DNA of 64,000 nt from assembly GCA_963826295.1 (NCBI GenBank), contig CAWGWO010000007.1, forward strand, positions 57,887 through 121,886. The letters run 5' to 3'. Of the stretch, positions 1 through 64,000 are shown piece after piece. The position numbers and the translations under genes were made by a program. Source of the stretch: an uncultured Alphaproteobacteria bacterium (GTDB lineage Bacteria; Pseudomonadota; Alphaproteobacteria; Rhizobiales; Xanthobacteraceae). Position 1 is the stretch's first letter; each line of letters begins with the position of its first letter. A model generated the notes under the pieces. The model was given only the letters and a program-made list of their open reading frames with translations, had not been told where the DNA came from and ran no database searches.

Positions 1-171
1 GATATCCTCGCGCCATTCGAGGAGCTTCACGCGAAAGTACTCGCGCTGCCGCTCATTCATGAACGGCTCCCGGTCGGTCGGGCGGTAGATCTTGTCAAAA
101 GGCTGGATCGCCTTGCCATTCCTGCTCGATGTCTCGTCGGGTCGACCGTTCTTGGTTTTTGTCGACTGCAT
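1..171 (-). CDS. dksA: DksA/TraR-family RNA polymerase-binding regulator, 5' part only (gene runs off the window start)
   Basis: Not in the ORF track (57 codons). The reverse complement of 171..1 reads MQSTKTKNGRPDETSSRNGKAIQPFDKIYRPTDREPFMNERQREYFRVKLLEWREDI. The FMNERQ.EYFR.KLL.W.EDI stretch matches the conserved start of the DksA coiled coil. Confidence 0.7.
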   Translation of the reverse strand, partial: MQSTKTKNGRPDETSSRNGKAIQPFDKIYRPTDREPFMNERQREYFRVKLLEWREDI

Positions 172-299
172 GTCCCTCTACTCCGCGCATACGACCGCGC
201 CAAAGCCCTCCCGGAGGCGCGCTCCTATAGCGCGGGTCTGTGACGGTGACAATAACGATGGTGGCGGACCGGAAACCGCGGTTCTTGAGCGAAGCGCGA

Positions 300-719
300 T
301 CAGTTCATTCCGGCTTTGGCGAGTTCCACGGCGACCCGCAGGTCGATCTCGCTCAAAACCTGGTCGAGCTTGTCATCCCCGGAGCCGTCCTTGAGGTCGC
401 TGGCGACCGCTTTTAGCCGCAACAGCATGGCCTGATCGAGAGTGCCGGAGAGAAGACCGAGCTTGAGCTCGTCCAGCGCGTCGAGCGCCCGAGTGCCATG
501 CTTGACCGCTCGGCGCCGGCGCTCCAACGGATCTTCGATGCCCTGTAGCGCAATTAACGCGTCAATGCCGCCCAGCGTGCGCAGCGCGACCGCCGCGCTC
601 TGAGCTTGCGGCGTGTTGGCCTCGGAAACACTAAAGCTTCCGCCGGCTGAGCGCCGGGCCGTCGCCGGCGCCGAGGCCAGTGACGCTCCGTTCGGTCCAT
701 TGACGCGCATGATGGGCAA
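300..719 (-). CDS. fliX: Flagellar assembly regulator FliX
   Basis: 139-aa ORF with IDALIALQ...PLERRRRAV...LDELK and a C-terminal LSEIDLRVAVELAK, as in Caulobacter-type FliX. It is divergent from flgI, the classical arrangement. The start is either TTG at 719 or ATG at 710. Confidence 0.75.
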   Translation of the reverse strand: MPIMRVNGPNGASLASAPATARRSAGGSFSVSEANTPQAQSAAVALRTLGGIDALIALQGIEDPLERRRRAVKHGTRALDALDELKLGLLSGTLDQAMLLRLKAVASDLKDGSGDDKLDQVLSEIDLRVAVELAKAGMN

Positions 720-734
720 GGTGGGCCTTTATAG

Positions 735-783
735 TTAATGGCCGGTAAAAACTTGCCGGGCGCGAACCGGCAACAATTGCCGC
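735..783. promoter_or_regulatory. fliX-flgI intergenic control region: a CtrA-box-like element and two dyad sites of the CCGGCA-N5-TGCCGG type
   Basis: The minus strand reads TTTACCGGCCATTAAC (735..750), one mismatch from TTAA-N7-TTAAC. The dyads are CCGGTAAAAACTTGCCGG (742..759) and CCGGCAACAATTGCCGC (767..783). They lie 95-135 bp upstream of the sigma54-like promoter at 879. Confidence 0.4.
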
Positions 784-878
784 GAGCGGCAGGGAATGCT
801 TGCGGCCAGCCACGATCAAAGTCTGCAAAACGCCAAATAACGTCGCTATTTCAATAGTTTTTATGGCGAGATGTGATC

Positions 879-894
879 TGGCACGCAATTGGCA
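879..894 (+). promoter_or_regulatory. sigma54 (-24/-12) promoter candidate for flgI
   Basis: TGGCACGCAATTGGCA compared with TGGCACG-N4-TTGCW. The GG-N10-GC spacing is kept and there is one mismatch. It lies about 37 nt upstream of the ATG at 931, which is preceded by GGAG. Confidence 0.5.
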
Positions 895-930
895 ATGGAT
901 TTGGCGTCCGACCTTCTGGGGGAGCAGGAG

Positions 931-2040
931 ATGACGGGGACGCTTCGGAGCGGCCTATTTGCGCTTCTTGTCGTTACGTGCGCCGTTTCGACGGCGACGG
1001 CGACGTCGCGCATTAAAGATCTCGCTAATATCGAGGGTATCCGGCAGAATCAGTTGATCGGCTACGGCCTCGTAGTCGGGCTCAACGGCACCGGCGACAC
1101 CCTCAACAATACGCCTTTCACCAAGCAATCCTTGCAGGGCATGCTTGAGCGGCTCGGCGTCAACATCCGCGGCCAGCAGATCCGCACCGGCAACGTCGCC
1201 GCCGTTATGGTCACGGCGAATCTGCCGCCATTCGCCACCCAGGGCACCCGGATCGACGTCACCGCCTCGGCGCTGGGCGACTCCAAGAGCCTGCTCGGCG
1301 GCACGCTTCTGGTGACGCCGCTCCTCGGCGCCGACGGCAACGTCTATGCGGTCGCCCAAGGCTCGCTTGCCATTGGCGGCTTTCAGGTCGAGGGCGAAGC
1401 GGCCAAGGTCACGCGAGGCGTGCCGACTGTCGGCCGGCTGCCCAATGGCGCCATCATCGAACGCGAGATCGAGTTCTCGCTTGACACGCTGAGCCGGCTC
1501 CGGCTGTCGCTGCGCAATCCCGACTTCACCACCGCAAAGCGCATCGCCATCGCGATCAACGACTATATCGGCGCGCCGGTTGCCGAGCCGCTCGATCCTT
1601 CGACCGTGCAGCTCACGCTGCCGAAGAAATTTCCACAGAATGTGGTGGCCATGCTCACCGATATCGAGCAGCTACAGGTCGAGCCGGACGAGGCGGCGAA
1701 AATCGTCATCGATGAGCGCTCCGGCGTTATCGTCATCGGCCGCGATGTGCGCGTATCGACGGTCGCGGTGGCTCAGGGCAACCTCACCGTGACAATTTCG
1801 GAAACGCCGCAGGTCAGCCAGCCGGCACCACTGTCGCGCGGCCGCACCGTGGTGGTGCCGCGCACCCATGTCGGCGTGGTCGAGGAAGGCAAGAAGCTCG
1901 CCCTGGTCCAGGAAGGCGTGTCCTTGCAGCAGATCGTCGATGGGCTCAACGCACTCGGCATCGGCCCCCGCGATCTCATCTCCATTCTGCAAGCGATCAA
2001 AGCCGCCGGCGCCATCCAAGCAGACATCGAGGTGATGTAA
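931..2040 (+). CDS. flgI: Flagellar P-ring protein FlgI
   Basis: The ORF track gives 889..2040. I prefer the ATG at 931 because it has a GGAGCAGGAG Shine-Dalgarno sequence and position 889 lies inside the promoter motif. There is a signal peptide followed by SRIKDLANIEGIRQNQLIGYGLVVGLNGTGD, the hallmark FlgI N-terminus. Confidence 0.93.
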   Translation: MTGTLRSGLFALLVVTCAVSTATATSRIKDLANIEGIRQNQLIGYGLVVGLNGTGDTLNNTPFTKQSLQGMLERLGVNIRGQQIRTGNVAAVMVTANLPPFATQGTRIDVTASALGDSKSLLGGTLLVTPLLGADGNVYAVAQGSLAIGGFQVEGEAAKVTRGVPTVGRLPNGAIIEREIEFSLDTLSRLRLSLRNPDFTTAKRIAIAINDYIGAPVAEPLDPSTVQLTLPKKFPQNVVAMLTDIEQLQVEPDEAAKIVIDERSGVIVIGRDVRVSTVAVAQGNLTVTISETPQVSQPAPLSRGRTVVVPRTHVGVVEEGKKLALVQEGVSLQQIVDGLNALGIGPRDLISILQAIKAAGAIQADIEVM

Positions 2041-2387
2041 TGACCTTTGCCGCCGCCTCGTCGGCCGCCACAGCCGCCGAACTCAGTCAGACCATCGGCT
2101 CGATCGGGAGCGCACAGACCGCGCAAGCAAAGGCCGCCCTCGGCATCAAAGGCAAGGCGAAAGCCGCCGCCCAGCAATTCGAAGCGATGTTCCTCGATTC
2201 AATGTTCCAGCAAATGTTCACGGGCGTCGATGGCGACGGGCCGTTCGGAGGCAGCGGCGCACTGAAGGTGTGGCGGTCGATGCTCACCGATCAATACGCC
2301 AAGACATTTGCCCAGAACGGCGGCATCGGCATTGCATCTCATGTCTATGAGCAGTTGCTTAAACAGCAGGGCCTGAACCCATCATGA
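2040..2387 (+). CDS. Rod-binding protein (FlgJ N-terminal domain only, CheL-like); no muramidase domain
   Basis: 115 aa with the AAQQFEAMFLDSMFQQMF rod-binding motif. It overlaps the flgI stop (ATGA-type coupling). Confidence 0.8.
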   Translation: MTFAAASSAATAAELSQTIGSIGSAQTAQAKAALGIKGKAKAAAQQFEAMFLDSMFQQMFTGVDGDGPFGGSGALKVWRSMLTDQYAKTFAQNGGIGIASHVYEQLLKQQGLNPS

Positions 2388-2845
2388 GCAAGACAACCAC
2401 CATCGTAACCTCCGCCGAGGCGGAAGCCGCTATCGCCCAGGTGGCGCAATTGATCGAGAAGCTCACCGGCATCGTCGAGCAGGAAACCGCCCTCGTGCAT
2501 GCCGGAAAAGTTCGCAACGCCGCCGCGCTCGGCACAGCCAAGAGCGAACTCGCCGGCCAGTTGTACACCGGCGGCGAGCGGCTCAAGGCGAACGCAAAAT
2601 TTCTGATGAAAGCGGCGCCGGCGGCAGCCGCGACACTCAATCGCCTGCAAGCAAGGTTTCGCGCCGCGCTGCAAAAGAACATGATCGTGCTGGCAACCTC
2701 GCACGCAGTATCGGAGGGCATCGTGCGCCGGTTGTCCGGCGACCTCGCCCGCAAGGCCTCGCCGCAAGTCTACGGAGCGACCGGGCGCGCCGTGACGCCA
2801 AACCCGAAACACGGCAAGCCGCTCGCCATCAGCCGGACATTGTAG
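2384..2845 (+). CDS. Flagellar operon protein, FlgN-like/FlbY-like (function uncertain)
   Basis: 153 aa, helical, translationally coupled to the rod-binding gene (4-bp overlap). It occupies the same position as the third gene of alphaproteobacterial flgI operons. Confidence 0.5.
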   Translation: MSKTTTIVTSAEAEAAIAQVAQLIEKLTGIVEQETALVHAGKVRNAAALGTAKSELAGQLYTGGERLKANAKFLMKAAPAAAATLNRLQARFRAALQKNMIVLATSHAVSEGIVRRLSGDLARKASPQVYGATGRAVTPNPKHGKPLAISRTL

Positions 2846-2851
2846 GTCGGA

Positions 2852-5389
2852 TCACTCCGCGCGACTCGCCTGCGCGGCTGCATGATCGGACCGGCGCGCG
2901 ACCTCTTCAAGTTCGCAACGCACCCGCTCGACGGGATCGCTCCAGTCGCCGATTACTTTTTGCCGGAATATCCGCATGCTCGGATACCAGGGACTGTCGG
3001 TGCGATCGCGCAGCCAGCGCCAATCTGGCGAATATGGGATAAGGAGTGCCACCGCCTTGCCCATCGCCCCGGCGAGATGCGCGACTGACGTATCAACCGC
3101 GATGATAAGGTCGAGCATGGCGATGACGGCCGCCGTGTCGGAAAAGTCGGCAAATTCCTGCCCAAGCTGTGCGACGCCGTGCTCGCGCAGGATCGCAGCA
3201 TCCGCATCACTCACTGCTTTTTGCACGCTGACGAAATCAAGGCCCGGCACGGACAACACCCGCCGCAAATACTCGAGCTGCATCGAACGATTGCGGTCGT
3301 TCGAATGGACCGGGTTGCCCGCCCAGCACAATCCTATCCGTCGACGCCCGTGCTGCGGCAACCGCGGTCGCCAGGCATCGATGCGTTCGGGATATGGACA
3401 CACATAGGGAATCGTCGCCGGTATCGTTTCAAGCTTCGTGCCGAACGCCAGCGGCAAACTCAAGAGCGCGCAATGCAAATCAAAATCGGGCAGCCCATCA
3501 CCGTCGGCGAATATGGCGGAAACACCCGGCACCGAGCACATTAGCATTTTAAGCGGCGGCTGCACGGCGAGCAGCACCTTGGCGCCGCGCGCCGCGACGA
3601 GCGGCGCATAGCGCACAAACTGGAGCGTGTCGCCCAAGCCCTGCTCGGCGTGCAGCAGCACGGTCTTTCCGGTCAAGTCTTGCTGCCCGTCCCAGGCCGG
3701 CTGGGAAAAGTCGCCGCGCTGCGCCGCCAAATCCTTTCGTTTCCAGCGATACTCGTATTGCTTCCAGCCGTCGTGGTAATCGCCCATGCACAGGCGCGTG
3801 AGCGCCGCGTTGAAGTTGGCGTCGACGTTGTCCGGCTCGAGCGCCAGCGCCCGTCCATAACTTGCGAGTGCCTCCTCCATCCGCACCGACTTGAGAAACG
3901 CGTTGCCGCGATTGACATGAGCGGCGACGCCGTTCGGTTCGACGCGCAGCACCTTCTCATAACACGCGAGCGCCTCGTCGATGCGGTCGATTTCGGCAAG
4001 CGCGACGCCCCGATTGTTGAGCACGTCGGTCTGGTCGGGTTTGATCGCGAGCACCTCGTCGTAGGTCACCAATGCCTCGGCGTAGCGCTTGTCTTTGCGG
4101 AAGGCATTGCCACGGCTGACCATCGCGCCGAGATGGCCGGGGTCGCGCGTGAGCGCCCGGTCGAAGCTCGAGAGCGCGTCATCGATCCGATCGAGGTCGA
4201 GCAGCGTGGCGCCGCGATTGACGTGAACGTCAACGCGATCCGGCGCCGCCGCAAGGGCCGCATCGTAGCTTGCCAGGGCTTCCGCGTGACGGCCGAGCTT
4301 GCCGAGCACGACACCGCGGGTGTTGAGGGCGTCGGCGTCGGCTGGATCTTTCGCCAGCAGACGGTCGCACGGCGCGAGCGCCTCCTCGAAGCGCTCTAGA
4401 ACGGCTAGCGCATTGGCGCGGTTATGCAGCGCGCCGCGATGCTCCGGGTCGACCGCGAGCACGCGATCGTAGCTCTCCAGCGCCTCACCTGCCCGCTTGA
4501 GCCCAATCAACGCCAAACCGAGATTGTTGAGCGCATCCAGGCGCTGCGGCTCGATCGCGAGCGCCTCTGCAAAGCTTGCGCGCGCATCCTCGGCGCGACC
4601 AAGGCTCAGCAATGCGTTGCCGCGATTATAGTGTGCGTCTGCGTAGCCCGGATTTTCGGCGAGCGCGCGCTCGCAACTTTGCAGCGCCTCCTCGAAGCGG
4701 CCGAGCTCCGACAGCGTCACACCACGATTGTTAAGCACCTCCGGTTCTTTCGGCTCGAGGGCGAGCGCCGCATCGTAGGCGGCGAGCGCCTCATCGGGCC
4801 GATTGATCGCTCCGAGTGCAATGCCACGGCGGTTGAGCGCCTTGATGTGGCGCGGCCGCAACGCCAGCACCTTGGCGTAGCCGGCGAGCGCGTCTTGGTG
4901 GCGGCCGAGCGCGCAGAGTGTGTTGCCGCGCCGGTAAAGCGCGTCGACGTGGTCGGGCACCAGGGCGAGCGCGCGGTCGTAGCTCGCCAGCGCGTCGGCG
5001 TGCCGCCCGAGTCCTTGCAAAGCGTTGGCGCGATTATAATGCGCAGCGGCATTGTTGGCGCGCAGCGCCAGAACCCTATCGAAGCTTGTCAGCGCCTCCT
5101 GGTGACGCTTGAGCGCGTCAAGAATGACACCGTAATTTACCAGCGCGTCCGCAGATCCCGGCTGGGCTTTGAGCGCCGCCGCAACGAGGCGTAAGCCTTC
5201 GGTCGATTGGCCCTGCTGGTGCTTGAGCACGCCGCTCAGATGCAGCGCGTCGAAATTGCGGGGATCGCCGGTGAGAACCGAATCGTAGATTCGTGCGGCT
5301 TCTTCGAGACGTCCCCGCTGATGCAGGACAAGCGCCTGTTGAATGGACTGCGCCGTCTGCGGGCGCTGCGCCCTTGCCTGCTTACCCAT
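2852..5389 (-). CDS. Multi-TPR protein with a C-terminal GT9-like (heptosyltransferase-fold) glycosyltransferase domain
   Basis: About 15 tandem 34-aa TPR units (A..Y..AL...P....AL.N.G) are followed by GKTVLLHAEQGLGDTLQFVRY...IGLCWAGNP...DTAAVIAMLDLIIAVDTSVAHLAGAMGK, the GT9-type signature. The ORF track start is 5494; the ATG at 5389 (MGKQARAQ) is more plausible. Confidence 0.75.
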   Translation of the reverse strand: MGKQARAQRPQTAQSIQQALVLHQRGRLEEAARIYDSVLTGDPRNFDALHLSGVLKHQQGQSTEGLRLVAAALKAQPGSADALVNYGVILDALKRHQEALTSFDRVLALRANNAAAHYNRANALQGLGRHADALASYDRALALVPDHVDALYRRGNTLCALGRHQDALAGYAKVLALRPRHIKALNRRGIALGAINRPDEALAAYDAALALEPKEPEVLNNRGVTLSELGRFEEALQSCERALAENPGYADAHYNRGNALLSLGRAEDARASFAEALAIEPQRLDALNNLGLALIGLKRAGEALESYDRVLAVDPEHRGALHNRANALAVLERFEEALAPCDRLLAKDPADADALNTRGVVLGKLGRHAEALASYDAALAAAPDRVDVHVNRGATLLDLDRIDDALSSFDRALTRDPGHLGAMVSRGNAFRKDKRYAEALVTYDEVLAIKPDQTDVLNNRGVALAEIDRIDEALACYEKVLRVEPNGVAAHVNRGNAFLKSVRMEEALASYGRALALEPDNVDANFNAALTRLCMGDYHDGWKQYEYRWKRKDLAAQRGDFSQPAWDGQQDLTGKTVLLHAEQGLGDTLQFVRYAPLVAARGAKVLLAVQPPLKMLMCSVPGVSAIFADGDGLPDFDLHCALLSLPLAFGTKLETIPATIPYVCPYPERIDAWRPRLPQHGRRRIGLCWAGNPVHSNDRNRSMQLEYLRRVLSVPGLDFVSVQKAVSDADAAILREHGVAQLGQEFADFSDTAAVIAMLDLIIAVDTSVAHLAGAMGKAVALLIPYSPDWRWLRDRTDSPWYPSMRIFRQKVIGDWSDPVERVRCELEEVARRSDHAAAQASRAE

Positions 5390-5511
5390 GCCCAACCGAA
5401 ACCGGCACGAAAGTCGCGAAAGATCGCCTGTGCCTGCCCTGCCGCAAGGTCCGCGAAGATGGTTAATCGACCGTAAAGCGCGAGCCGTGAACACGGCCTA
5501 TTAACCCAGTG

Positions 5512-5527
5512 ATGGCATCTAGGATGC
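5512..5527 (+). promoter_or_regulatory. sigma54-like -24/-12 element upstream of the Ser/Thr-rich gene
   Basis: TGGCATCTAGGATGCA has correct GG-N10-GC spacing. Mismatches fall only at less conserved positions. It lies 27 nt upstream of the ATG at 5554. Confidence 0.4.
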
Positions 5528-5553
5528 AGTTGGCGTGGCAGAGTCAGAATTCG

Positions 5554-6366
5554 ATGAGCATCCAAAGTATTTCGTTTTATCAGCAGGACCAAAACTACTG
5601 GCAGCAGGCGCAGGCCCAAAGTCAGTCTTCTTCGGCGGATGCCTCGCTGATCAACGTGATGGCCCAGGCGGAGACGAATCTCGGGAAGGGCTTGGCTAGT
5701 ATCGCCAACGAGACTGCTTTGAAACGGGTCAATTCTGAACTGTCGGCCGCGGTGCAAAGTGTTCTGAGCGGTTCGACAAGCACTTCGACGTCGTCGACAT
5801 CCTCATCCAGCGCTTCAACCACTTCCGCTTCGAATTCAGCTGCGGCTACACCGACGCCGGCGACCGGTACGGGCACCGTGCCGCTGACGTCGAGTTCGAC
5901 GCTGTCCAGTCTGGGGATTTTGCCGGGCGGTACCTTCAGCATCGATGACGGAACCAATATCACCCAATACACGTCGACCGGTACCGATACGGTTGCCGAT
6001 CTGGTAAACGCCATCAACTCCGGCCCGGCCTTTGTTACCGCCTCGATCAACGCCAACGACAAACTCGTCATAACGGCGAGGAACACCAAGGAGATCGTTA
6101 CCGTTCAAGGCAGCGGGACCGATGCCGTCGCCCTCGGATTCGGCAACAACAACGACAGCTTTACGCCGACGACGCCTACAGCCGCCTCGACAAGTGCTTC
6201 AAGCGCATCGAGCAGCGCGTCCTCGGCAAGCTCGACTTCGTCCACGACTACGTCGAACAGCTCGTCCACTGCCGTTACATCAGTTGCCCAGGAGATTTCC
6301 AGCAGCGCCGCATCCATTCTGAGCGCAAGCGGCATCAGCGGCACCCTAGTCGATATGCTGGCGTGA
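5554..6366 (+). CDS. Ser/Thr-rich protein carrying a flagellin/hook-type central module (DUF1522-like); function unknown
   Basis: The ORF track gives 5509..6366. The start at 5554 (MSIQSISFYQQ) is inferred from the promoter position. Poly-Ser/Thr tracts flank the module LTSSSTLSSLGILPGGTFSIDDGTNITQYTSTGTDTVADLVNAINSG...GSGTDAVALGFGNNNDSFTPT. That module aligns with FlgE residues about 224-324. Confidence 0.7.
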   Translation: MSIQSISFYQQDQNYWQQAQAQSQSSSADASLINVMAQAETNLGKGLASIANETALKRVNSELSAAVQSVLSGSTSTSTSSTSSSSASTTSASNSAAATPTPATGTGTVPLTSSSTLSSLGILPGGTFSIDDGTNITQYTSTGTDTVADLVNAINSGPAFVTASINANDKLVITARNTKEIVTVQGSGTDAVALGFGNNNDSFTPTTPTAASTSASSASSSASSASSTSSTTTSNSSSTAVTSVAQEISSSAASILSASGISGTLVDMLA

Positions 6367-6373
6367 CGCGGCG

Positions 6374-7168
6374 CTAAGCGCTGGCGCGACCGAACTGCGA
6401 GGATAGATCGCCGCAAAACGTCATCGGACCGACGTGGGCGAGCTTGCTGTTGAGGTCCGCCCAGATTTCGCCGCCCATATCGGTCCAGCGCTTGCAGAAG
6501 GCGAAGTCCTCGCTGAGATAGGTGCCGTCCTCGGCGATCATGCATTCGAATAGCGCAAATCTTTTTTCGCTTGCGCTTGCCGCATCGATCGAATGGTCGC
6601 GCTTGAATTGCAGTTGCGGATAACGCGCGCACATTTTCTCCAGCGCAGCCCGCCGGATCATGAGAAAGCCGGCGCCGGCGTAGCGGACTTTGACAAATCC
6701 GCCGCTTTCGATGACGGCGCCCGGATCCTCCACCTCGACTACGTAGCTCAGCGCCGCCGCGGCCGGATTGGGACGCTCCGTCTCGATGCTTGACCTGACC
6801 TTATCCCAGTCGATCCGCTTGATCGGATAGACGGCTGCGCACATCTGCGCGCCGCATTCTATCAGGCGCAGCACCTGCTCCGGCTCGAAGCCGATGTCGG
6901 CGTCCAGGAATAACAAGTGGGTGGCAGATGCGTCGTCGAGGAATTGCGCGACCAAGCTCGCGCGCGCGCGAGTGATCAGGGCGTCGCCGTCCTTGAATAA
7001 CAGCTTGAGGTTGAAGTCACCGTAATTTCGCGCTATTGTTTGCAGCCTTAACAGCGACGCCGCGCAGAGGACCGAAATCTGGCCGCCGAAGCACGGCATC
7101 GCGACGACGAGATTGACCCGATTGGGCAAAACGGTCGCGGCCATCGCAGAGTTCACCCGACTTTGCAT
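6374..7168 (-). CDS. GT-A-like glycosyltransferase candidate (DxD motif)
   Basis: 264 aa. It contains VVAMPCFGGQI...ITRARASLVAQFL...THLLFLDADIGFEPEQVLRL...AAVYPIK, the layout of a small nucleotide-sugar transferase family. The assignment is from memory only. Confidence 0.5.
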   Translation of the reverse strand: MQSRVNSAMAATVLPNRVNLVVAMPCFGGQISVLCAASLLRLQTIARNYGDFNLKLLFKDGDALITRARASLVAQFLDDASATHLLFLDADIGFEPEQVLRLIECGAQMCAAVYPIKRIDWDKVRSSIETERPNPAAAALSYVVEVEDPGAVIESGGFVKVRYAGAGFLMIRRAALEKMCARYPQLQFKRDHSIDAASASEKRFALFECMIAEDGTYLSEDFAFCKRWTDMGGEIWADLNSKLAHVGPMTFCGDLSSQFGRASA

Positions 7169-7199
7169 TTATAGTTAATCAATAACCAACACGAACGGT

Positions 7200-7225
7200 T
7201 AAAGGCTGATTAAGCGCGCCGATAA
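7200..7225 (+). promoter_or_regulatory. sigma28 (FliA)-like promoter motif upstream of flagellin
   Basis: TAAA-N14-GCCGATAA compared with the enterobacterial TAAA-N15-GCCGATAA. It would give a leader of about 245 nt. A weaker sigma54-like AGGCAATCCTTCGGCA lies at 7369..7384. Confidence 0.3.
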
Positions 7226-7477
7226 AGCCCGCTAAATGAAAGGAAACGCTTGCGGCGCTTGCACGGCTAACATTGCGGCAGAACCAGGTCGCGAACTTGG
7301 GCAACGCCCGGAAGATCGGTCGTAATCGCGCCAACGCTGCGTAGATTTACGCGTCTTTAAACGAAATGAGGCAATCCTTCGGCAGCCGATCGGAAGGGAT
7401 CGGAAGACGCACTCGCGGGTACGGATCGTACTGCAAGTGCAAGCCAGTACGGCCTGTAACCAGAAGGGTAAAGGACT

Positions 7478-8620
7478 ATGTCTGACATCACTTTGACCTC
7501 GGGCATTCGGCAGAACTTGCTGTCCTTGCAGCAAACGTCCACCGATTTGACCACGACCCAGGAAGCGCTTGCCACCGGCAAAGCGGTTAACTCCGCCGCC
7601 GACAATCCGAGCGCCTATTTCACTTCGCAGAACCTGACCAACAGCGCCAACTCGCTCAGCGCCTTGCTCGACCAGATCGGGCAGGGCCAGCAGACGATCG
7701 ACGCGGCCACTAACGGCCTCACCGGCATCACCAGCCTGCTGCAACAGGCGTTGTCGACGGTGCAACAGGCACAGCAAGCCAGCCAGACCGCCGGTTCGAC
7801 CACCGGATCGGTCACCGTTGGCGCCTCCACCGTCGCCACAGCCGGCACGCTGAACATCCTGGTGGGCACAACCACTTATGGTGTTGCGGTATCGGTGAGC
7901 GAGACGGCGAGCGAAGTCGAAGCCGCCATCAATGCCGTCACCGGTCTCGGCAGCTCCGGCGCCGTGACCGCAAGCGACTCGGGCGGAGAAATCGTCCTCA
8001 CCGCCAACTCGGGCGAGACAAATTTCTCGGTCGTCGCCAACGCGACGTCAGCCACCCTCGGCCTGACCAGCAGCTCCACCGCCAACAACGCGGTTTACGG
8101 GACCAGCTCGACGCGCACCACGTTACAGACCAACTACAACGGCCTGCTGACGCAGATCAATCAGCTCGCCTCGGACTCCGGCTATAACGGCGTCAACCTG
8201 CTTGCCGGTAACAATCTGACCATCGACTTCAATTCCACCGGCTCAAGCTCGCTGACCATCCAAGGCGTGACGTTCAACGCCTCGGGCCTGGGTTTGTCGA
8301 GCGTCACGGGTGCCGTAGCGGGATCCTTCCAGGACAATACCGGACTCGCAAGCATCTCCACCGACATCAACGACGCGATCACTTCGGTGCAGACCCAGAC
8401 CGAGACGTTCGGCACCAACTCGGGCGTCATCGGCACCCGGCAGACGTTCGAAACCAACATGATCAACACGTTGCAGACCGGCGCCAGCAACCTCGTGGTA
8501 GCTGACCAGAATGAGGAAAGCGCCGATCTGCTCACCGAGCAGACCCAGCAACAGCTCGAAATCTCCGCGCTGTCTATCGCCAATCAAGCGAACCAGTCGG
8601 TGCTTAAGCTGTTCAGCTAA
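7478..8620 (+). CDS. Flagellin
   Basis: The N-terminus is ITLTSGIRQNLLSLQ...LATGK.VNSAADNPSAYF and the C-terminus is LVVADQNEESADLLTEQTQQQLEISALSIANQANQSVLKLF. The central Thr/Ser-rich module lies at 7844..8074. Confidence 0.92.
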   Translation: MSDITLTSGIRQNLLSLQQTSTDLTTTQEALATGKAVNSAADNPSAYFTSQNLTNSANSLSALLDQIGQGQQTIDAATNGLTGITSLLQQALSTVQQAQQASQTAGSTTGSVTVGASTVATAGTLNILVGTTTYGVAVSVSETASEVEAAINAVTGLGSSGAVTASDSGGEIVLTANSGETNFSVVANATSATLGLTSSSTANNAVYGTSSTRTTLQTNYNGLLTQINQLASDSGYNGVNLLAGNNLTIDFNSTGSSSLTIQGVTFNASGLGLSSVTGAVAGSFQDNTGLASISTDINDAITSVQTQTETFGTNSGVIGTRQTFETNMINTLQTGASNLVVADQNEESADLLTEQTQQQLEISALSIANQANQSVLKLFS

Positions 8621-8648
8621 CCCTTCCTGAACAGGCCTTTGGCAAAGG

Positions 8649-8682
8649 CGGCGGGGCGGAAACGCCCCGCTGCTTTCTTTTG
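8649..8682 (+). terminator. Rho-independent terminator after flagellin
   Basis: GCGGGGCG-GAAA-CGCCCCGC followed by TGCTTTCTTTT. Confidence 0.7.
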
Positions 8683-8797
8683 GAGTATTGCTTCGTTTGG
8701 TGTCAACGATCCCGAGTATTGCGATCCGCTACGTAATGTTAACGAGCGGAAGGTACAAATTGCTAACGATAACGAGCAAGTAGTCGGAGTTGTTGAG

Positions 8798-9163
8798 ATG
8801 GATTATGCGAGCAAGGCGTACGCCAAGGTTGCCAAGGAAACGGCGGCACCGCGCGAGCTGGAAGCGAGCTTGCTGCTGAAAGCGGCGGCGAAATTGCAGG
8901 CGGTCCGCGATGCGTGGCGTGACAAGCCCGCCGGCCTGCATGATGCGCTCATGTATAATCGCCGGCTCTGGATGGTGTTCATCGACGCGGTGCAACACGA
9001 AGGCAACAAGCTGCCGGTCATGGTTCGCGACAATCTCACCAAGCTCGGCGCTTTCGTCATCGGCGAGACCTTCGCACTGATGACCGAGCCGAAGCCGAAC
9101 CACCTCGACTCTATTATCAAGATCAATCGCGGCATCGCCGCCGGGCTGCGCGGCAAGAATTAA
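8798..9163 (+). CDS. flaF: Flagellar biosynthesis regulator FlaF
   Basis: Internal ATG of ORF 8639..9163. The sequence is MDYASKAYAKVAKETAAPRELEASLLLKAAAKLQ...NRRLWMVF, typical of FlaF. Confidence 0.8.
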   Translation: MDYASKAYAKVAKETAAPRELEASLLLKAAAKLQAVRDAWRDKPAGLHDALMYNRRLWMVFIDAVQHEGNKLPVMVRDNLTKLGAFVIGETFALMTEPKPNHLDSIIKINRGIAAGLRGKN

Positions 9164-9196
9164 CGGAGCGGCCGACGGCGGTTATTCGTTGTCCGC

Positions 9197-10708
9197 CTAA
9201 CCGCTCACCGCCGAGAGGTAGTTGACGAGGCTCATCTGCGCTAACCGCGCGGTGACCGACATCGAAGCCGACAGATTGTTCTGCAGCGTCAGAATATCCT
9301 CGCCGATCTGGTTCTGATTCACGCCTTCGATGCCTTGCAGCATGTCCTGTAGGGTGGTCTGGGTCTGCGTGTTCATCGTCGTCGCGTTAGCGACTGTCGT
9401 TTGCGCGTTGGCGAGGCCGGCCTCAATGTCGCTGATGGATTGCGTGCCGGATGTTCCGCTCAGATTCTGTTGCACGCTTTGGCAGAGCGCTTCGTAACTC
9501 GCCTGCGCATTCGGATCGCTAGCCGAATAGGTGGTCGCGGCAAGCACCGCGACGTTGGCGAGCAACGAAGTGATCGCCGGCTCGGTCGCTCGCATGCCGT
9601 AATCAACCGTCGTCGACTGACCGACTTGGGCCGAGGCGGTCTCCGACGCCGGCGTCGAGCCGTTCTCGCCGGTATACCAAAGCACCGTGTTCGCCGCCGT
9701 ACCGTCGACCAAGGACGTAGCCGTGTAGGGCGAGCCGGAAATGACTTGTGGGGGATCGGAGAAGAAGTTGTTGGCTGCGGCAATGGCGGATGCGGCCGGC
9801 AGCGCGGTTTGCGCCAGGTTCGACACGGCGGTGGTCAAAGACGTCTGTAGATTAGCGGCGGTGTCGGCCGCCGTCGCGCCAATTGTGAACTGATCGGTGC
9901 CCGGCGGCGAGGCCGTGGTCGCCTGCAAGGTGATTTGCTGGCTGGAGCCGTCGGGCAGTGTGAGGTCGAAGGTGATCGAATCGCCGGCATTCGGATTGGA
10001 TCCGAGATCGACCGAGATCGCCGGCGGCGACGAGCCGGAAGGGCCGCTCACCGTAGCACCGGTAAGACTTGAAGTGACGCCGGCGAGCTGAAATCCGAAC
10101 GGCGAGTTCGCCGCGTCTTCGCTGAGTGTGACGGTTGTGGAGCCGGACGTATTCTGGACGCTCAGGCGGCCGAGACCGTCGGAGCCCTGGTCGGCCTCCA
10201 GGCGCTGCGCGATCACCTGGGTCAGGCCGGCTTGCGTCCCAGTGCCGTTGAGGATGGCGCTGGTCGAAGCAACCGAGGGGCTGCTCACGGCGCTGCCCGA
10301 GAACAGATAACTGCCGCCGACCTGCGTATTGAGCAGCGACAGGATCTGGTCGAGATAGCTCGCGGCCGAGGCTTGCGTCGTGGTCTGACCAGTATTGTCG
10401 AGCGTGAACGAACCCTGCTGCGTGATCGCATCCTGGACATCGGTGCTGGCGCTGCCGATCTCGCTGAGCACCGATTGCGCGACGGTCAACGTCGTGCCGA
10501 TGGTATTAGCGTTGTTGGTGTAACCGCTGATATCCGCCAGTTGCGCGCTGAGTTGCAGGGCGAGCCCGGCCTGCGAGCCAAGCCCGGAATAGGTCGTTGC
10601 AGCCTCGCCGGTGCCGATCTGTTGGCTCAGCGTGTTGAGCTGGCTCATCATGTTATTCTGCGCCAGCAAATTGGTCGCCGTGATCGACCCGGGTCCGGTG
10701 ATACTCAT
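9197..10708 (-). CDS. flgL: Flagellar hook-associated protein 3 FlgL (long form, 503 aa)
   Basis: Flagellin-like N- and C-terminal helices (C-terminus LQNNLSASMSVTARLAQMSLVNYL). It sits directly downstream of flgK with a TAATG overlap. Confidence 0.8.
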   Translation of the reverse strand: MSITGPGSITATNLLAQNNMMSQLNTLSQQIGTGEAATTYSGLGSQAGLALQLSAQLADISGYTNNANTIGTTLTVAQSVLSEIGSASTDVQDAITQQGSFTLDNTGQTTTQASAASYLDQILSLLNTQVGGSYLFSGSAVSSPSVASTSAILNGTGTQAGLTQVIAQRLEADQGSDGLGRLSVQNTSGSTTVTLSEDAANSPFGFQLAGVTSSLTGATVSGPSGSSPPAISVDLGSNPNAGDSITFDLTLPDGSSQQITLQATTASPPGTDQFTIGATAADTAANLQTSLTTAVSNLAQTALPAASAIAAANNFFSDPPQVISGSPYTATSLVDGTAANTVLWYTGENGSTPASETASAQVGQSTTVDYGMRATEPAITSLLANVAVLAATTYSASDPNAQASYEALCQSVQQNLSGTSGTQSISDIEAGLANAQTTVANATTMNTQTQTTLQDMLQGIEGVNQNQIGEDILTLQNNLSASMSVTARLAQMSLVNYLSAVSG

Positions 10709-12570
10709 TACGTCCCCACTTGCAGCAACGTCGCCATCAGGTCCTGGATGGTCGTCATCACGCGTGCATTGGCTCCATAGGCGTTCTGCAGCGAGATAAG
10801 GTTCGACATTTCGGTATCGATATTGACCCCGGACTGATTGTTGAAGCTTTGCTGCAGCGTGCTCAGCACGGTGTCCTGGCCTTCCTGCAGGTTGGTGGCG
10901 GCGTCCGCGGCCTGACTCTGCTGGCTGACCACCTGGCTTAAATAATTTGTCAACGTGCCGCTATACGGCGCTGACGAACTGCCGATGCCCGTCGATGGCG
11001 AATAGGTCAGTGAGGCGTTGGTCAATTGATTGAGGATGAAATCCGGTCGCGTTGGATCCCCGCTTGACGTGGAGGATGCGTACGCGACCAAGCTCGACGG
11101 CGAGGCGACGATTGCGGGATTGACCTCGATGCTTCCCGCCAAGCCCGTTGTCTGCGAGCCGCCGGCTGTGATCGCGCCGGTGATCGATTGGGTTCCGTCG
11201 GTGAACAACTGAAGCTGGGACGAGCCGCTCGTGAGCGAGGTCACGGTCGAAGTCGCCGACAACGAATTCACCACGTTGCCGGTGCCGTTGTTGAGTACTT
11301 GCAACACCGTGCCGGACGGGTTGGAGAATTGCAGGTTCGATCCGAACGCGGAATTGAGCTGCGAGACGACGGAACTCATGCCGCCGGATAAATTGACGCC
11401 GATGATTTGATTGTTGGAATTAGGCGGCGAGGTTTGCAAAGGCAGCGAACCGCCGGCGCCGAGCGCTTCAATAGTGACCGTATGCTGCACGTTGTTGGAA
11501 TCGGTGTAGGTCAACTGCACCGAATTGCCAGGCGACAGGGAGCTGACATCCACGCCGTATCCGGATTGCGAGCCGGACGTGACCGCGGTGCCGCTCGTCG
11601 TCTGGTTCGACAACGCCTGCGACATTTGATTGGCGAATTCGTCGAGCTGGCTCTGCGCCTGCGGCAGGATGGTGTCGCGCATCTGCAAGTACGCGCCGAT
11701 CTCGCCTGACTGGATGGCGTTGGTGGCGATCAGATCGGTACTGGTGCCGCTCGGCGAAACAAGCGTGATGGTGCCCGCGCCGTCTTCGCTCGAATCGGCA
11801 CTCCATTGGGAGGTCGCCGTCAGCGTGCCGACGTCGTCGAAGTCGAGCTGCGAGGCGTTCGCGCCGGCTACGAGCTGCTGGCCGGTGCTGGTAAACAGGG
11901 AAACCTGGTTGTTGGAATTCTGCACGACGTTGACATTCATCATCTGCGTAACCTGGGTAATATCCTGGTCGCGCTGGTCCTCAAGCGTCGCAGTGGAGCT
12001 GTCAGATAAGTTCGCGCCTTCGAGCTGCTGGTTGATCTGCGCGATTTGCTGTAACGCCGTGTTCACTGTTTGCACGCCGCTCGCGATACCCTGCTCGGCT
12101 TGGGTGCGTAGCTGCTGGATGGTCGTGGTCATGGAATTGAGGTTCTGCGCCACGGCCTGAGCGGCGGACACGACCCCGGTTTGTGCGGACGTCGAGCTCG
12201 GGCTCGTTGCGAGTGTTTGCAGCGCGGTTGTCAGATTTCCGTAGATCGCATCGAACGACGTCGCCGAGCCCGGCGTGCCGTAGATTTCCTGAAGCTGCTG
12301 GTAAATCTGCGAGCTGGTATCGGCATAAGAATCGCCGGACGTTTCCGTCCACAATTGACTTTGCAGCAAGGTGTTGAGATTGCGATTGATGCCGTCCGTG
12401 TCGACACTGCTGCCGGCTTGGCCGGAGGTGGCGACCGCGGATTGATTGAGCGTTTCATCGACGTAGCCGGCCGTGTTGGCGTTCGCCACGTTTCCGGCGA
12501 TCACCGAGAGACCTTGCTGGGTCACATTGACGCCAGCCAAGGCGGCGGATAACGCCTGAGAGAGGCCCAT
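10708..12570 (-). CDS. flgK: Flagellar hook-associated protein 1 FlgK
   Basis: The N-terminus is MGLSQALSAALAGVNVTQQGLSVIAGNVANANTAGY. The C-terminus is GVNIDTEMSNLISLQNAYGANARVM. Confidence 0.92.
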   Translation of the reverse strand: MGLSQALSAALAGVNVTQQGLSVIAGNVANANTAGYVDETLNQSAVATSGQAGSSVDTDGINRNLNTLLQSQLWTETSGDSYADTSSQIYQQLQEIYGTPGSATSFDAIYGNLTTALQTLATSPSSTSAQTGVVSAAQAVAQNLNSMTTTIQQLRTQAEQGIASGVQTVNTALQQIAQINQQLEGANLSDSSTATLEDQRDQDITQVTQMMNVNVVQNSNNQVSLFTSTGQQLVAGANASQLDFDDVGTLTATSQWSADSSEDGAGTITLVSPSGTSTDLIATNAIQSGEIGAYLQMRDTILPQAQSQLDEFANQMSQALSNQTTSGTAVTSGSQSGYGVDVSSLSPGNSVQLTYTDSNNVQHTVTIEALGAGGSLPLQTSPPNSNNQIIGVNLSGGMSSVVSQLNSAFGSNLQFSNPSGTVLQVLNNGTGNVVNSLSATSTVTSLTSGSSQLQLFTDGTQSITGAITAGGSQTTGLAGSIEVNPAIVASPSSLVAYASSTSSGDPTRPDFILNQLTNASLTYSPSTGIGSSSAPYSGTLTNYLSQVVSQQSQAADAATNLQEGQDTVLSTLQQSFNNQSGVNIDTEMSNLISLQNAYGANARVMTTIQDLMATLLQVGT

Positions 12571-12636
12571 TGCTCTAGCCGTCCGCGCGGCTTATCGGTT
12601 GCGGCCGCAAAGCCTGCCGCTCCTCGTTCAACCGCT

Positions 12637-14625
12637 TCACTGAATCACTTGCAGCAAGCTCTGAATCATTTGGTCCGCGGTCGACATCACGCGGGCGTTG
12701 GCCGAATAGGCCTGCTGCGCCACGATCAACTGGCTGAACTGGGTGGCGATGTCGACGTTCGAGGCTTCGAGCGAGCTGCCGACGACGGTGCCGGTTGCGC
12801 CGTAGATCGGCGGCCCAGAGTCGGCGGTGGCTTCGTATGCCTGGCCGGCGATTGCCTGCAAAGCATTCTGGCCGTTGAACGTCGCCAGCGTGATCTGCGC
12901 CAAAGGAATGGTCTGGCCGTTCGAGAACGTGCCGGTGATTTGGTTCTGGCCATCAACGGCGACTGATTCCAATTGTCCGGCGGCATAGCCGTTTTGCTGC
13001 AATTGGGTGACCTGTGCCGCGCCGCTTGTATCGGCGAATTGCGTCAACCCGTTGGTGCCGAAATTAAGCTGGATGCTGCCGAGCGAGTCACCATTCACGG
13101 TGAGATTCGAGATCGTCATATTGGAAATCGCCGGGCTCAGCTCGCCGCTCGAATTGAACGTGAACGTCTGGCCGGTATTCTGCCACTCTGCTTCGGTGCC
13201 GGTCGCGCTGGAGTTGCTCTGATAGAACAGCTGCCATGTGCCGCTTGCGGATTTGGCCCAGCGGAACTGCACGTTCACCGGATTGCCTTCGGAGTCATAG
13301 GCGGTGAGAGACCCACCGTCGACCGACTGGCTGGTGAAGGTCGACGAATCGTTGGCGATGACGGTGCCGTTGGCCGGCAGTGCCGTGAGACTTTGAATGC
13401 CAAATTTGCTGGCCGCCGCCGTACCGCCGACGGTGAGGCTCGCGGTTGGGCTGTTCGCCGTCAACGCGACGTCGCCGTTCGCGGTATTCACCGTTCCGGT
13501 CACGCCCGTCAGGCCCTGGATCGCGGTCTGCAATTCGGCAAGGGTCGCGACCTGGCCGGAGCCGGTGCCGAAGGTGATGGTTTGCGTGCCGCCACCCGCG
13601 ACCGTGACCGTCATGGTCTGGCCCTGCGCGACGGCGCTTTGGGTCAGCAGGTTGGTCGGATTAAATGAATTCGCGCCGGCGGCGAACCCGATGGCGGCAG
13701 CGTCGCTGCCGGTGCCGCCTACGGTAATCGACGCAATTCCATTGGTGCCGGTGAGAGCCAGATCGCCGCTGCTGTTGAGCGCCGCGGAAACGTCCAGCGT
13801 GCCGCCGGTATTCGCAGCGTTAATCGCAGTGACCAGATCACCGACGGTGTCGGTTCCGGTCGCGGTGTAAGTGTAAGTTGAATTGATTCCATCATCGATG
13901 GTGACGGTATCTCCGGTGGTGATCCCGAGCGATGCGAGCGTCGTGGCGCTCGTTAGGCCGACCGAACCGGTGCCGCTCGCAACGGCATCGGGCTCCAGTG
14001 TTGCGCCCGTGCCTTGGATTTCCGCCGCGGTCGGAGCGCCGGCGAGCGGATTGGCTTCAAAATCGCTTGGCACCAACGTGCCGGAAGTTGGCGAGCTTGG
14101 CAGGTTCGCCTGATACTGGATGGTAGTCGTTTCTTGGGCCGGCACGAAATCGTCGTCGAATTGTAAGACTTGCGGCGAGCTGCCGACCGGATTCCCGGTG
14201 GCCGCATCGATCGGAATCCCCATCAGATAATAGCCGGAGCCGTTGACGAGGTAGCCGTTCGAATCGAGCGAAAAATCGCCGGCTTGAGTGTAAGCATTGA
14301 CGCCGCTGAAGGTCGGCTCATTGTCGACTTCGCCGGTCGGTTGCGCTACCACGAACCAGCCGTTGCCCTGGATGGCCATGTCGGTTGAGACCGACGTACT
14401 TTCGATCGTGCCTGCCACCGTGTTGGTGGAGACGGAGCTGGCGGTGACGCCGCTCGACGTCTGCTGATTTGCCGCCGCGGCGGAGACGAGATCCTGGAAG
14501 GCGGTGTCGGTTTCCTTAAAGCCCGTGGTTTGCGAGTTGGCGATGTTGCCGGAAATGTTTTGCAGCGCAAATGACTGAGCTTGCAGACCAGCCACAGCGG
14601 TGGTCAATGCATCGAAAATACCCAT
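12637..14625 (-). CDS. flgE: Flagellar hook protein FlgE (662 aa, with inserted repeat modules)
   Basis: The N-terminus is MGIFDALTTAVAGLQAQSFALQNISGNIANSQTTGFK. The C-terminus is SNVDIATQFSQLIVAQQAYSANARV. The central insertion lies at about 13390..13956. Confidence 0.93.
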   Translation of the reverse strand: MGIFDALTTAVAGLQAQSFALQNISGNIANSQTTGFKETDTAFQDLVSAAAANQQTSSGVTASSVSTNTVAGTIESTSVSTDMAIQGNGWFVVAQPTGEVDNEPTFSGVNAYTQAGDFSLDSNGYLVNGSGYYLMGIPIDAATGNPVGSSPQVLQFDDDFVPAQETTTIQYQANLPSSPTSGTLVPSDFEANPLAGAPTAAEIQGTGATLEPDAVASGTGSVGLTSATTLASLGITTGDTVTIDDGINSTYTYTATGTDTVGDLVTAINAANTGGTLDVSAALNSSGDLALTGTNGIASITVGGTGSDAAAIGFAAGANSFNPTNLLTQSAVAQGQTMTVTVAGGGTQTITFGTGSGQVATLAELQTAIQGLTGVTGTVNTANGDVALTANSPTASLTVGGTAAASKFGIQSLTALPANGTVIANDSSTFTSQSVDGGSLTAYDSEGNPVNVQFRWAKSASGTWQLFYQSNSSATGTEAEWQNTGQTFTFNSSGELSPAISNMTISNLTVNGDSLGSIQLNFGTNGLTQFADTSGAAQVTQLQQNGYAAGQLESVAVDGQNQITGTFSNGQTIPLAQITLATFNGQNALQAIAGQAYEATADSGPPIYGATGTVVGSSLEASNVDIATQFSQLIVAQQAYSANARVMSTADQMIQSLLQVIQ

Positions 14626-14706
14626 GACTGATCTCCAACTCGGTGCTCAACTTTACCAGCGGTGGCCCACGACCGGCGGCCTTCCACCGCGCACGCGACA
14701 TCTTCA

Positions 14707-14721
14707 GCAAGCTCCGTGCCA
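14707..14721 (-). promoter_or_regulatory. sigma54 promoter of flgE-flgK-flgL
   Basis: The minus strand reads TGGCACGGAGCTTGC, a perfect match to TGGCACG-N4-TTGC. It lies about 80 nt upstream of the flgE ATG, which is preceded by GGAG. Confidence 0.8.
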
Positions 14722-14794
14722 TTGAGTTAATCCAACCTTTTCAGAGCATTGTGGTGGGCGTTCATTTTTTTCCTGGGACGGATATGCCCGGTAT

Positions 14795-14811
14795 CCGGCA
14801 GAAATTGCCGG
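14795..14811. promoter_or_regulatory. Perfect dyad CCGGCAGAAATTGCCGG, candidate enhancer site for a FlbD/NtrC-type activator
   Basis: A 6+5+6 palindrome 75-100 bp upstream of the flgE sigma54 promoter. It is of the same type as the two sites in the fliX-flgI intergenic region. Confidence 0.5.
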
Positions 14812-14925
14812 GTGCTCGGCGCACATTTTGCCCCACGCGCCAAACACCAGCCGCGTTTTTGCCGCGCCTTGTGAGCGCCAAGCCGGCCGTGCTTAATGCT
14901 CGCGGCAAACAGCGAGCGGACAACC

Positions 14926-15771
14926 ATGCGTTTCGAAGGTACCGGCGCCTACGTCGCCACCGACGATCTGAAAATCGCGGTCAACGCCGCGATTGCGCTG
15001 GAGCGACCATTACTGGTTAAGGGCGAACCGGGTACAGGAAAGACCGTGCTTGCCATCGAGATGGCCAAGGCGCTCGGCGCGCCGCTGATCGAGTGGCACA
15101 TCAAGTCGACCACCAAGGCGCTGCAGGGCTTATACGAATACGACGCGGTCACCCGCCTGCGCGACAGCCAGTTAGGCGACGCGCGAGTCAAGGACATCCG
15201 CAATTACATCAAGCGCGGCAAGCTGTGGGAGGCGTTTGTCGCCGACGAGCGTCCGGTGCTGCTGATCGACGAGATCGACAAAGCCGATATCGAGTTCCCC
15301 AATGATCTTCTTCAGGAGCTCGATCGCATGGAGTTTTTTGTCTACGAGACCGGCGAAACGATCCGCGCCCGGCGCCGCCCAATCATGGTCATCACCTCGA
15401 ACAACGAAAAGGAATTGCCAGACGCCTTCTTGCGCCGCTGCTTCTTCCATTACATCCGCTTCCCCGACGCCGAGACCATGCGCGCGATCATCGAAGTGCA
15501 CTTTCCCGGCATCAAACATCGACTGGTCGCAGAAGCGCTACGGCTGTTCTACGAAATCCGCGACGTACCCGGCATGAAGAAGAAGCCGTCGACGTCCGAG
15601 TTGCTCGATTGGCTCAAGCTTCTCATGGTCGAGGATATTTCGCCGGAGACCCTGCGCGAGCGCGATCCGAAGAAACTTATCCCGCCGCTGCACGGCGCGC
15701 TGATCAAGAACGAACAGGATGTGCATCTGTTCGAGCGTCTCGCGTTCATGGCAAGACGAGAAGGCCGATAG
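14926..15771 (+). CDS. MoxR-like AAA+ ATPase
   Basis: Walker A is LLVKGEPGTGKT and Walker B is VLLIDEIDKA, followed by ITSNNEKELPDAFLRRC. The ATG at 14926 is internal to ORF 14896..15771. Confidence 0.85.
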   Translation: MRFEGTGAYVATDDLKIAVNAAIALERPLLVKGEPGTGKTVLAIEMAKALGAPLIEWHIKSTTKALQGLYEYDAVTRLRDSQLGDARVKDIRNYIKRGKLWEAFVADERPVLLIDEIDKADIEFPNDLLQELDRMEFFVYETGETIRARRRPIMVITSNNEKELPDAFLRRCFFHYIRFPDAETMRAIIEVHFPGIKHRLVAEALRLFYEIRDVPGMKKKPSTSELLDWLKLLMVEDISPETLRERDPKKLIPPLHGALIKNEQDVHLFERLAFMARREGR

Positions 15772-15782
15772 ACGACCGCCGC

Positions 15783-16664
15783 CTAGAACAATGAGCCAAA
15801 GTGGAATAACGGGCGCATGTTGAAAGTGTAAGTGGCGCCGGCGCCGAATGTGTATTGGTTCGGCGAGCCGCGCATCGTGACGAGCGGCGAATTGGCGGCG
15901 GAGCCGGTGATCCGCTCGTACTCAAAAATGCCGTGAACCTGCCACTGCGGGTCGAAGAAATACTCGGCTTGGCCACCGCCGCCGTACGAATAGAGCCCGC
16001 CGTCCACGTTGTACGGAGTAAGAGGTGCAAAACCCGCAACTCCCGAGGTTGCCGCCTGGCCCGGCGTGATACCGAAATACGGTGACAAAGCGGAAGCAGA
16101 CTGCACCGTCAGTCGCGGACCGCCCGAAAGGCGGAATTGTCCCACCGGTACGACGCCATCAATATAAAGGTTGCCGGTCTGTCCGGTTTCGCTGCCAACT
16201 CCTTGGCGGAGCTCGCCGCGGATGCGCAACCAGGATGTCGGCCAATATTGCACGTAACCGCCGACTTCCACGCTCCAGCCCACATCACCTAGCCCGCGGA
16301 GTTGGGCATATTGCGAGCTGTAGCGCGGCCAGTTGATTGTGCCGACCGGTCCAAACTGCCACGGACCGACGTCGAGCAGCGGAGCGCCAAAGCCGTCACG
16401 CGCGCCAAAGAAGAACGGTGGGTCGCCGGGCTTGCGGATGTTGAAGAGCGGATAGCCGCCGGGCATGTAAAGCGTCGTCGGCGCGCCCGGCCACGCCGGA
16501 TCAGCTCTTACTTCGGCGCCAATGGTGACGACCCAGTCCGGTTCGCCAGCCGAGGCTTTCGCGACAATGGGCGGCGTGGACTGATCGATATCGGCCGCAG
16601 CAGCATAGCTGCAAGGCCCAAACGCAAGCGCCGCAACGATAAGCTGCCAACGACCCAACGCCAT
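15783..16664 (-). CDS. MipA/OmpV-family outer-membrane protein
   Basis: A signal peptide is followed by a beta-barrel-like alternating pattern with a terminal aromatic residue (...HFGSLF). It contains W.V.IGA......P.YPG-type motifs. Confidence 0.65.
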   Translation of the reverse strand: MALGRWQLIVAALAFGPCSYAAAADIDQSTPPIVAKASAGEPDWVVTIGAEVRADPAWPGAPTTLYMPGGYPLFNIRKPGDPPFFFGARDGFGAPLLDVGPWQFGPVGTINWPRYSSQYAQLRGLGDVGWSVEVGGYVQYWPTSWLRIRGELRQGVGSETGQTGNLYIDGVVPVGQFRLSGGPRLTVQSASALSPYFGITPGQAATSGVAGFAPLTPYNVDGGLYSYGGGGQAEYFFDPQWQVHGIFEYERITGSAANSPLVTMRGSPNQYTFGAGATYTFNMRPLFHFGSLF

Positions 16665-16772
16665 AACCGCCCCCGCTCCGCTCTGACACGGAGCTAATGT
16701 TGTCTATAAGGCAAACTGGGCGACAGCGCGACCGCGGCGGGCGCTTTTCCAAAGGAATGTGACATAGGAGCA

Positions 16773-18287
16773 TCACACGCTCGCGTCTTCCGGACGCTTT
16801 CGTCTTTTCCGACGCTTGTCGACCTGCGGCGCTACCGCAAGATCCTCTTCGGCGGCCACAATTTCGGCTGTAGCCGCAGCGACGGTGAGCGCTTCCGCCT
16901 CGTTTACAGCCGGCTCCGCTGTGGCGGTGCTTTGCCGTTCCTTAACCATAGCGCCATCAACTCCGCTCGTCCGGTGCGCGGAAGCGGCGGCACGCGCCCG
17001 GCGCTCCGCCAACGCGCCGCGCAACCGCTGCGTCCAATAATAAATTTGCGCGACCGCGCGGCCCAGAGTTCCACCGGCCCACACCAGCTCGAATGGCGTG
17101 AATTGCCGCCAGGTTTGGTCGCCGTCGATGATCGCGCGGGCGACGAGGTTACCCGCGAGCGCGGTGGTATTAAGGCCGTGTCCGCCGAAACCACTCGCCA
17201 GCCAGACGCCGACGTCGAGTTCGCCGATCTGGGGCATGCGGTGGATCGGGTTACCCAAAGTGCCGGACCACGCGTAATCGACTGCGACCTTGCCGAGCCT
17301 AGGATAAGTCTTGCCGATATCCGCGGTGAGCGCACGCACATAGCGCCGCGGATCGCGCGCCCACGTCGTCGCCCGGCCCGACCACATCAGCCGGTCGCCA
17401 TCGACGATGCGGTAATGGTTGTCGGCGAGATCGGTATCGCTGACTGAGCCGGGATAGTCGATCGCTTCAGCGAGCCGCGTTCCGAGCGGTGCGGTGGTAA
17501 TCGTGTAGGTAGTGACCGGAATGAGCGCGGCGCCGACGGCCGGCGTCAGCGCCGTGATCTGTGTGTTGCCGCATAACACCACGTGAGTGGCGCGCAGCCG
17601 CGCGTTCGGCGTGACGATGCGCTTGCGCACGCCGGCCGGATCGATGGCAAGCGCCGGCGTGTGCTCGAAGATGCGGGCTCCGGCGCGTTCGGCGGCAACG
17701 GCCAAACCGAGCGCGTAGTTGAGCGGATGAATGTTGAGCGCGCCGGGATAATGAATAGCGTGAAAGTAACGTTCGCTGTGCAGCACCGCACGTATTTGTT
17801 CGAGCGGCCAGCCCTCGATCTCGACGCCGAATTCGCCGAGGATTGCGGCGAGATGCGTAAACTCGTCGCCGTTGTCGGTTTTGGACACGTACAGCCAACC
17901 GTTTTGCGGATCGACACCCGGCATCGCGTCGTCAACGATGGCGTTGCGGACATAGTCCAGCCCGCTTTGCGATAGCGTCCACAAATCTTTGGCATGGTCA
18001 AAACCGACGCGGCCGATGATGCTGTCGGGCGCAGCAGCGAAACCGGGAAGTACGAAACCGGAATTGCGGCCCGAAGCCCCGGCCGCGATACGGCCAGCCT
18101 CCACCACCGCCACCGACCAGCCACGGCGCGCCACTTCGCGCGCCGTCGTCAAGCCGGCCAGACCTCCGCCCACAACGCACACGTCGACGTCGCAATCGAC
18201 TGTCAGTGCCGGCCGCAGTGGTGCGTCGACCTTCGTCGCCGCGTACCAACTGTTGCCGTAGGCTTGCGTGGAGTCGGATTCGTCCAT
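16773..18287 (-). CDS. FAD-dependent oxidoreductase (DAO family, gamma-glutamylputrescine oxidase-like) with an Ala/Lys-rich C-terminal tail
   Basis: It carries the VCVVGGGLAGLTTAREVARRG dinucleotide-binding motif and is 504 aa. Confidence 0.75.
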   Translation of the reverse strand: MDESDSTQAYGNSWYAATKVDAPLRPALTVDCDVDVCVVGGGLAGLTTAREVARRGWSVAVVEAGRIAAGASGRNSGFVLPGFAAAPDSIIGRVGFDHAKDLWTLSQSGLDYVRNAIVDDAMPGVDPQNGWLYVSKTDNGDEFTHLAAILGEFGVEIEGWPLEQIRAVLHSERYFHAIHYPGALNIHPLNYALGLAVAAERAGARIFEHTPALAIDPAGVRKRIVTPNARLRATHVVLCGNTQITALTPAVGAALIPVTTYTITTAPLGTRLAEAIDYPGSVSDTDLADNHYRIVDGDRLMWSGRATTWARDPRRYVRALTADIGKTYPRLGKVAVDYAWSGTLGNPIHRMPQIGELDVGVWLASGFGGHGLNTTALAGNLVARAIIDGDQTWRQFTPFELVWAGGTLGRAVAQIYYWTQRLRGALAERRARAAASAHRTSGVDGAMVKERQSTATAEPAVNEAEALTVAAATAEIVAAEEDLAVAPQVDKRRKRRKRPEDASV

Positions 18288-18431
18288 GATTCTAAGGCGG
18301 TGCCACGAGTTTCGGCACCGGCTCTTTCGGTCCTGGGAGTGGGAAGCGAAGCTCCCGTGCGCGGCCCGTCACACTATATGAACTTCGGAATCGGGACACT
18401 AGACTGAGCCATATATACCGGGACATCACCA

Positions 18432-18956
18432 ATGGGTCGTTTGCTGCTGTTGCGGCATGCCAAGACCGAGCGCCCAGAACCCGGCGAGCGCGACCGTGAC
18501 CGCAAGCTCACCGCGCGCGGCCGCGCGGACGCGCCCATAATTGGCACCTACATGGCCAGGCATCGGCTGGTTCCAGACCTCGCCCTGGTGTCGCCGGCGA
18601 CCCGGGCTGATGAAACCTGGGCTCTGGTCGCGGAGGTTTTCAACAAGACGCCGCGGCTCGTGAAGGAAGAGCGCATCTACAACGCCGGCACCGGTGCGCT
18701 CATGGAAATCGTCGGCGCGGCCGGCGGCGCGCGTATGCTGCTCGTGGTCGGGCACAATCCCGGCCTGCACGACCTCGCCGTGCAGTTGATCGCTTCCGGA
18801 GACGTCGGGATGCGCGAACGCGTCCGGGAAAAGCTGCCGACCTGCGGCCTGGTGGTGATCGAGTTCCCCTACGATGATTGGTCTAACTTGCATCGCAGTT
18901 CCGGCCGGATCGAGCGCTTCGTCAGCCCGCGCCTGATCGCGGACGTGGCCGACTAG
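18432..18956 (+). CDS. Histidine phosphatase family protein (SixA-like)
   Basis: LLLLRHAKTE (RHG-type motif) and VVGHNPG. Confidence 0.75.
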   Translation: MGRLLLLRHAKTERPEPGERDRDRKLTARGRADAPIIGTYMARHRLVPDLALVSPATRADETWALVAEVFNKTPRLVKEERIYNAGTGALMEIVGAAGGARMLLVVGHNPGLHDLAVQLIASGDVGMRERVREKLPTCGLVVIEFPYDDWSNLHRSSGRIERFVSPRLIADVAD

Positions 18957-19022
18957 GGCCGATAACCTTAATTCCGCGACAGCAGAAAGCACTCGGAAAG
19001 GCAGTGTAGATATGCTGCCGCG

Positions 19023-20750
19023 ATGCTGTACCGGTCTGCCAACAGCGTAACGGAATCTTCGATCGCGCGGTTCGCCGAAAGCGTGGAGCGATCGCTCCTC
19101 GCCGGGTTCGGTCTCCGCTCGCTCGCGATTTGCCTGCTGGCTTACATTGCCGGCGCCGCGATCTTGCTATGGCCAGGCGTGTTCTTCGTCGCCTATCTGC
19201 TCAACGACACTTTCATATACGCGGAGGCCGGCTATCGGCTGGCGCTCGGTCAAGTGCCCGGGCTCGGCGCCACGAGCGCGCTTGGCATATTCACGTTTGC
19301 GCCTTACGCGATCGCGTTTCACCTGATCCACAACGCGGCTGAGGCAATTCCGCTATCGTTCGTGATTTTCGGCGGCATCGTGTTCGCGCTCGCCAGCGTG
19401 ATCGCGTTGACGCGTTTGTCGGCGATCGTCGGCACCATCGTCATTCTCTCCTGCTCGCTCGTGATGTTGGCGCCGTTTGTCATCGGCTACGATCTTCCCG
19501 GCGAAGTAATGACGACAGCGGCCAACGCCTACAACCGCTTCGGCTTTCTTCTCCTGCTGCTGGCAGCTTTGCTGGTGATCGAACCGCGTTCACGTTTTAC
19601 CGGCGCGGCACGAATCGTCGATCTCATCTGGGCGATCGCCGCGACCATGCTTGCCTATTATACAAAGATGCCGTTCGGCCTCGGCGTTGCCGGTCTGGTC
19701 GGCTTTTGGCTCATGGTCATGCGCCGCGACCTGTTGGGCAGCGCCGGCTTTCTCATCGGCTGCGCTCTGGTGACGGTCGCCGTCGAGAAAATCTGGCCCG
19801 GGCTCAACGCAGCGTACATCCACGAAATGGTCTTTGCCGCTCAGGCCACGGGCGGGGTGCTGAAACCGTTTTCGCTCGTGATGATGACCATCCATACGGC
19901 GCCGGAATACCTTGCATTCGCGGTAGCGCCGCTCATCGCGCTTTATCTGACACAGCGCGCCGACTGGCGCGATGCCGTCCTCGCGATCCTCCTGGTCTGC
20001 GGACCGCTGCTCCTTCTGAGCCAGAGCGCGCAAGGCATGGTCCTGGTCACCCCGGTAGCCATCGCCGTCATTGCGGTGACGCGGCTTTCCACTGTCGACA
20101 CCGGCGACACGCAACGCTTGGCATTATGGATCAGTCTCGTTGCTCTCATCGGCGGTTTCGCCGCGCTTGCGACACCGGCCGCATTGCAGCTGGGCCGGCA
20201 CACGGTCTTCGCCCGGCGCGCAAGCCCGATAGCAGGCATGCCGGCCAATTACCGATCGCTGCGCGTCATCGACGACGGCGACATCGCCGCGCTCGATGCC
20301 GCCATGAATGGAAGCGCCGAAGCGGCAAAAACCTACGCGGCGTCGCACACGCGCGCTAATCGCTTCAGTCGCAGCCCGCTGTTCGAGGAAGATTACGCTC
20401 ACACCATCGCCAAGCTTGCGGCGGCACGCGAGCTGTGCGGCAGCGAGCGCGATCGCACCGCGGTCCTCGATTTTGCCAACGTATCAGCATCGCTGTTCGG
20501 CCACCCGCCGGCCGGTGCCTGGGCTTATCTGCACTGGAATCGCAGTTTCAGCGCCACCGCTTTTGTGCCGCCGCGACGCATGTTCGCCGGCGTCGGCTGC
20601 CTGTTCGATCCCAAGCTGCCGCAATATCCCGAGACGCATGCGGCGATCTGGCAAGTCTACGGCGACTATCTGCGCGCCCATTACCGGCCGGCCGGAGAGA
20701 CACCGTATTGGCGCGTACTCACCGTCGTGACGCGCGACGGCCGCTCCTGA
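19023..20750 (+). CDS. Polytopic membrane protein of unknown function with a C-terminal soluble domain
   Basis: 575 aa. Roughly ten hydrophobic segments in the first approximately 390 aa are followed by a hydrophilic tail of about 190 aa. Confidence 0.55.
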   Translation: MLYRSANSVTESSIARFAESVERSLLAGFGLRSLAICLLAYIAGAAILLWPGVFFVAYLLNDTFIYAEAGYRLALGQVPGLGATSALGIFTFAPYAIAFHLIHNAAEAIPLSFVIFGGIVFALASVIALTRLSAIVGTIVILSCSLVMLAPFVIGYDLPGEVMTTAANAYNRFGFLLLLLAALLVIEPRSRFTGAARIVDLIWAIAATMLAYYTKMPFGLGVAGLVGFWLMVMRRDLLGSAGFLIGCALVTVAVEKIWPGLNAAYIHEMVFAAQATGGVLKPFSLVMMTIHTAPEYLAFAVAPLIALYLTQRADWRDAVLAILLVCGPLLLLSQSAQGMVLVTPVAIAVIAVTRLSTVDTGDTQRLALWISLVALIGGFAALATPAALQLGRHTVFARRASPIAGMPANYRSLRVIDDGDIAALDAAMNGSAEAAKTYAASHTRANRFSRSPLFEEDYAHTIAKLAAARELCGSERDRTAVLDFANVSASLFGHPPAGAWAYLHWNRSFSATAFVPPRRMFAGVGCLFDPKLPQYPETHAAIWQVYGDYLRAHYRPAGETPYWRVLTVVTRDGRS

Positions 20751-20751
20751 G

Positions 20752-22170
20752 CTATCCGGCGAGCGCCGCCAGAATCCGTGCCCAGCTGCGCGTGCCCTTG
20801 TGAAAGCATTTCAGGTCGAATTTTTCGTTCGGCGAATGCACGCGGTCGTCGTCGAGCGCGAAGCCGACCATCAACGTGTCCATACCGAGCACCGTCTTGA
20901 AATCGCCGACGATTGGGATCGAGCCGCCGGCGCCGATCGTCACCGCCTTCTTGCCCCACTCTTCGGCGAGCGCCTTTCGCGCCTTGGCGAGCGCGGGATT
21001 GTCGAACGCCACGTCGAAGGCCGGCGCGCTGGTGAAATTGCCAAACTCGACCGAGCAGTCGGCCGGAATGCGCGTGCGCACGAAGCCGCGGAAGGCGGCG
21101 CGGATTTTCTCCGGGTCCTGCGCACCGACCAGGCGGAACGAGACTTTGGCTAGGGCTTTGCCGGGAATAACGGTCTTTGCACCCTCCCCGGTATAGCCGC
21201 CGAGAATGCCGTTGACCTCGGCGGTCGGCCGCGTGGATATCTGCTCGATCAGCATGCGGTCCTTCTCGCCGGCCGGAATCTTGAGGCCGATCGGCCCGAG
21301 GAATTTTTCCGGGGTAAGTTTGAGGCCGGCCAGATCCGCCTTGATGTCGGCCGGCAATTCGCGCACGCCATCATAAAATCCGGGAATGGCGACCGATCCG
21401 TCGGGCTTATGCATCGCCGAGAGAATGTCGGCCAACACATGGATCGGATTGCGCGCCGCGCCGCCGAATAGCCCGGAATGCAGGTCGCGATCGGCACAGG
21501 TGACCCGTACCTCCTCATAAACCAGTCCGCGCAGCGACGTCGTGATCGAGGGCGTCTCCGCATCCCACATGCCGGTATCGCAGACGAGCGCGAGATCGCG
21601 TTTGAGCTCGGCGGCGTGCTCGCGCACGAAGCCGAACAGGTTTTTCGAGCCGCACTCCTCTTCGCCCTCGATCAGCATGGTGATGTCGAGCGGCAGTTTG
21701 CCGGTCACTGCCTTAAACGCCCGGCAGGCCTCGATGAAAGTCATGGCCTGGCCCTTGTCGTCGCACGCACCGCGCGCAATGACGATTTGCCGGCCTTTAT
21801 CAAGCGTCTCGAGACGCGGCTCGAATGGCGGGGTCTTCCACAGATCGAGCGGATCGACCGGCTGCACATCGTAATGGCCGTAGAACAGGACCCGCGGTCC
21901 AGGCCCGTCGGCGTGGCCGTTGCCGCTTTTGCCGACGACCACCGGGTGGCCTTCGGTCGGGCGCACGCTCGTCTCGAAACCGAGGCTCCGCAAATCAGCG
22001 GCAACATGTTCGGCGGCGGTAACGCAGTAAGGCGCGAAGGCCGGATCGGTCGATATGGATTGGATGCGCAGGAGCGCAAACAAGCGCTCGAGGCTGGCAT
22101 CAAGATCGCGGTCGATGCGATCGAGCACCGCCGGAAGAACTTCCGTCGTGGATGCAACCATGGCCTTCAC
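20752..22170 (-). CDS. M20-family metallopeptidase (dipeptidase/ArgE-DapE-like)
   Basis: HYDVQP, GACDDKGQ and EGEEECGS motifs. The start is GTG at 22170 or ATG at 22161. Confidence 0.85.
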   Translation of the reverse strand: MKAMVASTTEVLPAVLDRIDRDLDASLERLFALLRIQSISTDPAFAPYCVTAAEHVAADLRSLGFETSVRPTEGHPVVVGKSGNGHADGPGPRVLFYGHYDVQPVDPLDLWKTPPFEPRLETLDKGRQIVIARGACDDKGQAMTFIEACRAFKAVTGKLPLDITMLIEGEEECGSKNLFGFVREHAAELKRDLALVCDTGMWDAETPSITTSLRGLVYEEVRVTCADRDLHSGLFGGAARNPIHVLADILSAMHKPDGSVAIPGFYDGVRELPADIKADLAGLKLTPEKFLGPIGLKIPAGEKDRMLIEQISTRPTAEVNGILGGYTGEGAKTVIPGKALAKVSFRLVGAQDPEKIRAAFRGFVRTRIPADCSVEFGNFTSAPAFDVAFDNPALAKARKALAEEWGKKAVTIGAGGSIPIVGDFKTVLGMDTLMVGFALDDDRVHSPNEKFDLKCFHKGTRSWARILAALAG

Positions 22171-23801
22171 CTTTTCATGACGCCGCCGAGCGCGCCGCGC
22201 ACCACGGCCTTGCCGAGATTGCCGGCGGCCTTGCTGCCGGTCGATTTCGTCAGTTCGGTCGCAAGTTCGCTCGCGACGCCAACCGCGACCGCGCGCGCCA
22301 CATTGCGCGCCACCTGCTGTGACGTGGTCAAGGCCGTGCCGTGGCGACGGCCGATGCCGAAGATGTTGCGGAATCCCTCTCCCATCCGATGCAAGACGCC
22401 GCCGCGATCAGGCGATTGCGGCCCCGGAGCGCCCGGCGCTTCGCTAGCCGCGCCGGCACCACCCGGCGGTGGTAGCGCTCCGCCCGACGCCAGCCGGCTT
22501 TGCAATATCGCGCACGCGGATTTTGGCGTAGCCGCCGTGTCGTATTTGCCTTGGAATGGGCTCTTGGCCATCACCGCTTTGCGTTCTTCAGGCGTGATCG
22601 GCCCGATCCGGGCCGCTGGCGGCCGCACGAGCGTGCGATCGACCATCGCCGGTGTGCCATTACCTTCGAGGAACGATACCAGCGCTTCGCCCTTGCCAAG
22701 TTGCATGATGACCTGCGCGGTGTTGAGCTTGGGATTTGGCCGGAACGTTTCGGCCGCCGCGGCAACCGCTCTCTGATCCCGCGGCGTGAACGCGCGCAGC
22801 GCGTGCTGCATGCGGTTGCTCAACTGGTCCAGCACTTTATCGGGCACGTCGAGCGGGTTTTGGGTGACGAAATAAACACCGACTCCCTTGGAGCGGATCA
22901 GCCGCACCACCTGCTCAATCTTTTCGAGCAACTCCTTCGGCGCCTCGTTGAACAACAGATGCGCCTCGTCGAAAAAGAAAACGAGCTTCGGCTTCGGGGG
23001 ATCGCCGACCTCGGGCAACTTCTCGAACAGCTCTGACAGCAACCACAGCAGGAAGGTCGCGTAGAGCCGCGGGTTCGCCATCAGCTTATCGGCGGCAAGC
23101 ACGTTGACAACGCCGCGCCCGCTTTGGGTCTGCATCAGATCGGCGACCGTCAGCGCCGGCTCGCCGAAAAATTTCGAGCCGCCTTGATTTTCGAGCACGA
23201 GCAATTGGCGCTGCACGGCGCCCACCGCGGTCACCGCGACGTTGCCATAACGGGCGGCGATCTCCTTTGCGTTCTTCGACAAATAGGATAACAGCTCGCG
23301 CAGATCGTTGAGACCGACGAGCCCCTCGGCATCGTCGCAGGATTTCAATTCCGGATCATCGTCGGCGTAGCGGAAGGCGACGTTGATGACGCCTTCCTCT
23401 ACTTCGTTAAGTTCAAGCATGCGCGAGACCAGGAGCGGGCCCATTTCGAACACCGTTGCCCGCACGGGATGGCCTTGCTCGCCGAACAAATCCCAAAAAA
23501 CGACGGGAAATTCCTCGGGCTCGTAATCGAAGCCTAATTCCTTCGCCCGCTTGATGAATTCCGGTTTGGCCTCGCCGCGTGCCGCAACCCCGGAGAGATC
23601 GCCCTTGATATCCGCGGCGAATACCGCGACGCCGGCGCGCGAAAAACCTTCGGCGAGCACTTGCAGCGACACCGTCTTGCCGGTGCCGGTGGCGCCGGCG
23701 ACGAGGCCATGACGGTTGGCGAGAGCGAGCGCGAGAAACTGGTCGCCCGTCGTCTCGCCCTTGCCGGCGAAAATCTTTCCATCCCGATCCGGATTCGCCA
23801 T
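22167..23801 (-). CDS. HerA-like P-loop ATPase (DUF853/YjgR family)
   Basis: NRHGLVAGATGTGKTVSLQ Walker A and LVFFFDEAHLLF Walker B. 544 aa. Confidence 0.8.
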   Translation of the reverse strand: MANPDRDGKIFAGKGETTGDQFLALALANRHGLVAGATGTGKTVSLQVLAEGFSRAGVAVFAADIKGDLSGVAARGEAKPEFIKRAKELGFDYEPEEFPVVFWDLFGEQGHPVRATVFEMGPLLVSRMLELNEVEEGVINVAFRYADDDPELKSCDDAEGLVGLNDLRELLSYLSKNAKEIAARYGNVAVTAVGAVQRQLLVLENQGGSKFFGEPALTVADLMQTQSGRGVVNVLAADKLMANPRLYATFLLWLLSELFEKLPEVGDPPKPKLVFFFDEAHLLFNEAPKELLEKIEQVVRLIRSKGVGVYFVTQNPLDVPDKVLDQLSNRMQHALRAFTPRDQRAVAAAAETFRPNPKLNTAQVIMQLGKGEALVSFLEGNGTPAMVDRTLVRPPAARIGPITPEERKAVMAKSPFQGKYDTAATPKSACAILQSRLASGGALPPPGGAGAASEAPGAPGPQSPDRGGVLHRMGEGFRNIFGIGRRHGTALTTSQQVARNVARAVAVGVASELATELTKSTGSKAAGNLGKAVVRGALGGVMKR

Positions 23802-24000
23802 CGCTCGCTTCCTTCGCCCGCCGCGCTGCGGAACGGATCACTGTGGCGCGCCCGCGCTCGCTGAATTTTAGTGCGCGGGGTAATTCATTTCCACTGTGGC
23901 AAACCGATCGCACGATTTACGGCGTGGTGTCTTGTCATGCCGCGCTCGAATGTACATTATGGCGGACATTGCCGTGACGTTTGGGGCTGGCGAGGGCAGC

Positions 24001-24357
24001 ATGGATGAGTTGATTGCGCGTCTCGTCGCGGATGTTGGCATCGACCGCGCGACAGCTGAAACCGCCGTCGGCATCGTTCTCGACTTTCTCGCCAAAGAAG
24101 GCCCCGCCGACAAAGTCCAACTCCTTTTGACAAAGCTGCCCGGCGCCGAAGCGCTGATGCAAAAAGCGGCCGCCCAAGACGGCGGCGGCATGGGCGGCGT
24201 TATGGGCGCCGGCATGCGGATGATGAGTGCGGGACTAAGCATGGGTCAGGTGCAGAGCCTCACCCGGCAATTCATCGCCTTTGCCCGCGAGAAAGTCGGC
24301 GAGGACGAGGTGGGTGAAATGGTTGGCGCAATTCCGGGCCTCTCGCAGTTTGTTTGA
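24001..24357 (+). CDS. Conserved hypothetical protein (two helical repeats separated by a Gly/Met-rich linker)
   Basis: An internal ATG of ORF 23896..24357 with GAGGGC upstream. I do not recognise an enzymatic motif. Confidence 0.5.
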   Translation: MDELIARLVADVGIDRATAETAVGIVLDFLAKEGPADKVQLLLTKLPGAEALMQKAAAQDGGGMGGVMGAGMRMMSAGLSMGQVQSLTRQFIAFAREKVGEDEVGEMVGAIPGLSQFV

Positions 24358-24403
24358 GTAACCCAGTACCACGACGTTATTGCTCGACTAGAGGGGGCAA
24401 GCG

Positions 24404-24811
24404 ATGGGTTACCCCATTACCGATATTCGAGGCATCGGACCGGACGCCGCGTTGATGCTGAAATCGGAGGGCATTCGCACCACGGTAGGCTTGCTGCGAT
24501 TGGCCAAGACGCCAAAGCAGCGGCTCAAGATCGCCGAAAGGCTCGGAACCAAAGATAAGAACGTGCTTGACTGGGTCACGGCCGCCGATCGCATGCGTGT
24601 GAAAGGGGTCGGCTGGGAATATTCCGAACTGTTACGTGAGGTTGACGTCAAGACCGTCAAAGAGCTCAAATTTCGCAACCCGCAGAAGCTAATCGAGCAG
24701 ATGGCGGAGGCGAATTCCCGGCGCAAACTGGTCCGCTTCCTGCCATCGGTGAGCATGGTCCAGCGCTGGATCGAGAGCGCGAAGAAGCTACCGTCTGTTA
24801 TCCGCTATTGA
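24404..24811 (+). CDS. DUF4332-type helix-hairpin-helix protein
   Basis: ITDIRGIGPDAALMLKSEGI...RVKGVGWEYSELL. These duplicated HhH-like units are typical of DUF4332. Confidence 0.6.
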   Translation: MGYPITDIRGIGPDAALMLKSEGIRTTVGLLRLAKTPKQRLKIAERLGTKDKNVLDWVTAADRMRVKGVGWEYSELLREVDVKTVKELKFRNPQKLIEQMAEANSRRKLVRFLPSVSMVQRWIESAKKLPSVIRY

Positions 24812-24884
24812 TCGCCTATTGAATGCATGTTCCATGCCCGGCCGCCGGATTGCGTCAGTGCGTCCGCAATGACACCATCCGGCG

Positions 24885-25760
24885 ATGACAGCAGCGACGC
24901 GCATGGCGAACACGATAGGCGGCGCTTCCCCCGGTCAGGCGTCCGGCGAAAACGTGCTGGCCCGGCTTTTGGCCAAGGCGCGACCGCTGGTCATGGGCGT
25001 ACTCAACGTGACGCCGGACTCGTTTTCCGACGGCGGCCGCTTTCTCGACGCACAGGCGGCAATCGCGCATGCGCGCAGCCTTGCCGCCGAGGGCGCCGAC
25101 ATCATCGATGTCGGCGCGGAATCGACGCGGCCATACGGCGGTCCGGTTGCGGTCTCCCCCGACGAGGAGGAGGCGCGGCTTAAGCCGGTCTTATCGGAGG
25201 TGCTCGGGCTCGGCGTTCCGGTTTCGATCGACACGATGAAATCCGCCGTTGCGGCCTGGGCGCTCGATCTCGGCATCGCGATCGTCAACGATGTCTGGGG
25301 CTTGCAAGGCGATCCCGACATGGCGCGCATCGTCGCCCAGCGCAAGGTCCCGGTGATCGTGATGCACAATCGCGAAAGCGCGGACCCGGCGATCGACATC
25401 GTCGCCGAAGTAACAGCGTTCTTCGAGCGCTCGCTTGATATCGCGGCGCGAGCCGGCATTGCGAACGAACGCATCGTGCTCGATCCTGGAATAGGCTTCG
25501 GCAAGACCCCGGCGCAGAGCATCACCTGCATCGCCCGGCTCGAGACCTGGCGCGGCTTCGGTATCCCGCTTCTGGTCGGCGCTTCACGCAAGCGCTTCAT
25601 CAATTCGATTTCGCCGTCCGATCCGATGGCGCGGCTCGGCGGATCGTTGGCCGCGCATTTGTGGGCGGCGGAGAACGGAGCCGCGATCGTGCGTGCCCAT
25701 GATGTAGCCCCGACGGTGCAGGCGCTTGCCGTCGCCGCGGCGATCAGGCGCGCGCGATGA
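24885..25760 (+). CDS. folP: Dihydropteroate synthase
   Basis: VMGVLNVTPDSFSDGG and IIDVGAESTRP motifs. Confidence 0.92.
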   Translation: MTAATRMANTIGGASPGQASGENVLARLLAKARPLVMGVLNVTPDSFSDGGRFLDAQAAIAHARSLAAEGADIIDVGAESTRPYGGPVAVSPDEEEARLKPVLSEVLGLGVPVSIDTMKSAVAAWALDLGIAIVNDVWGLQGDPDMARIVAQRKVPVIVMHNRESADPAIDIVAEVTAFFERSLDIAARAGIANERIVLDPGIGFGKTPAQSITCIARLETWRGFGIPLLVGASRKRFINSISPSDPMARLGGSLAAHLWAAENGAAIVRAHDVAPTVQALAVAAAIRRAR

Positions 25761-26134
25761 GTGATGCAATTTTCGTCAACGGCCTCGTCCTTCACGCGTA
25801 TCATGGCGTAATGCCACACGAGGCCAAGGTCGGACAGCCGTTCAGGCTCGATCTCGTGCTCGACATCGATCTGGGCGAGGCCTCGCGCAGCGACACCCTC
25901 AAAGCGACGGTGTCGTACGAGGCGCTGGTCAAGACCGCGAGCGAGGCGTTCTCCGCGCGACGATATCGGCTGGTCGAGGCAGCGGCCGGCGCGGTCGCGA
26001 GCGCTGTGCTCGACCGCTACCCGCGGGTGCGCGGTATCAAGGTCACGGTGCGCAAGCCGCATGCCCCGATCGCGGCGACCTTCGACGACGTCGGTGTGAC
26101 CCTGGTGCGAACGCGTGAGCGCCGCCGTGGCTGA
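25757..26134 (+). CDS. folB: Dihydroneopterin aldolase
   Basis: 125 aa, FV.GL.L.A.HGV...E...GQ.F. It overlaps the folP stop. Confidence 0.85.
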   Translation: MSDAIFVNGLVLHAYHGVMPHEAKVGQPFRLDLVLDIDLGEASRSDTLKATVSYEALVKTASEAFSARRYRLVEAAAGAVASAVLDRYPRVRGIKVTVRKPHAPIAATFDDVGVTLVRTRERRRG

Positions 26135-26615
26135 AGCCCTTATCGCGCTTGGCGGCAACGTCGGCGACGTGCGCGCGACTTTCGAGCGCGCCGTCGCGAT
26201 CTTATGCGAGGGTCCGGAAATCCGTCTGATCGCACGCTCGTCGGATTACCGGACCGTGCCATGGGGCGTCACCGATCAGCTGCCCTTTATCAACGCCGTA
26301 ATCGAGGTCGCCACCTCGCTGCCGCCGCACGACTTGCTGACACGCGCCGAAGACACGGAGCGCAAGCTCGGACGCAATCGCGCACGCGAACGCCGCTGGG
26401 GACCGCGGCCCATCGACATCGACCTGCTCGCCTATGACGACTTGGTGGTCATCGATCGGGATCTCATCCTGCCGCATCCGCATTTGCTCGAGCGCGCCTT
26501 CGCCTTGGTGCCGCTCGCTGAGATCGCGCCCGAGCGTGTCATCGCCGGCGTCAAGGTTTCCGACGCGCTGGCGCGGCTCGACCTCGGTGGCGTCCAAAGG
26601 CTGCCGCCAAGCTAG
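26115..26615 (+). CDS. folK: 2-amino-4-hydroxy-6-hydroxymethyldihydropteridine diphosphokinase
   Basis: ALGGNVGD...RWGPRPIDIDLL...LILPHP motifs. GTG start overlapping folB. Confidence 0.88.
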   Translation: MSAAVAEALIALGGNVGDVRATFERAVAILCEGPEIRLIARSSDYRTVPWGVTDQLPFINAVIEVATSLPPHDLLTRAEDTERKLGRNRARERRWGPRPIDIDLLAYDDLVVIDRDLILPHPHLLERAFALVPLAEIAPERVIAGVKVSDALARLDLGGVQRLPPS

Positions 26616-26684
26616 ATCCCGGCACGCTGCTTGCACCGCCTTATGGGTTGGCCCCCAAGGCCGAGCCGTGGCATTTTGCGACCA

Positions 26685-28559
26685 ATGACCGAGCCCGAAA
26701 GCCTCCCGCTCGCCGCGGAGTTTCCGCCTGCGAGCTATGACGACTGGCGCAAGCTCGTCGATGCGGTCCTCAAGGGCGCGCCGTTCGAGCGGCTCAAAAG
26801 CACGACTTATGACGGACTTGCCATCGAGGCGCTCGCGGCCCGCCGCTCTGATACCCGGCCGATCGCATCGCGAGCGGGCGGCACTGCGTGGCAAATCCTG
26901 TCGCGGATCGAACATCCCGACCCGGTGCGCGCTAATGAGATTGCGCTACGCGAGCTCAATAACGGCGCCAGCGGCCTCGCACTGGTATTTTCCGGCTCGC
27001 TTGGCGCTCACGGCTTTGGGCTGTCGCCGACCGAAACTGCACTGGCAACCGCGCTCGACGGCGTGAAGCTCGACGCCGGCATCGTCCTCGATATCGATCT
27101 TCCGCCCTTTGCACGGGAGTTGCCGCAGCACATCGCGGACCTCGTCAAGCGCGGCTTCGATCCTGCCGCGGTGCAGATCCGCTTCGGCTACGATCCCTTC
27201 ACCGCCATCGCCGTGAGCGGGAAAATTCCGCTGCCCTGGGCGGAATCCGGACCGCTGATGGCGCGATTGATCGGAGCGCTTGCCGCCGCGGGGTTCAAAG
27301 GTCCATTCGCCGCCGCCGACGGGCGAGCGGTGCACAATGCCGGCGGCTCGGAAGCGCAGGAGCTTGCATTTGCACTCGGCAGCGCAGTCGCTTACTTACG
27401 GGCGCTGGAAACGAGCGGCATGGCGCTCGAAACCGCACGAGATGCTATTTATTTCCGGCTAGCGGCGGACGCCGAGCAGTTTTTGACCTTGGCCAAGTTC
27501 CGCGCGCTGCGAAAGCTGTGGGCGCGCATCGAGACCGCGTGCCGCCTTGCGCCGAAGCCCGCTTTTGTCAGCGCCGAAACAGCTTGGCGGATGATGGCGC
27601 GGCGCGATCCGCAGGTGAACATCCTACGTGCGACCGTTGCGGTATTTGCGGCGGCCCTCGGCGGCGCCGACGCGATCACCGTCGTGCCGTTTACCGCGGC
27701 ATGTGGCCTTCCCGACCGCTTCGCCCGCCGCCTCGCGCGCAACACGCAACTTATCCTCGACGAAGAGGTCCATCTGGAAAAAGTGCGCGATCCGGCGGCC
27801 GGATCTGGCGCAATCGAGGATTTAACCGACAAGCTCTGCCAAACCGCCTGGACGCTGTTTCAAGACATCGAGGCTGCCGGCGGCGTTGCCGTAGCGCTCG
27901 AAAACGGCGCCATCCAGGAAAAGGTCGCGGCGACGCACGCAATGCGCGCCGCTGCTGTTGCGCGCCGCCGCGACGCCCTCACCGGCGTCAGCATCTTCCC
28001 AAATCTGCGCGAAGCGGATGCTACCGTTGACGCGCCACCACCGACGCGAAAAGAGACCGACGCCGGCGCCATCCGGGGCAAAGCGATCGCGCCGCTTGTG
28101 CCGATCCGTCTTGCGGAGCCTTTCGAAGCATTACGCGAAGCATCGGATCGCGTGCTGGCCGCGGCCGGCGCGCGGCCGAAAGTTTTTCTCGCCACGCTCG
28201 GCACGCAGGCGGAGTTCACGCCACGCGCTACGTTTGCCCGGAATTTTTTCGAGGCTGGCGGCATCGAAGCCGTAAGCGGCGATAGCGGAAAGAACCCTAC
28301 CCTCCAAGACGCCTTCCGGGCGGCTGGCGCCACGCTCGTCTGCCTCTGCTCGACCGATAAGGTCTATGAAACCGAGGCTGTCACTGCCGCGGCGGCGCTC
28401 AGAGCCGCAGGCGCCGGGCACATTTACCTTGCGGGCCGGCCCGGCGAACACGAGACCGCTTGGCGCCAAGCCGGCATGCAAGCCTTCGTTTACGAGGGCT
28501 GCGACGCGCTAGCGACACTGCGGGCCGCCTACGATATTCTGGGTATCGCGATCGGATGA
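26685..28559 (+). CDS. mutA: Methylmalonyl-CoA mutase small (beta) subunit
   Basis: MCM fold without a DxHxxG B12 motif, located directly upstream of the large subunit. The ATG at 26685 is internal to ORF 26631. Confidence 0.8.
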   Translation: MTEPESLPLAAEFPPASYDDWRKLVDAVLKGAPFERLKSTTYDGLAIEALAARRSDTRPIASRAGGTAWQILSRIEHPDPVRANEIALRELNNGASGLALVFSGSLGAHGFGLSPTETALATALDGVKLDAGIVLDIDLPPFARELPQHIADLVKRGFDPAAVQIRFGYDPFTAIAVSGKIPLPWAESGPLMARLIGALAAAGFKGPFAAADGRAVHNAGGSEAQELAFALGSAVAYLRALETSGMALETARDAIYFRLAADAEQFLTLAKFRALRKLWARIETACRLAPKPAFVSAETAWRMMARRDPQVNILRATVAVFAAALGGADAITVVPFTAACGLPDRFARRLARNTQLILDEEVHLEKVRDPAAGSGAIEDLTDKLCQTAWTLFQDIEAAGGVAVALENGAIQEKVAATHAMRAAAVARRRDALTGVSIFPNLREADATVDAPPPTRKETDAGAIRGKAIAPLVPIRLAEPFEALREASDRVLAAAGARPKVFLATLGTQAEFTPRATFARNFFEAGGIEAVSGDSGKNPTLQDAFRAAGATLVCLCSTDKVYETEAVTAAAALRAAGAGHIYLAGRPGEHETAWRQAGMQAFVYEGCDALATLRAAYDILGIAIG

Positions 28560-28566
28560 ATGATCG

Positions 28567-30726
<2,160 letters not shown>

Positions 30727-30753
30727 AGCCGCCTCGCCCTTACTGTACCGCTG

Positions 30754-32223
30754 CTACCGTGCCGCCGCTTCGTGCGGGCTCGCGGCGGAACCTGCGACCG
30801 GTCTGCTGCGGCCGTTGCCGCGTCCGAGCAATTCGAGAAATGAGCGGAAGACGTTACTGCCCCGCACGGCGTCCTGCCCGGCGGAAATCACCATATCAAC
30901 TTGATCGGGGGGCAGCTTGAATGAGGTCTGAACGGAATTGAGCGCCGCAGCGCGTTGCGCACCCAGTTGATCGAAAGCAACGCGGCCGACGAAGATCTTG
31001 ACGTCGCGGCAGTTCCATCCGGGCGGCGCGCCGAAACGGCGGCGGTCGGCCGCTGAAAGCTTGCAACGCCAGTCGACCAGTGCGTCCTGCCAATCCGACA
31101 TCGAACTTTGGAACGCCGAATAACTACCGACGGCGCCAGATTCGGTCGCGGTATCGGACGCCGCAGTGATCAGGGCGACGCCAGAAGGACCTTTCACCGT
31201 CTGCGACCAATCGCCGGACGGCGCCCGGCCGGCGTCCGCGACCAAAAACAACAGTCGCCGCAATTTGACAGCCTCTTCCGGCTCGAGCGGGCCGTAGGGC
31301 GTGCTGGAAGCAAGTCGCGCAATGGTGAAGCCGGCGAGCCCGTAATTGTCAACGATACCGCCATCGAGCAGCTTGACGTAACGGACTTCTCCCGAATGGT
31401 AGCGCTCCATGGCGTTGGCAAAGAGCTTAAGGAGCGGCGGCGCATCGGCTTCGCGGCGGATGCGCTCTACCCAATCGGGCAACGGTACCTTGCAAGCGCC
31501 CGGAAAGCCTTGAATGACGACCGGAGCAAACACCACCGGGACCGCGGCGGATGCCGCGACCGCGAGCGAGATCGGGTAGTTGGAGAGATCGCTGCACAGG
31601 GCGCCGAAAATCACCCGGCCGAAAACAAACGGGGTCCGGTCGTAGATGTCGGACGCATTGATCCAAATGTATGGCCGGCGCTGGTACAAGAGGCTCTTGA
31701 ACGTGGCGTGATCGTAGAGATTGTCGTCGAGCCACTTCGGAAACAAGGTCGGGTCGTTGACGCCGCCTTGCAGCCCCTTGGCGATGCTGAGCAGGGTGAT
31801 GTTGGTCTGCAGAGATTCTTCGGCGTTGCGAAGCAGGAAGCGTTGCTTGAAATCGGCGAGCGCTCTGCGCTTCTTGAGCCCATAATAAGCCGCCAAGACA
31901 GACCCGCCGGATACGCCGGTGACGAAATCGACCCGGTCGAGCAGCGTGGTCGAGCGGTTGGGGAGCTGGTATTGGTCGAGCGCGGTAAGCACGCCGTAGG
32001 AGAAAGCGGCCGCCCGCGTGCCGCCTCCGGAAAACGACAACGCGACGACGGTGTCGTCGAAATAGGTGTCGACGTCATGGCCGAGCTCCGCCGAGGGCGA
32101 CACACCCGGCACGAGCGGCTGATTGATCGGATCGTTTTGGATTTGGGTACAGGCGACCACCAGGGCCGAACACGCAACGATGCGCCCTGCGCGGACTAAA
32201 CGCTGCAACTCACCCCACACCAT
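30754..32223 (-). CDS. Patatin-like phospholipase
   Basis: FSGGGTRAAAF oxyanion motif, GVSGGS nucleophile elbow, and DGG.VDN. Confidence 0.85.
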   Translation of the reverse strand: MVWGELQRLVRAGRIVACSALVVACTQIQNDPINQPLVPGVSPSAELGHDVDTYFDDTVVALSFSGGGTRAAAFSYGVLTALDQYQLPNRSTTLLDRVDFVTGVSGGSVLAAYYGLKKRRALADFKQRFLLRNAEESLQTNITLLSIAKGLQGGVNDPTLFPKWLDDNLYDHATFKSLLYQRRPYIWINASDIYDRTPFVFGRVIFGALCSDLSNYPISLAVAASAAVPVVFAPVVIQGFPGACKVPLPDWVERIRREADAPPLLKLFANAMERYHSGEVRYVKLLDGGIVDNYGLAGFTIARLASSTPYGPLEPEEAVKLRRLLFLVADAGRAPSGDWSQTVKGPSGVALITAASDTATESGAVGSYSAFQSSMSDWQDALVDWRCKLSAADRRRFGAPPGWNCRDVKIFVGRVAFDQLGAQRAAALNSVQTSFKLPPDQVDMVISAGQDAVRGSNVFRSFLELLGRGNGRSRPVAGSAASPHEAAAR

Positions 32224-32330
32224 TAACCACGCTTATCGGCGTATCGCTCCGGCGCCGTCAAGCGAACGCCGGCCACGGAAAAGCACGGTTTTATGTTCGA
32301 GGTTAACGGCCGCTTAAGCATGCCGCCATG

Positions 32331-32380
32331 CTGCCGCAGTTTGCCGGGGGCGCGGGCGGCGGCAGTTTTTTCGCTTTTTT
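32331..32380 (+). terminator. Orphan intrinsic-terminator-like hairpin inside the patatin-nrdJ gap
   Basis: CTGCCGC...GCGGCAG followed by TTTTTTCGCTTTTTT on the plus strand. No plus-strand CDS ends here. Confidence 0.45.
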
Positions 32381-33116
32381 GCGCACGCCAATCGCCAATC
32401 GCAAGGATGCGCGTTGGAATTGAGGATTCTGCCGCCAATTCAATGCGCTAGCGCGAGCCTCCGGAGCATCAAACAACGGAAGCGCCGATTTTTCGGCACG
32501 TTTCACTCAGAATCAGCGGGAAATGCGCGTCATAGCGTGACGGAAGTGTGACCAGATCGAAGTCGCGAAATCTTCGAGCACCGGGACTCCCGGGCCGGTA
32601 GTGGCCTGCGGCGGGCGAACCAGCGCCGCCGGGCAACCGTAAAGCGGGGAAAAAATCTGGCGCGGTCCAACGGTCGCTTTCGAATCGGGACGGAATCTCC
32701 GATACTTGCGCGATCCCCTCCCGATTCGTCCCCGTAATCCCCACATTTAGTGGGTTGTCAACGATTTGATACTAAGTCTTGACGGGCGCGATCGGCTTGG
32801 CCTAGCCTTCCCAACGTTCGGCGCGCGGGTAACGAAGTTCCGCCGGGCTCTCCGAAAAGGGTTGCGGGAGTGCTTCGTGCCGCCGTGGCGCGAGCATGGA
32901 TTTTTGCGCCCGAAACGAAGAGCTGCCGGAGGGCGAAAATACTAGCCCGGCGCCAAGCCGGGTCGGGTGGGCGGCAGGCGAGAGACAGGGGCGTGTTCGG
33001 CGTGGTGGGAGGCCACTCACGTCGCGGGGAAGTTGTCGGCGGCTTATATTGAGCGGGTTATCCGCTTGATGCGCCGGCGAAGAGAAACGCAAAGACTTTT
33101 TAAAGGGGCAGAGAAA

Positions 33117-36100
33117 ATGCGGATTGAGCGGCGCTACACCAAAGAAGGTCAATCGCCTTACGCGGACATCGCCTTCCGGCTTACCGTGAGCGAAATCCGC
33201 AATCCGGATGGATCCGTCGTGTTCCATGCCGACGGCGTCGAAGTGCCGGAGCGGTGGTCGCAGGTCGCTTCCGACGTATTGGCGCAGAAGTATTTCCGCA
33301 AAGCCGGCGTACCGGCGCGCTCGAAGAAGGTCGAGGAGGAGACCGTCCCCTCTTGGCTATGGCGCAGTGTCGCCGATGAGACCGCGCTTGCCGAATTGCC
33401 GGAGAAGGAACGCTTCCTCGGCGAGACCTCTTGCAAGCAGGTGTTCGACCGGCTTGCCGGGACCTGGACCTATTGGGGCTGGAAGGGCGGTTATTTTTCG
33501 TCCGAGGCCGACGCGCAAGCCTTCTTCGATGAGCACCGCTACATGCTGGCGATGCAGATGGTGGCGCCGAACTCACCGCAATGGTTCAACACCGGTCTGC
33601 ATTGGGCCTACGGCATTGACGGTCCTAGCCAGGGCCACTTCTACGTCGATTTCAAAACCGGCGAGCTCAAGCAGTCGGCGACCGCTTACGAGCACCCGCA
33701 GCCGCACGCCTGCTTCATCCAGTCGATCAACGACGACCTCGTCAACGAAGGCGGGATCATGGATCTGTGGGTGCGCGAAGCGCGCCTGTTCAAATACGGC
33801 TCCGGCACCGGCACGAACTTCTCCAGGCTGCGCGGCGAAGGCGAGAAGCTGTCCGGCGGCGGCAAGTCGTCGGGGCTGATGAGTTTCCTCAAGATCGGCG
33901 ACCGGGCCGCGGGCGCGATCAAGTCCGGCGGCACCACCCGCCGCGCCGCCAAGATGGTGATCCTCGATGCCGACCATCCCGATGTCGAGCAGTTCGTCGA
34001 CTGGAAGGTGAAGGAGGAGCAGAAGGTCGCCAACCTCGTCACCGGCTCGAAAATCAACCAGCGCCATCTGCGCGCGATCCTCAAGGCCTGCGTGAATTGC
34101 GAGGGCTCCGGCGACGATTGCTTCGATCCGGAGAAGAATCCCGTGCTCCGCCGCGAAATCAAGGCGGCGCGCAGAAACCACGTGCCGGACAATTACATCC
34201 GCCGCGTGATCCAGTTCGCCAAGCAGGGCTACAAGGACATCGAATTTCCGATCTACGACACCGATTGGGATTCGGAGGCGTACCTGACGGTCTCCGGCCA
34301 GAATTCCAACAATACGGTGCGCGTAACCGACGAGTTCCTTAAAGCAGTCGAAGCCGACCGCGACTGGGATCTGTTTTGGCGCACCAAGCCCGGCAAGATC
34401 GCCAAGACCATCAAGGCACGCGACTTGTGGGAAAAGATCGGCCATGCCGCCTGGGCTAGCGCCGATCCCGGCCTGCAATTCCACACCACCATCAACGATT
34501 GGCACACTTGCGCGAATTCGGGGCCGATCATCGCCTCCAATCCGTGCTCGGAATACATGTTCCTCGACGACACGGCGTGCAATCTGGCCTCGCTCAATCT
34601 GCTCTCGTTCCACACCCCCACCGTTCCCTCCGCCGCAAGCGGTGAAGGGCTAGCCAGCGGGCAATACGACATCGAGGGCTACGAGCATGCCGTGCGGCTG
34701 TGGACCATCGTGCTCGAAATCTCGGTGCTGATGGCGCAGTTTCCGTCACGCGAGATCGCGCAGCGCTCTTACGACTTCCGCACGCTCGGCCTGGGCTACG
34801 CCAATGTCGGCGGCCTCCTGATGTCGTCGGGCATCCCCTATGATTCCGATTCCGGCCGCGCGATCTGCGCCGCGCTCTCGGCGATCATGACCGGCGTCTG
34901 CTATGCCACCTCGGCCGAGATGGCGGCCGAACTCGGCCCCTTCCCGCGCTTTGCCGAAAACCGCGAGGTGATGCTGCGTGTCATGCGCAACCATCGCCGC
35001 GCCGCTTATGGCGACCGCTCGGGGTATGAGCAGCTGGCGACGCCGCCGGTGCCGCTCGATCACAAGGCCCTGCCCGACCAGAATCTCGTCGGGCACGCCA
35101 AGCGCGCCTGGGATCGCGCGGTCGCGCTCGGTGAAACGCACGGCTACCGCAACGCGCAGGCGAGCGTGGTGGCGCCGACCGGCACCATCGGCCTGGTCAT
35201 GGATTGCGATACCACCGGCATCGAGCCCGATTTCGCCCTGGTGAAGTTCAAGAAGCTCGCCGGCGGCGGCTACTTCAAGATCATCAACCGCGCGGTGCCG
35301 GAAGCGTTGCGCGTGCTCGGCTATGGCGAGAACGAGATCGCCGAGATCGTCGCCTACGCCGTTGGGCACGGTTCGCTCAAGGACGCGCCGGCGATCAATT
35401 ACGCCACGCTCAAGGCCAAGGGCTTCACGCTGGAGGCGATCGAGAAGCTGGAAAAGGCTTTGCCGACCGCCTTCGACGTCAAATTCGCTTTCAACAAATG
35501 GACGCTCGGCGCCGACTTCCTGCGCGATGAACTCGGCGTTGATGCCGAAGACCTCGTGCTGCCGAACTTTGACCTTCTCGCGCATCTTGGCTTCACCAAG
35601 CGCGAGATCGAGGCGGCCAACATCCATGTCTGCGGCGCCATGACGGTCGAAGGCGCGCCGCATCTCAAGCCCGAGCATTACGCCGTGTTCGACTGCGCCA
35701 ATCCGTGCGGCCGCACCGGCAAGCGCTATCTCTCGGTCGAGAGCCACATCCGCATGCTGGCGGCGGCGCAGCCGTTCATTTCCGGCGCCATCTCCAAGAC
35801 CATCAACATGCCGAACGAGGCGGCGGTGGAGGACTGCAAGGAAGCCTACAAGCTGTCCTGGCGGCTTGGCCTCAAAGCCAACGCGCTCTACCGCGACGGC
35901 TCGAAGCTCTCGCAGCCGCTGCAAAGCCAGCTGATCTCCGACGACGAGGACGAGGAGGACATTATCGAGGCTTTCATCGAGAAGCCCGCCGCCTCGCGCG
36001 CCGCCGCGTTATCGGAGAAGATCGTCGAGAAGGTCGTCGAGCGTATCGTGGTGATGCGCGAGCGCGAGCGCATGCCCGACCGGCGCAAGGGCTACACCCA

Positions 36101-36902
36101 GAAAGCGGTGGTCGGCGGACATAAAGTTTATCTGCGCACCGGCGAATATGACGACGGCCGGCTCGGCGAGATCTTCATCGACATGCACAAGGAAGGCGCG
36201 GCGCTGCGCTCGCTGCTAAACAACTTCGCCATCGCGGTATCGCTCGGCCTGCAATACGGCGTGCCGCTCGACGAATATGTCGATGCGTTCACCTTCACCC
36301 GCTTCGAGCCGTCCGGTCCGGTGCAGGGCAACGACACCATCAAATATGCCACCTCGATCCTCGATTACGTGTTCCGGGAACTCGCAGTGAGCTACATGGA
36401 GCGTTTCGATCTCGCCCATGTCGATCCGTCTGGCGAAGGTTTTGACGCGCTCGGCAAAGGCGTCGAGGAAGGCAAGCCGACAGAGACACGCTATGTGTCG
36501 AAGGGGCTGACCCGCTCGCGCACCGACCGGCTCAAAGTGATGCAGGGCGGCGTCGAACGCACATCGTCTCCCTCTCCCCAGGGGGGAGAGGGTCGGGGTG
36601 AGGGGGTAACGGCCTCGAACGTCACTGCGTTCTCCTCATCGTCGCCGCGCGCGGAGAGTGCTGGTTCGGCAGCGCTCAAGAGCGAGCCGGAGCAGAAACT
36701 CTCGCCGACGCAGGCGCTTGAGCAACTGAACTGGACCGACGCGCGCACCCACGCCAAGCAAGCCGCCGCCGAAAAGCGCGCCGAAGCCCGCGCCAAAGGC
36801 TATGAAGGCGAGGCTTGCGGCGAGTGCGGGAATTTTACGCTCGTGCGCAACGGCACGTGCATGAAGTGCGACACGTGCGGATCGACGACGGGGTGCAGCT
36901 GA
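33117..36902 (+). CDS. nrdJ: Class II (adenosylcobalamin-dependent) ribonucleotide reductase
   Basis: The start is [15 protein letters not shown]. It contains [21 protein letters not shown] and a C-terminal CGECG...CMKCDTCG zinc ribbon. The ATG at 33117 has a GGGGCAGAG Shine-Dalgarno sequence; the ORF track start at 32967 is a spurious extension. Confidence 0.95.
36570..36592. repeat. GC-rich perfect 10-bp hairpin (REP-like miniature palindrome) inside the nrdJ C-terminal linker
   Basis: CCCTCTCCCC-AGG-GGGGAGAGGG. It is translated in frame as [13 protein letters not shown]. Confidence 0.6.
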
Positions 36903-36910
36903 AAAGCTGT

Positions 36911-36938
36911 GGGCAGCCGTAAGGCTGCCCTTTACTTT
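36911..36938 (+). terminator. Rho-independent terminator after nrdJ
   Basis: GGGCAGCC-GTAA-GGCTGCCC followed by TTTACTTT. Confidence 0.65.
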
Positions 36939-36984
36939 GGAGAACAAATCAAGTACGAACAAATCATTTTTTCGGAGAAGCGAA

Positions 36985-37194
36985 ATGGCAAAGCAGCCTG
37001 GATTAGATGGGCGTCATCGGGACAAGGATGGCGAAATCCATCACAAAATGGGGAACACAACCGTCGGCACCCTTCGCGACACTTATGGCGACGATTTTGC
37101 CCAAGGTCGCCGTAGCGATATGAAACTTGAAAACTTGCTCAAGGACACCGGCGCCAAGTCCCTCACGGACTTTCGCAAGAATTACGACAAGTAA
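36985..37194 (+). CDS. Small hydrophilic hypothetical protein (69 aa)
   Basis: MAKQPGLDGRHRDKDGEIHHKMGNTTVGTLRDTYG..., with GGAGAAG upstream. It lies in a lower-GC stretch. Confidence 0.5.
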   Translation: MAKQPGLDGRHRDKDGEIHHKMGNTTVGTLRDTYGDDFAQGRRSDMKLENLLKDTGAKSLTDFRKNYDK

Positions 37195-37246
37195 GTTTGG
37201 CGCGCAGTTGCGGCATAAATTGCTCGGGTGGCCTCAGCTTCCACCC

Positions 37247-37329
37247 CGTAGGATGGGTTAAGCAACTTGCGAAACCCATCACGCAGCCTCTCGGATCGAC
37301 GATGCGTTTCGCTGCGCTCAACCCATCCG
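37247..37329. repeat. Two REP-like units of the GGATGGGTT...AACCCATC type
   Basis: CGTAGGATGGGTTAAGCAACTTGCGAAACCCATC and GATGCGTTTCGCTGCGCTCAACCCATCCGG. This palindromic element family is common in alphaproteobacterial intergenic DNA (from memory). Confidence 0.5.
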
Positions 37330-37338
37330 GCATCGCGC

Positions 37339-37752
37339 TCAGCACTCCAGCACCGCCACATGTCCCTGCGCGCCGTAAGCGAGCAACGCGCGGTCACGCG
37401 TGACGAGCGTCGCGCCGAGTTCGCGCGCGGTCGCCACGAGGATGCGGTCGGTCGGATCTTTCGGCGGCCTGCCGGGCAGAAAAGACGACGCGATCAACAG
37501 GTCCGGCGATAGATCGGCGAGCCGCACGCCGGGCGCCTCGAACAAATTGACGAACCAGCGCTCCGGCCTGATCAGCAATTGCAGGCGCCCGCGTGAGGTC
37601 AGCATGCCGATTTCCCAGGCGCTGATCGGCGAGATGTAGGTTATGCCGCCACCCTCATTTACCGCTCGAAGCGTTTCGACCGCCGCCGCCGGCAAGCGCG
37701 CTTTCTCGTTCAGGAAGATGAGCGTGCAGGTATCCAGAAGGAGCGACTGCAC
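37339..37752 (-). CDS. vapC: PIN-domain toxin VapC
   Basis: LLLDTCTLIFL (first acidic residue), SAWEIG, and DPTDRILVATA. The GTG start directly abuts the upstream stop. Confidence 0.85.
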   Translation of the reverse strand: MQSLLLDTCTLIFLNEKARLPAAAVETLRAVNEGGGITYISPISAWEIGMLTSRGRLQLLIRPERWFVNLFEAPGVRLADLSPDLLIASSFLPGRPPKDPTDRILVATARELGATLVTRDRALLAYGAQGHVAVLEC

Positions 37753-38169
37753 CTACTTTTCCCGCTTCTCCGGGCCGTATTCCGCGTCGAGCCGGTCCGC
37801 CCATTCCGGATCGGCGGGTTGCGTGAGGTCCGTGCCGGGCATGATGCGAATGAGACCCTGCATCATTCCGTAAAGTGGATGAAACAGCTTCTCGCCGCCG
37901 GATTGCGCATTGTCCGCCGCCTTCGGCCCGCGGACCCGGCGGAAGATCAATTTTTGTTTTTCCATATCCACCTGCTCGCTTTTGAAGCCGGCTTCGATCC
38001 ACACCTTGGTAAGCACGCTGTTGAAATCGTTGTTGCTCCACCACGCGCGATATCGGGAAGAAGCCGGCAACTTTGTGCCGGTGATCTTCTCGATTTTTGC
38101 GAATGTCATCGGGACGGCATCGCTCGTCTGACGCTTGAGGTATTCGCCAAGGGCGCCGTATTTCGACAT
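37753..38169 (-). CDS. Atypical two-domain antitoxin candidate: an N-terminal DUF7662-like domain fused to a PIN-neutralising C-terminal tail
   Basis: N-terminus: MSKYGALGEYLKRQTSDAVPMTFAKIEKITGTKLPASSRYRAWWSN. C-terminus: YGMMQGLIRIMPGTDLTQPADPEWA, resembling the G.KG.I.I..D.D.P...EW tails of PIN-associated antitoxins (from memory). Confidence 0.55.
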   Translation of the reverse strand: MSKYGALGEYLKRQTSDAVPMTFAKIEKITGTKLPASSRYRAWWSNNDFNSVLTKVWIEAGFKSEQVDMEKQKLIFRRVRGPKAADNAQSGGEKLFHPLYGMMQGLIRIMPGTDLTQPADPEWADRLDAEYGPEKREK

Positions 38170-38179
38170 CGAATAAACC

Positions 38180-38200
38180 TACCTATTGGATGGATAGGTA
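38180..38200. promoter_or_regulatory. Inverted repeat TACCTAT-N7-ATAGGTA just upstream of the antitoxin start (candidate TA operator)
   Basis: Perfect 7-bp arms located 11-31 nt 5' of the ATG at 38169. Confidence 0.35.
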
Positions 38201-38338
38201 CTACCTTTTTGCAGTTCCGTCAACGAACCCGCCGGGCATCCGCCTCATTGCGGGCGATAGCGAAGCAGGCCCGGATTTCGCTGGCGCTTCATCCGAGCCA
38301 CTGGTTGTATGTACGGGGGGTGACGAGAAAGGTCTTCA

Positions 38339-38662
38339 ATGTTGCGGGATTTGTTCGTACTCGTCGCCGTCGCGCTTTCGCTGTCGCTGATCTCGGGGGC
38401 TTCGGCCGCGCCCGCGTTGACGACGCCGGTGCACAAGAAACAGCACGTCTCGCGCCATTGGCACGGCTATGGCTTCCTGCCCGGCTATCGCCCGCCCGAG
38501 GTTCTCGAGCGGGAGCGTGCAGAGCACTACTACGAGGTTTACGGGCCGCAATATTACGGCCCCGCCTGGCCGCGCTTTTATAATAACCGCTGGAACGGCG
38601 GTGGCTTCGGCCCCTGCTATACGCAGACGCCGATCGGACCGATCTGGAATTGCGGGCGATAG
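38339..38662 (+). CDS. Small exported protein, Tyr/Gly/Pro-rich, unknown function
   Basis: The signal peptide is LFVLVAVALSLSLISGASAA. The mature part is rich in Y/W/G/P. Confidence 0.55.
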   Translation: MLRDLFVLVAVALSLSLISGASAAPALTTPVHKKQHVSRHWHGYGFLPGYRPPEVLERERAEHYYEVYGPQYYGPAWPRFYNNRWNGGGFGPCYTQTPIGPIWNCGR

Positions 38663-39141
38663 CAAACGTCAGAGCAAGCGTAGGACGGCCCAGGACGCGG
38701 AACGCGCCGAACCCGGACCTTTAAGAGCGAAGACGCGCAGCGCGCTTTAGTCCGGCCATGACGGCATTGGGGAGAATCGCGCCGGATTCCGTAAACAAGA
38801 TATGAATCCGGCAAAAAACAAACTTTGGGACTCACGACCCGAGTCTCGTTCATGCTTTGCGGGCGATTCTTCAGGCGATTGCTGGAGCCGCCGATGAACG
38901 TGATCCTGGTCGTCGCCCTTATGACCGCTTGCATGGTCAACGTGGCTTGCCTGTTGGGCCACCTCTGCGGCGTAGCCGGATAAGTCTGTACTTCGTCATC
39001 GCAAGCATAGCGAAGCGATCCGGTCCCGACGAATCGATCGAATTGCTTCGTCGCGGAGCTTGCCACCGGACTTGATCGGCTGGCTCCTCGCAAACCACCG
39101 CGCCGGCTGGACATCCGGCGCCGAGCGATTACCTTTGCGCC

Positions 39142-39435
39142 ATGTCGGCTGACAAATCCCCTCGCCTCACCGATCGCGAATTCGCCCGCATCGCGCGCGC
39201 GCTGGCGGAGCCGCGGCGTTATCAGATGCTCAAAGAGATCGGCGGCAGTGACGCTCCGATGCCGTGCACGGCGCTGCAGAAACTGCATCCCGTCAGCCCG
39301 GCCACCCTCTCCCACCATCTCAAGGAACTTGAGACCGCGGGCCTCATCGACATGATTCGCGACGGCAAGTTCGCCAATCTCGTACTCCGCCGCGGCGTGC
39401 TGCGCGCCTATCTCGACCGCCTGGCAAAAATCTAG
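39142..39435 (+). CDS. ArsR/SmtB-family transcriptional regulator
   Basis: 97 aa. [17 protein letters not shown]...[14 protein letters not shown], a winged HTH. Confidence 0.8.
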
Positions 39436-39466
39436 CAACGCCCCCTTGCGCATCGCGGCTCGCCCT

Positions 39467-39490
39467 ATAGTTAGATGATTGTCTAACTAT
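39467..39490. promoter_or_regulatory. Perfect 9-bp inverted repeat ATAGTTAGA-N6-TCTAACTAT between arsR-like and SDR genes (candidate operator overlapping a TATAGT -10)
   Basis: Read directly from the sequence. It lies 40 nt upstream of the SDR ATG. Confidence 0.45.
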
Positions 39491-39529
39491 CAAATTGTCG
39501 CAAGCCAAATCAGCGAACGGGAGAAGCCG

Positions 39530-40279
39530 ATGAGCGTTCTGAAGGGGAAAGTGGCGGTCGTCACCGGAGCGTCGAAGGGCATCGGCGCGGGCATCGCCAA
39601 AAGCCTCGGCGCCGCAGGTGCCGCAGTCGTGGTCAACTATTCATCCGCCAAAGACGGCGCCGACCGCGTGGTCGCGGAAATTATCGCCAAAGGCGGCAAA
39701 GCCATCGCGGTCAAGGGCGACGTCGCCAAAGCTGCCGAAGTCGAGCGCCTGTTCGCGGAAACCAAGAAGGCCTTCGGCACATTGGACGTGCTGGTGAACA
39801 ATGCCGGCGTCTATCAATTCGCGCCGATCGAACAGGTTACGGAGGAAGAGTTTCATCGCGAGTTCAACACCAACGTGCTCGGCACGATCCTCGCGATCAA
39901 GGAAGCGGTCAAACATTTCGGGCCGAACGGCGGCAGCGTGATCAATCTAAGCTCGATCGCCAGCGTCAAGGGAATGCCGGGTGCGACGATCTATTCCGCG
40001 AGCAAGAGCGCGGTCGACGCCATCACGCGTGCGCTTTCCGTCGAACTCGGACCGCGGAAGATCCGGGTCAACGCCATCGCACCGGGCGGCGTCGAGACCG
40101 AAGGTACGCAAACGGGCGGTATCGTCGGCAGCGATTTCGAAAAGGCGATGGTGGCCGCGACGCCGCTCGGCCGCTTCGGGCAGCCTGACGACATCGCGCG
40201 TGTCGCGCTCTTCCTCGCCTCCGATGACTCGGCGTGGCTGACCGGCGAGCGGCTCACCGCATCGGGCGGTTATCACTAA
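39530..40279 (+). CDS. Short-chain dehydrogenase/reductase (SDR)
   Basis: VTGASKGIG, NNAG, and the S...Y..SK catalytic motif (YSASKSAV). Confidence 0.9.
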   Translation: MSVLKGKVAVVTGASKGIGAGIAKSLGAAGAAVVVNYSSAKDGADRVVAEIIAKGGKAIAVKGDVAKAAEVERLFAETKKAFGTLDVLVNNAGVYQFAPIEQVTEEEFHREFNTNVLGTILAIKEAVKHFGPNGGSVINLSSIASVKGMPGATIYSASKSAVDAITRALSVELGPRKIRVNAIAPGGVETEGTQTGGIVGSDFEKAMVAATPLGRFGQPDDIARVALFLASDDSAWLTGERLTASGGYH

Positions 40280-40346
40280 GGAGGCCTGGGTGGGTTTCAC
40301 GCCATAACGCGCCAAGTAAGCACGCGGCGGCGGGCTCGCGGGGCTT

Positions 40347-40712
40347 TCAAACTCCCGCCAGCGTCAACACGACAACGGCCGAGAGCACCAGCCACCCAAA
40401 ATGGCGGCCGCGGGTGGCAACGGCGTTACCGATCGCAGCCGAGCCGTAAGTCGCGGCCAGCACGAACACGATCCAATACCGGGCGCTCTGCGAGGCGAAT
40501 GACGGCGCCGCGATCAAAAGCGCGCCGCCGCCGATCCAGGCAACGGCACTGCATTGCCAAACCGCGCGGATCAAACGCTTGACCCAAGCCGGCTCGATCT
40601 GGGCACGCGGAAAAACCTTGGTTTCACCAAGCACACCGTGGACCACGCCGGCCAGGATCGCCAACACGCCGGCAATTTGGAGCGCCAGATCACGCATCCT
40701 GTCCTTCTCCAT
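40347..40712 (-). CDS. Small integral membrane protein (4 TM), unknown function
   Basis: Hydrophobic segments. The ATG at 40712 is chosen over the ORF start at 40787. Confidence 0.5.
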   Translation of the reverse strand: MEKDRMRDLALQIAGVLAILAGVVHGVLGETKVFPRAQIEPAWVKRLIRAVWQCSAVAWIGGGALLIAAPSFASQSARYWIVFVLAATYGSAAIGNAVATRGRHFGWLVLSAVVVLTLAGV

Positions 40713-40861
40713 ACACTTATGTATGCTGACGGAAACTATCGTCGAGATATTGCCGACCGTCAATACATAGGTGTATGGTGAGGGCACATTGCGTTCACGG
40801 TTTCGTTGAAACCTTTAGGGCGCGATCCGACAAAAACGCGCCCGGTCTCGGCCTATCCAAC

Positions 40862-41428
40862 ATGCTTGGGAAGTTATCGCGCGATGATTGGATCAAAGCC
40901 GGCCTGAAGGCGCTTGCGCGCGACGGTTTTACGGCGCTGAAAGCCGACCGGATGGCCAAGCGGCTCGCGGTATCGCGCGGCAGTTTCTATTGGCACTTTG
41001 TCGACGTTGCTGCGTTCCAAAAAGCGGTCATGGAGCGCTGGCGCGATGTTGCGGCAGAGGCCGTCATTCGCGACCTCGAAAATCTCAAACCAGCGAGCGA
41101 GCGTCTGCGTTACCTGTCGCGGTTGGCTTTCGGCGCCGATCCGGCGCTGGAGATTGCCATGCGCGCCTGGGCGGCATCGGATTCGGCCACGCGCGCTATC
41201 GTTCATTCCGTCGACAAGCGGCGCATCGCCTACCTGGAACGCATTTTACGCGACGGCGGGGTCGGCGCCTATCGCGTACAGGCGCGCGCCTTGATCATCT
41301 ATTGGACGTATCTCGGCTTCGCACTTTCGGCAAAGCCGGTCAGAGGCGTTGCGCGCGAACGACTGGCCGAGCAACTCGCGGAGCTTGGCCGCGACGGGCC
41401 TTCGCCGAATGCTCCATCCCGGCCGTAG
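40862..41428 (+). CDS. TetR-family transcriptional regulator
   Basis: AGLKALARDGFTALKADRMAKRLAVSRGSFYWHF HTH. An imperfect IR TATGTAT..TGACGG/CCGTCAATACATA lies at 40728..40779 in the divergent intergenic region. Confidence 0.8.
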   Translation: MLGKLSRDDWIKAGLKALARDGFTALKADRMAKRLAVSRGSFYWHFVDVAAFQKAVMERWRDVAAEAVIRDLENLKPASERLRYLSRLAFGADPALEIAMRAWAASDSATRAIVHSVDKRRIAYLERILRDGGVGAYRVQARALIIYWTYLGFALSAKPVRGVARERLAEQLAELGRDGPSPNAPSRP

Positions 41429-41493
41429 GCGGGCAATCAATACAACTGGCTATCGCCGGCGATCGACGCGGGATCAGATAAGCGGGAAATAAA

Positions 41494-41940
41494 TTACGCC
41501 CGCGCCTTCCGCCAGATGAGTGCATCGAGGCTCAACGGGCCGCCGCCGGCGAAGATCAGATAAAAAAAGACAAAACAGTAGAGCACCGCGAGTTCGCCGT
41601 GATTGACGTAGGGGTAAAAGCTTCCAGGCGCGTGGATCATGAAATAGCCGATCGCCATCTCGCCCGACATGATGAGCGCCGCGACGCAGGTGAACAGGCC
41701 GAGCGTCACCACTACGCCGCCGACCAGCTCGATAGCCGCGGCAAAGAACTCCAAATCGAAGCCGTGGGGGTGTGGCGCCGTCGCCAAAGGAAAGCCGAAG
41801 AATTTAGACAAGCCATGCTCGAGAAAGAGCAGCGCGGCGACGATACGCAGGATGCTCAAAACATACGGCGCCGCACGATCAAGCGCCGACGCCAAAGAAT
41901 TGGCCGCAGGCCTCGTCGTCCGCGGAGCAATCTGGTCCAT
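41494..41940 (-). CDS. DoxX-family membrane protein
   Basis: LRIVAALLFLEHGLSKFFGFP plus 4 TM segments. Confidence 0.8.
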   Translation of the reverse strand: MDQIAPRTTRPAANSLASALDRAAPYVLSILRIVAALLFLEHGLSKFFGFPLATAPHPHGFDLEFFAAAIELVGGVVVTLGLFTCVAALIMSGEMAIGYFMIHAPGSFYPYVNHGELAVLYCFVFFYLIFAGGGPLSLDALIWRKARA

Positions 41941-42163
41941 TGCGATTCCCTCACAGCCGTTCCGTAACCCGGCTTCGCGCTTGGCTACATATCACAAATC
42001 CCTGATTTGCCGGCGCGCATGGCTGATGCGCCAACCGCGCCCGGTCACACCCGCGTAACCGACCGCCCCATAACCCCGATCGCACAGCAAACGCCACCGG
42101 GTCCGGCTAAAACCTAGCCGGCCCGATGACGGGGTTCGACGATATAGCGGTCGTTTCTGGCCG

Positions 42164-42844
42164 TTACGACTTGCTGGCGTTAAAGCGGCCGGCATATTTA
42201 AACTGAGGCGCGGCCTTCAGCTGATCGGCGGTGGCGTTCATCGTGGCGTGCCACTTCTTGTCGGACTCGTTGTAACTGACTTTGACCTCCGATGGCCTGA
42301 CCGCGACGTAGCGGGTACCGACGCCGAGAAAACCGCCGACCGACAGAATGTAAGCGCGGACGCGGCCGTGGTCATTCAACGCGATGTCCTTGATCTGCCC
42401 GATGTCCTGATTGGCGTTGTTGTAGACGTCGAGGCCGGTCAGATTGGAACTCAATTCCTCGCTGTCCGAGATCGAGACGAATTCGGAACCCGACATGGCG
42501 CCGGGCGAATTCGCCGTTTCGTCGTTACCTGACGGCGTGCCGACCTCGGCGATTTCGGTCATCGAATCGGGGGCGACATTCATGACGACGGGATTGCTGT
42601 CCTTATCCTTGGCGCGGATGATGAACGAGCTTGGCATGACATGGATGTCGGTGAAGCCTTGGCTCTTCAGCATGTCGCGAACTTGCGCACGCAGAGAACC
42701 GTGGACGTTCGCGGCCTGTGTTCCCTGTTGGCCGTTGGCCGACGGCGTCGCGTTCGGCTGGCTCGCCGGCGTGTTGGTTTGAGCCATTGCCGCCGGTGAG
42801 CACAGCAGTAAGGCCGTGCTGGCGGCGAGAATCGAAAGTCGCAT
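42164..42844 (-). CDS. Exported PRC-barrel domain protein
   Basis: The signal peptide is MRLSILAASTALLLCSPAAMA. The C-terminus is LTGLDVYNNANQDIGQIKDIALN..GRVRAYILSVGGFLGVGTRYVAV. Confidence 0.7.
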   Translation of the reverse strand: MRLSILAASTALLLCSPAAMAQTNTPASQPNATPSANGQQGTQAANVHGSLRAQVRDMLKSQGFTDIHVMPSSFIIRAKDKDSNPVVMNVAPDSMTEIAEVGTPSGNDETANSPGAMSGSEFVSISDSEELSSNLTGLDVYNNANQDIGQIKDIALNDHGRVRAYILSVGGFLGVGTRYVAVRPSEVKVSYNESDKKWHATMNATADQLKAAPQFKYAGRFNASKS

Positions 42845-43036
42845 TGTTGTTCTCCTTTGGGGTCCACCCCCCGCGGTTATGTTTTCAACAAGCGCACCGA
42901 CGGGCCGTTCCGTGAAATTTTGAATATGTTGACGAAGCTGGCAGTTCACGAAACTTGGACGAAACGAGACGAACACCGTCCAGGCGGCTGGAACAGTGAA
43001 GGGTCTTGCGGGTTTGTCAGGACGGAGTTTGGTGAA

Positions 43037-43258
43037 ATGGATAATCGCGACCAGGAACTATTGGCCAAGCAGGTGGGACGGATCAACGGCCCCGTATTGA
43101 ACGAGACTGCAATTCTGCTTGTGCTGGTCGCGGTGTTCTTCGCCGGCATGACGACGGGCGGCTATTTATTTGCTGATAAAGGCGCGCCAGTCGTAATTGC
43201 GTCAAGCGACTCCCCGGCAGCGTCGTCTCACGCGGTTGCACTGCCCATTGCGCGCTGA
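43037..43258 (+). CDS. Small single-TM protein (73 aa), hypothetical
   Basis: MDNRDQELLAKQ... followed by a TM segment AILLVLVAVFFAGMTTGGYLF. Confidence 0.35.
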   Translation: MDNRDQELLAKQVGRINGPVLNETAILLVLVAVFFAGMTTGGYLFADKGAPVVIASSDSPAASSHAVALPIAR

Positions 43259-43278
43259 CGCCGGCCGAAGGGCTTTCT

Positions 43279-43584
43279 TTATTCCTCGGGCTCTGTCGTG
43301 AAGAAGAGCGGATAGCCTTTCTGCTTGCCGAGTTCGGTCGCCTCTTTCGCCTTGGTCTCGGCCACGTCCCTGACGTAGACGGCGATGACGCAAGCGCCCT
43401 TTCGATGGGCCGTCATCATCACCCGATAAGCTTGATCTTCGTTCATGCGAAACACCGCCTTAAGCACGAGAACGACGAACTCGCGCGGCGTGTAGTCGTC
43501 GTTGAGCAGAATCACCTTGTAGAGCGGCGGCCGTTGCGTCTTGGTCGCCACCTTGGTGCGCGGCTTCACGAGGGTCTTGGTCAT
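43279..43584 (-). CDS. clpS: ATP-dependent Clp protease adaptor ClpS (not next to clpA here)
   Basis: PPLYKVILLNDDYTPREFVV.VL..VF....E.A..VM...H..G. Confidence 0.9.
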   Translation of the reverse strand: MTKTLVKPRTKVATKTQRPPLYKVILLNDDYTPREFVVLVLKAVFRMNEDQAYRVMMTAHRKGACVIAVYVRDVAETKAKEATELGKQKGYPLFFTTEPEE

Positions 43585-43741
43585 TGCTCAGCGCTCCGCA
43601 CCCGGATTTAATGAGCCTGGCGATTATAATCAGCGGCGCCGCTGCATCCAGCGGGCGTGCCGTTCCTCAACGAGCGGCGTCCCGTTAGGGAACGACGCTT
43701 TCCAGTTGGCGCTGATCGCCGCAGCGCACGAAAGGACGCCA

Positions 43742-44023
43742 ATGCATATTCTCTGGATCATCATCATCGGCTTCGTGGCTGGCATCATCGCCCGCATCGT
43801 GGCTCCGGGACCCAACAATCCCGCGGGCTTTATTCTGACCACGCTGCTCGGAATAGCCGGAGCCTTCGTCGCCACTTTTATCGGGCAAGCTGTCGGCTGG
43901 TATGGCCACAATCAGGGCGCAGGGCTGATCGGGGCCGTGGTCGGGGCGATCGTCGTGCTGTTTGTCTGGCACCGGCTGGTGGCCAACCGGGTCATTCCGG
44001 ATCCGGGTCGCCGGTGGTTGTAA
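43742..44023 (+). CDS. GlsB/YeaQ/YmgE-family stress membrane protein
   Basis: ILWIIIIGFVAGIIARIV.PG....GFILTTLLGIAGAFV. Confidence 0.8.
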   Translation: MHILWIIIIGFVAGIIARIVAPGPNNPAGFILTTLLGIAGAFVATFIGQAVGWYGHNQGAGLIGAVVGAIVVLFVWHRLVANRVIPDPGRRWL

Positions 44024-44063
44024 CCGTGCCGAACGAGCCACGTGATCGGGCAGACCCGCTCCG

Positions 44064-44369
44064 CTAGCGTCCGGCCAAACGGCGCTGAACCACCAATGAA
44101 GCGCGAACGTTGCGCCGTTCCACCACCACGGCGCGCGGCGCACCGACACGGCCGGTCACGGTCACCCGGTTGATCTCCTTACGTTGACCCATACGCAGAA
44201 CGACCCCTCGGGCCTCGTCGACGGGGACTTCCATTAGCGACGCTACGATCTCAACCTGTTCCTTGAAGTCCTCGGTCAACCCTTGGGCCGCAACTACGGC
44301 TTCTTCGACGGTCGGCGGGTCGCGTCGCACCCGCCGGCGGCCGTCCTTGGTGTCCCAAACGTCGGTCAT
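44064..44369 (-). CDS. Hypothetical protein (101 aa)
   Basis: ORF with plausible coding composition. I do not recognise a motif. Confidence 0.35.
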   Translation of the reverse strand: MTDVWDTKDGRRRVRRDPPTVEEAVVAAQGLTEDFKEQVEIVASLMEVPVDEARGVVLRMGQRKEINRVTVTGRVGAPRAVVVERRNVRASLVVQRRLAGR

Positions 44370-44525
44370 GTTCGAACCTTTTGTTTTTCCTTCTGGGGCT
44401 CTATTATCGGACTTATGCCGCATTGCAGCAAGGAAATTGTGCATTGCACCACCGGCAATTCACAGCCCGGTTGGCAGATTTCCAGCGCAACCGGCGGGAC
44501 TGTGAGCGGTCTCGCCGCGCCGCGC

Positions 44526-44720
44526 TTAGCGCGGGGGCATATCGCTAAAGAGGACGCCGCCCTTGCCCTTCGCCGTCCGCGCCGTCTCGACCAGCGAAAC
44601 GGTAACCGCTTCCGGCGGTGCACCGATATTCTTCACGACCGCGGCAGTGAGGTCTTTCACGAGCGCACGCTTGTCTTCGATGGTGCGGCCTTCGAGCAGA
44701 TACACAATGACTTCGGGCAT
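44526..44720 (-). CDS. 4-oxalocrotonate tautomerase-family protein
   Basis: MPEVIVYLLEGRTIEDKRALVKDLTAAV. The Pro-1 after Met and the 64-aa size are typical. Confidence 0.75.
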   Translation of the reverse strand: MPEVIVYLLEGRTIEDKRALVKDLTAAVVKNIGAPPEAVTVSLVETARTAKGKGGVLFSDMPPR

Positions 44721-44846
44721 CAAATCCTCCATTCGCTGTTGAGCGGCTTCACGGCCCATTTTTCGGCGTGCAAAGCCGGGGTCGCTTGCCTCAGCATCGG
44801 GTTCCGTCTATCGGATTTTGGTGGGTCGGTACAAGGGAGCTGAGCA

Positions 44847-45104
44847 ATGAAGCCAGTTGCATTGGTCATTAGCCTATTGGCACTTGGTTTCGCCGCCTCT
44901 ACTGCGGCGCGCGCTGATTATGCGGTCGTCATGTTCAAGAAGGACGGGTCCTGCAAGCCGTGGCTGGAGAGCAGCTACAAACCGCTAGAACCCGGCTGGA
45001 AGTATCACTGGGTTGGTCTCAAGAGCTGGGACGCTGCCGTCGGCAAAAAGCACTACGCGATGACGCATCACTGGTGCAAAGCCTTCGGGACTTCGCAGTT
45101 TTAA
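44847..45104 (+). CDS. Small secreted two-Cys protein, paralog 1 of 3
   Basis: The signal peptide ends in ARADYAVVMFKKDGSCKPW...HWCKAF. Confidence 0.65.
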   Translation: MKPVALVISLLALGFAASTAARADYAVVMFKKDGSCKPWLESSYKPLEPGWKYHWVGLKSWDAAVGKKHYAMTHHWCKAFGTSQF

Positions 45105-45155
45105 CGACGTCGCCCGCCGACGGCGGGCAATTACGGTTCACATGGGGGAGACAAG

Positions 45156-45401
45156 ATGACACGATTAGTTTTGGCATTAGGAGTGCTGACAATCGGTTTT
45201 GCGGCCGCGACGCCGGCAAGCGCCGATTTTGCTGTGGTGAAGTTCAAAGATACGGGCTCATGCCGGGCTTGGCTCGACCATACCGCCAAGCCTTCGGGAA
45301 AGTATCAAGTGCTCTGGGCAAAGACCCCAACCTGGGAGGTTTCCCAGGCCAAGGGCGACTACGCGATGAAGCACAAATGGTGCAAATCCTGGGAAAAGTA
45401 A
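45156..45401 (+). CDS. Small secreted two-Cys protein, paralog 2 of 3
   Basis: ASADFAVVKFKDTGSCRAW...KWCKSW. A GGGGGAGA Shine-Dalgarno sequence lies upstream. Confidence 0.65.
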   Translation: MTRLVLALGVLTIGFAAATPASADFAVVKFKDTGSCRAWLDHTAKPSGKYQVLWAKTPTWEVSQAKGDYAMKHKWCKSWEK

Positions 45402-45425
45402 TTTCGCTTTGAAGCGAATTGCTCA

Positions 45426-45458
45426 CCGCCCGCCCGTTTAGGCGGGCGGTTTGCTTTT
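45426..45458 (+). terminator. Rho-independent terminator after paralog 2
   Basis: CCGCCCGCC-CGTTTA-GGCGGGCGG followed by TTTGCTTTT. Confidence 0.7.
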
Positions 45459-45521
45459 CGGCGCCGGAACCATCGCAACGGGCCGAATGTTATCGAGGTC
45501 ACATGGCAAAGGGAGTTCGTC

Positions 45522-45761
45522 ATGAAACAATTGGCGTGTGCTTGTGCAATCGGCTTGCTGGCGATTGGGTTTAGCGCCTCGACACCCGCCCATGCGGATT
45601 ATGCGCTGGTCCAATTCGGCGACGGATACTGCCGGATTTGGTGGGACAGCCTCGATAACCCGTGGGGTGCGAGCTGGAGCAAGATCGTTGTGGGCCTGCC
45701 GGACCATTTCGCGGCTCAAGCGGCGCTCGATACGGCGCTGTCACAGGGCGTTTGCCACTAA
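45522..45761 (+). CDS. Small secreted two-Cys protein, paralog 3 of 3 (most divergent)
   Basis: AHADYALVQFGDGYCRIWW...QGVCH. A GGGAG Shine-Dalgarno sequence lies upstream. Confidence 0.6.
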   Translation: MKQLACACAIGLLAIGFSASTPAHADYALVQFGDGYCRIWWDSLDNPWGASWSKIVVGLPDHFAAQAALDTALSQGVCH

Positions 45762-45794
45762 CACGCACCGGCCTTTCCCAAGGTCGGCTCTCCC

Positions 45795-46367
45795 CTAATC
45801 TTCCTCACGCGGCCAATTCGTATCCCGCGACCAGTTCGCGCCGAGATACGTGGGCGCGCGGGCAGACGGCCGTAGCGCAAGCGGCCCTCGGGCAGCCTGT
45901 TCGCGTCCACGTCCGTCGCGCCACCAGCCATAATAGTGATGCTTCTTGATTGCCCTGATCGAGGCTTCGCGTGGGCCCACGGCCGCTTCACGAATCCGCG
46001 CCGACGCCCCTTCGGCGAGGCGCGGCGATTCCGCCAACGCCGCGATGCCAGCCGGATGTTGCGTCGTCGTCGCCGGGCTTGATTCCGCCGTTGCGGGAGC
46101 GGACACCACCGGCGTGCCGAGTGGCCCGGCGCCGGCCTCCGCCGGCCGCACCAGCGTGCGCGCAGCCACCGATTCGTCGGTTGCGGACCGACCCACCAGA
46201 GAAAATACCGTCGCGGCACCCGCGATCGCGCCTACCGTCACTGCAACCAACACGATGCGTAAGGTGCGCATGAAACCGGGTGCGGGCGCCAGATAGCCCC
46301 ACTCCGGATTGAAATTTCCGGCCGACCGCATCGTAACCTCCGAGGTAAGCTGAAAGCTCCCCCGCAC
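45795..46367 (-). CDS. Membrane-anchored Ala/Pro-rich hypothetical protein
   Basis: Single TM segment LRIVLVAVTVGAIAGAATVFSLV. The start is uncertain (46367 or 46331). Confidence 0.4.
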   Translation of the reverse strand: MRGSFQLTSEVTMRSAGNFNPEWGYLAPAPGFMRTLRIVLVAVTVGAIAGAATVFSLVGRSATDESVAARTLVRPAEAGAGPLGTPVVSAPATAESSPATTTQHPAGIAALAESPRLAEGASARIREAAVGPREASIRAIKKHHYYGWWRDGRGREQAARGPLALRPSARAPTYLGANWSRDTNWPREED

Positions 46368-46469
46368 CCTCCAGATCCGCAGCCGACTGAGAACGCCTCG
46401 GCTATGGCAGGGTTCCTAGGTCACACATGGCGCTCCTCCGGTCCGCTCACAAGCGGGACCGACACCACT

Positions 46470-47132
46470 TTAGGATGCGCTAACCAAGTCGGCTGGCGGC
46501 CGCGGGCTCGCATCCTGACCGCCAATGTGATCGCCAATCGACCCGATCCATGACGGGATGCCGCCGATCGCCGAAACCACTTGATGCGTGACGGCGACGA
46601 CGTGATCCTTCAAGCCGATCGTTCGAGCGAGAAGCGAATCGGCGCCGCGGGGTGCCGGGCTGTTGACTTCTTGCCCGGGCAGTTGCGCCTGGGCGATGAC
46701 AAGAGGCGGCAAAACGACGGCAACCGGAGTCGCAGCGCTCGAGATCGCGGCACTGGAAATCCTGGCGCGCGGCGGCGCGGATTTTGCCGTGGCCATGGCG
46801 ACCGCCGCACGCGGCGCGGCGGCCCCCGCTACCGGCTCGGCCGCGTCAGCCGTCTGGGTCCGGCCCGCCTCGGCGCCGGCGAACTGCGCCTTTTCCTTGG
46901 CGATCTCAGCTTTGAGGAAGTCCGCCATTAAGCCGTGCTCGTCGCGTAGGAGCTGTATCATCGCGGCCGGAGCAGGCCTCCCCGCGGCCGGCTCGGATGC
47001 GTGACCCCAGGGAATAGCCACGTGGATATGGGCAAAGAGCAAGCCACCGATCACGCTCGCGAGCGCCGCCGGCAGGATATCGTGGACGAGCTTTGTAGCA
47101 AACCGCCGCAGCAACGGCATTTGGTAGCGCAT
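46470..47132 (-). CDS. Membrane-anchored Ala/Pro-rich hypothetical protein
   Basis: MRYQMPLLRRFATKLVHDILPAALASVIGGLLF (N-terminal anchor). The ATG at 47132 is preferred to the ORF start at 47261. Confidence 0.4.
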   Translation of the reverse strand: MRYQMPLLRRFATKLVHDILPAALASVIGGLLFAHIHVAIPWGHASEPAAGRPAPAAMIQLLRDEHGLMADFLKAEIAKEKAQFAGAEAGRTQTADAAEPVAGAAAPRAAVAMATAKSAPPRARISSAAISSAATPVAVVLPPLVIAQAQLPGQEVNSPAPRGADSLLARTIGLKDHVVAVTHQVVSAIGGIPSWIGSIGDHIGGQDASPRPPADLVSAS

Positions 47133-47261
47133 GTCCCCTCTCTCATCGACCCGGCGCTTTTCAAACGGCTGATTGAATTTCAAACACTTGTTCTTGGCGG
47201 TCAATAGCCCGGAAAAAGGAATTTTTGGGGCAATCGGGGATTTTCCCCCGAACGAGGTCAT

Positions 47262-47882
47262 TCAAGCTGCTTGGGATAGCCCCGCGACCGCCCACTGGCT
47301 CACCAACGATGCGAGCTTGTCGATCCCGGCCTCGTCGAGGGAAAGCGATATCGGCGGACCGGCCAGTTGCTCCCGGTTGCGCACGAACACGCTGCATTGT
47401 CCTATCAGCCACACCGCTGCGAAGGTAAGAGTCCGCTGGTCCGCCTGGGGCATGAAGCGCCGGACCAGATCGGTGGCCAACCCAAAGAACGGCACCGCCT
47501 CCTCGCTTACCAGCTTACGGAACACCGGCGTCGGCCGCACCGTTTCCCAGCTGAAAAGCCGGATGTGGCGGCTGATGTCATCGCGCGCCAACAACGGCCG
47601 AAGCTGCTGGCGGATGAATTCGGCGACCGCCCTTTCGCGCGACATCGCTTTGGTTTCCTCGACATGATCGAGTTGATGCGCCGTGAGCGCCCGAAACGCG
47701 GTGCGCAGCACCTCGCGATAAAGCCCGTCCTTGCCAGCGAAGTGGTAGTTGATGGCGGCCTGGTTCACGTGCGCCTTGGCGACGATGGCGCGGATGCTCG
47801 TGGCATCGTAACCGCGATCGGCGAACAACCGCTCGGCCGCTTTGAAGATGCGCTCGCGGGTGATTTTAGAAGGTCGCGTCAT
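47262..47882 (-). CDS. TetR/AcrR-family transcriptional regulator
   Basis: RIFKAAERLFADRGYDATSIRAIVAKAHVNQAAINYHF. Confidence 0.85.
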   Translation of the reverse strand: MTRPSKITRERIFKAAERLFADRGYDATSIRAIVAKAHVNQAAINYHFAGKDGLYREVLRTAFRALTAHQLDHVEETKAMSRERAVAEFIRQQLRPLLARDDISRHIRLFSWETVRPTPVFRKLVSEEAVPFFGLATDLVRRFMPQADQRTLTFAAVWLIGQCSVFVRNREQLAGPPISLSLDEAGIDKLASLVSQWAVAGLSQAA

Positions 47883-48021
47883 GGCAGGCTCGTTTTCAAA
47901 CCTTTGTTCGAAATCCCAAATAGACGTTCGCCCGGATCATTGCAAACTCGGCCCGCGGCGCTGCCGGACCCGCGAGTTCCATCAATGACTCGGTGCGGCC
48001 GCGCCGCTATCGTCTTCAGCT

Positions 48022-48588
48022 ATGATCGGGACCCGCCGCATCGAAGGCTACGCCATCGTCTCCGCCGACGACATGATCGCCAACTCCGACGGCATCATGC
48101 CGAAAACCATACGCAACGACGCGGATCAACGCTTCCTGCAGACCGAGCTCGATCGGGCCGCCGTTGTGGTGCATGGGCGCCACTCCCACGAAGGCGGACC
48201 GCACGCGGCGGCTCGCAAACGGCTTATCGTGACCCGGGCGGTCGCCGCGACAGCGGCCGACACATCGCGTCCCAACGCGCTGTTGTGGAACCCGGGCGGT
48301 GCGTCTCTGGAAGCGGCTTTGGCCACGCTTAGCGCCGGCGACGGCGACATAGCGGTGATCGGGGGCACTGACGTTTTCGGCTTGTTTTTGCCGCTCTACG
48401 ACGCCCTCCACCTCACCCGCGCCGCCCGTGCCGCAATTCCCGGTGGCCGCCCGCTGTTTCCGCATGTCGGCCCGGGGGCCACGGCGGAAGACCTGCTTAT
48501 GCGGCAAGGCTTGCGCGCCGGCCCACGACGCGACATCGACGCAGCAGCTGGTATTACGCTGACGACCTGGGAGCGTAACCGAGACTAG
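48022..48588 (+). CDS. Dihydrofolate reductase-like (RibD C-terminal domain family) protein
   Basis: YAIVSADDMIA..DG...HGR.S....IAVIGGTDVFGLFLPLYDALHLT layout. Assigned from memory. Confidence 0.5.
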   Translation: MIGTRRIEGYAIVSADDMIANSDGIMPKTIRNDADQRFLQTELDRAAVVVHGRHSHEGGPHAAARKRLIVTRAVAATAADTSRPNALLWNPGGASLEAALATLSAGDGDIAVIGGTDVFGLFLPLYDALHLTRAARAAIPGGRPLFPHVGPGATAEDLLMRQGLRAGPRRDIDAAAGITLTTWERNRD

Positions 48589-48628
48589 GAGAATTCACGC
48601 GCCGTGGGATGCGCGATATCTTACCGGC

Positions 48629-49009
48629 ATGACGCTGCGCCTGCCTCGATCCTACGTTCGCAAGCCGCGCGACAACGTGCTCGATTACGAGATTGTGCAG
48701 GAGCAAGCGGCAGCGCTCGGCCGCCTCGGCCGGGCGCTCGAAGCGGCGCTGGCCGCGTTATCCCGGCATGATCGCGCCTGCGCCGAGGAAGCCGGCCCGG
48801 TGACGGCACTTGCGGCATTGGCGGAGGCCCGAGAGAAGCTTTTGCAGCATGCGTGCTATGCGTTGTGGTGCTTCGTTGTTCAACGTGAAGCCTGCGGTTT
48901 GCGCGACCAGCGCTTGATCATCCGCGACTTTGGCGTTCCTCTTGACGTGCAAAACCGCATGGGGGTGTTCGGCGGGCGCGAAAATGGCAGCCGCAAACCC
49001 TCGGCTTGA
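48629..49009 (+). CDS. Conserved hypothetical protein (126 aa)
   Basis: Coding-like composition. I do not recognise a motif. Confidence 0.4.
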   Translation: MTLRLPRSYVRKPRDNVLDYEIVQEQAAALGRLGRALEAALAALSRHDRACAEEAGPVTALAALAEAREKLLQHACYALWCFVVQREACGLRDQRLIIRDFGVPLDVQNRMGVFGGRENGSRKPSA

Positions 49010-49122
49010 ACGATTTTCATAGTTCCTTAAGGCGCTTAGCGACCCCGGCCGTGGGCGCTGCAAGCCTTTGTTCACGTTATCACTGCATTGTTATCGGCAA
49101 CCGAAAAGGCCGGCGCCGGTAC

Positions 49123-50247
49123 ATGCTGCGAACTCTTCCTCTGATCGACGAGCTTGAGGCGGCGTTGACGTCCGGCACCGATGCGCGCCGGATCGAGATG
49201 CTTACGCGCATTACCGACCTGTTCGTCGGCGGCGCATCGCGGTATTCCGACGAGCAAATCGGCATCTTTGACGACGTCATTGTTCGTCTGGTGAGCACGA
49301 TCGAGGCCAAGGCGCGCGCCAAGCTGGCGCACCGCCTGTCGCCGATCCGCAACGCGCCGCCGGGCGTGATTCATTTGCTGGCGTTCGACGACGACATCGA
49401 CGTCGCGCAGCCCGTTCTGAAGGAATCGGAGCGACTGGAAGAACCGGCGTTGCTCGCCAACGCCACCACTAAAAGTCAGCGGCACCTGTTCGCCATTTCG
49501 CAGCGCCGCTCTTTGAGCGAAGCCGTGACCGACGTGCTGGTCGAGCGCGGCGACCGCGAAGTCGTTCACTCGGTCGTCAATAATATCGGCGCTCGGTTTT
49601 CCGATGCGGGCTTTCGCATGCTGGTCAACCGCTCGGTCGGCGACGACGACCTGGCGACCATCGTCGGTAAGCGCAGCGACATACCGCGTCCGCATTTCCT
49701 CGTTCTGCTGGAGAAAGCCTCGAGCGCGGTGCGCACGCGCCTCGCAGCCGAGAACCCGCAAGCCAGCACCGCGATTGAGGGCGTCGTGGCGGAAGTAGTC
49801 GACGGCATCCGTGACGATGCCCGCAATTCCTCGCCGGATTTTGCGGCGGCACAGGCCGCCGTGGAACGGCAGAACCGTATTCGTCGCATCGGCGAAGCCG
49901 AGATTTACCAATACGCCCGCGATCGCAAGTTCGAAGAGACGGCCATAGCGCTCTCGCTGTTGTGCGACACACCGATCGATGTGGTCGAGCGGGCGCTGCT
50001 CGATCCGGGCGCCGAGATCGTACTCATCCTCGCCAAGGTCGCCGGCTTCTCGGCCACGACGACGAAGGCCATCCTGCTGCTGCGGGCGGCGGACCGCGGC
50101 ATGTCGGCGAAGGACCTCGATCAGGCGTTGGCAAGCTTCAACCGCTTGCAGCCCGACACCGCCCGGCGTGTGCTTGGCTTCTTCCGCACCCGGGTGAAAA
50201 AACCGGCGGACCCGATAGTGCCGGCCGCGGTCGCCATCAACGGCTAA
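49123..50247 (+). CDS. DUF2336 domain protein
   Basis: RIEMLTRITDLFVGGASRYSDEQIGIFDDVIVRL...AKARAKLAHRL. The repeat architecture is typical of DUF2336 (from memory). Confidence 0.6.
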   Translation: MLRTLPLIDELEAALTSGTDARRIEMLTRITDLFVGGASRYSDEQIGIFDDVIVRLVSTIEAKARAKLAHRLSPIRNAPPGVIHLLAFDDDIDVAQPVLKESERLEEPALLANATTKSQRHLFAISQRRSLSEAVTDVLVERGDREVVHSVVNNIGARFSDAGFRMLVNRSVGDDDLATIVGKRSDIPRPHFLVLLEKASSAVRTRLAAENPQASTAIEGVVAEVVDGIRDDARNSSPDFAAAQAAVERQNRIRRIGEAEIYQYARDRKFEETAIALSLLCDTPIDVVERALLDPGAEIVLILAKVAGFSATTTKAILLLRAADRGMSAKDLDQALASFNRLQPDTARRVLGFFRTRVKKPADPIVPAAVAING

Positions 50248-50538
50248 CTGCTCGTACGGCAGAAGGCCGGACGCCGGGTGACATAACGCGCCCCTCAACT
50301 GGAAATGATTTGCTCGTGTCCAACGGAATGCGGCATCGACTGCAAGTCGCGAAGATCGTCTCGCGGCCGTGTTGACTTGGGGTTTCTCAGAATCAGCTTG
50401 ACTCTCAGGGGTTTGCATTTATGTGGGGACCTTGCCGCTCTTGATGAGTTCGCACCGACGCGATCGAGCGGCTTTCGTTTTGCGGAACGCCAGCCGGCCG
50501 GCATTCCGGATTCTCACTCTCTCGTCGGGGAGGACGGC

Positions 50539-51015
50539 ATGACCACTCAAAACGCCCTCTTGCGATCCCGGAAGGCGTTGGCAATTCCCGCCGCCGGCAG
50601 CGTACCGAAGAAAGCCAAGCTCGAAGTAGCGGCACCGGCGCAGCACGCCCAGAATCATTTCGCAATCCGCAAAGGCGTTCGCTGCGCGGGCGTGCATCTG
50701 ATCGTCGACCTGCATGACGCCCAACGGCTCGATGATCTGGATCATATCGAGACAACGCTGCGGCGCTGCGTCGAGGCCGCTCGCGCGACGCTGTTGCACA
50801 TCCACCTGCACCATTTTCAACCCAACGGCGTCTCCGGCGTGGCGGTGCTGGCCGAAAGCCACATCTCCATCCATACTTGGCCCGACGCGGGCTACGCCGC
50901 GCTCGATGTATTCATGTGCGGTACCGCGGATCCCGACGCGTGCATCCCGGTGCTACGCCAGGCTTTTGCCGCCAAACGCGTCGGCGTGAACGAGATTTTG
51001 CGCGGGCAAACCTGA
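50539..51015 (+). CDS. speH: S-adenosylmethionine decarboxylase proenzyme (small, pyruvoyl type)
   Basis: LAESHISIHTWPD self-cleavage motif. The ATG at 50539 has a GGGGAGGA Shine-Dalgarno sequence; the ORF start at 50305 is a spurious extension. Confidence 0.85.
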   Translation: MTTQNALLRSRKALAIPAAGSVPKKAKLEVAAPAQHAQNHFAIRKGVRCAGVHLIVDLHDAQRLDDLDHIETTLRRCVEAARATLLHIHLHHFQPNGVSGVAVLAESHISIHTWPDAGYAALDVFMCGTADPDACIPVLRQAFAAKRVGVNEILRGQT

Positions 51016-51092
51016 AAGCCGGCGCTCGCTCGCGATTGAACGGCCGGCGGATACCGGCCGTTTTTCTTTGATCCGCCATCGCGGGGGGCGTC

Positions 51093-51968
51093 ATGGCCAA
51101 AAAACGCTGGATCGCCGAGACCTTGTTCGACGAACTCGGCCTTCGCATCAGCTATCGGGCCGATAAAGTGATCCGCGAAACGCGGACCGGCCATCAGCAC
51201 CTGGTGCTCTTCGAGCAGCCATTCTTCGGCAAGATGCTGATGCTCGACGGCGCCGTTCAGATCACCGCGCGCGATGCGTTCATCTACCAGGAGATGATGG
51301 CGCACGTACCACTGTTCGCACATGGCCGCGCGCGCGACGTGCTGATCATCGGCGGCGGCGATTGCGCCATCGCTGCAGAAGTTCTCAAGCACAAATCAGT
51401 GAAGCGACTGACGCAGGTGGAGATCGACCCGGCGGTCGTCGAATTCGCCAAACAGCATCTTCCGGAATTCGCCAAGCCGGTTTTCGCCGACGATCGCTTT
51501 GAGGGCGTGATCGGCGACGGCTTGCGATACGTTGCGCGGACCAAGCGGCGCTTCGACGTCATCATCGTCAACTCGACCGACCCGCAGGGCCCGGGAAAAG
51601 TGCTGTTCAGCCAAAGCTTCTACGCCGGCTGCAAACGCTGCCTTAAGGCAGGGGGTGTGTTGGTGACGCAAAATGGCGTGCCGATGTTCCAGCCGGGCGA
51701 ACTCAAATCCAGCATCGCCAAATTCCGTCGGCTGTTCGCCGACAGCGCTTGCTATGTTGCCGCGATCCCCACCTATATCGGCGGCCACATGGCTATGGGC
51801 TGGGCCAGCGACAACCGGCGCTTGCGGCGGACGCCAGTGAGAACGATCGCAGCGCGCTATCGTCGCGCCGGCAGCTTTTCGACCCAATACTGGACCGCGG
51901 AGGTGCATGTCGCCGCATTCGCGCTACCGCGCTTCATCGCCGCGGCGGTCGCCGAAACCAAACCGTGA
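51093..51968 (+). CDS. speE: Spermidine synthase (polyamine aminopropyltransferase)
   Basis: MLMLDG..Q....DAFIYQEMM.H, VLIIGGGDC, and DVIIVNSTDPQGP. Confidence 0.9.
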   Translation: MAKKRWIAETLFDELGLRISYRADKVIRETRTGHQHLVLFEQPFFGKMLMLDGAVQITARDAFIYQEMMAHVPLFAHGRARDVLIIGGGDCAIAAEVLKHKSVKRLTQVEIDPAVVEFAKQHLPEFAKPVFADDRFEGVIGDGLRYVARTKRRFDVIIVNSTDPQGPGKVLFSQSFYAGCKRCLKAGGVLVTQNGVPMFQPGELKSSIAKFRRLFADSACYVAAIPTYIGGHMAMGWASDNRRLRRTPVRTIAARYRRAGSFSTQYWTAEVHVAAFALPRFIAAAVAETKP

Positions 51969-52094
51969 TGGGCGAGCCGCCGCCCATTGCATTCCCCCGC
52001 ATCATCTATTTGTGATGGGCGACGTCCCGGATTTTATCGCCGCCGAAGATGCTCTATAAGCCTGCGTACAGAAGTCAGTTTTGGGAGGATAGCC

Positions 52095-52769
52095 ATGAAG
52101 CTTTATATGCATCCGGTGTCGATGACGAGCCGCCCGGTGCGACTGTTCATTATCGAGAACAAGATTCCGGTCGAAGAAGTCACAGTCGATCTCTTCACCG
52201 GCGAGCACATGAAACAGCCCTACTCCGATCTTAATCCGAACTGCATGGTGCCGTTGCTTGAGGACGGCGATTTGCGCCTGACCGAAAGCTCCACCATCCT
52301 GAAATATCTCGCCGACAAGATCGGATCGCCGACCTATCCCAAGGATTTGAAGGCGCGCGCCAAGGTCAATGAAGTCATGGACTGGATCAACACCCAGTTC
52401 TATCGCGACTGGGCCTATAACATGATTTATCCGCAGATATTCCCCAACAACAAGCGTCGTAGTGACGAGGCGCAGGCCGCCACTGTCGAGCTTGGTCAGA
52501 ACAACGCCAAGAAGTGGCTGAAGGTTCTCAACGACCACTTCATCGGCCCGAACAACGAGTATCTGACCGGCAACCAGATCACCATCGCCGACTATTTCGG
52601 CGCCGCGTTAGTGACGCTCGGCGAGACTGTCCGGGTCGATTTCTCGAAATATCCGAACGTGCAACGCTGGCTCAACAACATGAAGAAGCTGCCGAACTGG
52701 GGCAAGATCAACGAGGTCTTCTACGGCTTCGTCGAGTCGGTGAAGGAGCAGCCGTTCCACGCGATCTGA
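52095..52769 (+). CDS. Glutathione S-transferase
   Basis: MKLYMHPVSMTSRPV...VPLLEDGDLRLTESSTILKYL. GGGAGGA Shine-Dalgarno sequence. Confidence 0.85.
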   Translation: MKLYMHPVSMTSRPVRLFIIENKIPVEEVTVDLFTGEHMKQPYSDLNPNCMVPLLEDGDLRLTESSTILKYLADKIGSPTYPKDLKARAKVNEVMDWINTQFYRDWAYNMIYPQIFPNNKRRSDEAQAATVELGQNNAKKWLKVLNDHFIGPNNEYLTGNQITIADYFGAALVTLGETVRVDFSKYPNVQRWLNNMKKLPNWGKINEVFYGFVESVKEQPFHAI

Positions 52770-52867
52770 AAGCGGACCACAGAGGACAATGACAGACGGC
52801 GGACGCGTGGAGAGGCGGAGTTGTCGCTTCATCTTCCGTCGTCTGCCGGCTGTCATCCGGTAAGCCC

Positions 52868-53785
52868 ATGAGCTTCTTTCCCGGCAAGGACCCTGCCCCC
52901 GGCGACGCCCGGGCAAGCGACGCAATCGAGCAGGTGATCGTGCCGCGCTCGATCGATCTTGGCGACTTTCGCGTGCATCGCGCACTGCCCTCCGCGCAGC
53001 CGCGCATGGTCGGACCGTTCATCCTCTTCGATCACGCCGGGCCGGCCGTGATTCGCGCAGGCAAGGGCGTCGATGTACGGCCGCACCCGCATATTGGGCT
53101 TGCCACAGTCACCTATTTATTCGACGGCGAAATCGTGCACCGTGACAGCCTCGGCACCGCAATGCCGATCCGGCCGGGCGCGGTCAACTTGATGACGGCC
53201 GGACGCGGCATCGTGCATTCCGAGCGTACCGGCGCGGAGCTGCGCACCGCGAGCAAGGACTTGCACGGCCTGCAATTGTGGGTCGCGTTGCCGCTCGCGC
53301 ACGAAGAGGGCGAGCCGGCTTTTTCGCACACCGCCGCGGCGGACATTCCGGAGCTTAACGACACCGGCATGGCGTTGCGTGTCGTCGCCGGCACGATGCA
53401 CGGCCTGCGGTCGCCCGTGCCGACGGCGTGGCAGACCTTGTTCGCAGACGTCCACCTGCAAGCCGGAGCAAAGTTTCCGCTTGATGCCGAGCACGAGGAG
53501 CGCGCCATCTACGTCATCGCGGGCGAGATCGAAATAGGCGGCGAGCGGCATGGGCCGGAGCGTCTATTGATATTGCGTCCAGGCGACCGCGTTTTCGTCC
53601 AGGCGGTGAGCGACGCCCATATCGCCGTCATCGGCGGTGCGGCCATGGATGGACCGCGGCACATCTGGTGGAATTTCGTCTCTTCACGCAAGGATCGCAT
53701 CGACGCGGCCAAAGCCGATTGGAAAGCCGGGCGCTTCGACCCGGTGCCCGGTGACACTGCGGAGTTCATTCCGCTGCCGGAATAA
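52868..53785 (+). CDS. Pirin-family protein
   Basis: PHPHIGLATVTYLFDGEIVHRDSLG, a cupin metal motif. Confidence 0.88.
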   Translation: MSFFPGKDPAPGDARASDAIEQVIVPRSIDLGDFRVHRALPSAQPRMVGPFILFDHAGPAVIRAGKGVDVRPHPHIGLATVTYLFDGEIVHRDSLGTAMPIRPGAVNLMTAGRGIVHSERTGAELRTASKDLHGLQLWVALPLAHEEGEPAFSHTAAADIPELNDTGMALRVVAGTMHGLRSPVPTAWQTLFADVHLQAGAKFPLDAEHEERAIYVIAGEIEIGGERHGPERLLILRPGDRVFVQAVSDAHIAVIGGAAMDGPRHIWWNFVSSRKDRIDAAKADWKAGRFDPVPGDTAEFIPLPE

Positions 53786-53854
53786 AAAGGCCTATAACTC
53801 GGACAGGGCAACTCGCGGCAACGACATCAGACTGGGGAATCTGGGGGGTACGCA

Positions 53855-55060
53855 ATGAGAATGAGCCGCGATCATATCCTGACCAGTCAGGCCGGAAGCC
53901 TGCCGCGTCCGGACGATTTAATCGAAGCCAATCGCGCCCGCGAAGCCGGCGAAACGTCGGATGAAGCGGCGTTTCAGAAGACGCTTGCCGCCGCTGTGGC
54001 CGACGTCGTGCGCCGTCAAAAAGAACTCGGCATCGACGTCCCCGGCGACGGCGAGTTCGGCAAGTCCATGGGCCACAAAGTCAATTACCGGGCGTGGTGG
54101 AGTTACTCGTTCAATCGGCTCGGCGGTCTCGATCTGGCGGGGCCCGGCCTCTACAACTCCGCGCCAAAACGGGCTCGCACGGGCGAAGTCACGCTCACGA
54201 GCTTTTCCGATCGTCGCGACCGAACGAAGTTCCTGCCGGTCTACAAGGAAGAAGTAACGACCGGCCCGGGTATGGCGAAGTGGCCTGTTTGCGTCGGACC
54301 GGTGACCTATAAGGGACATGACGCGATCAAGGCCGACATTGCGCATTTCAAAGCGGCTCTCAAAGCGAGCGGAGTTGAGGAAGGTTTTATGACCTCGGTC
54401 GCCCCGGCAAGCGCCGCGCGGTTCGCCAACAGGTACTACAAGTCAGACGAAGAATTCATGTTCGCCATCGCTGAAGCGATGCGCGAGGAATACAAGGCGA
54501 TCGTCGACGCCGGATTGATCCTTCAGCTCGACGATCCGGCCATCGCCGAGAATTGGGACATGATCAACCCCGAGCCATCGGTCGAAGGCTATCAGAAGTT
54601 CTGTGCGGTGCGGGTCGAGGCGCTCAACCACGCCATCCGGGGGTTGCCGGAAGACCGCATCCGATTCCATTTGTGCTGGGGCAGTTGGCATGGCCCGCAT
54701 ACTACCGACATCCCGATGCGCGACATCGTCGGCGTCATGCTGTCGGTCAAATGCCAAGCTTATTCGTTCGAGGCCGGCAATGTCCGACACGAGCACGAAT
54801 GGACCGTCTGGGAAAACGTCAAGCTGCCCGACGGCAAGATCATTTTGCCCGGCGTGGTCAGCCACGCCACCAATGTGATCGAACATCCCGATCTCGTTGC
54901 CCAGCGCATCCTGCGCTTCACCAAAAGTGTCGGTCGCGAGCGCGTCATCGCTGCAACCGATTGCGGACTCGGTGGCCGGGTTCATCCCATGATCGCGTGG
55001 GCGAAGCTCGAAGCGCTGGCCCAAGGCGCGGCCCTGGCGAGCCGCCAGCTTTGGGGCTGA
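53855..55060 (+). CDS. Cobalamin-independent methionine synthase II-family (MetE C-terminal-like) protein
   Basis: ILTSQAGSLPRP...IHLCWG...H. A single-domain homolog of about 400 aa. Confidence 0.65.
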   Translation: MRMSRDHILTSQAGSLPRPDDLIEANRAREAGETSDEAAFQKTLAAAVADVVRRQKELGIDVPGDGEFGKSMGHKVNYRAWWSYSFNRLGGLDLAGPGLYNSAPKRARTGEVTLTSFSDRRDRTKFLPVYKEEVTTGPGMAKWPVCVGPVTYKGHDAIKADIAHFKAALKASGVEEGFMTSVAPASAARFANRYYKSDEEFMFAIAEAMREEYKAIVDAGLILQLDDPAIAENWDMINPEPSVEGYQKFCAVRVEALNHAIRGLPEDRIRFHLCWGSWHGPHTTDIPMRDIVGVMLSVKCQAYSFEAGNVRHEHEWTVWENVKLPDGKIILPGVVSHATNVIEHPDLVAQRILRFTKSVGRERVIAATDCGLGGRVHPMIAWAKLEALAQGAALASRQLWG

Positions 55061-55106
55061 GCGTCCGGCGCCGCGGGCGCTGAGGCTTCACTAACGGAGG
55101 CGACCA

Positions 55107-55325
55107 ATGCCATCTGCCGCCCGCTCACGTGTTGCGCCGTTTTTGATCGCCGCGCTTTGCCTGACCGCTGCGCCCACCCCGCCCGCGAAAGCCGATTCCG
55201 ATTTGGCCTGCGCTTATCGCGTCATCGCGTCGAAAAAGTTCGTCGACCTCACTCACAGTTTTGGACCCGAGACCCCGGTCTGGTCCGAGACCGGTCCAGA
55301 CCTGGTCCGGACCGGCCGTTGGTAG
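55107..55325 (+). pseudogene. 5' remnant of a putative cyclase/kynurenine-formamidase-family gene
   Basis: A signal peptide plus KFVDLTHSFGPETPVW (the family's N-terminal motif), then a stop after 72 aa. Full-length members are about 250-300 aa. Confidence 0.5.
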
Positions 55326-55535
55326 TCAGGCGGCGTAACGCTGTGTTTTCATCCACGCGTCGATCTCGCGCTCCGCTTCGGCCCGGGCAAAGCCGTAACG
55401 TGCCTGCAAGCGCTTGGCCAATTCCTCGCGGCGGCCGCCGACACGAGTGAGATCTTCATCGGTCAGCTTGACCCAATTGGTGCGCACGTTGCTCTTGAAT
55501 TGCATCCAATCGTGCTGAATCTGATCCCAATTCAT
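55326..55535 (-). CDS. CsbD-family stress protein
   Basis: MNWDQIQHDWMQFKSNVRTNWVKLTDEDL. GGAGG Shine-Dalgarno sequence. Confidence 0.8.
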   Translation of the reverse strand: MNWDQIQHDWMQFKSNVRTNWVKLTDEDLTRVGGRREELAKRLQARYGFARAEAEREIDAWMKTQRYAA

Positions 55536-55744
55536 CGGGTGCCTCCTTGTTGCTAAAGGGACAGGTACTGTCGCCCCGCTTGGAACCGGCGAATGTCAGC
55601 CCGCGGATGCGGCTGCAATTCGACAAGATCGCGGTCATTCGGCGAAGAATCCTGGCCCGTATGGGGCGCGGCTAGCAAAACGTAAATGGACACGCATACA
55701 AGTTGGCTTGACGGAATGCGCCTGCTCGCCGAAGAGACAGCACC

Positions 55745-56737
55745 ATGATCCCGCCTGCTTCATCGGCCGATGTCGACCGCCTCGCCCATGACATCCGCGC
55801 CGGCGATCGCAGCGTGCTGTCGCGCGCCATCACCCTGGTCGAAAGCAAGCGCGCCGATCACCGCCGTGCCGCCGCGGCGCTCACCCAGGCGATCTTGGAC
55901 GCAACCGGAAAGGCGGTACGCGTCGGCATCACCGGCGCTCCCGGCGTCGGCAAGTCCACTACTATCGATGCGTTGGGCAGCATGCTGACGAAAGAAGGGC
56001 GCAAAGTCGCGGTGCTGGCAGTCGACCCTTCGTCGCGGCGTACCGGCGGATCGATCCTCGCCGACAAGACGCGCATGGCGCAGCTTGCCAACAACTCAAA
56101 CGCCTTCATCCGCCCCTCGCCGGCCTCGGGCACGCTCGGCGGCGTCGCTGCCAAGACCCGCGAGACCATGCTGTTATGCGAAGCTGCGGGTTACGATACC
56201 GTGCTCGTCGAGACGGTCGGCGTCGGCCAGTCGGAAATCGCCGTCGCCGATATGACCGACTTTTTCCTCGTACTGATGCTGCCGGGCGCCGGCGACGAAC
56301 TGCAAGGCCTGAAAAAAGGCATCGTCGAACTTGCCGACATGATCGCCGTCAACAAAGCGGACGGCGACAATCTCGCGCGCGCCAAAGCGGCGGCGGCCGA
56401 GTATCGCGCCGCGCTGCATATCCTATCGCCGCGGTCGCCGAATTGGTCGCCGCCCGTTGTCACCTATTCGGCACTGACCGGCGACGGCATCGCCGCGCTC
56501 TGGGCCAAAGTGCTCGAGCATCGCGAGAAGCTCGCGGCATCGGGCGAACTTGCCGCGCGTCGCGGCGGGCAGCAGGTGAAATGGATGTGGGAGATGCTCG
56601 AGGAGCGGCTGTTCGCGCCGTTGCGCTCCGATCGCGCGCTCAAGGCCGCGCTCCCGCGGCTTGAGGCCGAGGTCGCGGCCGGACGTCTCGCGCCCAATGC
56701 CGCGGTCGAGCAGATCGTGGATATGGTGGGGCGCTGA
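55745..56737 (+). CDS. meaB: Methylmalonyl-CoA mutase-associated GTPase MeaB (ArgK)
   Basis: GITGAPGVGKST P-loop, VETVGVGQSE, and NKADGD. Confidence 0.9.
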   Translation: MIPPASSADVDRLAHDIRAGDRSVLSRAITLVESKRADHRRAAAALTQAILDATGKAVRVGITGAPGVGKSTTIDALGSMLTKEGRKVAVLAVDPSSRRTGGSILADKTRMAQLANNSNAFIRPSPASGTLGGVAAKTRETMLLCEAAGYDTVLVETVGVGQSEIAVADMTDFFLVLMLPGAGDELQGLKKGIVELADMIAVNKADGDNLARAKAAAAEYRAALHILSPRSPNWSPPVVTYSALTGDGIAALWAKVLEHREKLAASGELAARRGGQQVKWMWEMLEERLFAPLRSDRALKAALPRLEAEVAAGRLAPNAAVEQIVDMVGR

Positions 56738-56836
56738 CGCTCGCATGCTTATCGGGGAAGCCCAACTTGACTTCAATCCAGTGATGATCAAGCGTGCCGC
56801 GTCGGATGAAATTTCGAGGAAAGAGGGAGGGCGGCA

Positions 56837-57277
56837 ATGTTAAGATTTGTTCATGCCATAAAATTCGCTGTGATTGTTGGTGCGGCACTGACGCTGGTTG
56901 GCTTTTCAACGGAGTCTCGCGCGCAGACCGGAATAGTCCACCTCAAGGTCGTCAAGGTAGGGTTCATTGTCGGCGTCGGCGGTGGCCACGGCACGTTGTT
57001 TTACGAGGGCCACAGATATCGGTTGGGCGTTGGCGGCGTCGGGATTGGCAGCCTCGGCATAGCGGGAGCCGATCTGCGCGGCACCGCTTATAATTTGCAC
57101 CACGTGTCGGATATCGCCGGCACTTACGGGGTGGCCGGCGCCGGGGGCACTTTTGTCGGTGGGGCAAGTGTGGCACGGCTGCAGAACGAAAAGGGCGTGG
57201 TGCTTGAATTGCGTGGAGCGCAGGCGGGCTTCCAGGTGACGCTCGGTCTGGGCGGGCTGACCATCTCGTTGCGATGA
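56837..57277 (+). CDS. Exported Gly-rich hypothetical protein
   Basis: A signal peptide is followed by G-rich beta-like repeats (VGVGGGHGTL, GVGGVGIGSLG). Confidence 0.5.
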   Translation: MLRFVHAIKFAVIVGAALTLVGFSTESRAQTGIVHLKVVKVGFIVGVGGGHGTLFYEGHRYRLGVGGVGIGSLGIAGADLRGTAYNLHHVSDIAGTYGVAGAGGTFVGGASVARLQNEKGVVLELRGAQAGFQVTLGLGGLTISLR

Positions 57278-57530
57278 AGTTCGGCTAATTTGACTATTGA
57301 TTGCTCGCCCGCTATTCGGCGCCGCCCAAATTATGCAGTAATTGGCTTTGCGTTTTTTGCGCGCTACGGGCGGCGTCAGAACGGCAGCGGCCTTGGCCGG
57401 GGTGGCTTCTGGCCGAGGGCTTACGCCGTCTCACGTAGCGACCGGCTGACTTTGGATAGATTGCCGTGCACGAACCTGAAACATATGTTGCTTCGTCACA
57501 ACGGCAAACGAAAGTATCCGGCAGAATATC

Positions 57531-58160
57531 ATGCACGAGTTGCGCGTTCTTCTTGTCGGGTTCGGCCCGTTCCCCGGCGCGCCGTTCAATCCCAGCGCCC
57601 TGTTGGTCAGGGCACTTGCCCGCCGGCGGCGGCCAGCCTTCGCCAACCTCAACCTGACGACGCATGTCTTTGCCACGACCTATGATGCGGTCGATGTCGA
57701 CTTGCCTAAGCTCTTCGCCGACCGGCCTGACATCGTCCTGATGTTCGGCCTTGCTGGGCGCAGGCGCGCGCTCTGCATCGAGACACGGGCGCGCAACGCC
57801 GCGTCGTTGTTGTTCCCGGATGCCGGCGGATTTACCCCCAGGCGCGGCGATATCTTGCCCGGCGGGCCACCGGCATTGCGCGGCCCGGCGCCGTTCGCCG
57901 ACCTACTCGGCGCAGTGCGTAGTGTGCCGATGCCCATGCGCCTGTCCCGCGATGCCGGACGTTATTTGTGCAATTATGCCTATTGGCACGCACTAAGACG
58001 CGTCCGCGACCGTCGGCCGCTGGTCCAGTTCGTTCACATCCCCCCGGTCGTGTTCGCGCCCCGGCAACGGCGGCGCGGAAACCGCCTGGCTTCATTTCGC
58101 TTAGTTGTCGCCGCCGCTGAAAGGCTCCTCGTCGCGCTTGTCGCCGCAAGCCGCCGTTAA
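57531..58160 (+). CDS. pcp: Pyroglutamyl-peptidase I-family (C15) protein
   Basis: VLLVGFGPFPG...NPS and SRDAGRYLCNY (catalytic Cys context). Confidence 0.75.
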   Translation: MHELRVLLVGFGPFPGAPFNPSALLVRALARRRRPAFANLNLTTHVFATTYDAVDVDLPKLFADRPDIVLMFGLAGRRRALCIETRARNAASLLFPDAGGFTPRRGDILPGGPPALRGPAPFADLLGAVRSVPMPMRLSRDAGRYLCNYAYWHALRRVRDRRPLVQFVHIPPVVFAPRQRRRGNRLASFRLVVAAAERLLVALVAASRR

Positions 58161-58272
58161 CCGTGCGGTGGAATAGTGGCCGGGATTATCCCTGTGCCGC
58201 GGCATATGGACGTGATGCGTGCCGTGGCAAGCGGACGCGATGCAAGCTTTAGTGCTGCATGGGAGTGCCTCG

Positions 58273-59646
58273 ATGCGCCTCGATCGCCGCCGCCTCTTTG
58301 CTGTGCTCGCCGGGAGCGGCGCCGTCGCCGGTGCGACTGGAGCCGGCGCGGCGCAAATCGCGCCGACGCGCGAATTCGGCGCGCGGGCCGAGATTGATGC
58401 TACCTCGCTCGGCCTGCGGCCGAACGCGGCCGAAGACCAAACACAAATTTTGCAGCGCGCGATCGACCGAGCCGCGGCCGGGCGCGCCGTGCTGAGCCTG
58501 CCGGGCGGCACCATCCGCGCCGGCGCCCTGCAACTGCCGCCCTATACGGCGATATCTGGCGTCGCCGGCGCGACACGCATCGTCATGGCAGGTGGGCCGT
58601 CGATGATGGCGGCCACCGGCAGCGACCGCATCGACATCCGCGGCCTCGTCCTCGACGGTGGCGGCATTCCGTTGCCGGATCGGCGCGGGCTTCTGCACTT
58701 CGCCCAAGCGCGCGGCTTGCGCATCGCCGATTGCAACATCGTCAATGCCGGCCGCAACGGTATCGTGCTCGAAGCGACCGAGGGCGAGGTGACCGGCAAC
58801 ACCATCAGCGCCGCCGACGCCGCGATTTTGTCGATCGATGCGAGCGGGCTCAAGATCGCCGGCAACACCGTCCGCGGCGCCGGCAACGGCGGCATCCTGG
58901 TCTGGCGAAATCAACGCGGGGACGACGGCACGCTGGTCGTCGACAACCGCATCGAAAGCATCATGAACAATGCCGGCGGCTCCGGCCAATACGGCAACGC
59001 CATCAATGTATTCTGCGCCGACAACGTCATCGTGCGCGGCAATCGGATCCGCAACGCCGCCTTTTCGGCGGTGCGCGGCAACGCCGCATCGAACCTGCAA
59101 ATCGTCGGCAACACCTGCACCGGCCTCGGCGAAGTCGCGCTCTATGCCGAATTCGGTTTTGAAGGCGCGCTCATCGCCAACAACATTGTCGACGGTGCCG
59201 CGATCGGCGTATCGGTTACCAACTTCAACCAGGGCGGCCGGCTCGCCGTGGTGCAAGGCAACCTGATCCGCAATCTGGTCGACAGGCGCCCGGCGGGAAC
59301 CGATCCGAATGACTCGGCGGGCATCGGCATCGGCGTCGAAGCCGATACCGCGGTAACCGGCAACGTCGTGGAAAATGCGGCGACCGCCGGAATTGCCGCC
59401 GGCTGGGGAACCTATCTGCGCGATGTCGCCATCACCTCGAACGTGATCCGCCGCGCCGGATTCGGCATCACCGTATCGGTCGCTCCGGGTGCGGGCGCGG
59501 CGGTGATTGCCGATAATCTGATTTCGGAAGTGCGCAGCGCGGCAATCGTCGGCATGGAATGGAAGAAGCCGGTCACCGGTGACCTCGCCAAAGACGGCGC
59601 CGCGCGCTACGCGCAATTGTCCATCGGCGGCAATCGGGTGCGCTGA
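58273..59646 (+). CDS. Tat-exported parallel beta-helix repeat protein (TIGR03808-like)
   Basis: MRLDRRRLFAVLAG twin-arginine signal. DQTQILQRAIDRAA and many G.N...GN.I beta-helix repeats. Confidence 0.65.
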   Translation: MRLDRRRLFAVLAGSGAVAGATGAGAAQIAPTREFGARAEIDATSLGLRPNAAEDQTQILQRAIDRAAAGRAVLSLPGGTIRAGALQLPPYTAISGVAGATRIVMAGGPSMMAATGSDRIDIRGLVLDGGGIPLPDRRGLLHFAQARGLRIADCNIVNAGRNGIVLEATEGEVTGNTISAADAAILSIDASGLKIAGNTVRGAGNGGILVWRNQRGDDGTLVVDNRIESIMNNAGGSGQYGNAINVFCADNVIVRGNRIRNAAFSAVRGNAASNLQIVGNTCTGLGEVALYAEFGFEGALIANNIVDGAAIGVSVTNFNQGGRLAVVQGNLIRNLVDRRPAGTDPNDSAGIGIGVEADTAVTGNVVENAATAGIAAGWGTYLRDVAITSNVIRRAGFGITVSVAPGAGAAVIADNLISEVRSAAIVGMEWKKPVTGDLAKDGAARYAQLSIGGNRVR

Positions 59647-59675
59647 GCCGAAACTGGCACGCGACACGATCCGCG

Positions 59676-60299
59676 TCATCGCGAAGCGATCGCGGCGGCG
59701 ACTCCTTCCAGGAGCGAATCCAATCTGTGTCTGAACGCGGCTTCGGCGGGATCGTCCTGATCGAACTGGCCGCCGAGGACCAGCATTGCAAATCCGTGGA
59801 CACTCGCCCAGGCAAGATCCGCGAGGGCCCGCTTCGCAGCGGGCGAGCCTTGCGGCATGACCCTCTCGACACCGTCGGTCAGCCGCAAATAGGCAGCCTT
59901 AGCCGCGGCCGCCAATCGTTCGTTTTGTTGCGGCTGAACATCGCCGTTGAACATCAGTTGGAACACCTCTTTGTTCGCCAGCGCAAAGCGGACATAGCCG
60001 TATCCGAGCGCCGCGAGCCGTTCCGCGGGATCGCGGTTGTCGGCGACTTCGGCTGGTGATGCGTCCATTGTCGCGGAAAGCTCGTCGAAGCCCCGAGCGG
60101 CGATCTCCGCAAGCAAGCCGCCCGCGGAACGAAAGTGGTGAGCCGGCGCCGCATGGGAAACCCTTGCCCGCCGAGCACATTCACGCAACGTAAAGCCACG
60201 CCGGCCACGCTGCTCGAGAAGGCTCCGCCCGGCGGCGATCAGCGCTTCCCGCAGCTGCCCGTGGTGATATTGACGGCGTTTTCGTTTCACGCCTGCCAC
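59676..60299 (-). CDS. TetR-family transcriptional regulator
   Basis: LREALIAAGRSLLEQRGRRGFTLRECARRARVSHAAPAHHF. Confidence 0.85.
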   Translation of the reverse strand: MAGVKRKRRQYHHGQLREALIAAGRSLLEQRGRRGFTLRECARRARVSHAAPAHHFRSAGGLLAEIAARGFDELSATMDASPAEVADNRDPAERLAALGYGYVRFALANKEVFQLMFNGDVQPQQNERLAAAAKAAYLRLTDGVERVMPQGSPAAKRALADLAWASVHGFAMLVLGGQFDQDDPAEAAFRHRLDSLLEGVAAAIASR

Positions 60300-60354
60300 G
60301 CTGAAAAGTCCTTGAGTTTCATGCCTTTTTCGGAAGCGGCGCTATTTTTCACAC

Positions 60355-60428
60355 AATCTTGACGATGACAAGATTGACGGTCGTCTCGCGTCGCGACTAT
60401 AGTTTCTCATCTTGACATCGACAAGATT
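60355..60428. promoter_or_regulatory. Two TetR-type operators bracketing a TTGACG-N17-CTATAGT promoter for the DUF2269 gene
   Basis: AATCTTGACGATGACAAGATT (60355..60375) and ATCTTGACATCGACAAGATT (60409..60428). The -35 is at 60374..60379 and the -10 at 60397..60403. Confidence 0.55.
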
Positions 60429-60577
60429 GAATACGCGTTACCGCCGGAAGGCTTCAATGCACCGCTTGCCGCACAGCTTCAGTGACGTCGTCGCTCGAAC
60501 GCAAAGCGTTGCGTTCGAACCAAGCAGCAGCCTCGATCCGCCGCGCGCGCAATCCGACAAATACGCAAGGTCTGGCC

Positions 60578-61042
60578 ATGTCATATGACGCATTCAAGGT
60601 CGTTCATCTGTTCGGTGTGATCGTATTCTTGGGCAACATCATCGTCACGGGGGTCTGGAAGGTGATGGCGGACCGCACCGACGATCCGCAAATCATCGCC
60701 TTTGCCCAGCGCCTCGTCACACTGACCGACTGGATATTCACCGCCGGCGGCGTTGCTTTGATATTGGTGGGCGCCTACGGCATGGCCTTAGTCGGCCATC
60801 TCGACCTGCGAGCTACGACCTGGCTGTTTTGGGGCCAGACGATCTTTGTGGCGTCAGGGGTGATTTGGATCGCCGTTCTGATCCCGACCCAAATTCTGCA
60901 AGCGCGCCAGGCGCGGGCCTTCGCAAGCGGAGGCAAAATTCCGGATAGCTATTGGCGGCACGGCCGGCGTTGGGCGATTTGGGGAGCGATCGCAACTGTC
61001 ATCCCCTTGGCAAATCTTTATTTCATGGTCTTCAAGCCATGA
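60578..61042 (+). CDS. DUF2269-family integral membrane protein
   Basis: [25 protein letters not shown] and 4 TM segments. The ATG at 60578 is internal to ORF 60482. Confidence 0.6.
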
Positions 61043-61055
61043 AAGTCTCCGAGCC

Positions 61056-61322
61056 GTGATTTTCGCGGCGGTGCCTTCATCGGCGAGCACGGCTCCTGGA
61101 ATCGCCGTCCTTTCGCAAGTTATTAAAGTCACATGCGTTCCGTTTCCTGACGGAAAGCTATACGCCGAGCCGAAGGATTTTCTGACCGGATTTATGCCGT
61201 CGGACCGTCCCGGCATTGCGTACGGCCGCCCGGGCGTACCAGTGGACTTAAGCGGGGCATTGCTCGTCGCCGATGACGTCGGCAACACGATTTGGCGCGT
61301 CACCGTCGATCCGCCGCACTGA
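61056..61322 (+). pseudogene. 3' remnant of a PQQ-dependent sugar (sorbosone-type) dehydrogenase gene
   Basis: It encodes only the last beta-propeller blade: [26 protein letters not shown]. Full-length enzymes are about 400 aa. Confidence 0.5.
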
Positions 61323-61333
61323 TGGTCGTGTGT

Positions 61334-62332
61334 TTAGACCGCGCCGGTCACGTGCAAGGCGCCGACTTCGATGCCATTCCAGTTGCGCAAAATCGGCTGC
61401 GCGAAGCGCGCCAACGCCGCCCGCTCCCGATCGTCCAGAGAAAGGAAACGCCCGATAGAGGCCGCCATGATCGCTTCCGCGGCGCGCCCGGCGCCATCAT
61501 CGCATTTGATCGCGATGCCGAGTCCGAGCTCGGGAAGCGCGCCGCAAAACACTCCTTCAGCGCCGGTCTTTACCAGCACGCGCGAAGCAAATAGCTGCAT
61601 GATCTCGGTGCAGAAGCGGCCGGTACCGGCGACATACCAGGGCTTTTGCGCGCAGGCGGTCCGCAGCCGAGCGGCGGCCTGCCCGCGCAAATGCGCGAGG
61701 CCGCGACCGCTGCCGAATTTGGCGAAAGCATGCGCCAGGTTTTGCAGCGGCACCGCCCAGGTCGGCACCGAGCAGCCGTCGACCGCGCGGCGGCCGTGCG
61801 ACAAGACCGCGCCGGTCAAATCTTCCAGCACCGCGTGTATCTCGCGCTGCACCGGATGCTCAGGCCGCCAATAGCCGACGTGGTCGAGCGCCCTCGCCGA
61901 AGCGACGCACAGAAAGGCGGCATGCTTGCCGGAGCAATTATTATGCAGCGCCGACGGGCTGCCGGTTCGCGCCAGGGCGAAAGCCGCATCATGCGAGCTC
62001 GGCCAGTGTGTCCCGCAAGCCAACGCGGACACGTCCAGACCCGCTTTCGCCAACATCCGCGCCACGCCCGCGACGTGGGCCGGCTCGCCGCCATGTGAAG
62101 CGCAAGCGAGCGCGAGCTCTTCGTCGGTCAGTTCGTAACGGTCGGCGGCACCCAATTCCACGAGCGGTAGCGCCTGCAGCGGCTTGACCGCCGAACGCGG
62201 AAACACCGGCGCCACGACATCGCCGACGGCAAACACCGTGGCGCCATCGGCATCGACAACCGAAACGGCACCGCGATGGCGACTTTCTACCAGACCGCCG
62301 CGCAACACTTCGACAAGAACCGGATCGTCCAT
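61334..62332 (-). CDS. Asparaginase family protein (Asparaginase_II)
   Basis: VEVLRGGLVESRHRGAV...RSAVKPLQALP...ACASHGGE. The ATG at 62332 is chosen; the longer ORF to 62614 would overlap the upstream gene. Confidence 0.8.
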   Translation of the reverse strand: MDDPVLVEVLRGGLVESRHRGAVSVVDADGATVFAVGDVVAPVFPRSAVKPLQALPLVELGAADRYELTDEELALACASHGGEPAHVAGVARMLAKAGLDVSALACGTHWPSSHDAAFALARTGSPSALHNNCSGKHAAFLCVASARALDHVGYWRPEHPVQREIHAVLEDLTGAVLSHGRRAVDGCSVPTWAVPLQNLAHAFAKFGSGRGLAHLRGQAAARLRTACAQKPWYVAGTGRFCTEIMQLFASRVLVKTGAEGVFCGALPELGLGIAIKCDDGAGRAAEAIMAASIGRFLSLDDRERAALARFAQPILRNWNGIEVGALHVTGAV

Positions 62333-62334
62333 GA

Positions 62335-63444
62335 TCAGGCGCGCAATGCCGCCCCCGGCCAGAGCGCCGGGCCAGCGCGCAGATATTGCGGCGGGCGCGT
62401 AACGTCGCTGCCGAGCGTTTGTGCGGCATGCCACGCCCAATGCGGATCGTCGAGGAAAGCGCGCGCGAGCGCCACCATGTCCGCCTTGCCGGTGGCGACG
62501 ATCTCCTCGGCCTGCATCGCACCGGCGATCATCCCGACCACGCGCACCGGTATGCCAATCTCGCGCCGCACGCGCTCGGCAACCGGCACATTGAAACCGG
62601 GCTCGCTCGGCCATCGGCTGTCGGGCGTGATGACGCCCGACGAAATGTCGACGTAATCGAGCCCAGCCGCTTCCAGCGCCTTGGCCGTTGCCACGGCATC
62701 GTCAGGCGTCAGACCGCCGGCGAGATAGTCCGTCGCCGTGATGCGCGCGCCGAGCGGCGTGCCGCGCGGGACCACATCGCGCACCGCGCGGGCGACTTCG
62801 AGCGGAAAACGCAGGCGGCCGTCGAGCGAACCGCCCCAAGCGTCGTTGCGCACGTTCGAGAGCGGCGAGATGAAGCTGTGCATCAGATAGCCGTGGGCAA
62901 AGTGCAGCTCAACTGCGTCGAAGCCGATACGCACGGCGCGGTTTGCGGCCTCGACAAAGCCGGCGCGCACACGCGCCATATCTTCCTCCGTCATGGCACG
63001 CGGAGTGTGCCAGCCCGGGCCAAAGGCAATAGCGGAAGGAGCAATTGTCGGCCAGGGATCCTCCGACGGCGGCAGCGCCTTGGCTCCCTCCCAGGGCCGC
63101 TGTGCCGAAGCCTTGCGGCCGGCATGCGAAAGCTGGACGGCGAGCTTGGCGCTACCGATACGCCGGCAATGGGCGACGACCCGCGCCAGGCCGTCTTCAC
63201 AGGCGTCGGAATAGAGTCCGACACAACCGTGGGTGATCCGGCCGAAACGCTCTACATGGGTCAATTCGACGACCAACAAGCCGGCGCCGGAATTTGCCAG
63301 CATGCCGAGATGGGTCATGTGCCAGTCGTTAACGACACCGTCATCGGCGCTGTATTGGCACATCGGCGAAACGACGATGCGGTTTGCGAGATTGAGATTG
63401 CCGAGCCGGAACGGAGAAAACAGAGCACTCGTCATGACGATCAC
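62335..63444 (-). CDS. NADH:flavin oxidoreductase (Old Yellow Enzyme family)
   Basis: NRIVVSPMCQYSA, HAGRKAS, ELHFAHGYL. Confidence 0.9.
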   Translation of the reverse strand: MIVMTSALFSPFRLGNLNLANRIVVSPMCQYSADDGVVNDWHMTHLGMLANSGAGLLVVELTHVERFGRITHGCVGLYSDACEDGLARVVAHCRRIGSAKLAVQLSHAGRKASAQRPWEGAKALPPSEDPWPTIAPSAIAFGPGWHTPRAMTEEDMARVRAGFVEAANRAVRIGFDAVELHFAHGYLMHSFISPLSNVRNDAWGGSLDGRLRFPLEVARAVRDVVPRGTPLGARITATDYLAGGLTPDDAVATAKALEAAGLDYVDISSGVITPDSRWPSEPGFNVPVAERVRREIGIPVRVVGMIAGAMQAEEIVATGKADMVALARAFLDDPHWAWHAAQTLGSDVTRPPQYLRAGPALWPGAALRA

Positions 63445-63498
63445 ATCGTGAGGCGGGATGGATTTAGATAGGAAGCGGAAGCGGCGCCAAAAGGCGAT

Positions 63499-63717
63499 TT
63501 AAGCCGACGCGCCGCCATTTTCCAGGCCAGCCAATCTCGCCCACTCGTCACGGCTGGCGATGGCCTCGCGCAATGCCTCGAGAAATTCTTCCGGCGTGTA
63601 ATAGTGTCGCCAGCGCCCGGTTTCACGCAGCTCGACGATATGCGCCCGGCGACGCTCCGCCAATGCGAGCCATTTGCGCGACACGTCGTCGTACGGGCTG
63701 GGTTGCCGTGCCGGCAT
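63499..63717 (-). CDS. Small conserved hypothetical protein, possibly TIGR03809-like
   Basis: KWLALAERRRAHIVELRETGRWRHYYT motif. The family assignment is from memory and uncertain. Confidence 0.35.
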   Translation of the reverse strand: MPARQPSPYDDVSRKWLALAERRRAHIVELRETGRWRHYYTPEEFLEALREAIASRDEWARLAGLENGGASA

Positions 63718-64000
63718 GCAAAACCGGGAGCGCCCGTCCGGCGGGCTTTCGAGTTCAATGAACAATGCGTGCGCGCAAACCCACACGCTCGCACGGGCAC
63801 ACAATTCACATCGGAGCTACAATTAAGCGGGGACCAGAACTGACTTCGGCAACAAAACGACCGAACGCACCGCTAGCCTCAAACTCACGCGGAACCGGCG
63901 GCGAGGCAACAAAAATGCACCAAACGGCACGTTCGAGTTGTGCACTGTTTCGCCATGGATAATCTGATTCTGTTGATAAGTCTGTGGAAAAATGCGGTCA

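Follow-up and report, generated by a model that had tools for sequence, protein, structure and literature searches.

The window, by which the whole 64,000-nucleotide stretch of DNA is meant, carries a flagellar gene cluster into which three further genes, here called P1, P2 and P3, are set. The original prediction placed them between the flgI operon and the flagellin gene; all three are present there and conserved. The features that matter for what follows are:

889..2845, plus strand: flgI, flgJ (rod-binding) and a conserved 153-aa flagellar-cluster gene, the operon flanking the trio
2852..5389, minus strand: P1, 845 aa plus stop, with about 15 N-terminal TPR repeats and a C-terminal GT-B glycosyltransferase (GT) domain
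2852..3769, minus strand: GT-B catalytic domain of P1 (aa 541-845), GT9-like in fold (AlphaFold model, Foldseek)
3770..5389, minus strand: TPR array of P1 (about aa 1-540; Pfam TPR_1, E 3.6e-94)
5554..6366, plus strand: P2, 270 aa plus stop, Ser/Thr-rich, Pfam PF07196
6374..7168, minus strand: P3, 264 aa, cytoplasmic glycosyltransferase of GT-A fold with a DxD motif (LDADI)
7478..8620, plus strand: flagellin, 380 aa (Pfam Flagellin_N and Flagellin_C), divergent from P3
8639..9163, plus strand: flaF, flagellin secretion/translation factor (Pfam FlaF, E 2.3e-31, residues 58-170)

FlgJ is assigned by Pfam and NCBIfam, while the name of flgI rests on the original prediction and on its conservation in related loci (76-96% in 44 of 45). 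FlgI, FlgJ and the product of the 153-aa gene are each found in 45-50 of the 80 related loci considered below. The true start of flaF probably lies downstream of 8639, and FliD is not recognised in this flagellar cluster. At 90% identity, homologues of the two GT genes fall into 2842 and more than 7600 clusters and those of P2 into 713, the P2 homologues always being 240-311 aa long.

The anticipated build of P1, some 15 TPR units joined to a GT9-like domain, has held up. Pfam scores 11 TPR_1 matches separately and about 15 'AL..P' repeat signatures can be counted by eye in the sequence. An hmmscan, expected to return TPR and Glyco_transf_9, returns the first outright but the second only below threshold: GT9 (PF01075) matches the segment of the C-terminal 305 aa that holds a DTSxxHLAGA motif, at E 4e-4 and 20.1 bits (cut-off 22). 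The domain is also below the NCBIfam TIGR02193 threshold (19.8 bits vs 185), and its profile has no match among PDB sequences at E <= 1. The AF2 model of the domain (pLDDT 89.6) is a complete two-lobed GT-B fold; in Foldseek its closest PDB structures are of the GT9 type (3tov, E 1.6e-8, TM 0.62), with further matches to WaaF (1psw), WaaC and the protein O-heptosyltransferase TibC. Within the P1 family, residues E42, Q43, G44, G46, D47, D226, T227 and H231 of the GT domain are invariant. The best structural matches are thus the GT9 heptosyltransferases WaaC and WaaF, which act on LPS with ADP-heptose, and the BAHT enzyme TibC; unlike them, P1 scores below the GT9 thresholds and is fused to TPR repeats.

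The known protein with which P1 invites comparison is FlmG (of Caulobacter crescentus and Brevundimonas subvibrioides), in which an N-terminal TPR array and a C-terminal GT-B domain are likewise combined in one soluble protein. The TPR domain of FlmG binds flagellin (PMC7591256), donor specificity is determined by the GT-B domain (PMC7591256; bioRxiv 10.1101/2022.03.25.485807), and descriptions of the enzyme limit it to Caulobacterales (bioRxiv 10.1101/2023.12.03.569772). An FlmG orthologue of the Caulobacter type, recovered from a metagenome by use of primer-derived peptides (L131:9347-11146, 599 aa), begins MSRKKAL and carries FHIPGARWSGQDLRG; its gene has flbT, flaF, three flagellin genes and those for a cytidylyltransferase and a GNAT as neighbours. 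BLASTP aligns P1 with this protein across the final TPRs and all of the GT domain (513 columns, 27% identity, E 9e-40); motifs invariant in both include EQGxGD...F and PWYP. This homology and the shared motifs rule out the suggestion, made in the original prediction, that the catalytic domains of P1 and FlmG are of different fold families. The FlmG GT-B domain is likewise of the GT9-like kind and, since the two GT domains are homologous, P1 is, as judged by sequence, a distant FlmG-class enzyme of the same fold family.

It is not an FlmG orthologue, because its identity to FlmG-like proteins is only 27-31%. P1 retains the GT9-type VDTSVAHLAGAMGK motif where FlmG orthologues have GFSNATANLAGAAGA. 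It is closer (43-52% identity) to TPR-GT paralogues on metagenome contigs L099, L108, L137, L119 and L114, most of them short (2-14 kb), on which flagellar genes were not detected; membership of the family alone therefore does not specify flagellin. P1 and FlmG are both cytoplasmic, and their genes adjoin those for flagellin and FlaF. They differ in size (845 aa and about 15 TPRs, compared with 596-599 aa for FlmG), in host group (Xanthobacteraceae, compared with Caulobacterales) and in company: P1, unlike FlmG, has a GT-A enzyme and a Ser/Thr-rich protein as partners, whereas the FlmG locus has a linked cytidylyltransferase and FlmH (pseudaminic/legionaminic acid), both of which the P1 locus lacks. 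By analogy with FlmG, the TPR array of P1 is a putative acceptor-binding, that is, flagellin-binding, domain.

For P3, a GT-A layout with LDADI as the DxD motif had been proposed, and the AF2 model (pLDDT 92.1) indeed has the GT-A fold. Its Foldseek matches in the PDB are STIV A197 (E 9e-10), the GT domain of LH3, COLGALT1 and SpsA, and the family profile matches A197 as well (E 1e-4). Among 94 family members P25, R69, D89 and E220 are invariant and D91, the second Asp of the DxD motif, is at least 90% conserved. The GT2/GT-A-like hmmscan hit that had been expected is reached by relatives but not by the window protein itself, which matches neither a Pfam nor an NCBIfam family: at E <= 0.01, 25 of the 94 relatives match Pfam Anp1 and 4 match GT2. 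Some proteins combine a P3-like domain with TPR, GT4 or methyltransferase domains, and remoter relatives (44-50% identity) are located in non-flagellar contexts. Neither a signal peptide nor a transmembrane segment is visible in the sequence of P1 or P3, which fits action in the cytoplasm prior to export.

P2, whose start at the ATG at 5554 is consistent with the N-termini of its orthologues, contains the poly-Ser/Thr tracts originally quoted for it; Ser and Thr make up 37% of the protein and up to 70% of individual 40-residue windows. Its N-terminal block and its C-terminus are conserved, a 'Flagellin hook IN' segment lies in the centre, and variable poly-Ser/Thr linkers connect these parts. 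The central segment matches PF07196 (E 1.1e-5, 26 bits, cut-off 22.7), as do 24 of the 49 family members; no other flagellar or informative Pfam family is found among the 49, the remaining matches being weak and scattered. The sequence has no Cys, no His and no signal peptide, and its amino-acid composition resembles that of axial proteins. The conserved N- and C-terminal helical domains of the flagellin/Flg type were not found in it; hhalign of the P2 profile with flagellin and FlgL termini gives a probability below 1%, and there is no match to P2 in the PDB. Our best guess is that the flagellar system exports P2, either as a Ser/Thr-rich substrate or in an accessory capacity; secreted acceptor and secreted accessory protein are thus its candidate roles.

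Co-occurrence of the trio with flagellar clusters was examined in the 80 closest genome loci with a P3 homologue, all of them placed in Xanthobacteraceae or Bradyrhizobium. In 77 of these 80 the P3 homologue has flagellar genes no more than 10 kb away; the loci show three different gene orders and identity goes down to 57%, so that the predicted association is borne out, and linkage to flagellin, flaF and flgL holds through all three orders. Since the syntenic loci all come from one bacterial family, this conservation partly reflects shared ancestry. P1-like GT genes are present in 52 of the 80 loci and P2 in 40, in every one of which the two GT genes accompany it; it is missing from Bradyrhizobium-type loci, which retain P3 with or without P1. 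Other genes found among the flagellar genes of related loci encode a CmcI-like rhamnosyl O-methyltransferase (17 loci), a PLP decarboxylase (18 loci), an Asn-synthase-like amidotransferase (6 loci), a GT7-like GT-A protein and a TPR-GT41 protein.

Pfam identifies no nonulosonic-acid or sugar-nucleotide gene among the scanned window ORFs (most of those of at least 200 aa), and tblastn with the L131 cytidylyltransferase and the FlmH acetyltransferase finds no match in the window or in the 80 related loci, in agreement with the original statement that the window holds no nonulosonic-acid genes. Because P1 keeps D-T-S-x-x-H-L-A-G-A and CMP-sugar genes are not linked to it, the donor is probably other than a CMP-nonulosonic acid. 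The organisation of the related loci, with variable GT, methyltransferase and amidotransferase-like genes embedded between flagellar genes, is like that described for the Pseudomonas flagellin glycosylation islands (P. syringae fgt and vio; P. aeruginosa a-type), and such a set of genes suggests decorated deoxyhexose-type glycans rather than nonulosonic acids. The Maf flagellin glycosyltransferases (MAF_flag10/DUF115) offer a different comparison. Nonulosonic acids are the sugars that Mafs use, and some Mafs have TPR domains (Maf-1) or a GlfM adaptor (Maf-2). The likeness lies in a GT-A type enzyme in the flagellar cluster, in TPR-mediated acceptor recognition as a principle and, for some Maf systems, in an extra small cis-encoded protein. 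In Pfam the MAF_flag10 domain is absent: P3, having no Pfam match at all, is not a MAF_flag10 protein, and the C-terminal domain of P1 matches GT9 only. Unlike Maf, P3 has its closest folds among A197, LH3 and SpsA-type GT-A enzymes, and by the tests available here P2 is not a GlfM-like four-helix-bundle protein.

The folds of P1 and P3, their tight flagellar synteny and the lack of nonulosonic-acid genes make a dedicated glycosylation module the best reading of the locus, the more so as P1 is homologous to FlmG and its catalytic-type motifs are conserved. With moderate confidence we take P1 and P3 to be an FlmG-type module for protein O-glycosylation in the cytoplasm, dedicated to the flagellum, and the trio is probably an uncharacterised system that puts sugars other than the usual sialic-acid-like ones on flagellar proteins. 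As to acceptor, donor, order of enzyme action and role of P2, we infer the following. The TPR array of P1 would recognise flagellin (most likely the acceptor) in an unfolded or chaperone-free state, and possibly P2 too; its GT9-like GT-B domain would place a sugar from a nucleotide-activated donor on Ser/Thr of the surface-exposed central region; P3, as a DxD-type GT-A enzyme, would add or extend a second sugar, although the order of P1 and P3 could be reversed; and the modified flagellin would then pass to FlaF and be exported by the flagellar type III system. Flagellin glycosylation in Bradyrhizobium has so far been only a matter of speculation, in a review (PMC8429497). The sub-threshold GT9 scores, the lack of linked donor-synthesis genes in the window and the distant non-flagellar relatives of P3 count against this explanation.

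Flagellar axial proteins are generally Ser/Thr-rich. Those of this cluster were predicted to be so and are (flagellin 29%, FlgL 27%, FlgK 27% and FlgE 24% Ser+Thr), but that they are unusually so is weakly supported by a comparison made only with housekeeping proteins of the window (10-13%). The module might instead glycosylate a flagellar-associated protein other than flagellin, mainly P2 or else the hook and hook-associated proteins, which we consider unlikely; it is just as doubtful that P2 is, on that account, a dedicated secreted glycoprotein (filament-associated, cap-like or adhesive) whose linkers are dense O-glycosylation sites. The P2 gene does lie between the two GT genes and is co-inherited with them wherever it occurs, and its composition, its variable linkers and its Flagellin_IN domain are what such an acceptor might be expected to have. 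Nevertheless, the absence of P2 from Bradyrhizobium-type loci that keep P3, and in some cases P1, means that the enzymes do not depend on it; its profile is unlike flagellin and FlgL termini, and its export is putative. A bolder combination, in which P1 and P3 represent a second, non-sialic-acid branch of the FlmG type making a hexose, heptose or deoxyhexose glycan, with P2 as a mucin-like, heavily O-glycosylated, flagellar-exported and filament-associated (cap-like, coating or adhesive) protein that carries an IN domain, in a lineage whose cluster shows no FliD, is likewise improbable.

LPS heptosyltransferases being the nearest structural relatives of the P1 GT domain, P1 and P3 might also make a non-protein glycan (a variant LPS core or O-antigen, an exopolysaccharide, or a polysaccharide resembling a sheath) and merely be co-located or co-regulated with flagellar genes. 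The fusion of P3-family domains to other polysaccharide-type GTs and to methyltransferases, and the distant relatives outside flagellar loci, point the same way. This is quite unlikely: linkage to flagellin, flaF and flgL persists through three gene orders, the TPR-GT architecture of P1 is homologous to that of a proven protein glycosyltransferase, the structural matches also include TibC, whose substrate is protein, and no lipid-carrier, flippase or polymerase gene is seen among the Pfam-scanned window genes or the extra genes of related loci. That P1 acts chiefly through its TPRs and without catalysis, as a scaffold, chaperone or regulator in the synthesis or export of flagellin, its GT-like domain being a degenerate binding module, would suit the great length of the TPR array, the sub-threshold GT9 scores and the lack of sequence matches to solved structures, but is very improbable in view of the confident, complete two-lobed model and of the strict conservation, at typical catalytic and donor-binding positions, of EQGxGD, D226, T227 and H231, in part common to active FlmG.

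FlmG has been described as limited to pseudaminic or legionaminic acid, and to our knowledge it is the sole class of flagellin glycosyltransferase with genetically separable acceptor-binding and donor-specifying domains. Distant enzymes of its type, fixed within flagellar clusters of abundant soil Xanthobacteraceae and Bradyrhizobium, would broaden the class in three respects: no linked nonulosonic-acid genes, a GT9-type donor motif and a GT-A partner. If the dedicated-module reading is true, flagellin glycosylation, until now a matter of speculation for this plant-associated group, gains testable candidates there; such modification could affect immune recognition, phage attachment or filament stability, and new donor specificities might become available for engineered cytoplasmic O-glycosylation. 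P2, for its part, represents an uncharacterised family of Ser/Thr-rich IN-motif proteins that is found here only beside these enzymes, in 40 of the 40 syntenic loci with a P2 gene.

The three open reading frames predicted between the flgI operon and the flagellin gene are present in the window, among these features:

889-2845, plus strand: flgI, flgJ and a conserved 153-aa gene, on one flank of the trio
2852-5389, minus strand: P1, 845 aa, a TPR and GT-B domain protein
5554-6366, plus strand: P2, 270 aa, a Ser/Thr-rich protein
6374-7168, minus strand: P3, 264 aa, a GT-A fold protein
7478-8620, plus strand: flagellin, on the other flank, with flaF, flgL, flgK and flgE

The poly-Ser/Thr tracts and the LDADI motif that the original prediction quoted are both found in the sequence. 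For P2, the ATG at 5554 is preferred over the GTG at 5509, because its orthologues share an initial MSI..SF(W/Y)QQDQ motif. The GC content shows no anomaly, and a promoter/terminator scan of 2300-9300 found sites not in excess of those in shuffled sequence.

In the reading favored here, flagellin would be O-glycosylated in the cytoplasm ahead of its FlaF-assisted export. The TPR array of P1, at about aa 1-540, would select the acceptor and its GT-B domain would transfer the sugar; P3 would add or extend a second sugar; P2 would be a second, mucin-like acceptor exported by way of the flagellar system, or else an accessory factor. A role for P1 and P3 in flagellin O-glycosylation is somewhat probable; either part for P2 is much less so. 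FlmG, the TPR and GT-B flagellin glycosyltransferase of Caulobacter, has been reported as confined to Caulobacterales (bioRxiv 10.1101/2023.12.03.569772), and flagellin glycosylation in Bradyrhizobium has been a matter of speculation only (PMC8429497). Searches of the literature on Bradyrhizobium and Rhodopseudomonas found no account of a flagellar module made up of a TPR-glycosyltransferase, a GT-A enzyme and a Ser/Thr-rich protein.

Synteny with flagellar clusters in related genomes had been proposed as a check, and its outcome is positive. A scan with one genome per species gave 536 loci with P3 relatives. The best 80 of these 536 (57-83% identity), mostly soil MAGs and with few exceptions labelled Xanthobacteraceae, Bradyrhizobium or unclassified Alphaproteobacteria, were analyzed for gene content by local tblastn with the window proteins. 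In 77 of the 80, flagellar genes lie within 10 kb of the P3 homologue; a P1-type GT domain is found in 52 and P2 in 40, the latter all within the closer clade. Flagellar linkage is retained across three gene orders: fliC-P3-P2-P1-hyp153-flgJ-flgI, which is that of the window; flgI...P1-P2...flaF-fliC-P3-flgL-flgK-flgE; and, in Bradyrhizobium, flgE-flgK-flgL-(TPR-GT)-P3-...-fliC-flaF. The related loci resemble a flagellin glycosylation island, with variable extra genes among the flagellar ones: a CmcI-like rhamnosyl O-methyltransferase is encoded at 17 loci, a PLP decarboxylase at 18 and an Asn-synthase-like amidotransferase at 6, and there are also genes for a GT7-like GT-A enzyme and for a TPR-GT41 protein. 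At one locus, L013, the P3 and P2 homologues are separated by two inserted genes, one for a GT7-like (galactosyltransferase-type) GT-A enzyme (10809-11579) and one for a 979-aa TPR-GT41 (OGT-like) protein (11607-14546); TPR-glycosyltransferases of different classes have therefore been taken up at the same site. At another, L018, a 1704-aa protein of Pfam ALTTAQ repeats (3267-8381, minus strand; E 8e-100) is encoded immediately upstream of the P3 homologue, at the position that flagellin genes occupy elsewhere.

Two rival readings are that the acceptor is a different one and that the product is a non-protein glycan. P3 relatives at 44-50% identity (L140, L142 and L144) are stand-alone genes in non-flagellar surroundings, which comprise GH94 and H+-PPase genes, housekeeping genes, or a giant Calx-beta/AIDA-type protein; the remaining contigs with distant relatives are too short for their neighborhoods to be judged. 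The flagellar link is accordingly valid only for the Xanthobacteraceae subclade of P3. TPR-GT paralogues 43-52% identical to P1 likewise lie on metagenome contigs without detected flagellar genes, most of these contigs being short (2-14 kb). Thus, the assignment of P1 and P3 to the flagellum rests on synteny in one bacterial family and not on family membership. The composition of the axial proteins adds little. Those of the cluster had been called unusually Ser/Thr-rich, and rich they are (24-29% Ser+Thr, as against 10-13% in housekeeping proteins), but flagellar axial proteins are as a rule rich in these residues.

A third rival reading has P1 as a non-catalytic protein, and bears on its C-terminal domain. 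The TPR signal of P1 (TPR_1, E 3.6e-94; about 15 repeat signatures) dominated family scans of the full-length protein, as it did the PDB profile search when TPR columns were in the alignment, and both were therefore rerun with the GT domain only. The last 305 residues match Pfam GT9 below threshold (E 4e-4; 20.1 bits, cut-off 22) and NCBIfam heptosyltransferase I far below it (19.8 bits, cut-off 185), and the family profile of this domain found nothing among PDB sequences. With PDB sequence searches yielding nothing useful for either this domain or P3, the informative comparison is that of fold. The AlphaFold model of the P1 GT domain, made from 52 homologues (pLDDT 89.6), has as its top structural matches the GT9 enzymes 3tov, WaaF and WaaC and the protein O-heptosyltransferase TibC; because of these matches, the predicted label of a GT9-like fold is right at the level of structure. 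As modelled, P1 is GT9-like in fold, yet outside GT9 by sequence criteria.

FlmG of Caulobacter has 596 aa, with a TPR domain (residues 1-313) that binds flagellin and a GT-B domain (309-596) that sets the specificity for Pse or Leg (PMC7591256; bioRxiv 10.1101/2022.03.25.485807). Orthologues were sought by way of peptides derived from published flmG cloning primers, with a codon-degenerate WSGQDLRG pattern. The exact 23-mer from the C. crescentus primers was unmatched in metagenomes; the degenerate pattern recovered orthologues there. The protein of one such locus, L131, has 599 aa, begins MSRKKAL (MSRKSAL in C. crescentus) and contains FHIPGARWSGQDLRG (FQIPGVR and WSGQDLRG in C. crescentus). 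Its neighbors are flbT, flaF, a FlaG-like gene, three flagellins, a CTP_transf_3 cytidylyltransferase and GNAT acetyltransferases; it is an FlmG orthologue in a typical locus. FQIPGVR, which in the recovered FlmG lies just before WSGQDLRG, was rejected as the counterpart of SVPGVS in P1, and the two proteins were compared by full alignment instead of short-peptide motifs. P1 is 27% identical to the L131 FlmG over 513 columns (E 9e-40), spanning roughly the last five TPRs and all of the GT domain, with invariant residues in common (W..G..L.GK, EQGxGD...F, LAGA.G and PWYP..R.F...DW). In the original prediction the two catalytic domains had looked like different fold families. The alignment shows this to be wrong: the GT-B domain of FlmG is GT9-like as well, and P1 belongs, by sequence, to the FlmG class as a remote relative and not as an orthologue.

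Two differences from FlmG bear on the sugar donor. The P1 family retains VDTSVAHLAGAMGK, the sole stretch matching Pfam GT9, where FlmG orthologues have GFSNATANLAGAAGA. In addition, whereas FlmG in L131 has cytidylyltransferase and GNAT neighbors, the window ORFs scanned with Pfam include no sugar-nucleotide genes, and no homologue of the cytidylyltransferase or of FlmH turned up by tblastn, either in the window or at any of the 80 related loci, in agreement with the noted lack of nonulosonic-acid genes in the window. Together, the motif difference and the missing genes suggest a donor other than CMP-nonulosonic acid.

P3 is a GT-A glycosyltransferase, as its layout had indicated. By itself it matches nothing in Pfam or NCBIfam, but its family profile matches the STIV A197 glycosyltransferase (E 1e-4), and its model (pLDDT 92.1) matches the GT-A folds of A197, the LH3 GT domain, COLGALT1 and SpsA. 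An alignment of 94 family sequences has invariant P25, R69, D89 and E220 and a consensus that includes ...THLLFIDADIGF... and ...YLSEDYAFC...; 25 of the 94 match Pfam Anp1 and four match GT2. P3-like domains also occur fused with TPR, GT4, methyltransferase and Mannosyl_trans3 domains. Pfam and NCBIfam have no curated model for the family, a very large one of 7633 clusters at 50% identity.

P2 is a real, conserved protein, with homologues in 713 clusters, all of 240-311 aa and every one "hypothetical" or misnamed. It consists of an N-terminal block (SFWQQDQxYW ... KGLASIAN..AL.RVN) and a C-terminus (...SG..G.LV.MLA), both conserved, a central domain and two poly-Ser/Thr linkers of variable length; the sequence has no signal peptide, Cys or His. 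With 26 bits, the central domain exceeds the Pfam cut-off of 22.7 for the "Flagellin hook IN motif", which is matched in 24 of 49 family members. The P2 profile shows no similarity to flagellin, FlgL or any solved structure, and for want of such similarity the idea that it is an axial protein (flagellin, HAP or FliD-like) was rejected. Beyond the flagellin genes, L131 encodes a 955-aa Ser/Thr/Gly-rich protein (1174-4041, minus strand) with no informative Pfam match; its matches to P2 are all insignificant, one of them across the IN-motif region (E 0.07).

Some neighboring genes deserve mention. A 139-aa ORF at 300-719 (minus strand), divergent from flgI, matches fliX of Caulobacter-type clusters by position alone. 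The window has flaF, but tblastn with the L131 FlbT detected no flbT homologue in region 7478-9163 or in the whole 64 kb; its closest relatives, such as L001, likewise lack flbT, a gene present at 46 of the 80 related loci, mostly between flaF and fliC. A MoxR-like AAA_5 ATPase gene (14896-15771, plus strand) adjoins flgE, and a gene for a MoxR-like AAA protein, so judged by sequence appearance, lies beside an flmH-like gene in both metagenomic FlmG loci (L131:12493-13392; L112:9466-10335); this may be coincidence or the mark of a conserved neighbor.

Follow-up and report, generated by a model that had tools for sequence, protein, structure and literature searches.

A stand-alone flagellar outer-domain protein encoded between two glycosyltransferase-like genes in uncultured Xanthobacteraceae-like bacteria

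Within a flagellar gene cluster of the 64-kb stretch of DNA analysed here (the window), we found a gene for a 270-aa protein that consists of a stand-alone outer domain and conserved termini, joined by two long disordered Ser/Thr-rich linkers. As judged from sequence, this gene almost always sits between two glycosyltransferase-like genes and near flagellin. The reading that we favor, with a probability of roughly 0.4, is that the protein would be O-glycosylated and would leave the cell through the flagellar type III system. A conserved protein built on an outer domain alone, with its own termini, mucin-like linkers and two dedicated-looking glycosyltransferase neighbors, would be new.

Table 1. 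Positions in the window of the 270-aa protein gene, its segments and the related or neighboring features.
Feature	Position (nt)	Strand	Evidence or remark
FlmG-like protein, 880 aa, 11 TPR repeats and C-terminal GT-B-like domain	2852..5494	-	Pfam TPR families
CtrA-like box TTAATCGACCGTAAA	5463..5477		Divergent intergenic region, TPR glycosyltransferase gene / 270-aa protein gene
CDS of 270-aa protein, stop codon included	5554..6366	+	ORF list; homologs
N-terminal region, residues 1-74	5554..5775	+	Conserved; family HMM region, 132.7 bits
Ser/Thr-rich linker 1, residues 75-99	5776..5850	+	73% S+T in 270-aa protein
Flagellin_IN-type outer-domain module, residues 100-206	5851..6171	+	PF07196, AF2, Foldseek
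Ser/Thr-rich linker 2, residues 207-239	6172..6270	+	68% S+T in 270-aa protein
C-terminal tail, residues 240-270, ending SSAASILSASGISGTLVDMLA	6271..6363	+	Conserved
264-aa conserved protein, predicted GT-A glycosyltransferase fold	6374..7168	-	AF2, Foldseek
Flagellin gene, 380 aa	7478..8620	+	
Central domain of flagellin, distant module copy	7793..8074	+	hhalign 93.8%, E 1.8e-7
flgE gene	12637..14625	-	
FlgE degenerate module copy 2, about residues 338-414	13384..13614	-	HMM independent E 0.23; BLASTP second segment E 0.54
FlgE module copy 1, FlgE residues 215-324	13654..13983	-	Module HMM E 6e-29; BLASTP E 1e-20

The reading frame from the ATG at 5554 to the stop codon at 6366 encodes 270 aa. 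This ATG was preferred over an upstream GTG at 5509 because the homologs begin at the equivalent methionine (MSIQS or MSIGS). The original prediction had counted from that GTG, so that its residue numbers for the module (125-221) had to be abandoned, while its nucleotide coordinates (5881-6171) stand. The N-terminal region carries the motif SFYQQDQNYW, followed by amphipathic helices around an invariant K45-G46, and AF2 predicted a helix at residues 8-74 with low confidence (pLDDT about 55). Both linkers had an AF2 pLDDT below 50. Across the family they are 59–69% Ser/Thr and variable in length, linker 1 spanning 15–42 aa (median 69% S+T) and linker 2 spanning 26–63 aa. No DNA tandem repeats encoding the Ser/Thr tracts were found, and hypermutable repeats were rejected as their source on that ground. 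The C-terminal tail was the most conserved segment, with a mean pairwise identity of 76% over residues 250-270 and invariant L256, G260, G263, L265, and L269. Mean pairwise identity was 62–65% in the N-terminal region and spanned 62–76% over the N-terminal region, module and tail together, compared with 32–41% in the linkers. By this measure the N-terminal region, the module and the tail are each under purifying constraint, whilst the linkers drift.

The original prediction was that the protein shares a module with the hook protein FlgE and that this module is a DUF1522-type repeat. The sharing was confirmed, but the family assignment was wrong, the module being Flagellin_IN (PF07196). Using hmmscan, PF07196 matched residues 127-176 at 26.0 bits with the whole protein and at 28.4 bits with the isolated module, both above the gathering score of 22.7 bits, and the characteristic “AIN” of Flagellin_IN is found in the module as LVNAINSG. 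DUF1522 was not reported by hmmscan for the 270-aa protein, FlgE or flagellin at E up to 0.01, and the isolated module at E up to 10 returned PF07196 and a chance DUF6252 hit alone. BLASTP aligned residues 103-265 of the protein with residues 216-379 of the window FlgE (E 1e-20, 41% identity over 168 aa). A module HMM, built from 79 family members, recovered FlgE residues 215-324 (E 6e-29). Over the module, identity to the FlgE insert of the same genome was about 53%, in keeping with the “roughly half” of aligned positions first estimated. The more distant resemblance to the center of flagellin was also upheld, as hhalign aligned module residues 103-199 with flagellin residues 106-199 (nt 7793-8074; probability 93.8%, E 1.8e-7), a segment overlapping the 7844-8074 proposed earlier. 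The flagellin center was missed by BLASTP (E 1.5) and by the search of the module HMM against sequences. On sequence comparison, the module is homologous to FlgE and, distantly and by profile-profile comparison only, to the flagellin center. We take it to be a paralog of the hook protein's outermost insert.

The AF2 model of the module (pLDDT about 90) has the order beta-beta-beta-alpha-beta-beta-beta-alpha, and Foldseek superposed it on flagellin outer domains (D2/D3-type) and on FliD D2-D3. The module is predicted to be a genuine, confidently folded flagellar outer-domain fold. Unlike many exposed flagellin domains, it is not hypervariable. The superposition on FliD D2-D3 heads (5xlj, 5h5t; target-normalized TM 0.41–0.43) would suit a minimal cap or scaffold, a functional analog of FliD or FlgD that would be exported, would oligomerize by its N-terminal helix and would place the module where the hook or filament grows, at the distal tip. 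Flagellin_IN is a motif typical of FliD proteins (Pfam description), and a long amphipathic N-terminal helix is predicted. No FliD-type gene was found in the cluster or anywhere in the 64-kb window; one may lie elsewhere in the genome. The flagellar type of the lineage is reported to lack FliD, and a study of Phaeobacter inhibens likewise reports an alphaproteobacterial flagellum without FliD (PMC12363192). However, flagellin outer domains were matched equally well by Foldseek, at the sequence level the protein resembles neither FliD_N nor FliD_C nor any D0 segment, and a profile search of PDB sequences with the 270-aa protein gave no meaningful match and no FliD. Because the family belongs to a single uncultured clade, while P. 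inhibens, from another order, also lacks FliD, the protein would not be a general solution to that lack. We consider such a cap very unlikely.

Among complete FlgE genes in related loci, 8/17 encoded short forms of 446–486 aa in which both module copies are missing, and the 270-aa protein was kept there. Among close relatives, FlgE gains or loses the module as a two-copy cassette, which is a clear example of hook domain shuffling. Some flagellins and an 800-aa FlgL-like protein carry the module as well. In a neighbor-joining tree the modules of the 270-aa proteins and those of FlgE formed distinct clades, and identity to the FlgE of the same genome (44–53%) equalled identity across genomes; gene conversion or co-evolution between the module and the FlgE module of its own genome was rejected on these grounds. 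Dependence on a module-bearing FlgE was likewise rejected, given the retention of the protein beside short FlgE. An earlier suggestion, that the protein acts as a decoy or chaperone for the domain shared with FlgE, is weakened by the lack of the module in 8/17 FlgE proteins and by the absence of within-genome co-evolution.

The terminal helices of flagellin and hook protein are missing from the 270-aa protein, as had been predicted. PF07196 was the sole Pfam match of the whole protein in hmmscan, NCBIfam gave nothing, and the isolated N- and C-termini matched nothing in Pfam even at E 10. Flagellin_N/C, Flg_bb_rod and Flg_bbr_C were absent from the protein; the window FlgE, FlgK, FlgL, and flagellin carry such D0/D1 hits. 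There was also no Pfam match to FliD_N or FliD_C, and no Flg_hook (T3S4, FliK), FlgD or FlgM domain by hmmscan or NCBIfam. The protein starts with MSI..., like the N-termini of flagellin and FlgL, and its “SIAN” and “IAN..T..KR” resemble flagellin C-terminal and rod N-terminal motifs. Degenerate D0 termini were nevertheless rejected, as hhalign of the termini against the N- and C-terminal D0 segments of FlgE, FlgK, FlgL, and flagellin, in all combinations and with cross-comparisons included, gave a probability of 1.2% or less. The C-terminal tail and terminal motifs were sought in the other ORFs of 81 loci and had no match, so a common recognition signal in the proteins of the cluster was rejected. 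By inspection the N-terminus is polar and has no Sec-like hydrophobic core, in agreement with the original remark that no Sec signal peptide is obvious.

The family is narrow and confined to uncultured soil Xanthobacteraceae-like bacteria. It comprises 683 homologs of 255–310 aa and 166 of 1.84 billion cluster representatives, and tblastn against plasmids gave no match. The 80 loci with the gene all come from MAGs, mostly labeled Xanthobacteraceae, Hyphomicrobiales or uncultured Alphaproteobacteria. Named family members are all called “hypothetical protein,” apart from spurious pipeline labels such as the “trimeric autotransporter adhesin” occasionally given by JGI pipelines. Literature searches on the motif, on similar proteins and on serine-rich flagellar secreted proteins returned no description of the family. 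Tandem paralogs of the gene were present at three loci. Some related loci also contain repeated flagellin-homologous ORFs.

Gene order in nearly all of the 80 loci was fliX-flgI-flgJ-unk153-TPRGT-TARGET-GT-A-flagellin-flaF-...-flgL-flgK-flgE, where TARGET is the gene for the 270-aa protein, and this near-invariant synteny inside the flagellar cluster argues for a flagellar role. One homolog (L009) lies in a non-flagellar neighborhood. This copy, the adhesin label and the behavior of the module as a mobile cassette (carried by long FlgE, some flagellins and the 800-aa FlgL-like protein, absent from short FlgE) would be expected of a protein with no specific flagellar function. It could be a Ser/Thr-rich glycoprotein, secreted or on the cell surface, such as an adhesin, that is specific to the lineage, borrowed its outer domain and lies in the cluster by chance, or else a by-product of FlgE domain shuffling. 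We find this improbable. Synteny is kept in 75–78 of the 80 loci though copies in different lineages are merely 39–70% identical, and three separate segments are under purifying constraint. Neither a Sec or Tat signal nor other secretion-system genes near the gene were found, and the upstream motif class of the gene is also present in the fliX/flgI and flagellin intergenic regions.

The FlmG-like TPR glycosyltransferase gene adjoins the 270-aa protein gene in 78/80 loci and is divergently transcribed. Its true start in the window is probably the ATG at 5389, and the C-terminal 332 aa of its product gave a weak Glyco_transf_9 match (E 4.7e-4). On the other side, the GT-A-fold gene is adjacent in 75/80 loci. 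Its product, which had no Pfam or NCBIfam match, has 2842 homologs and an invariant D89-A-D91, and its AF2 model (pLDDT 72, pTM 0.73) was matched by Foldseek to the LH3 glycosyltransferase domain (E 3e-6), STIV A197 and GlfT2.

Between the two divergent genes, the CtrA-like box of the window has one mismatch to TTAA-N7-TTAA. A TTAA-N7-T[AG]AA box about 80–145 nt upstream of the start codon was found in 48/78 loci, compared with 0.08 expected per 250 nt, and a CtrA-like box within 200 nt on both strands in 46/78 loci, compared with 1/21 for flgE. The box was detected in only about 60% of loci. The gene it serves may be the divergent one for the glycosyltransferase and not that of the 270-aa protein. 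In Caulobacter, flmG and the regulatory flagellin gene fljJ are both CtrA-activated (PMC7591256). A candidate sigma-54 promoter just upstream of the ATG (TGGCAT-N5-ATGCA at 5513-5528) was not conserved (1/77 loci) and was rejected as chance or lineage-specific; at a looser threshold a sigma-54 site was seen in 3/78 loci, compared with 21/21 for flgE. Rfam and tRNA scans of the window returned nothing.

The composition of the 270-aa protein (7.8% charged residues, pI 4.1, no Cys and no His) is indistinguishable from that of the exported FlgE, FlgK, FlgL, and flagellin of the cluster (7.2–7.9% charged residues, pI 4.1) and unlike that of non-exported neighbors (13–26% charged residues). Cys was absent throughout the family (0/79 members). 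The axial-like composition and the two flanking glycosyltransferase genes lend indirect support to the suggestion, made at the outset, of a type III substrate or surface decoration, although the compositional likeness partly follows from carrying an axial-protein domain.

In the export reading, where glycosylation, export and docking are the steps that we infer, a CtrA-type promoter would drive transcription of the gene together with the genes for flagella and glycosylation. The Ser/Thr tracts would be O-glycosylated in the cytoplasm by the FlmG-like TPR enzyme, the GT-A-fold enzyme or both, and the protein would exit the cell via the flagellar type III export apparatus. Without D0/D1 it would be unable to enter the axial helical lattice. 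It could then become an extracellular accessory or decorating glycoprotein, docked through the outer-domain module or the conserved termini, or it might simply be released. FlmG, which contains TPR repeats, O-glycosylates flagellin on Ser/Thr in the cytoplasm, ahead of export (PMC7591256). Counting against the export reading are the strong conservation of SFYQQDQNYW, the low-confidence N-terminal helix, the non-hypervariable module, the neighborhood of L009, and the CtrA-like box, which is present in about 60% of loci and possibly belongs to the divergent gene. Flagellar export signals are poorly conserved; because its conservation is unusually strong for such a signal, SFYQQDQNYW looks more like a specific partner-binding site. 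It seems improbable that a glycosylated outer domain without an axial core is exported by the flagellar type III system to sit on the outside of the hook or filament, or to cap the tip in place of the missing FliD. If true, this would be an unrecognized class of flagellar component, a detachable layer by which the flagellar surface could be changed with the axial proteins unaltered.

The main rival explanation, possible but doubtful in our view, is a cytoplasmic adaptor or regulator of flagellar glycosylation or of an assembly checkpoint. The conserved termini would bind one or both glycosyltransferases (the FlmG-like TPR enzyme, the GT-A enzyme) or the flagellin-control proteins FlaF/FlbT, and, for substrates that carry the module (flagellin, long-form FlgE), the protein would present, compete for or time their modification or translation. 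Export might remove it afterwards, as happens with Caulobacter FljJ, and it would be a cis-encoded specificity or checkpoint factor, like GlfM for Maf-2 in role, not fold. TPR domains often bind short terminal peptides; the motif at the extreme N-terminus and the C-terminal tail are of this kind, and their conservation is strong. The module is common to the presumed glycosylation substrates, and the divergent arrangement with the TPR glycosyltransferase gene (78/80 loci), across a common intergenic region with a conserved CtrA-like box, also fits an adaptor. So do the CtrA activation of both flmG and fljJ in Caulobacter (PMC7591256) and the precedent of GlfM as a small cis-encoded specificity factor in flagellin glycosylation (bioRxiv 10.1101/2023.12.03.569772). 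However, the composition is like that of exported axial proteins and unlike that of cytoplasmic neighbors, and long poly-Ser/Thr linkers are unusual for cytoplasmic adaptors. FlmG-type enzymes and the GT-A-fold protein, with its 2842 homologs, are also far more widespread than the family, which is limited to a narrow clade.

Should the protein be exported and decorate the flagellum, it would represent a new type of flagellar component, and flagellar glycosylation systems would gain a new class of substrate; an adaptor would offer a new way to programme substrate choice in FlmG-type O-glycosylation. The impact of either is limited by the confinement of the family to uncultured soil Xanthobacteraceae-like bacteria.

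In all Flagellin_IN carriers known to us, the module is set between D0/D1 coiled-coil termini that drive export and polymerization, and to our knowledge hook and filament outer domains have until now been reported as insertions in self-assembling axial subunits. The 270-aa protein is like these carriers (FlgE, flagellin, FliD, FlgK/FlgL) in its PF07196 domain, with about 53% identity to its own FlgE insert, but has no D0/D1; in their place are an N-terminal region and a C-terminal tail, both novel, along with two poly-Ser/Thr linkers. It is like the FliD cap in that the module fold matches the D2-D3 head and the IN motif is typical of FliD, but differs in size (270 aa, compared with about 375–630 aa for the solved caps matched by Foldseek), in its narrow clade and in the lack of FliD_N/FliD_C.

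The neighboring 880-aa protein resembles Caulobacter FlmG by layout, with an N-terminal TPR part and a C-terminal GT-B-like domain, and the CtrA-like box in the promoter region of its gene recalls the CtrA control of flmG (PMC7591256). It differs in length (880 aa vs 596 aa), the 270-aa protein gene has a further enzyme, of GT-A fold, on its other side, and the FlmG study mentions no companion of the 270-aa kind (PMC7591256). The 270-aa protein is also like GlfM, a small conserved protein coded beside a flagellin glycosyltransferase, and under the adaptor hypothesis GlfM could be its functional analog. However, GlfM is a predicted four-helix bundle with neither the outer-domain module nor Ser/Thr linkers (bioRxiv 10.1101/2023.12.03.569772), and no sequence or fold relationship was found between the two.

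The 270-aa protein is flagellum-linked and shares part of an axial protein, in which it is like Caulobacter FljJ and Campylobacter FlaC/FspA. FlaC/FspA have a part in common with an axial protein, leave the cell through the flagellar apparatus and do not build the filament. FljJ is a regulatory flagellin that is CtrA-controlled and exported by the flagellar apparatus, with no filament-building role (PMC7591256). These proteins keep D0/D1 and lose or shorten the outer domain, whereas the 270-aa protein is the reverse.

The gene of the 270-aa protein probably starts at the ATG at 5554, since its homologues start at the equivalent methionine (MSIQS or MSIGS). An in-frame GTG at 5509 would yield 285 aa, and it was from this codon that the original prediction had numbered the residues. 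The gene is part of a flagellar sub-cluster spanning 300-14625, and no further flagellar genes were found in the rest of the window, which held genes of ordinary metabolism and regulators (e.g. methylmalonyl-CoA mutase, class II ribonucleotide reductase and spermidine synthase). Long ORFs without a Pfam match at E 1e-4 were seen outside the cluster at 19023-20750 (+), 37819-38583 (+), 38617-39453 (-), 46470-47261 (-), 49072-50418 (-) and 58249-59679 (-), some of which may be spurious overlapping frames in GC-rich sequence. Within the cluster, the 153-aa gene was translationally coupled behind flgI and the FlgJ-like gene; its product had no Pfam or NCBIfam match. Its position, kept in 65/80 related loci, is presumably that of flbY in the Caulobacter flgI-cheL-flbY operon.

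Genes of the flagellar sub-cluster in order, regions of the 270-aa protein, and putative upstream sites (window nucleotides unless marked as residues)
Feature	Position	Strand	Details
fliX		-	first in the cluster
flgI		+	
FlgJ-like rod-binding protein gene		+	
153-aa protein gene	2384-2845	+	
880-aa TPR protein gene		-	11 TPR repeats
270-aa protein gene	5554-6366	+	270 codons
N-terminal region	residues 1-74		near-invariant SFYQQDQNYW motif, then amphipathic helices around invariant K45-G46
Linker 1	residues 75-99		disordered; 69% Ser/Thr (family median); 15-42 aa
Module	residues 100-206		beta-beta-beta-alpha-beta-beta-beta-alpha; pLDDT ~90; 63% identity
Linker 2	residues 207-239		disordered; 59% Ser/Thr (family median); 26-63 aa
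C-terminal tail	residues 240-270		ends ...SSAASILSASGVSGTLVDMLA; most conserved part, 76% identity over 250-270
264-aa protein gene	6374-7168	-	
380-aa flagellin gene		+	
flaF		+	
flgL		-	
flgK		-	
flgE	12637-14625	-	
CtrA-like box	735-749		fliX-flgI intergenic
CtrA-like box	5463-5477		TPR gene-270-aa gene intergenic
CtrA-like box	7199-7213		264-aa gene-flagellin intergenic; perfect TTAA-N7-TTAA
CtrA-like box	7346-7360		264-aa gene-flagellin intergenic
Sigma-54-like site	5513-5528		TGGCATCTAGGATGCA; 26 nt upstream of the 270-aa gene
Sigma-54-like site	14706-14721	-	TGGCACGGAGCTTGCT; 96 nt upstream of flgE

BLASTP aligned the 270-aa protein with the FlgE of the window at E 1e-20 (41% identity over 168 aa), and an HMM of the module, built from 79 family members, matched FlgE residues 215-324 at E 6e-29, the two modules being ~53% identical. 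This bore out the original prediction of a shared module, and the same HMM picked up a degenerate second copy at FlgE residues ~338-414. The predicted resemblance to the flagellin centre was missed by BLASTP and HMM-versus-sequence searches but supported by profile-profile comparison (hhalign probability 93.8%, E 1.8e-7; residues 103-199 against flagellin residues 106-199, nt 7793-8074). Pfam placed the module in Flagellin_IN (PF07196), above the gathering score, and not in DUF1522 as had been proposed. Whereas four nearby axial proteins matched Flagellin_N/C, Flg_bb_rod or Flg_bbr_C in Pfam, the 270-aa protein did not; its isolated termini had no Pfam match at E 10, and their hhalign probability against the D0 segments of FlgE, FlgK, FlgL and flagellin was at most 1.2% in every combination. 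The observation of a flagellar module without axial termini was thus confirmed, with its domain name and residue numbering corrected. Lacking the terminal helical assembly segments (D0/D1), the protein should be unable to enter the axial lattice.

An alignment of 79 homologues, an AlphaFold2 model and per-region statistics gave a five-part anatomy. The N-terminal region was helical in the model, at a pLDDT of only ~55, with 62-65% mean pairwise identity, and no DNA tandem repeats encoding the linkers were found. Foldseek matched the modelled module to the outer domains of Vibrio cholerae FlaA/FlaD in the PDB (E ~1e-4), with further matches to Helicobacter pylori FlaB, Pseudomonas FliC D2/D3 and FliD D2-D3 heads. 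This similarity to FliD, which has been reported absent from an alphaproteobacterial flagellum, would suit a FliD-like cap; we consider such a role very unlikely for a protein that has no FliD terminal domain and a narrow clade distribution.

A word-indexed search gave 683 relatives, all ~255-310 aa; those with a name were called 'hypothetical protein', a handful of spurious pipeline labels aside. Among 1.84 billion cluster representatives, an exhaustive profile search gave only 166 matches, ~25 of them full length and the others fragments or module-bearing FlgE, flagellin and FlgL-like proteins. Among the last, a 494-aa flagellin (P0225) carried one module copy and an 800-aa FlgL-like protein (P0206) three. 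Scanning one genome per GTDB species yielded 80 loci, all from metagenome-assembled genomes and none from a cultured species; with few exceptions their label was Xanthobacteraceae, Hyphomicrobiales or uncultured Alphaproteobacteria. The cluster order was that of the window, with the gene adjoining that of the TPR protein in 78/80 loci, the 264-aa protein in 75/80 and flagellin in 73/80; given this conserved synteny, we regard it as unlikely that the protein lacks a flagellar role. Tandem paralogues occurred in three loci (L012 9090-10768, L035 9090-10768 and L034 9992-11733), each copy retaining the N-terminal region, module and C-terminal tail. One full-length member (L009 9962-10861) lay far from flagellar genes, among neighbours including a sulfatase-like protein, a membrane protein, a SET-domain-like protein and a histidine kinase, and may be a second, unlinked copy. 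The family member P0077 bears a precomputed accession, PF27961.1, absent from the Pfam version searched, so a very recent Pfam release may already have a family covering part of the protein. The module belongs to a known family, but the libraries and literature searched held no description of the architecture, in which an outer domain that lacks axial termini is combined with new conserved ends and mucin-like linkers and is encoded between two glycosyltransferase-like genes. The protein is real, conserved and structurally unusual, and its family is confined to uncultured bacteria.

The 17 complete FlgE genes of the related loci fell into two classes among close relatives, nine long (660-712 aa, module present; among them L005, L007, L011, L022, L024, L032, L037 and L075, the window's FlgE being of this kind) and eight short (446-486 aa, module absent; L003, L006, L008, L014, L028, L029, L060 and L080), with conserved parts 64-80% identical. 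The difference of ~216 aa is the size of the two-copy module insert, which as a cassette has evidently been acquired or lost by the hook outer domain. A neighbour-joining tree placed the FlgE modules in one clade apart from all modules of the 270-aa family, and identity between the two within a genome (44-53%) was no higher than across genomes; the two are thus ancient paralogues evolving independently. The 270-aa protein was retained in all genomes with short FlgE (8/8) and so does not depend on a module-bearing hook, which makes the originally suggested role as decoy or chaperone of the domain in FlgE less likely. Flagellins of the related loci also came in two sizes (370-385 aa and 505-619 aa), with extra IN-module copies in the longer class (e.g. 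L061 2687-4588, E 8e-7).

The sigma-54-like site upstream of the 270-aa gene matched 9/11 consensus positions and was rejected as its promoter, being conserved in 1/77 related loci. Compared by gene, sigma-54-like sites preceded flgE in 21/21 loci and the 270-aa gene in 3/78. CtrA-like boxes (TTAA-N7-T[AG]AA; expected by chance at 0.08 per 250 nt) preceded the start codon of the 270-aa gene by ~80-145 nt in 48/78 loci. The by-gene counts for these boxes were 46/78 for this gene, 59-60/60 for the fliX/flgI region, 66/73 for the flagellin upstream region shared with the 264-aa gene and 1/21 for flgE; together with the sigma-54-like counts, they separate two regulatory classes. The initial 15 kb of the window held no more than four such boxes, all of them in the intergenic regions before the 270-aa gene, at fliX/flgI and before flagellin. 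A CtrA-type box before flagellin, a late gene, was unexpected. That at 5463-5477, within a divergent promoter region, could serve the 270-aa gene or the TPR gene.

With 7.8% charged residues, a pI of 4.1, and no Cys or His, the protein resembles the exported FlgE, FlgK, FlgL and flagellin of its cluster (7.2-7.9%, pI 4.1); Cys was absent from all family members checked. Charged residues made up 18-26% of FliX, FlgI, FlaF, the TPR enzyme and the GT-A-fold (264-aa) protein, 19.6% of the 153-aa protein, 13.0% of the FlgJ-like protein and 10.8% of the N-terminal region alone (21.6% Asn/Gln). The best-fitting reading, to which we give a probability of roughly 0.4, is that the protein is expressed along with the flagellar and glycosylation genes, that the flanking enzymes would O-glycosylate its Ser/Thr tracts, and that the flagellar type III apparatus would export it; outside, it would dock as a decorating or otherwise accessory glycoprotein, or else be released. 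Its composition and linkers sit poorly with a cytoplasmic adaptor or checkpoint factor acting on the glycosyltransferases or FlaF/FlbT; that role is favoured by the strongly conserved terminal motifs, by the gene's divergent orientation to the TPR gene and by GlfM as a precedent, yet seems to us somewhat doubtful.

The 264-aa protein is highly conserved and probably starts at a downstream codon, which would make it 256 aa long. It had 2842 homologues and an invariant D-A-D motif, and no Pfam or NCBIfam family. Its AlphaFold2 model (pLDDT 72, pTM 0.73) matched GT-A glycosyltransferases, among them the LH3 glycosyltransferase domain (E 3e-6), STIV A197 and GlfT2. Since its gene mostly adjoins that of flagellin in the loci, the protein may represent an unannotated family of flagellar glycosylation enzymes. 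Given this GT-A match and the FlmG-like layout of the 880-aa protein, glycosyltransferase-like genes stand on both sides of the 270-aa gene. The C-terminal third of the 880-aa protein gave a weak Glyco_transf_9 match (E 4.7e-4), and its arrangement of a TPR N-terminus and a C-terminal GT-B-like domain is like that of Caulobacter FlmG, in which the N-terminal TPR domain binds flagellin and the GT-B domain is C-terminal; CtrA activates flmG in Caulobacter, as it does fljJ, the gene of a regulatory flagellin (PMC7591256).
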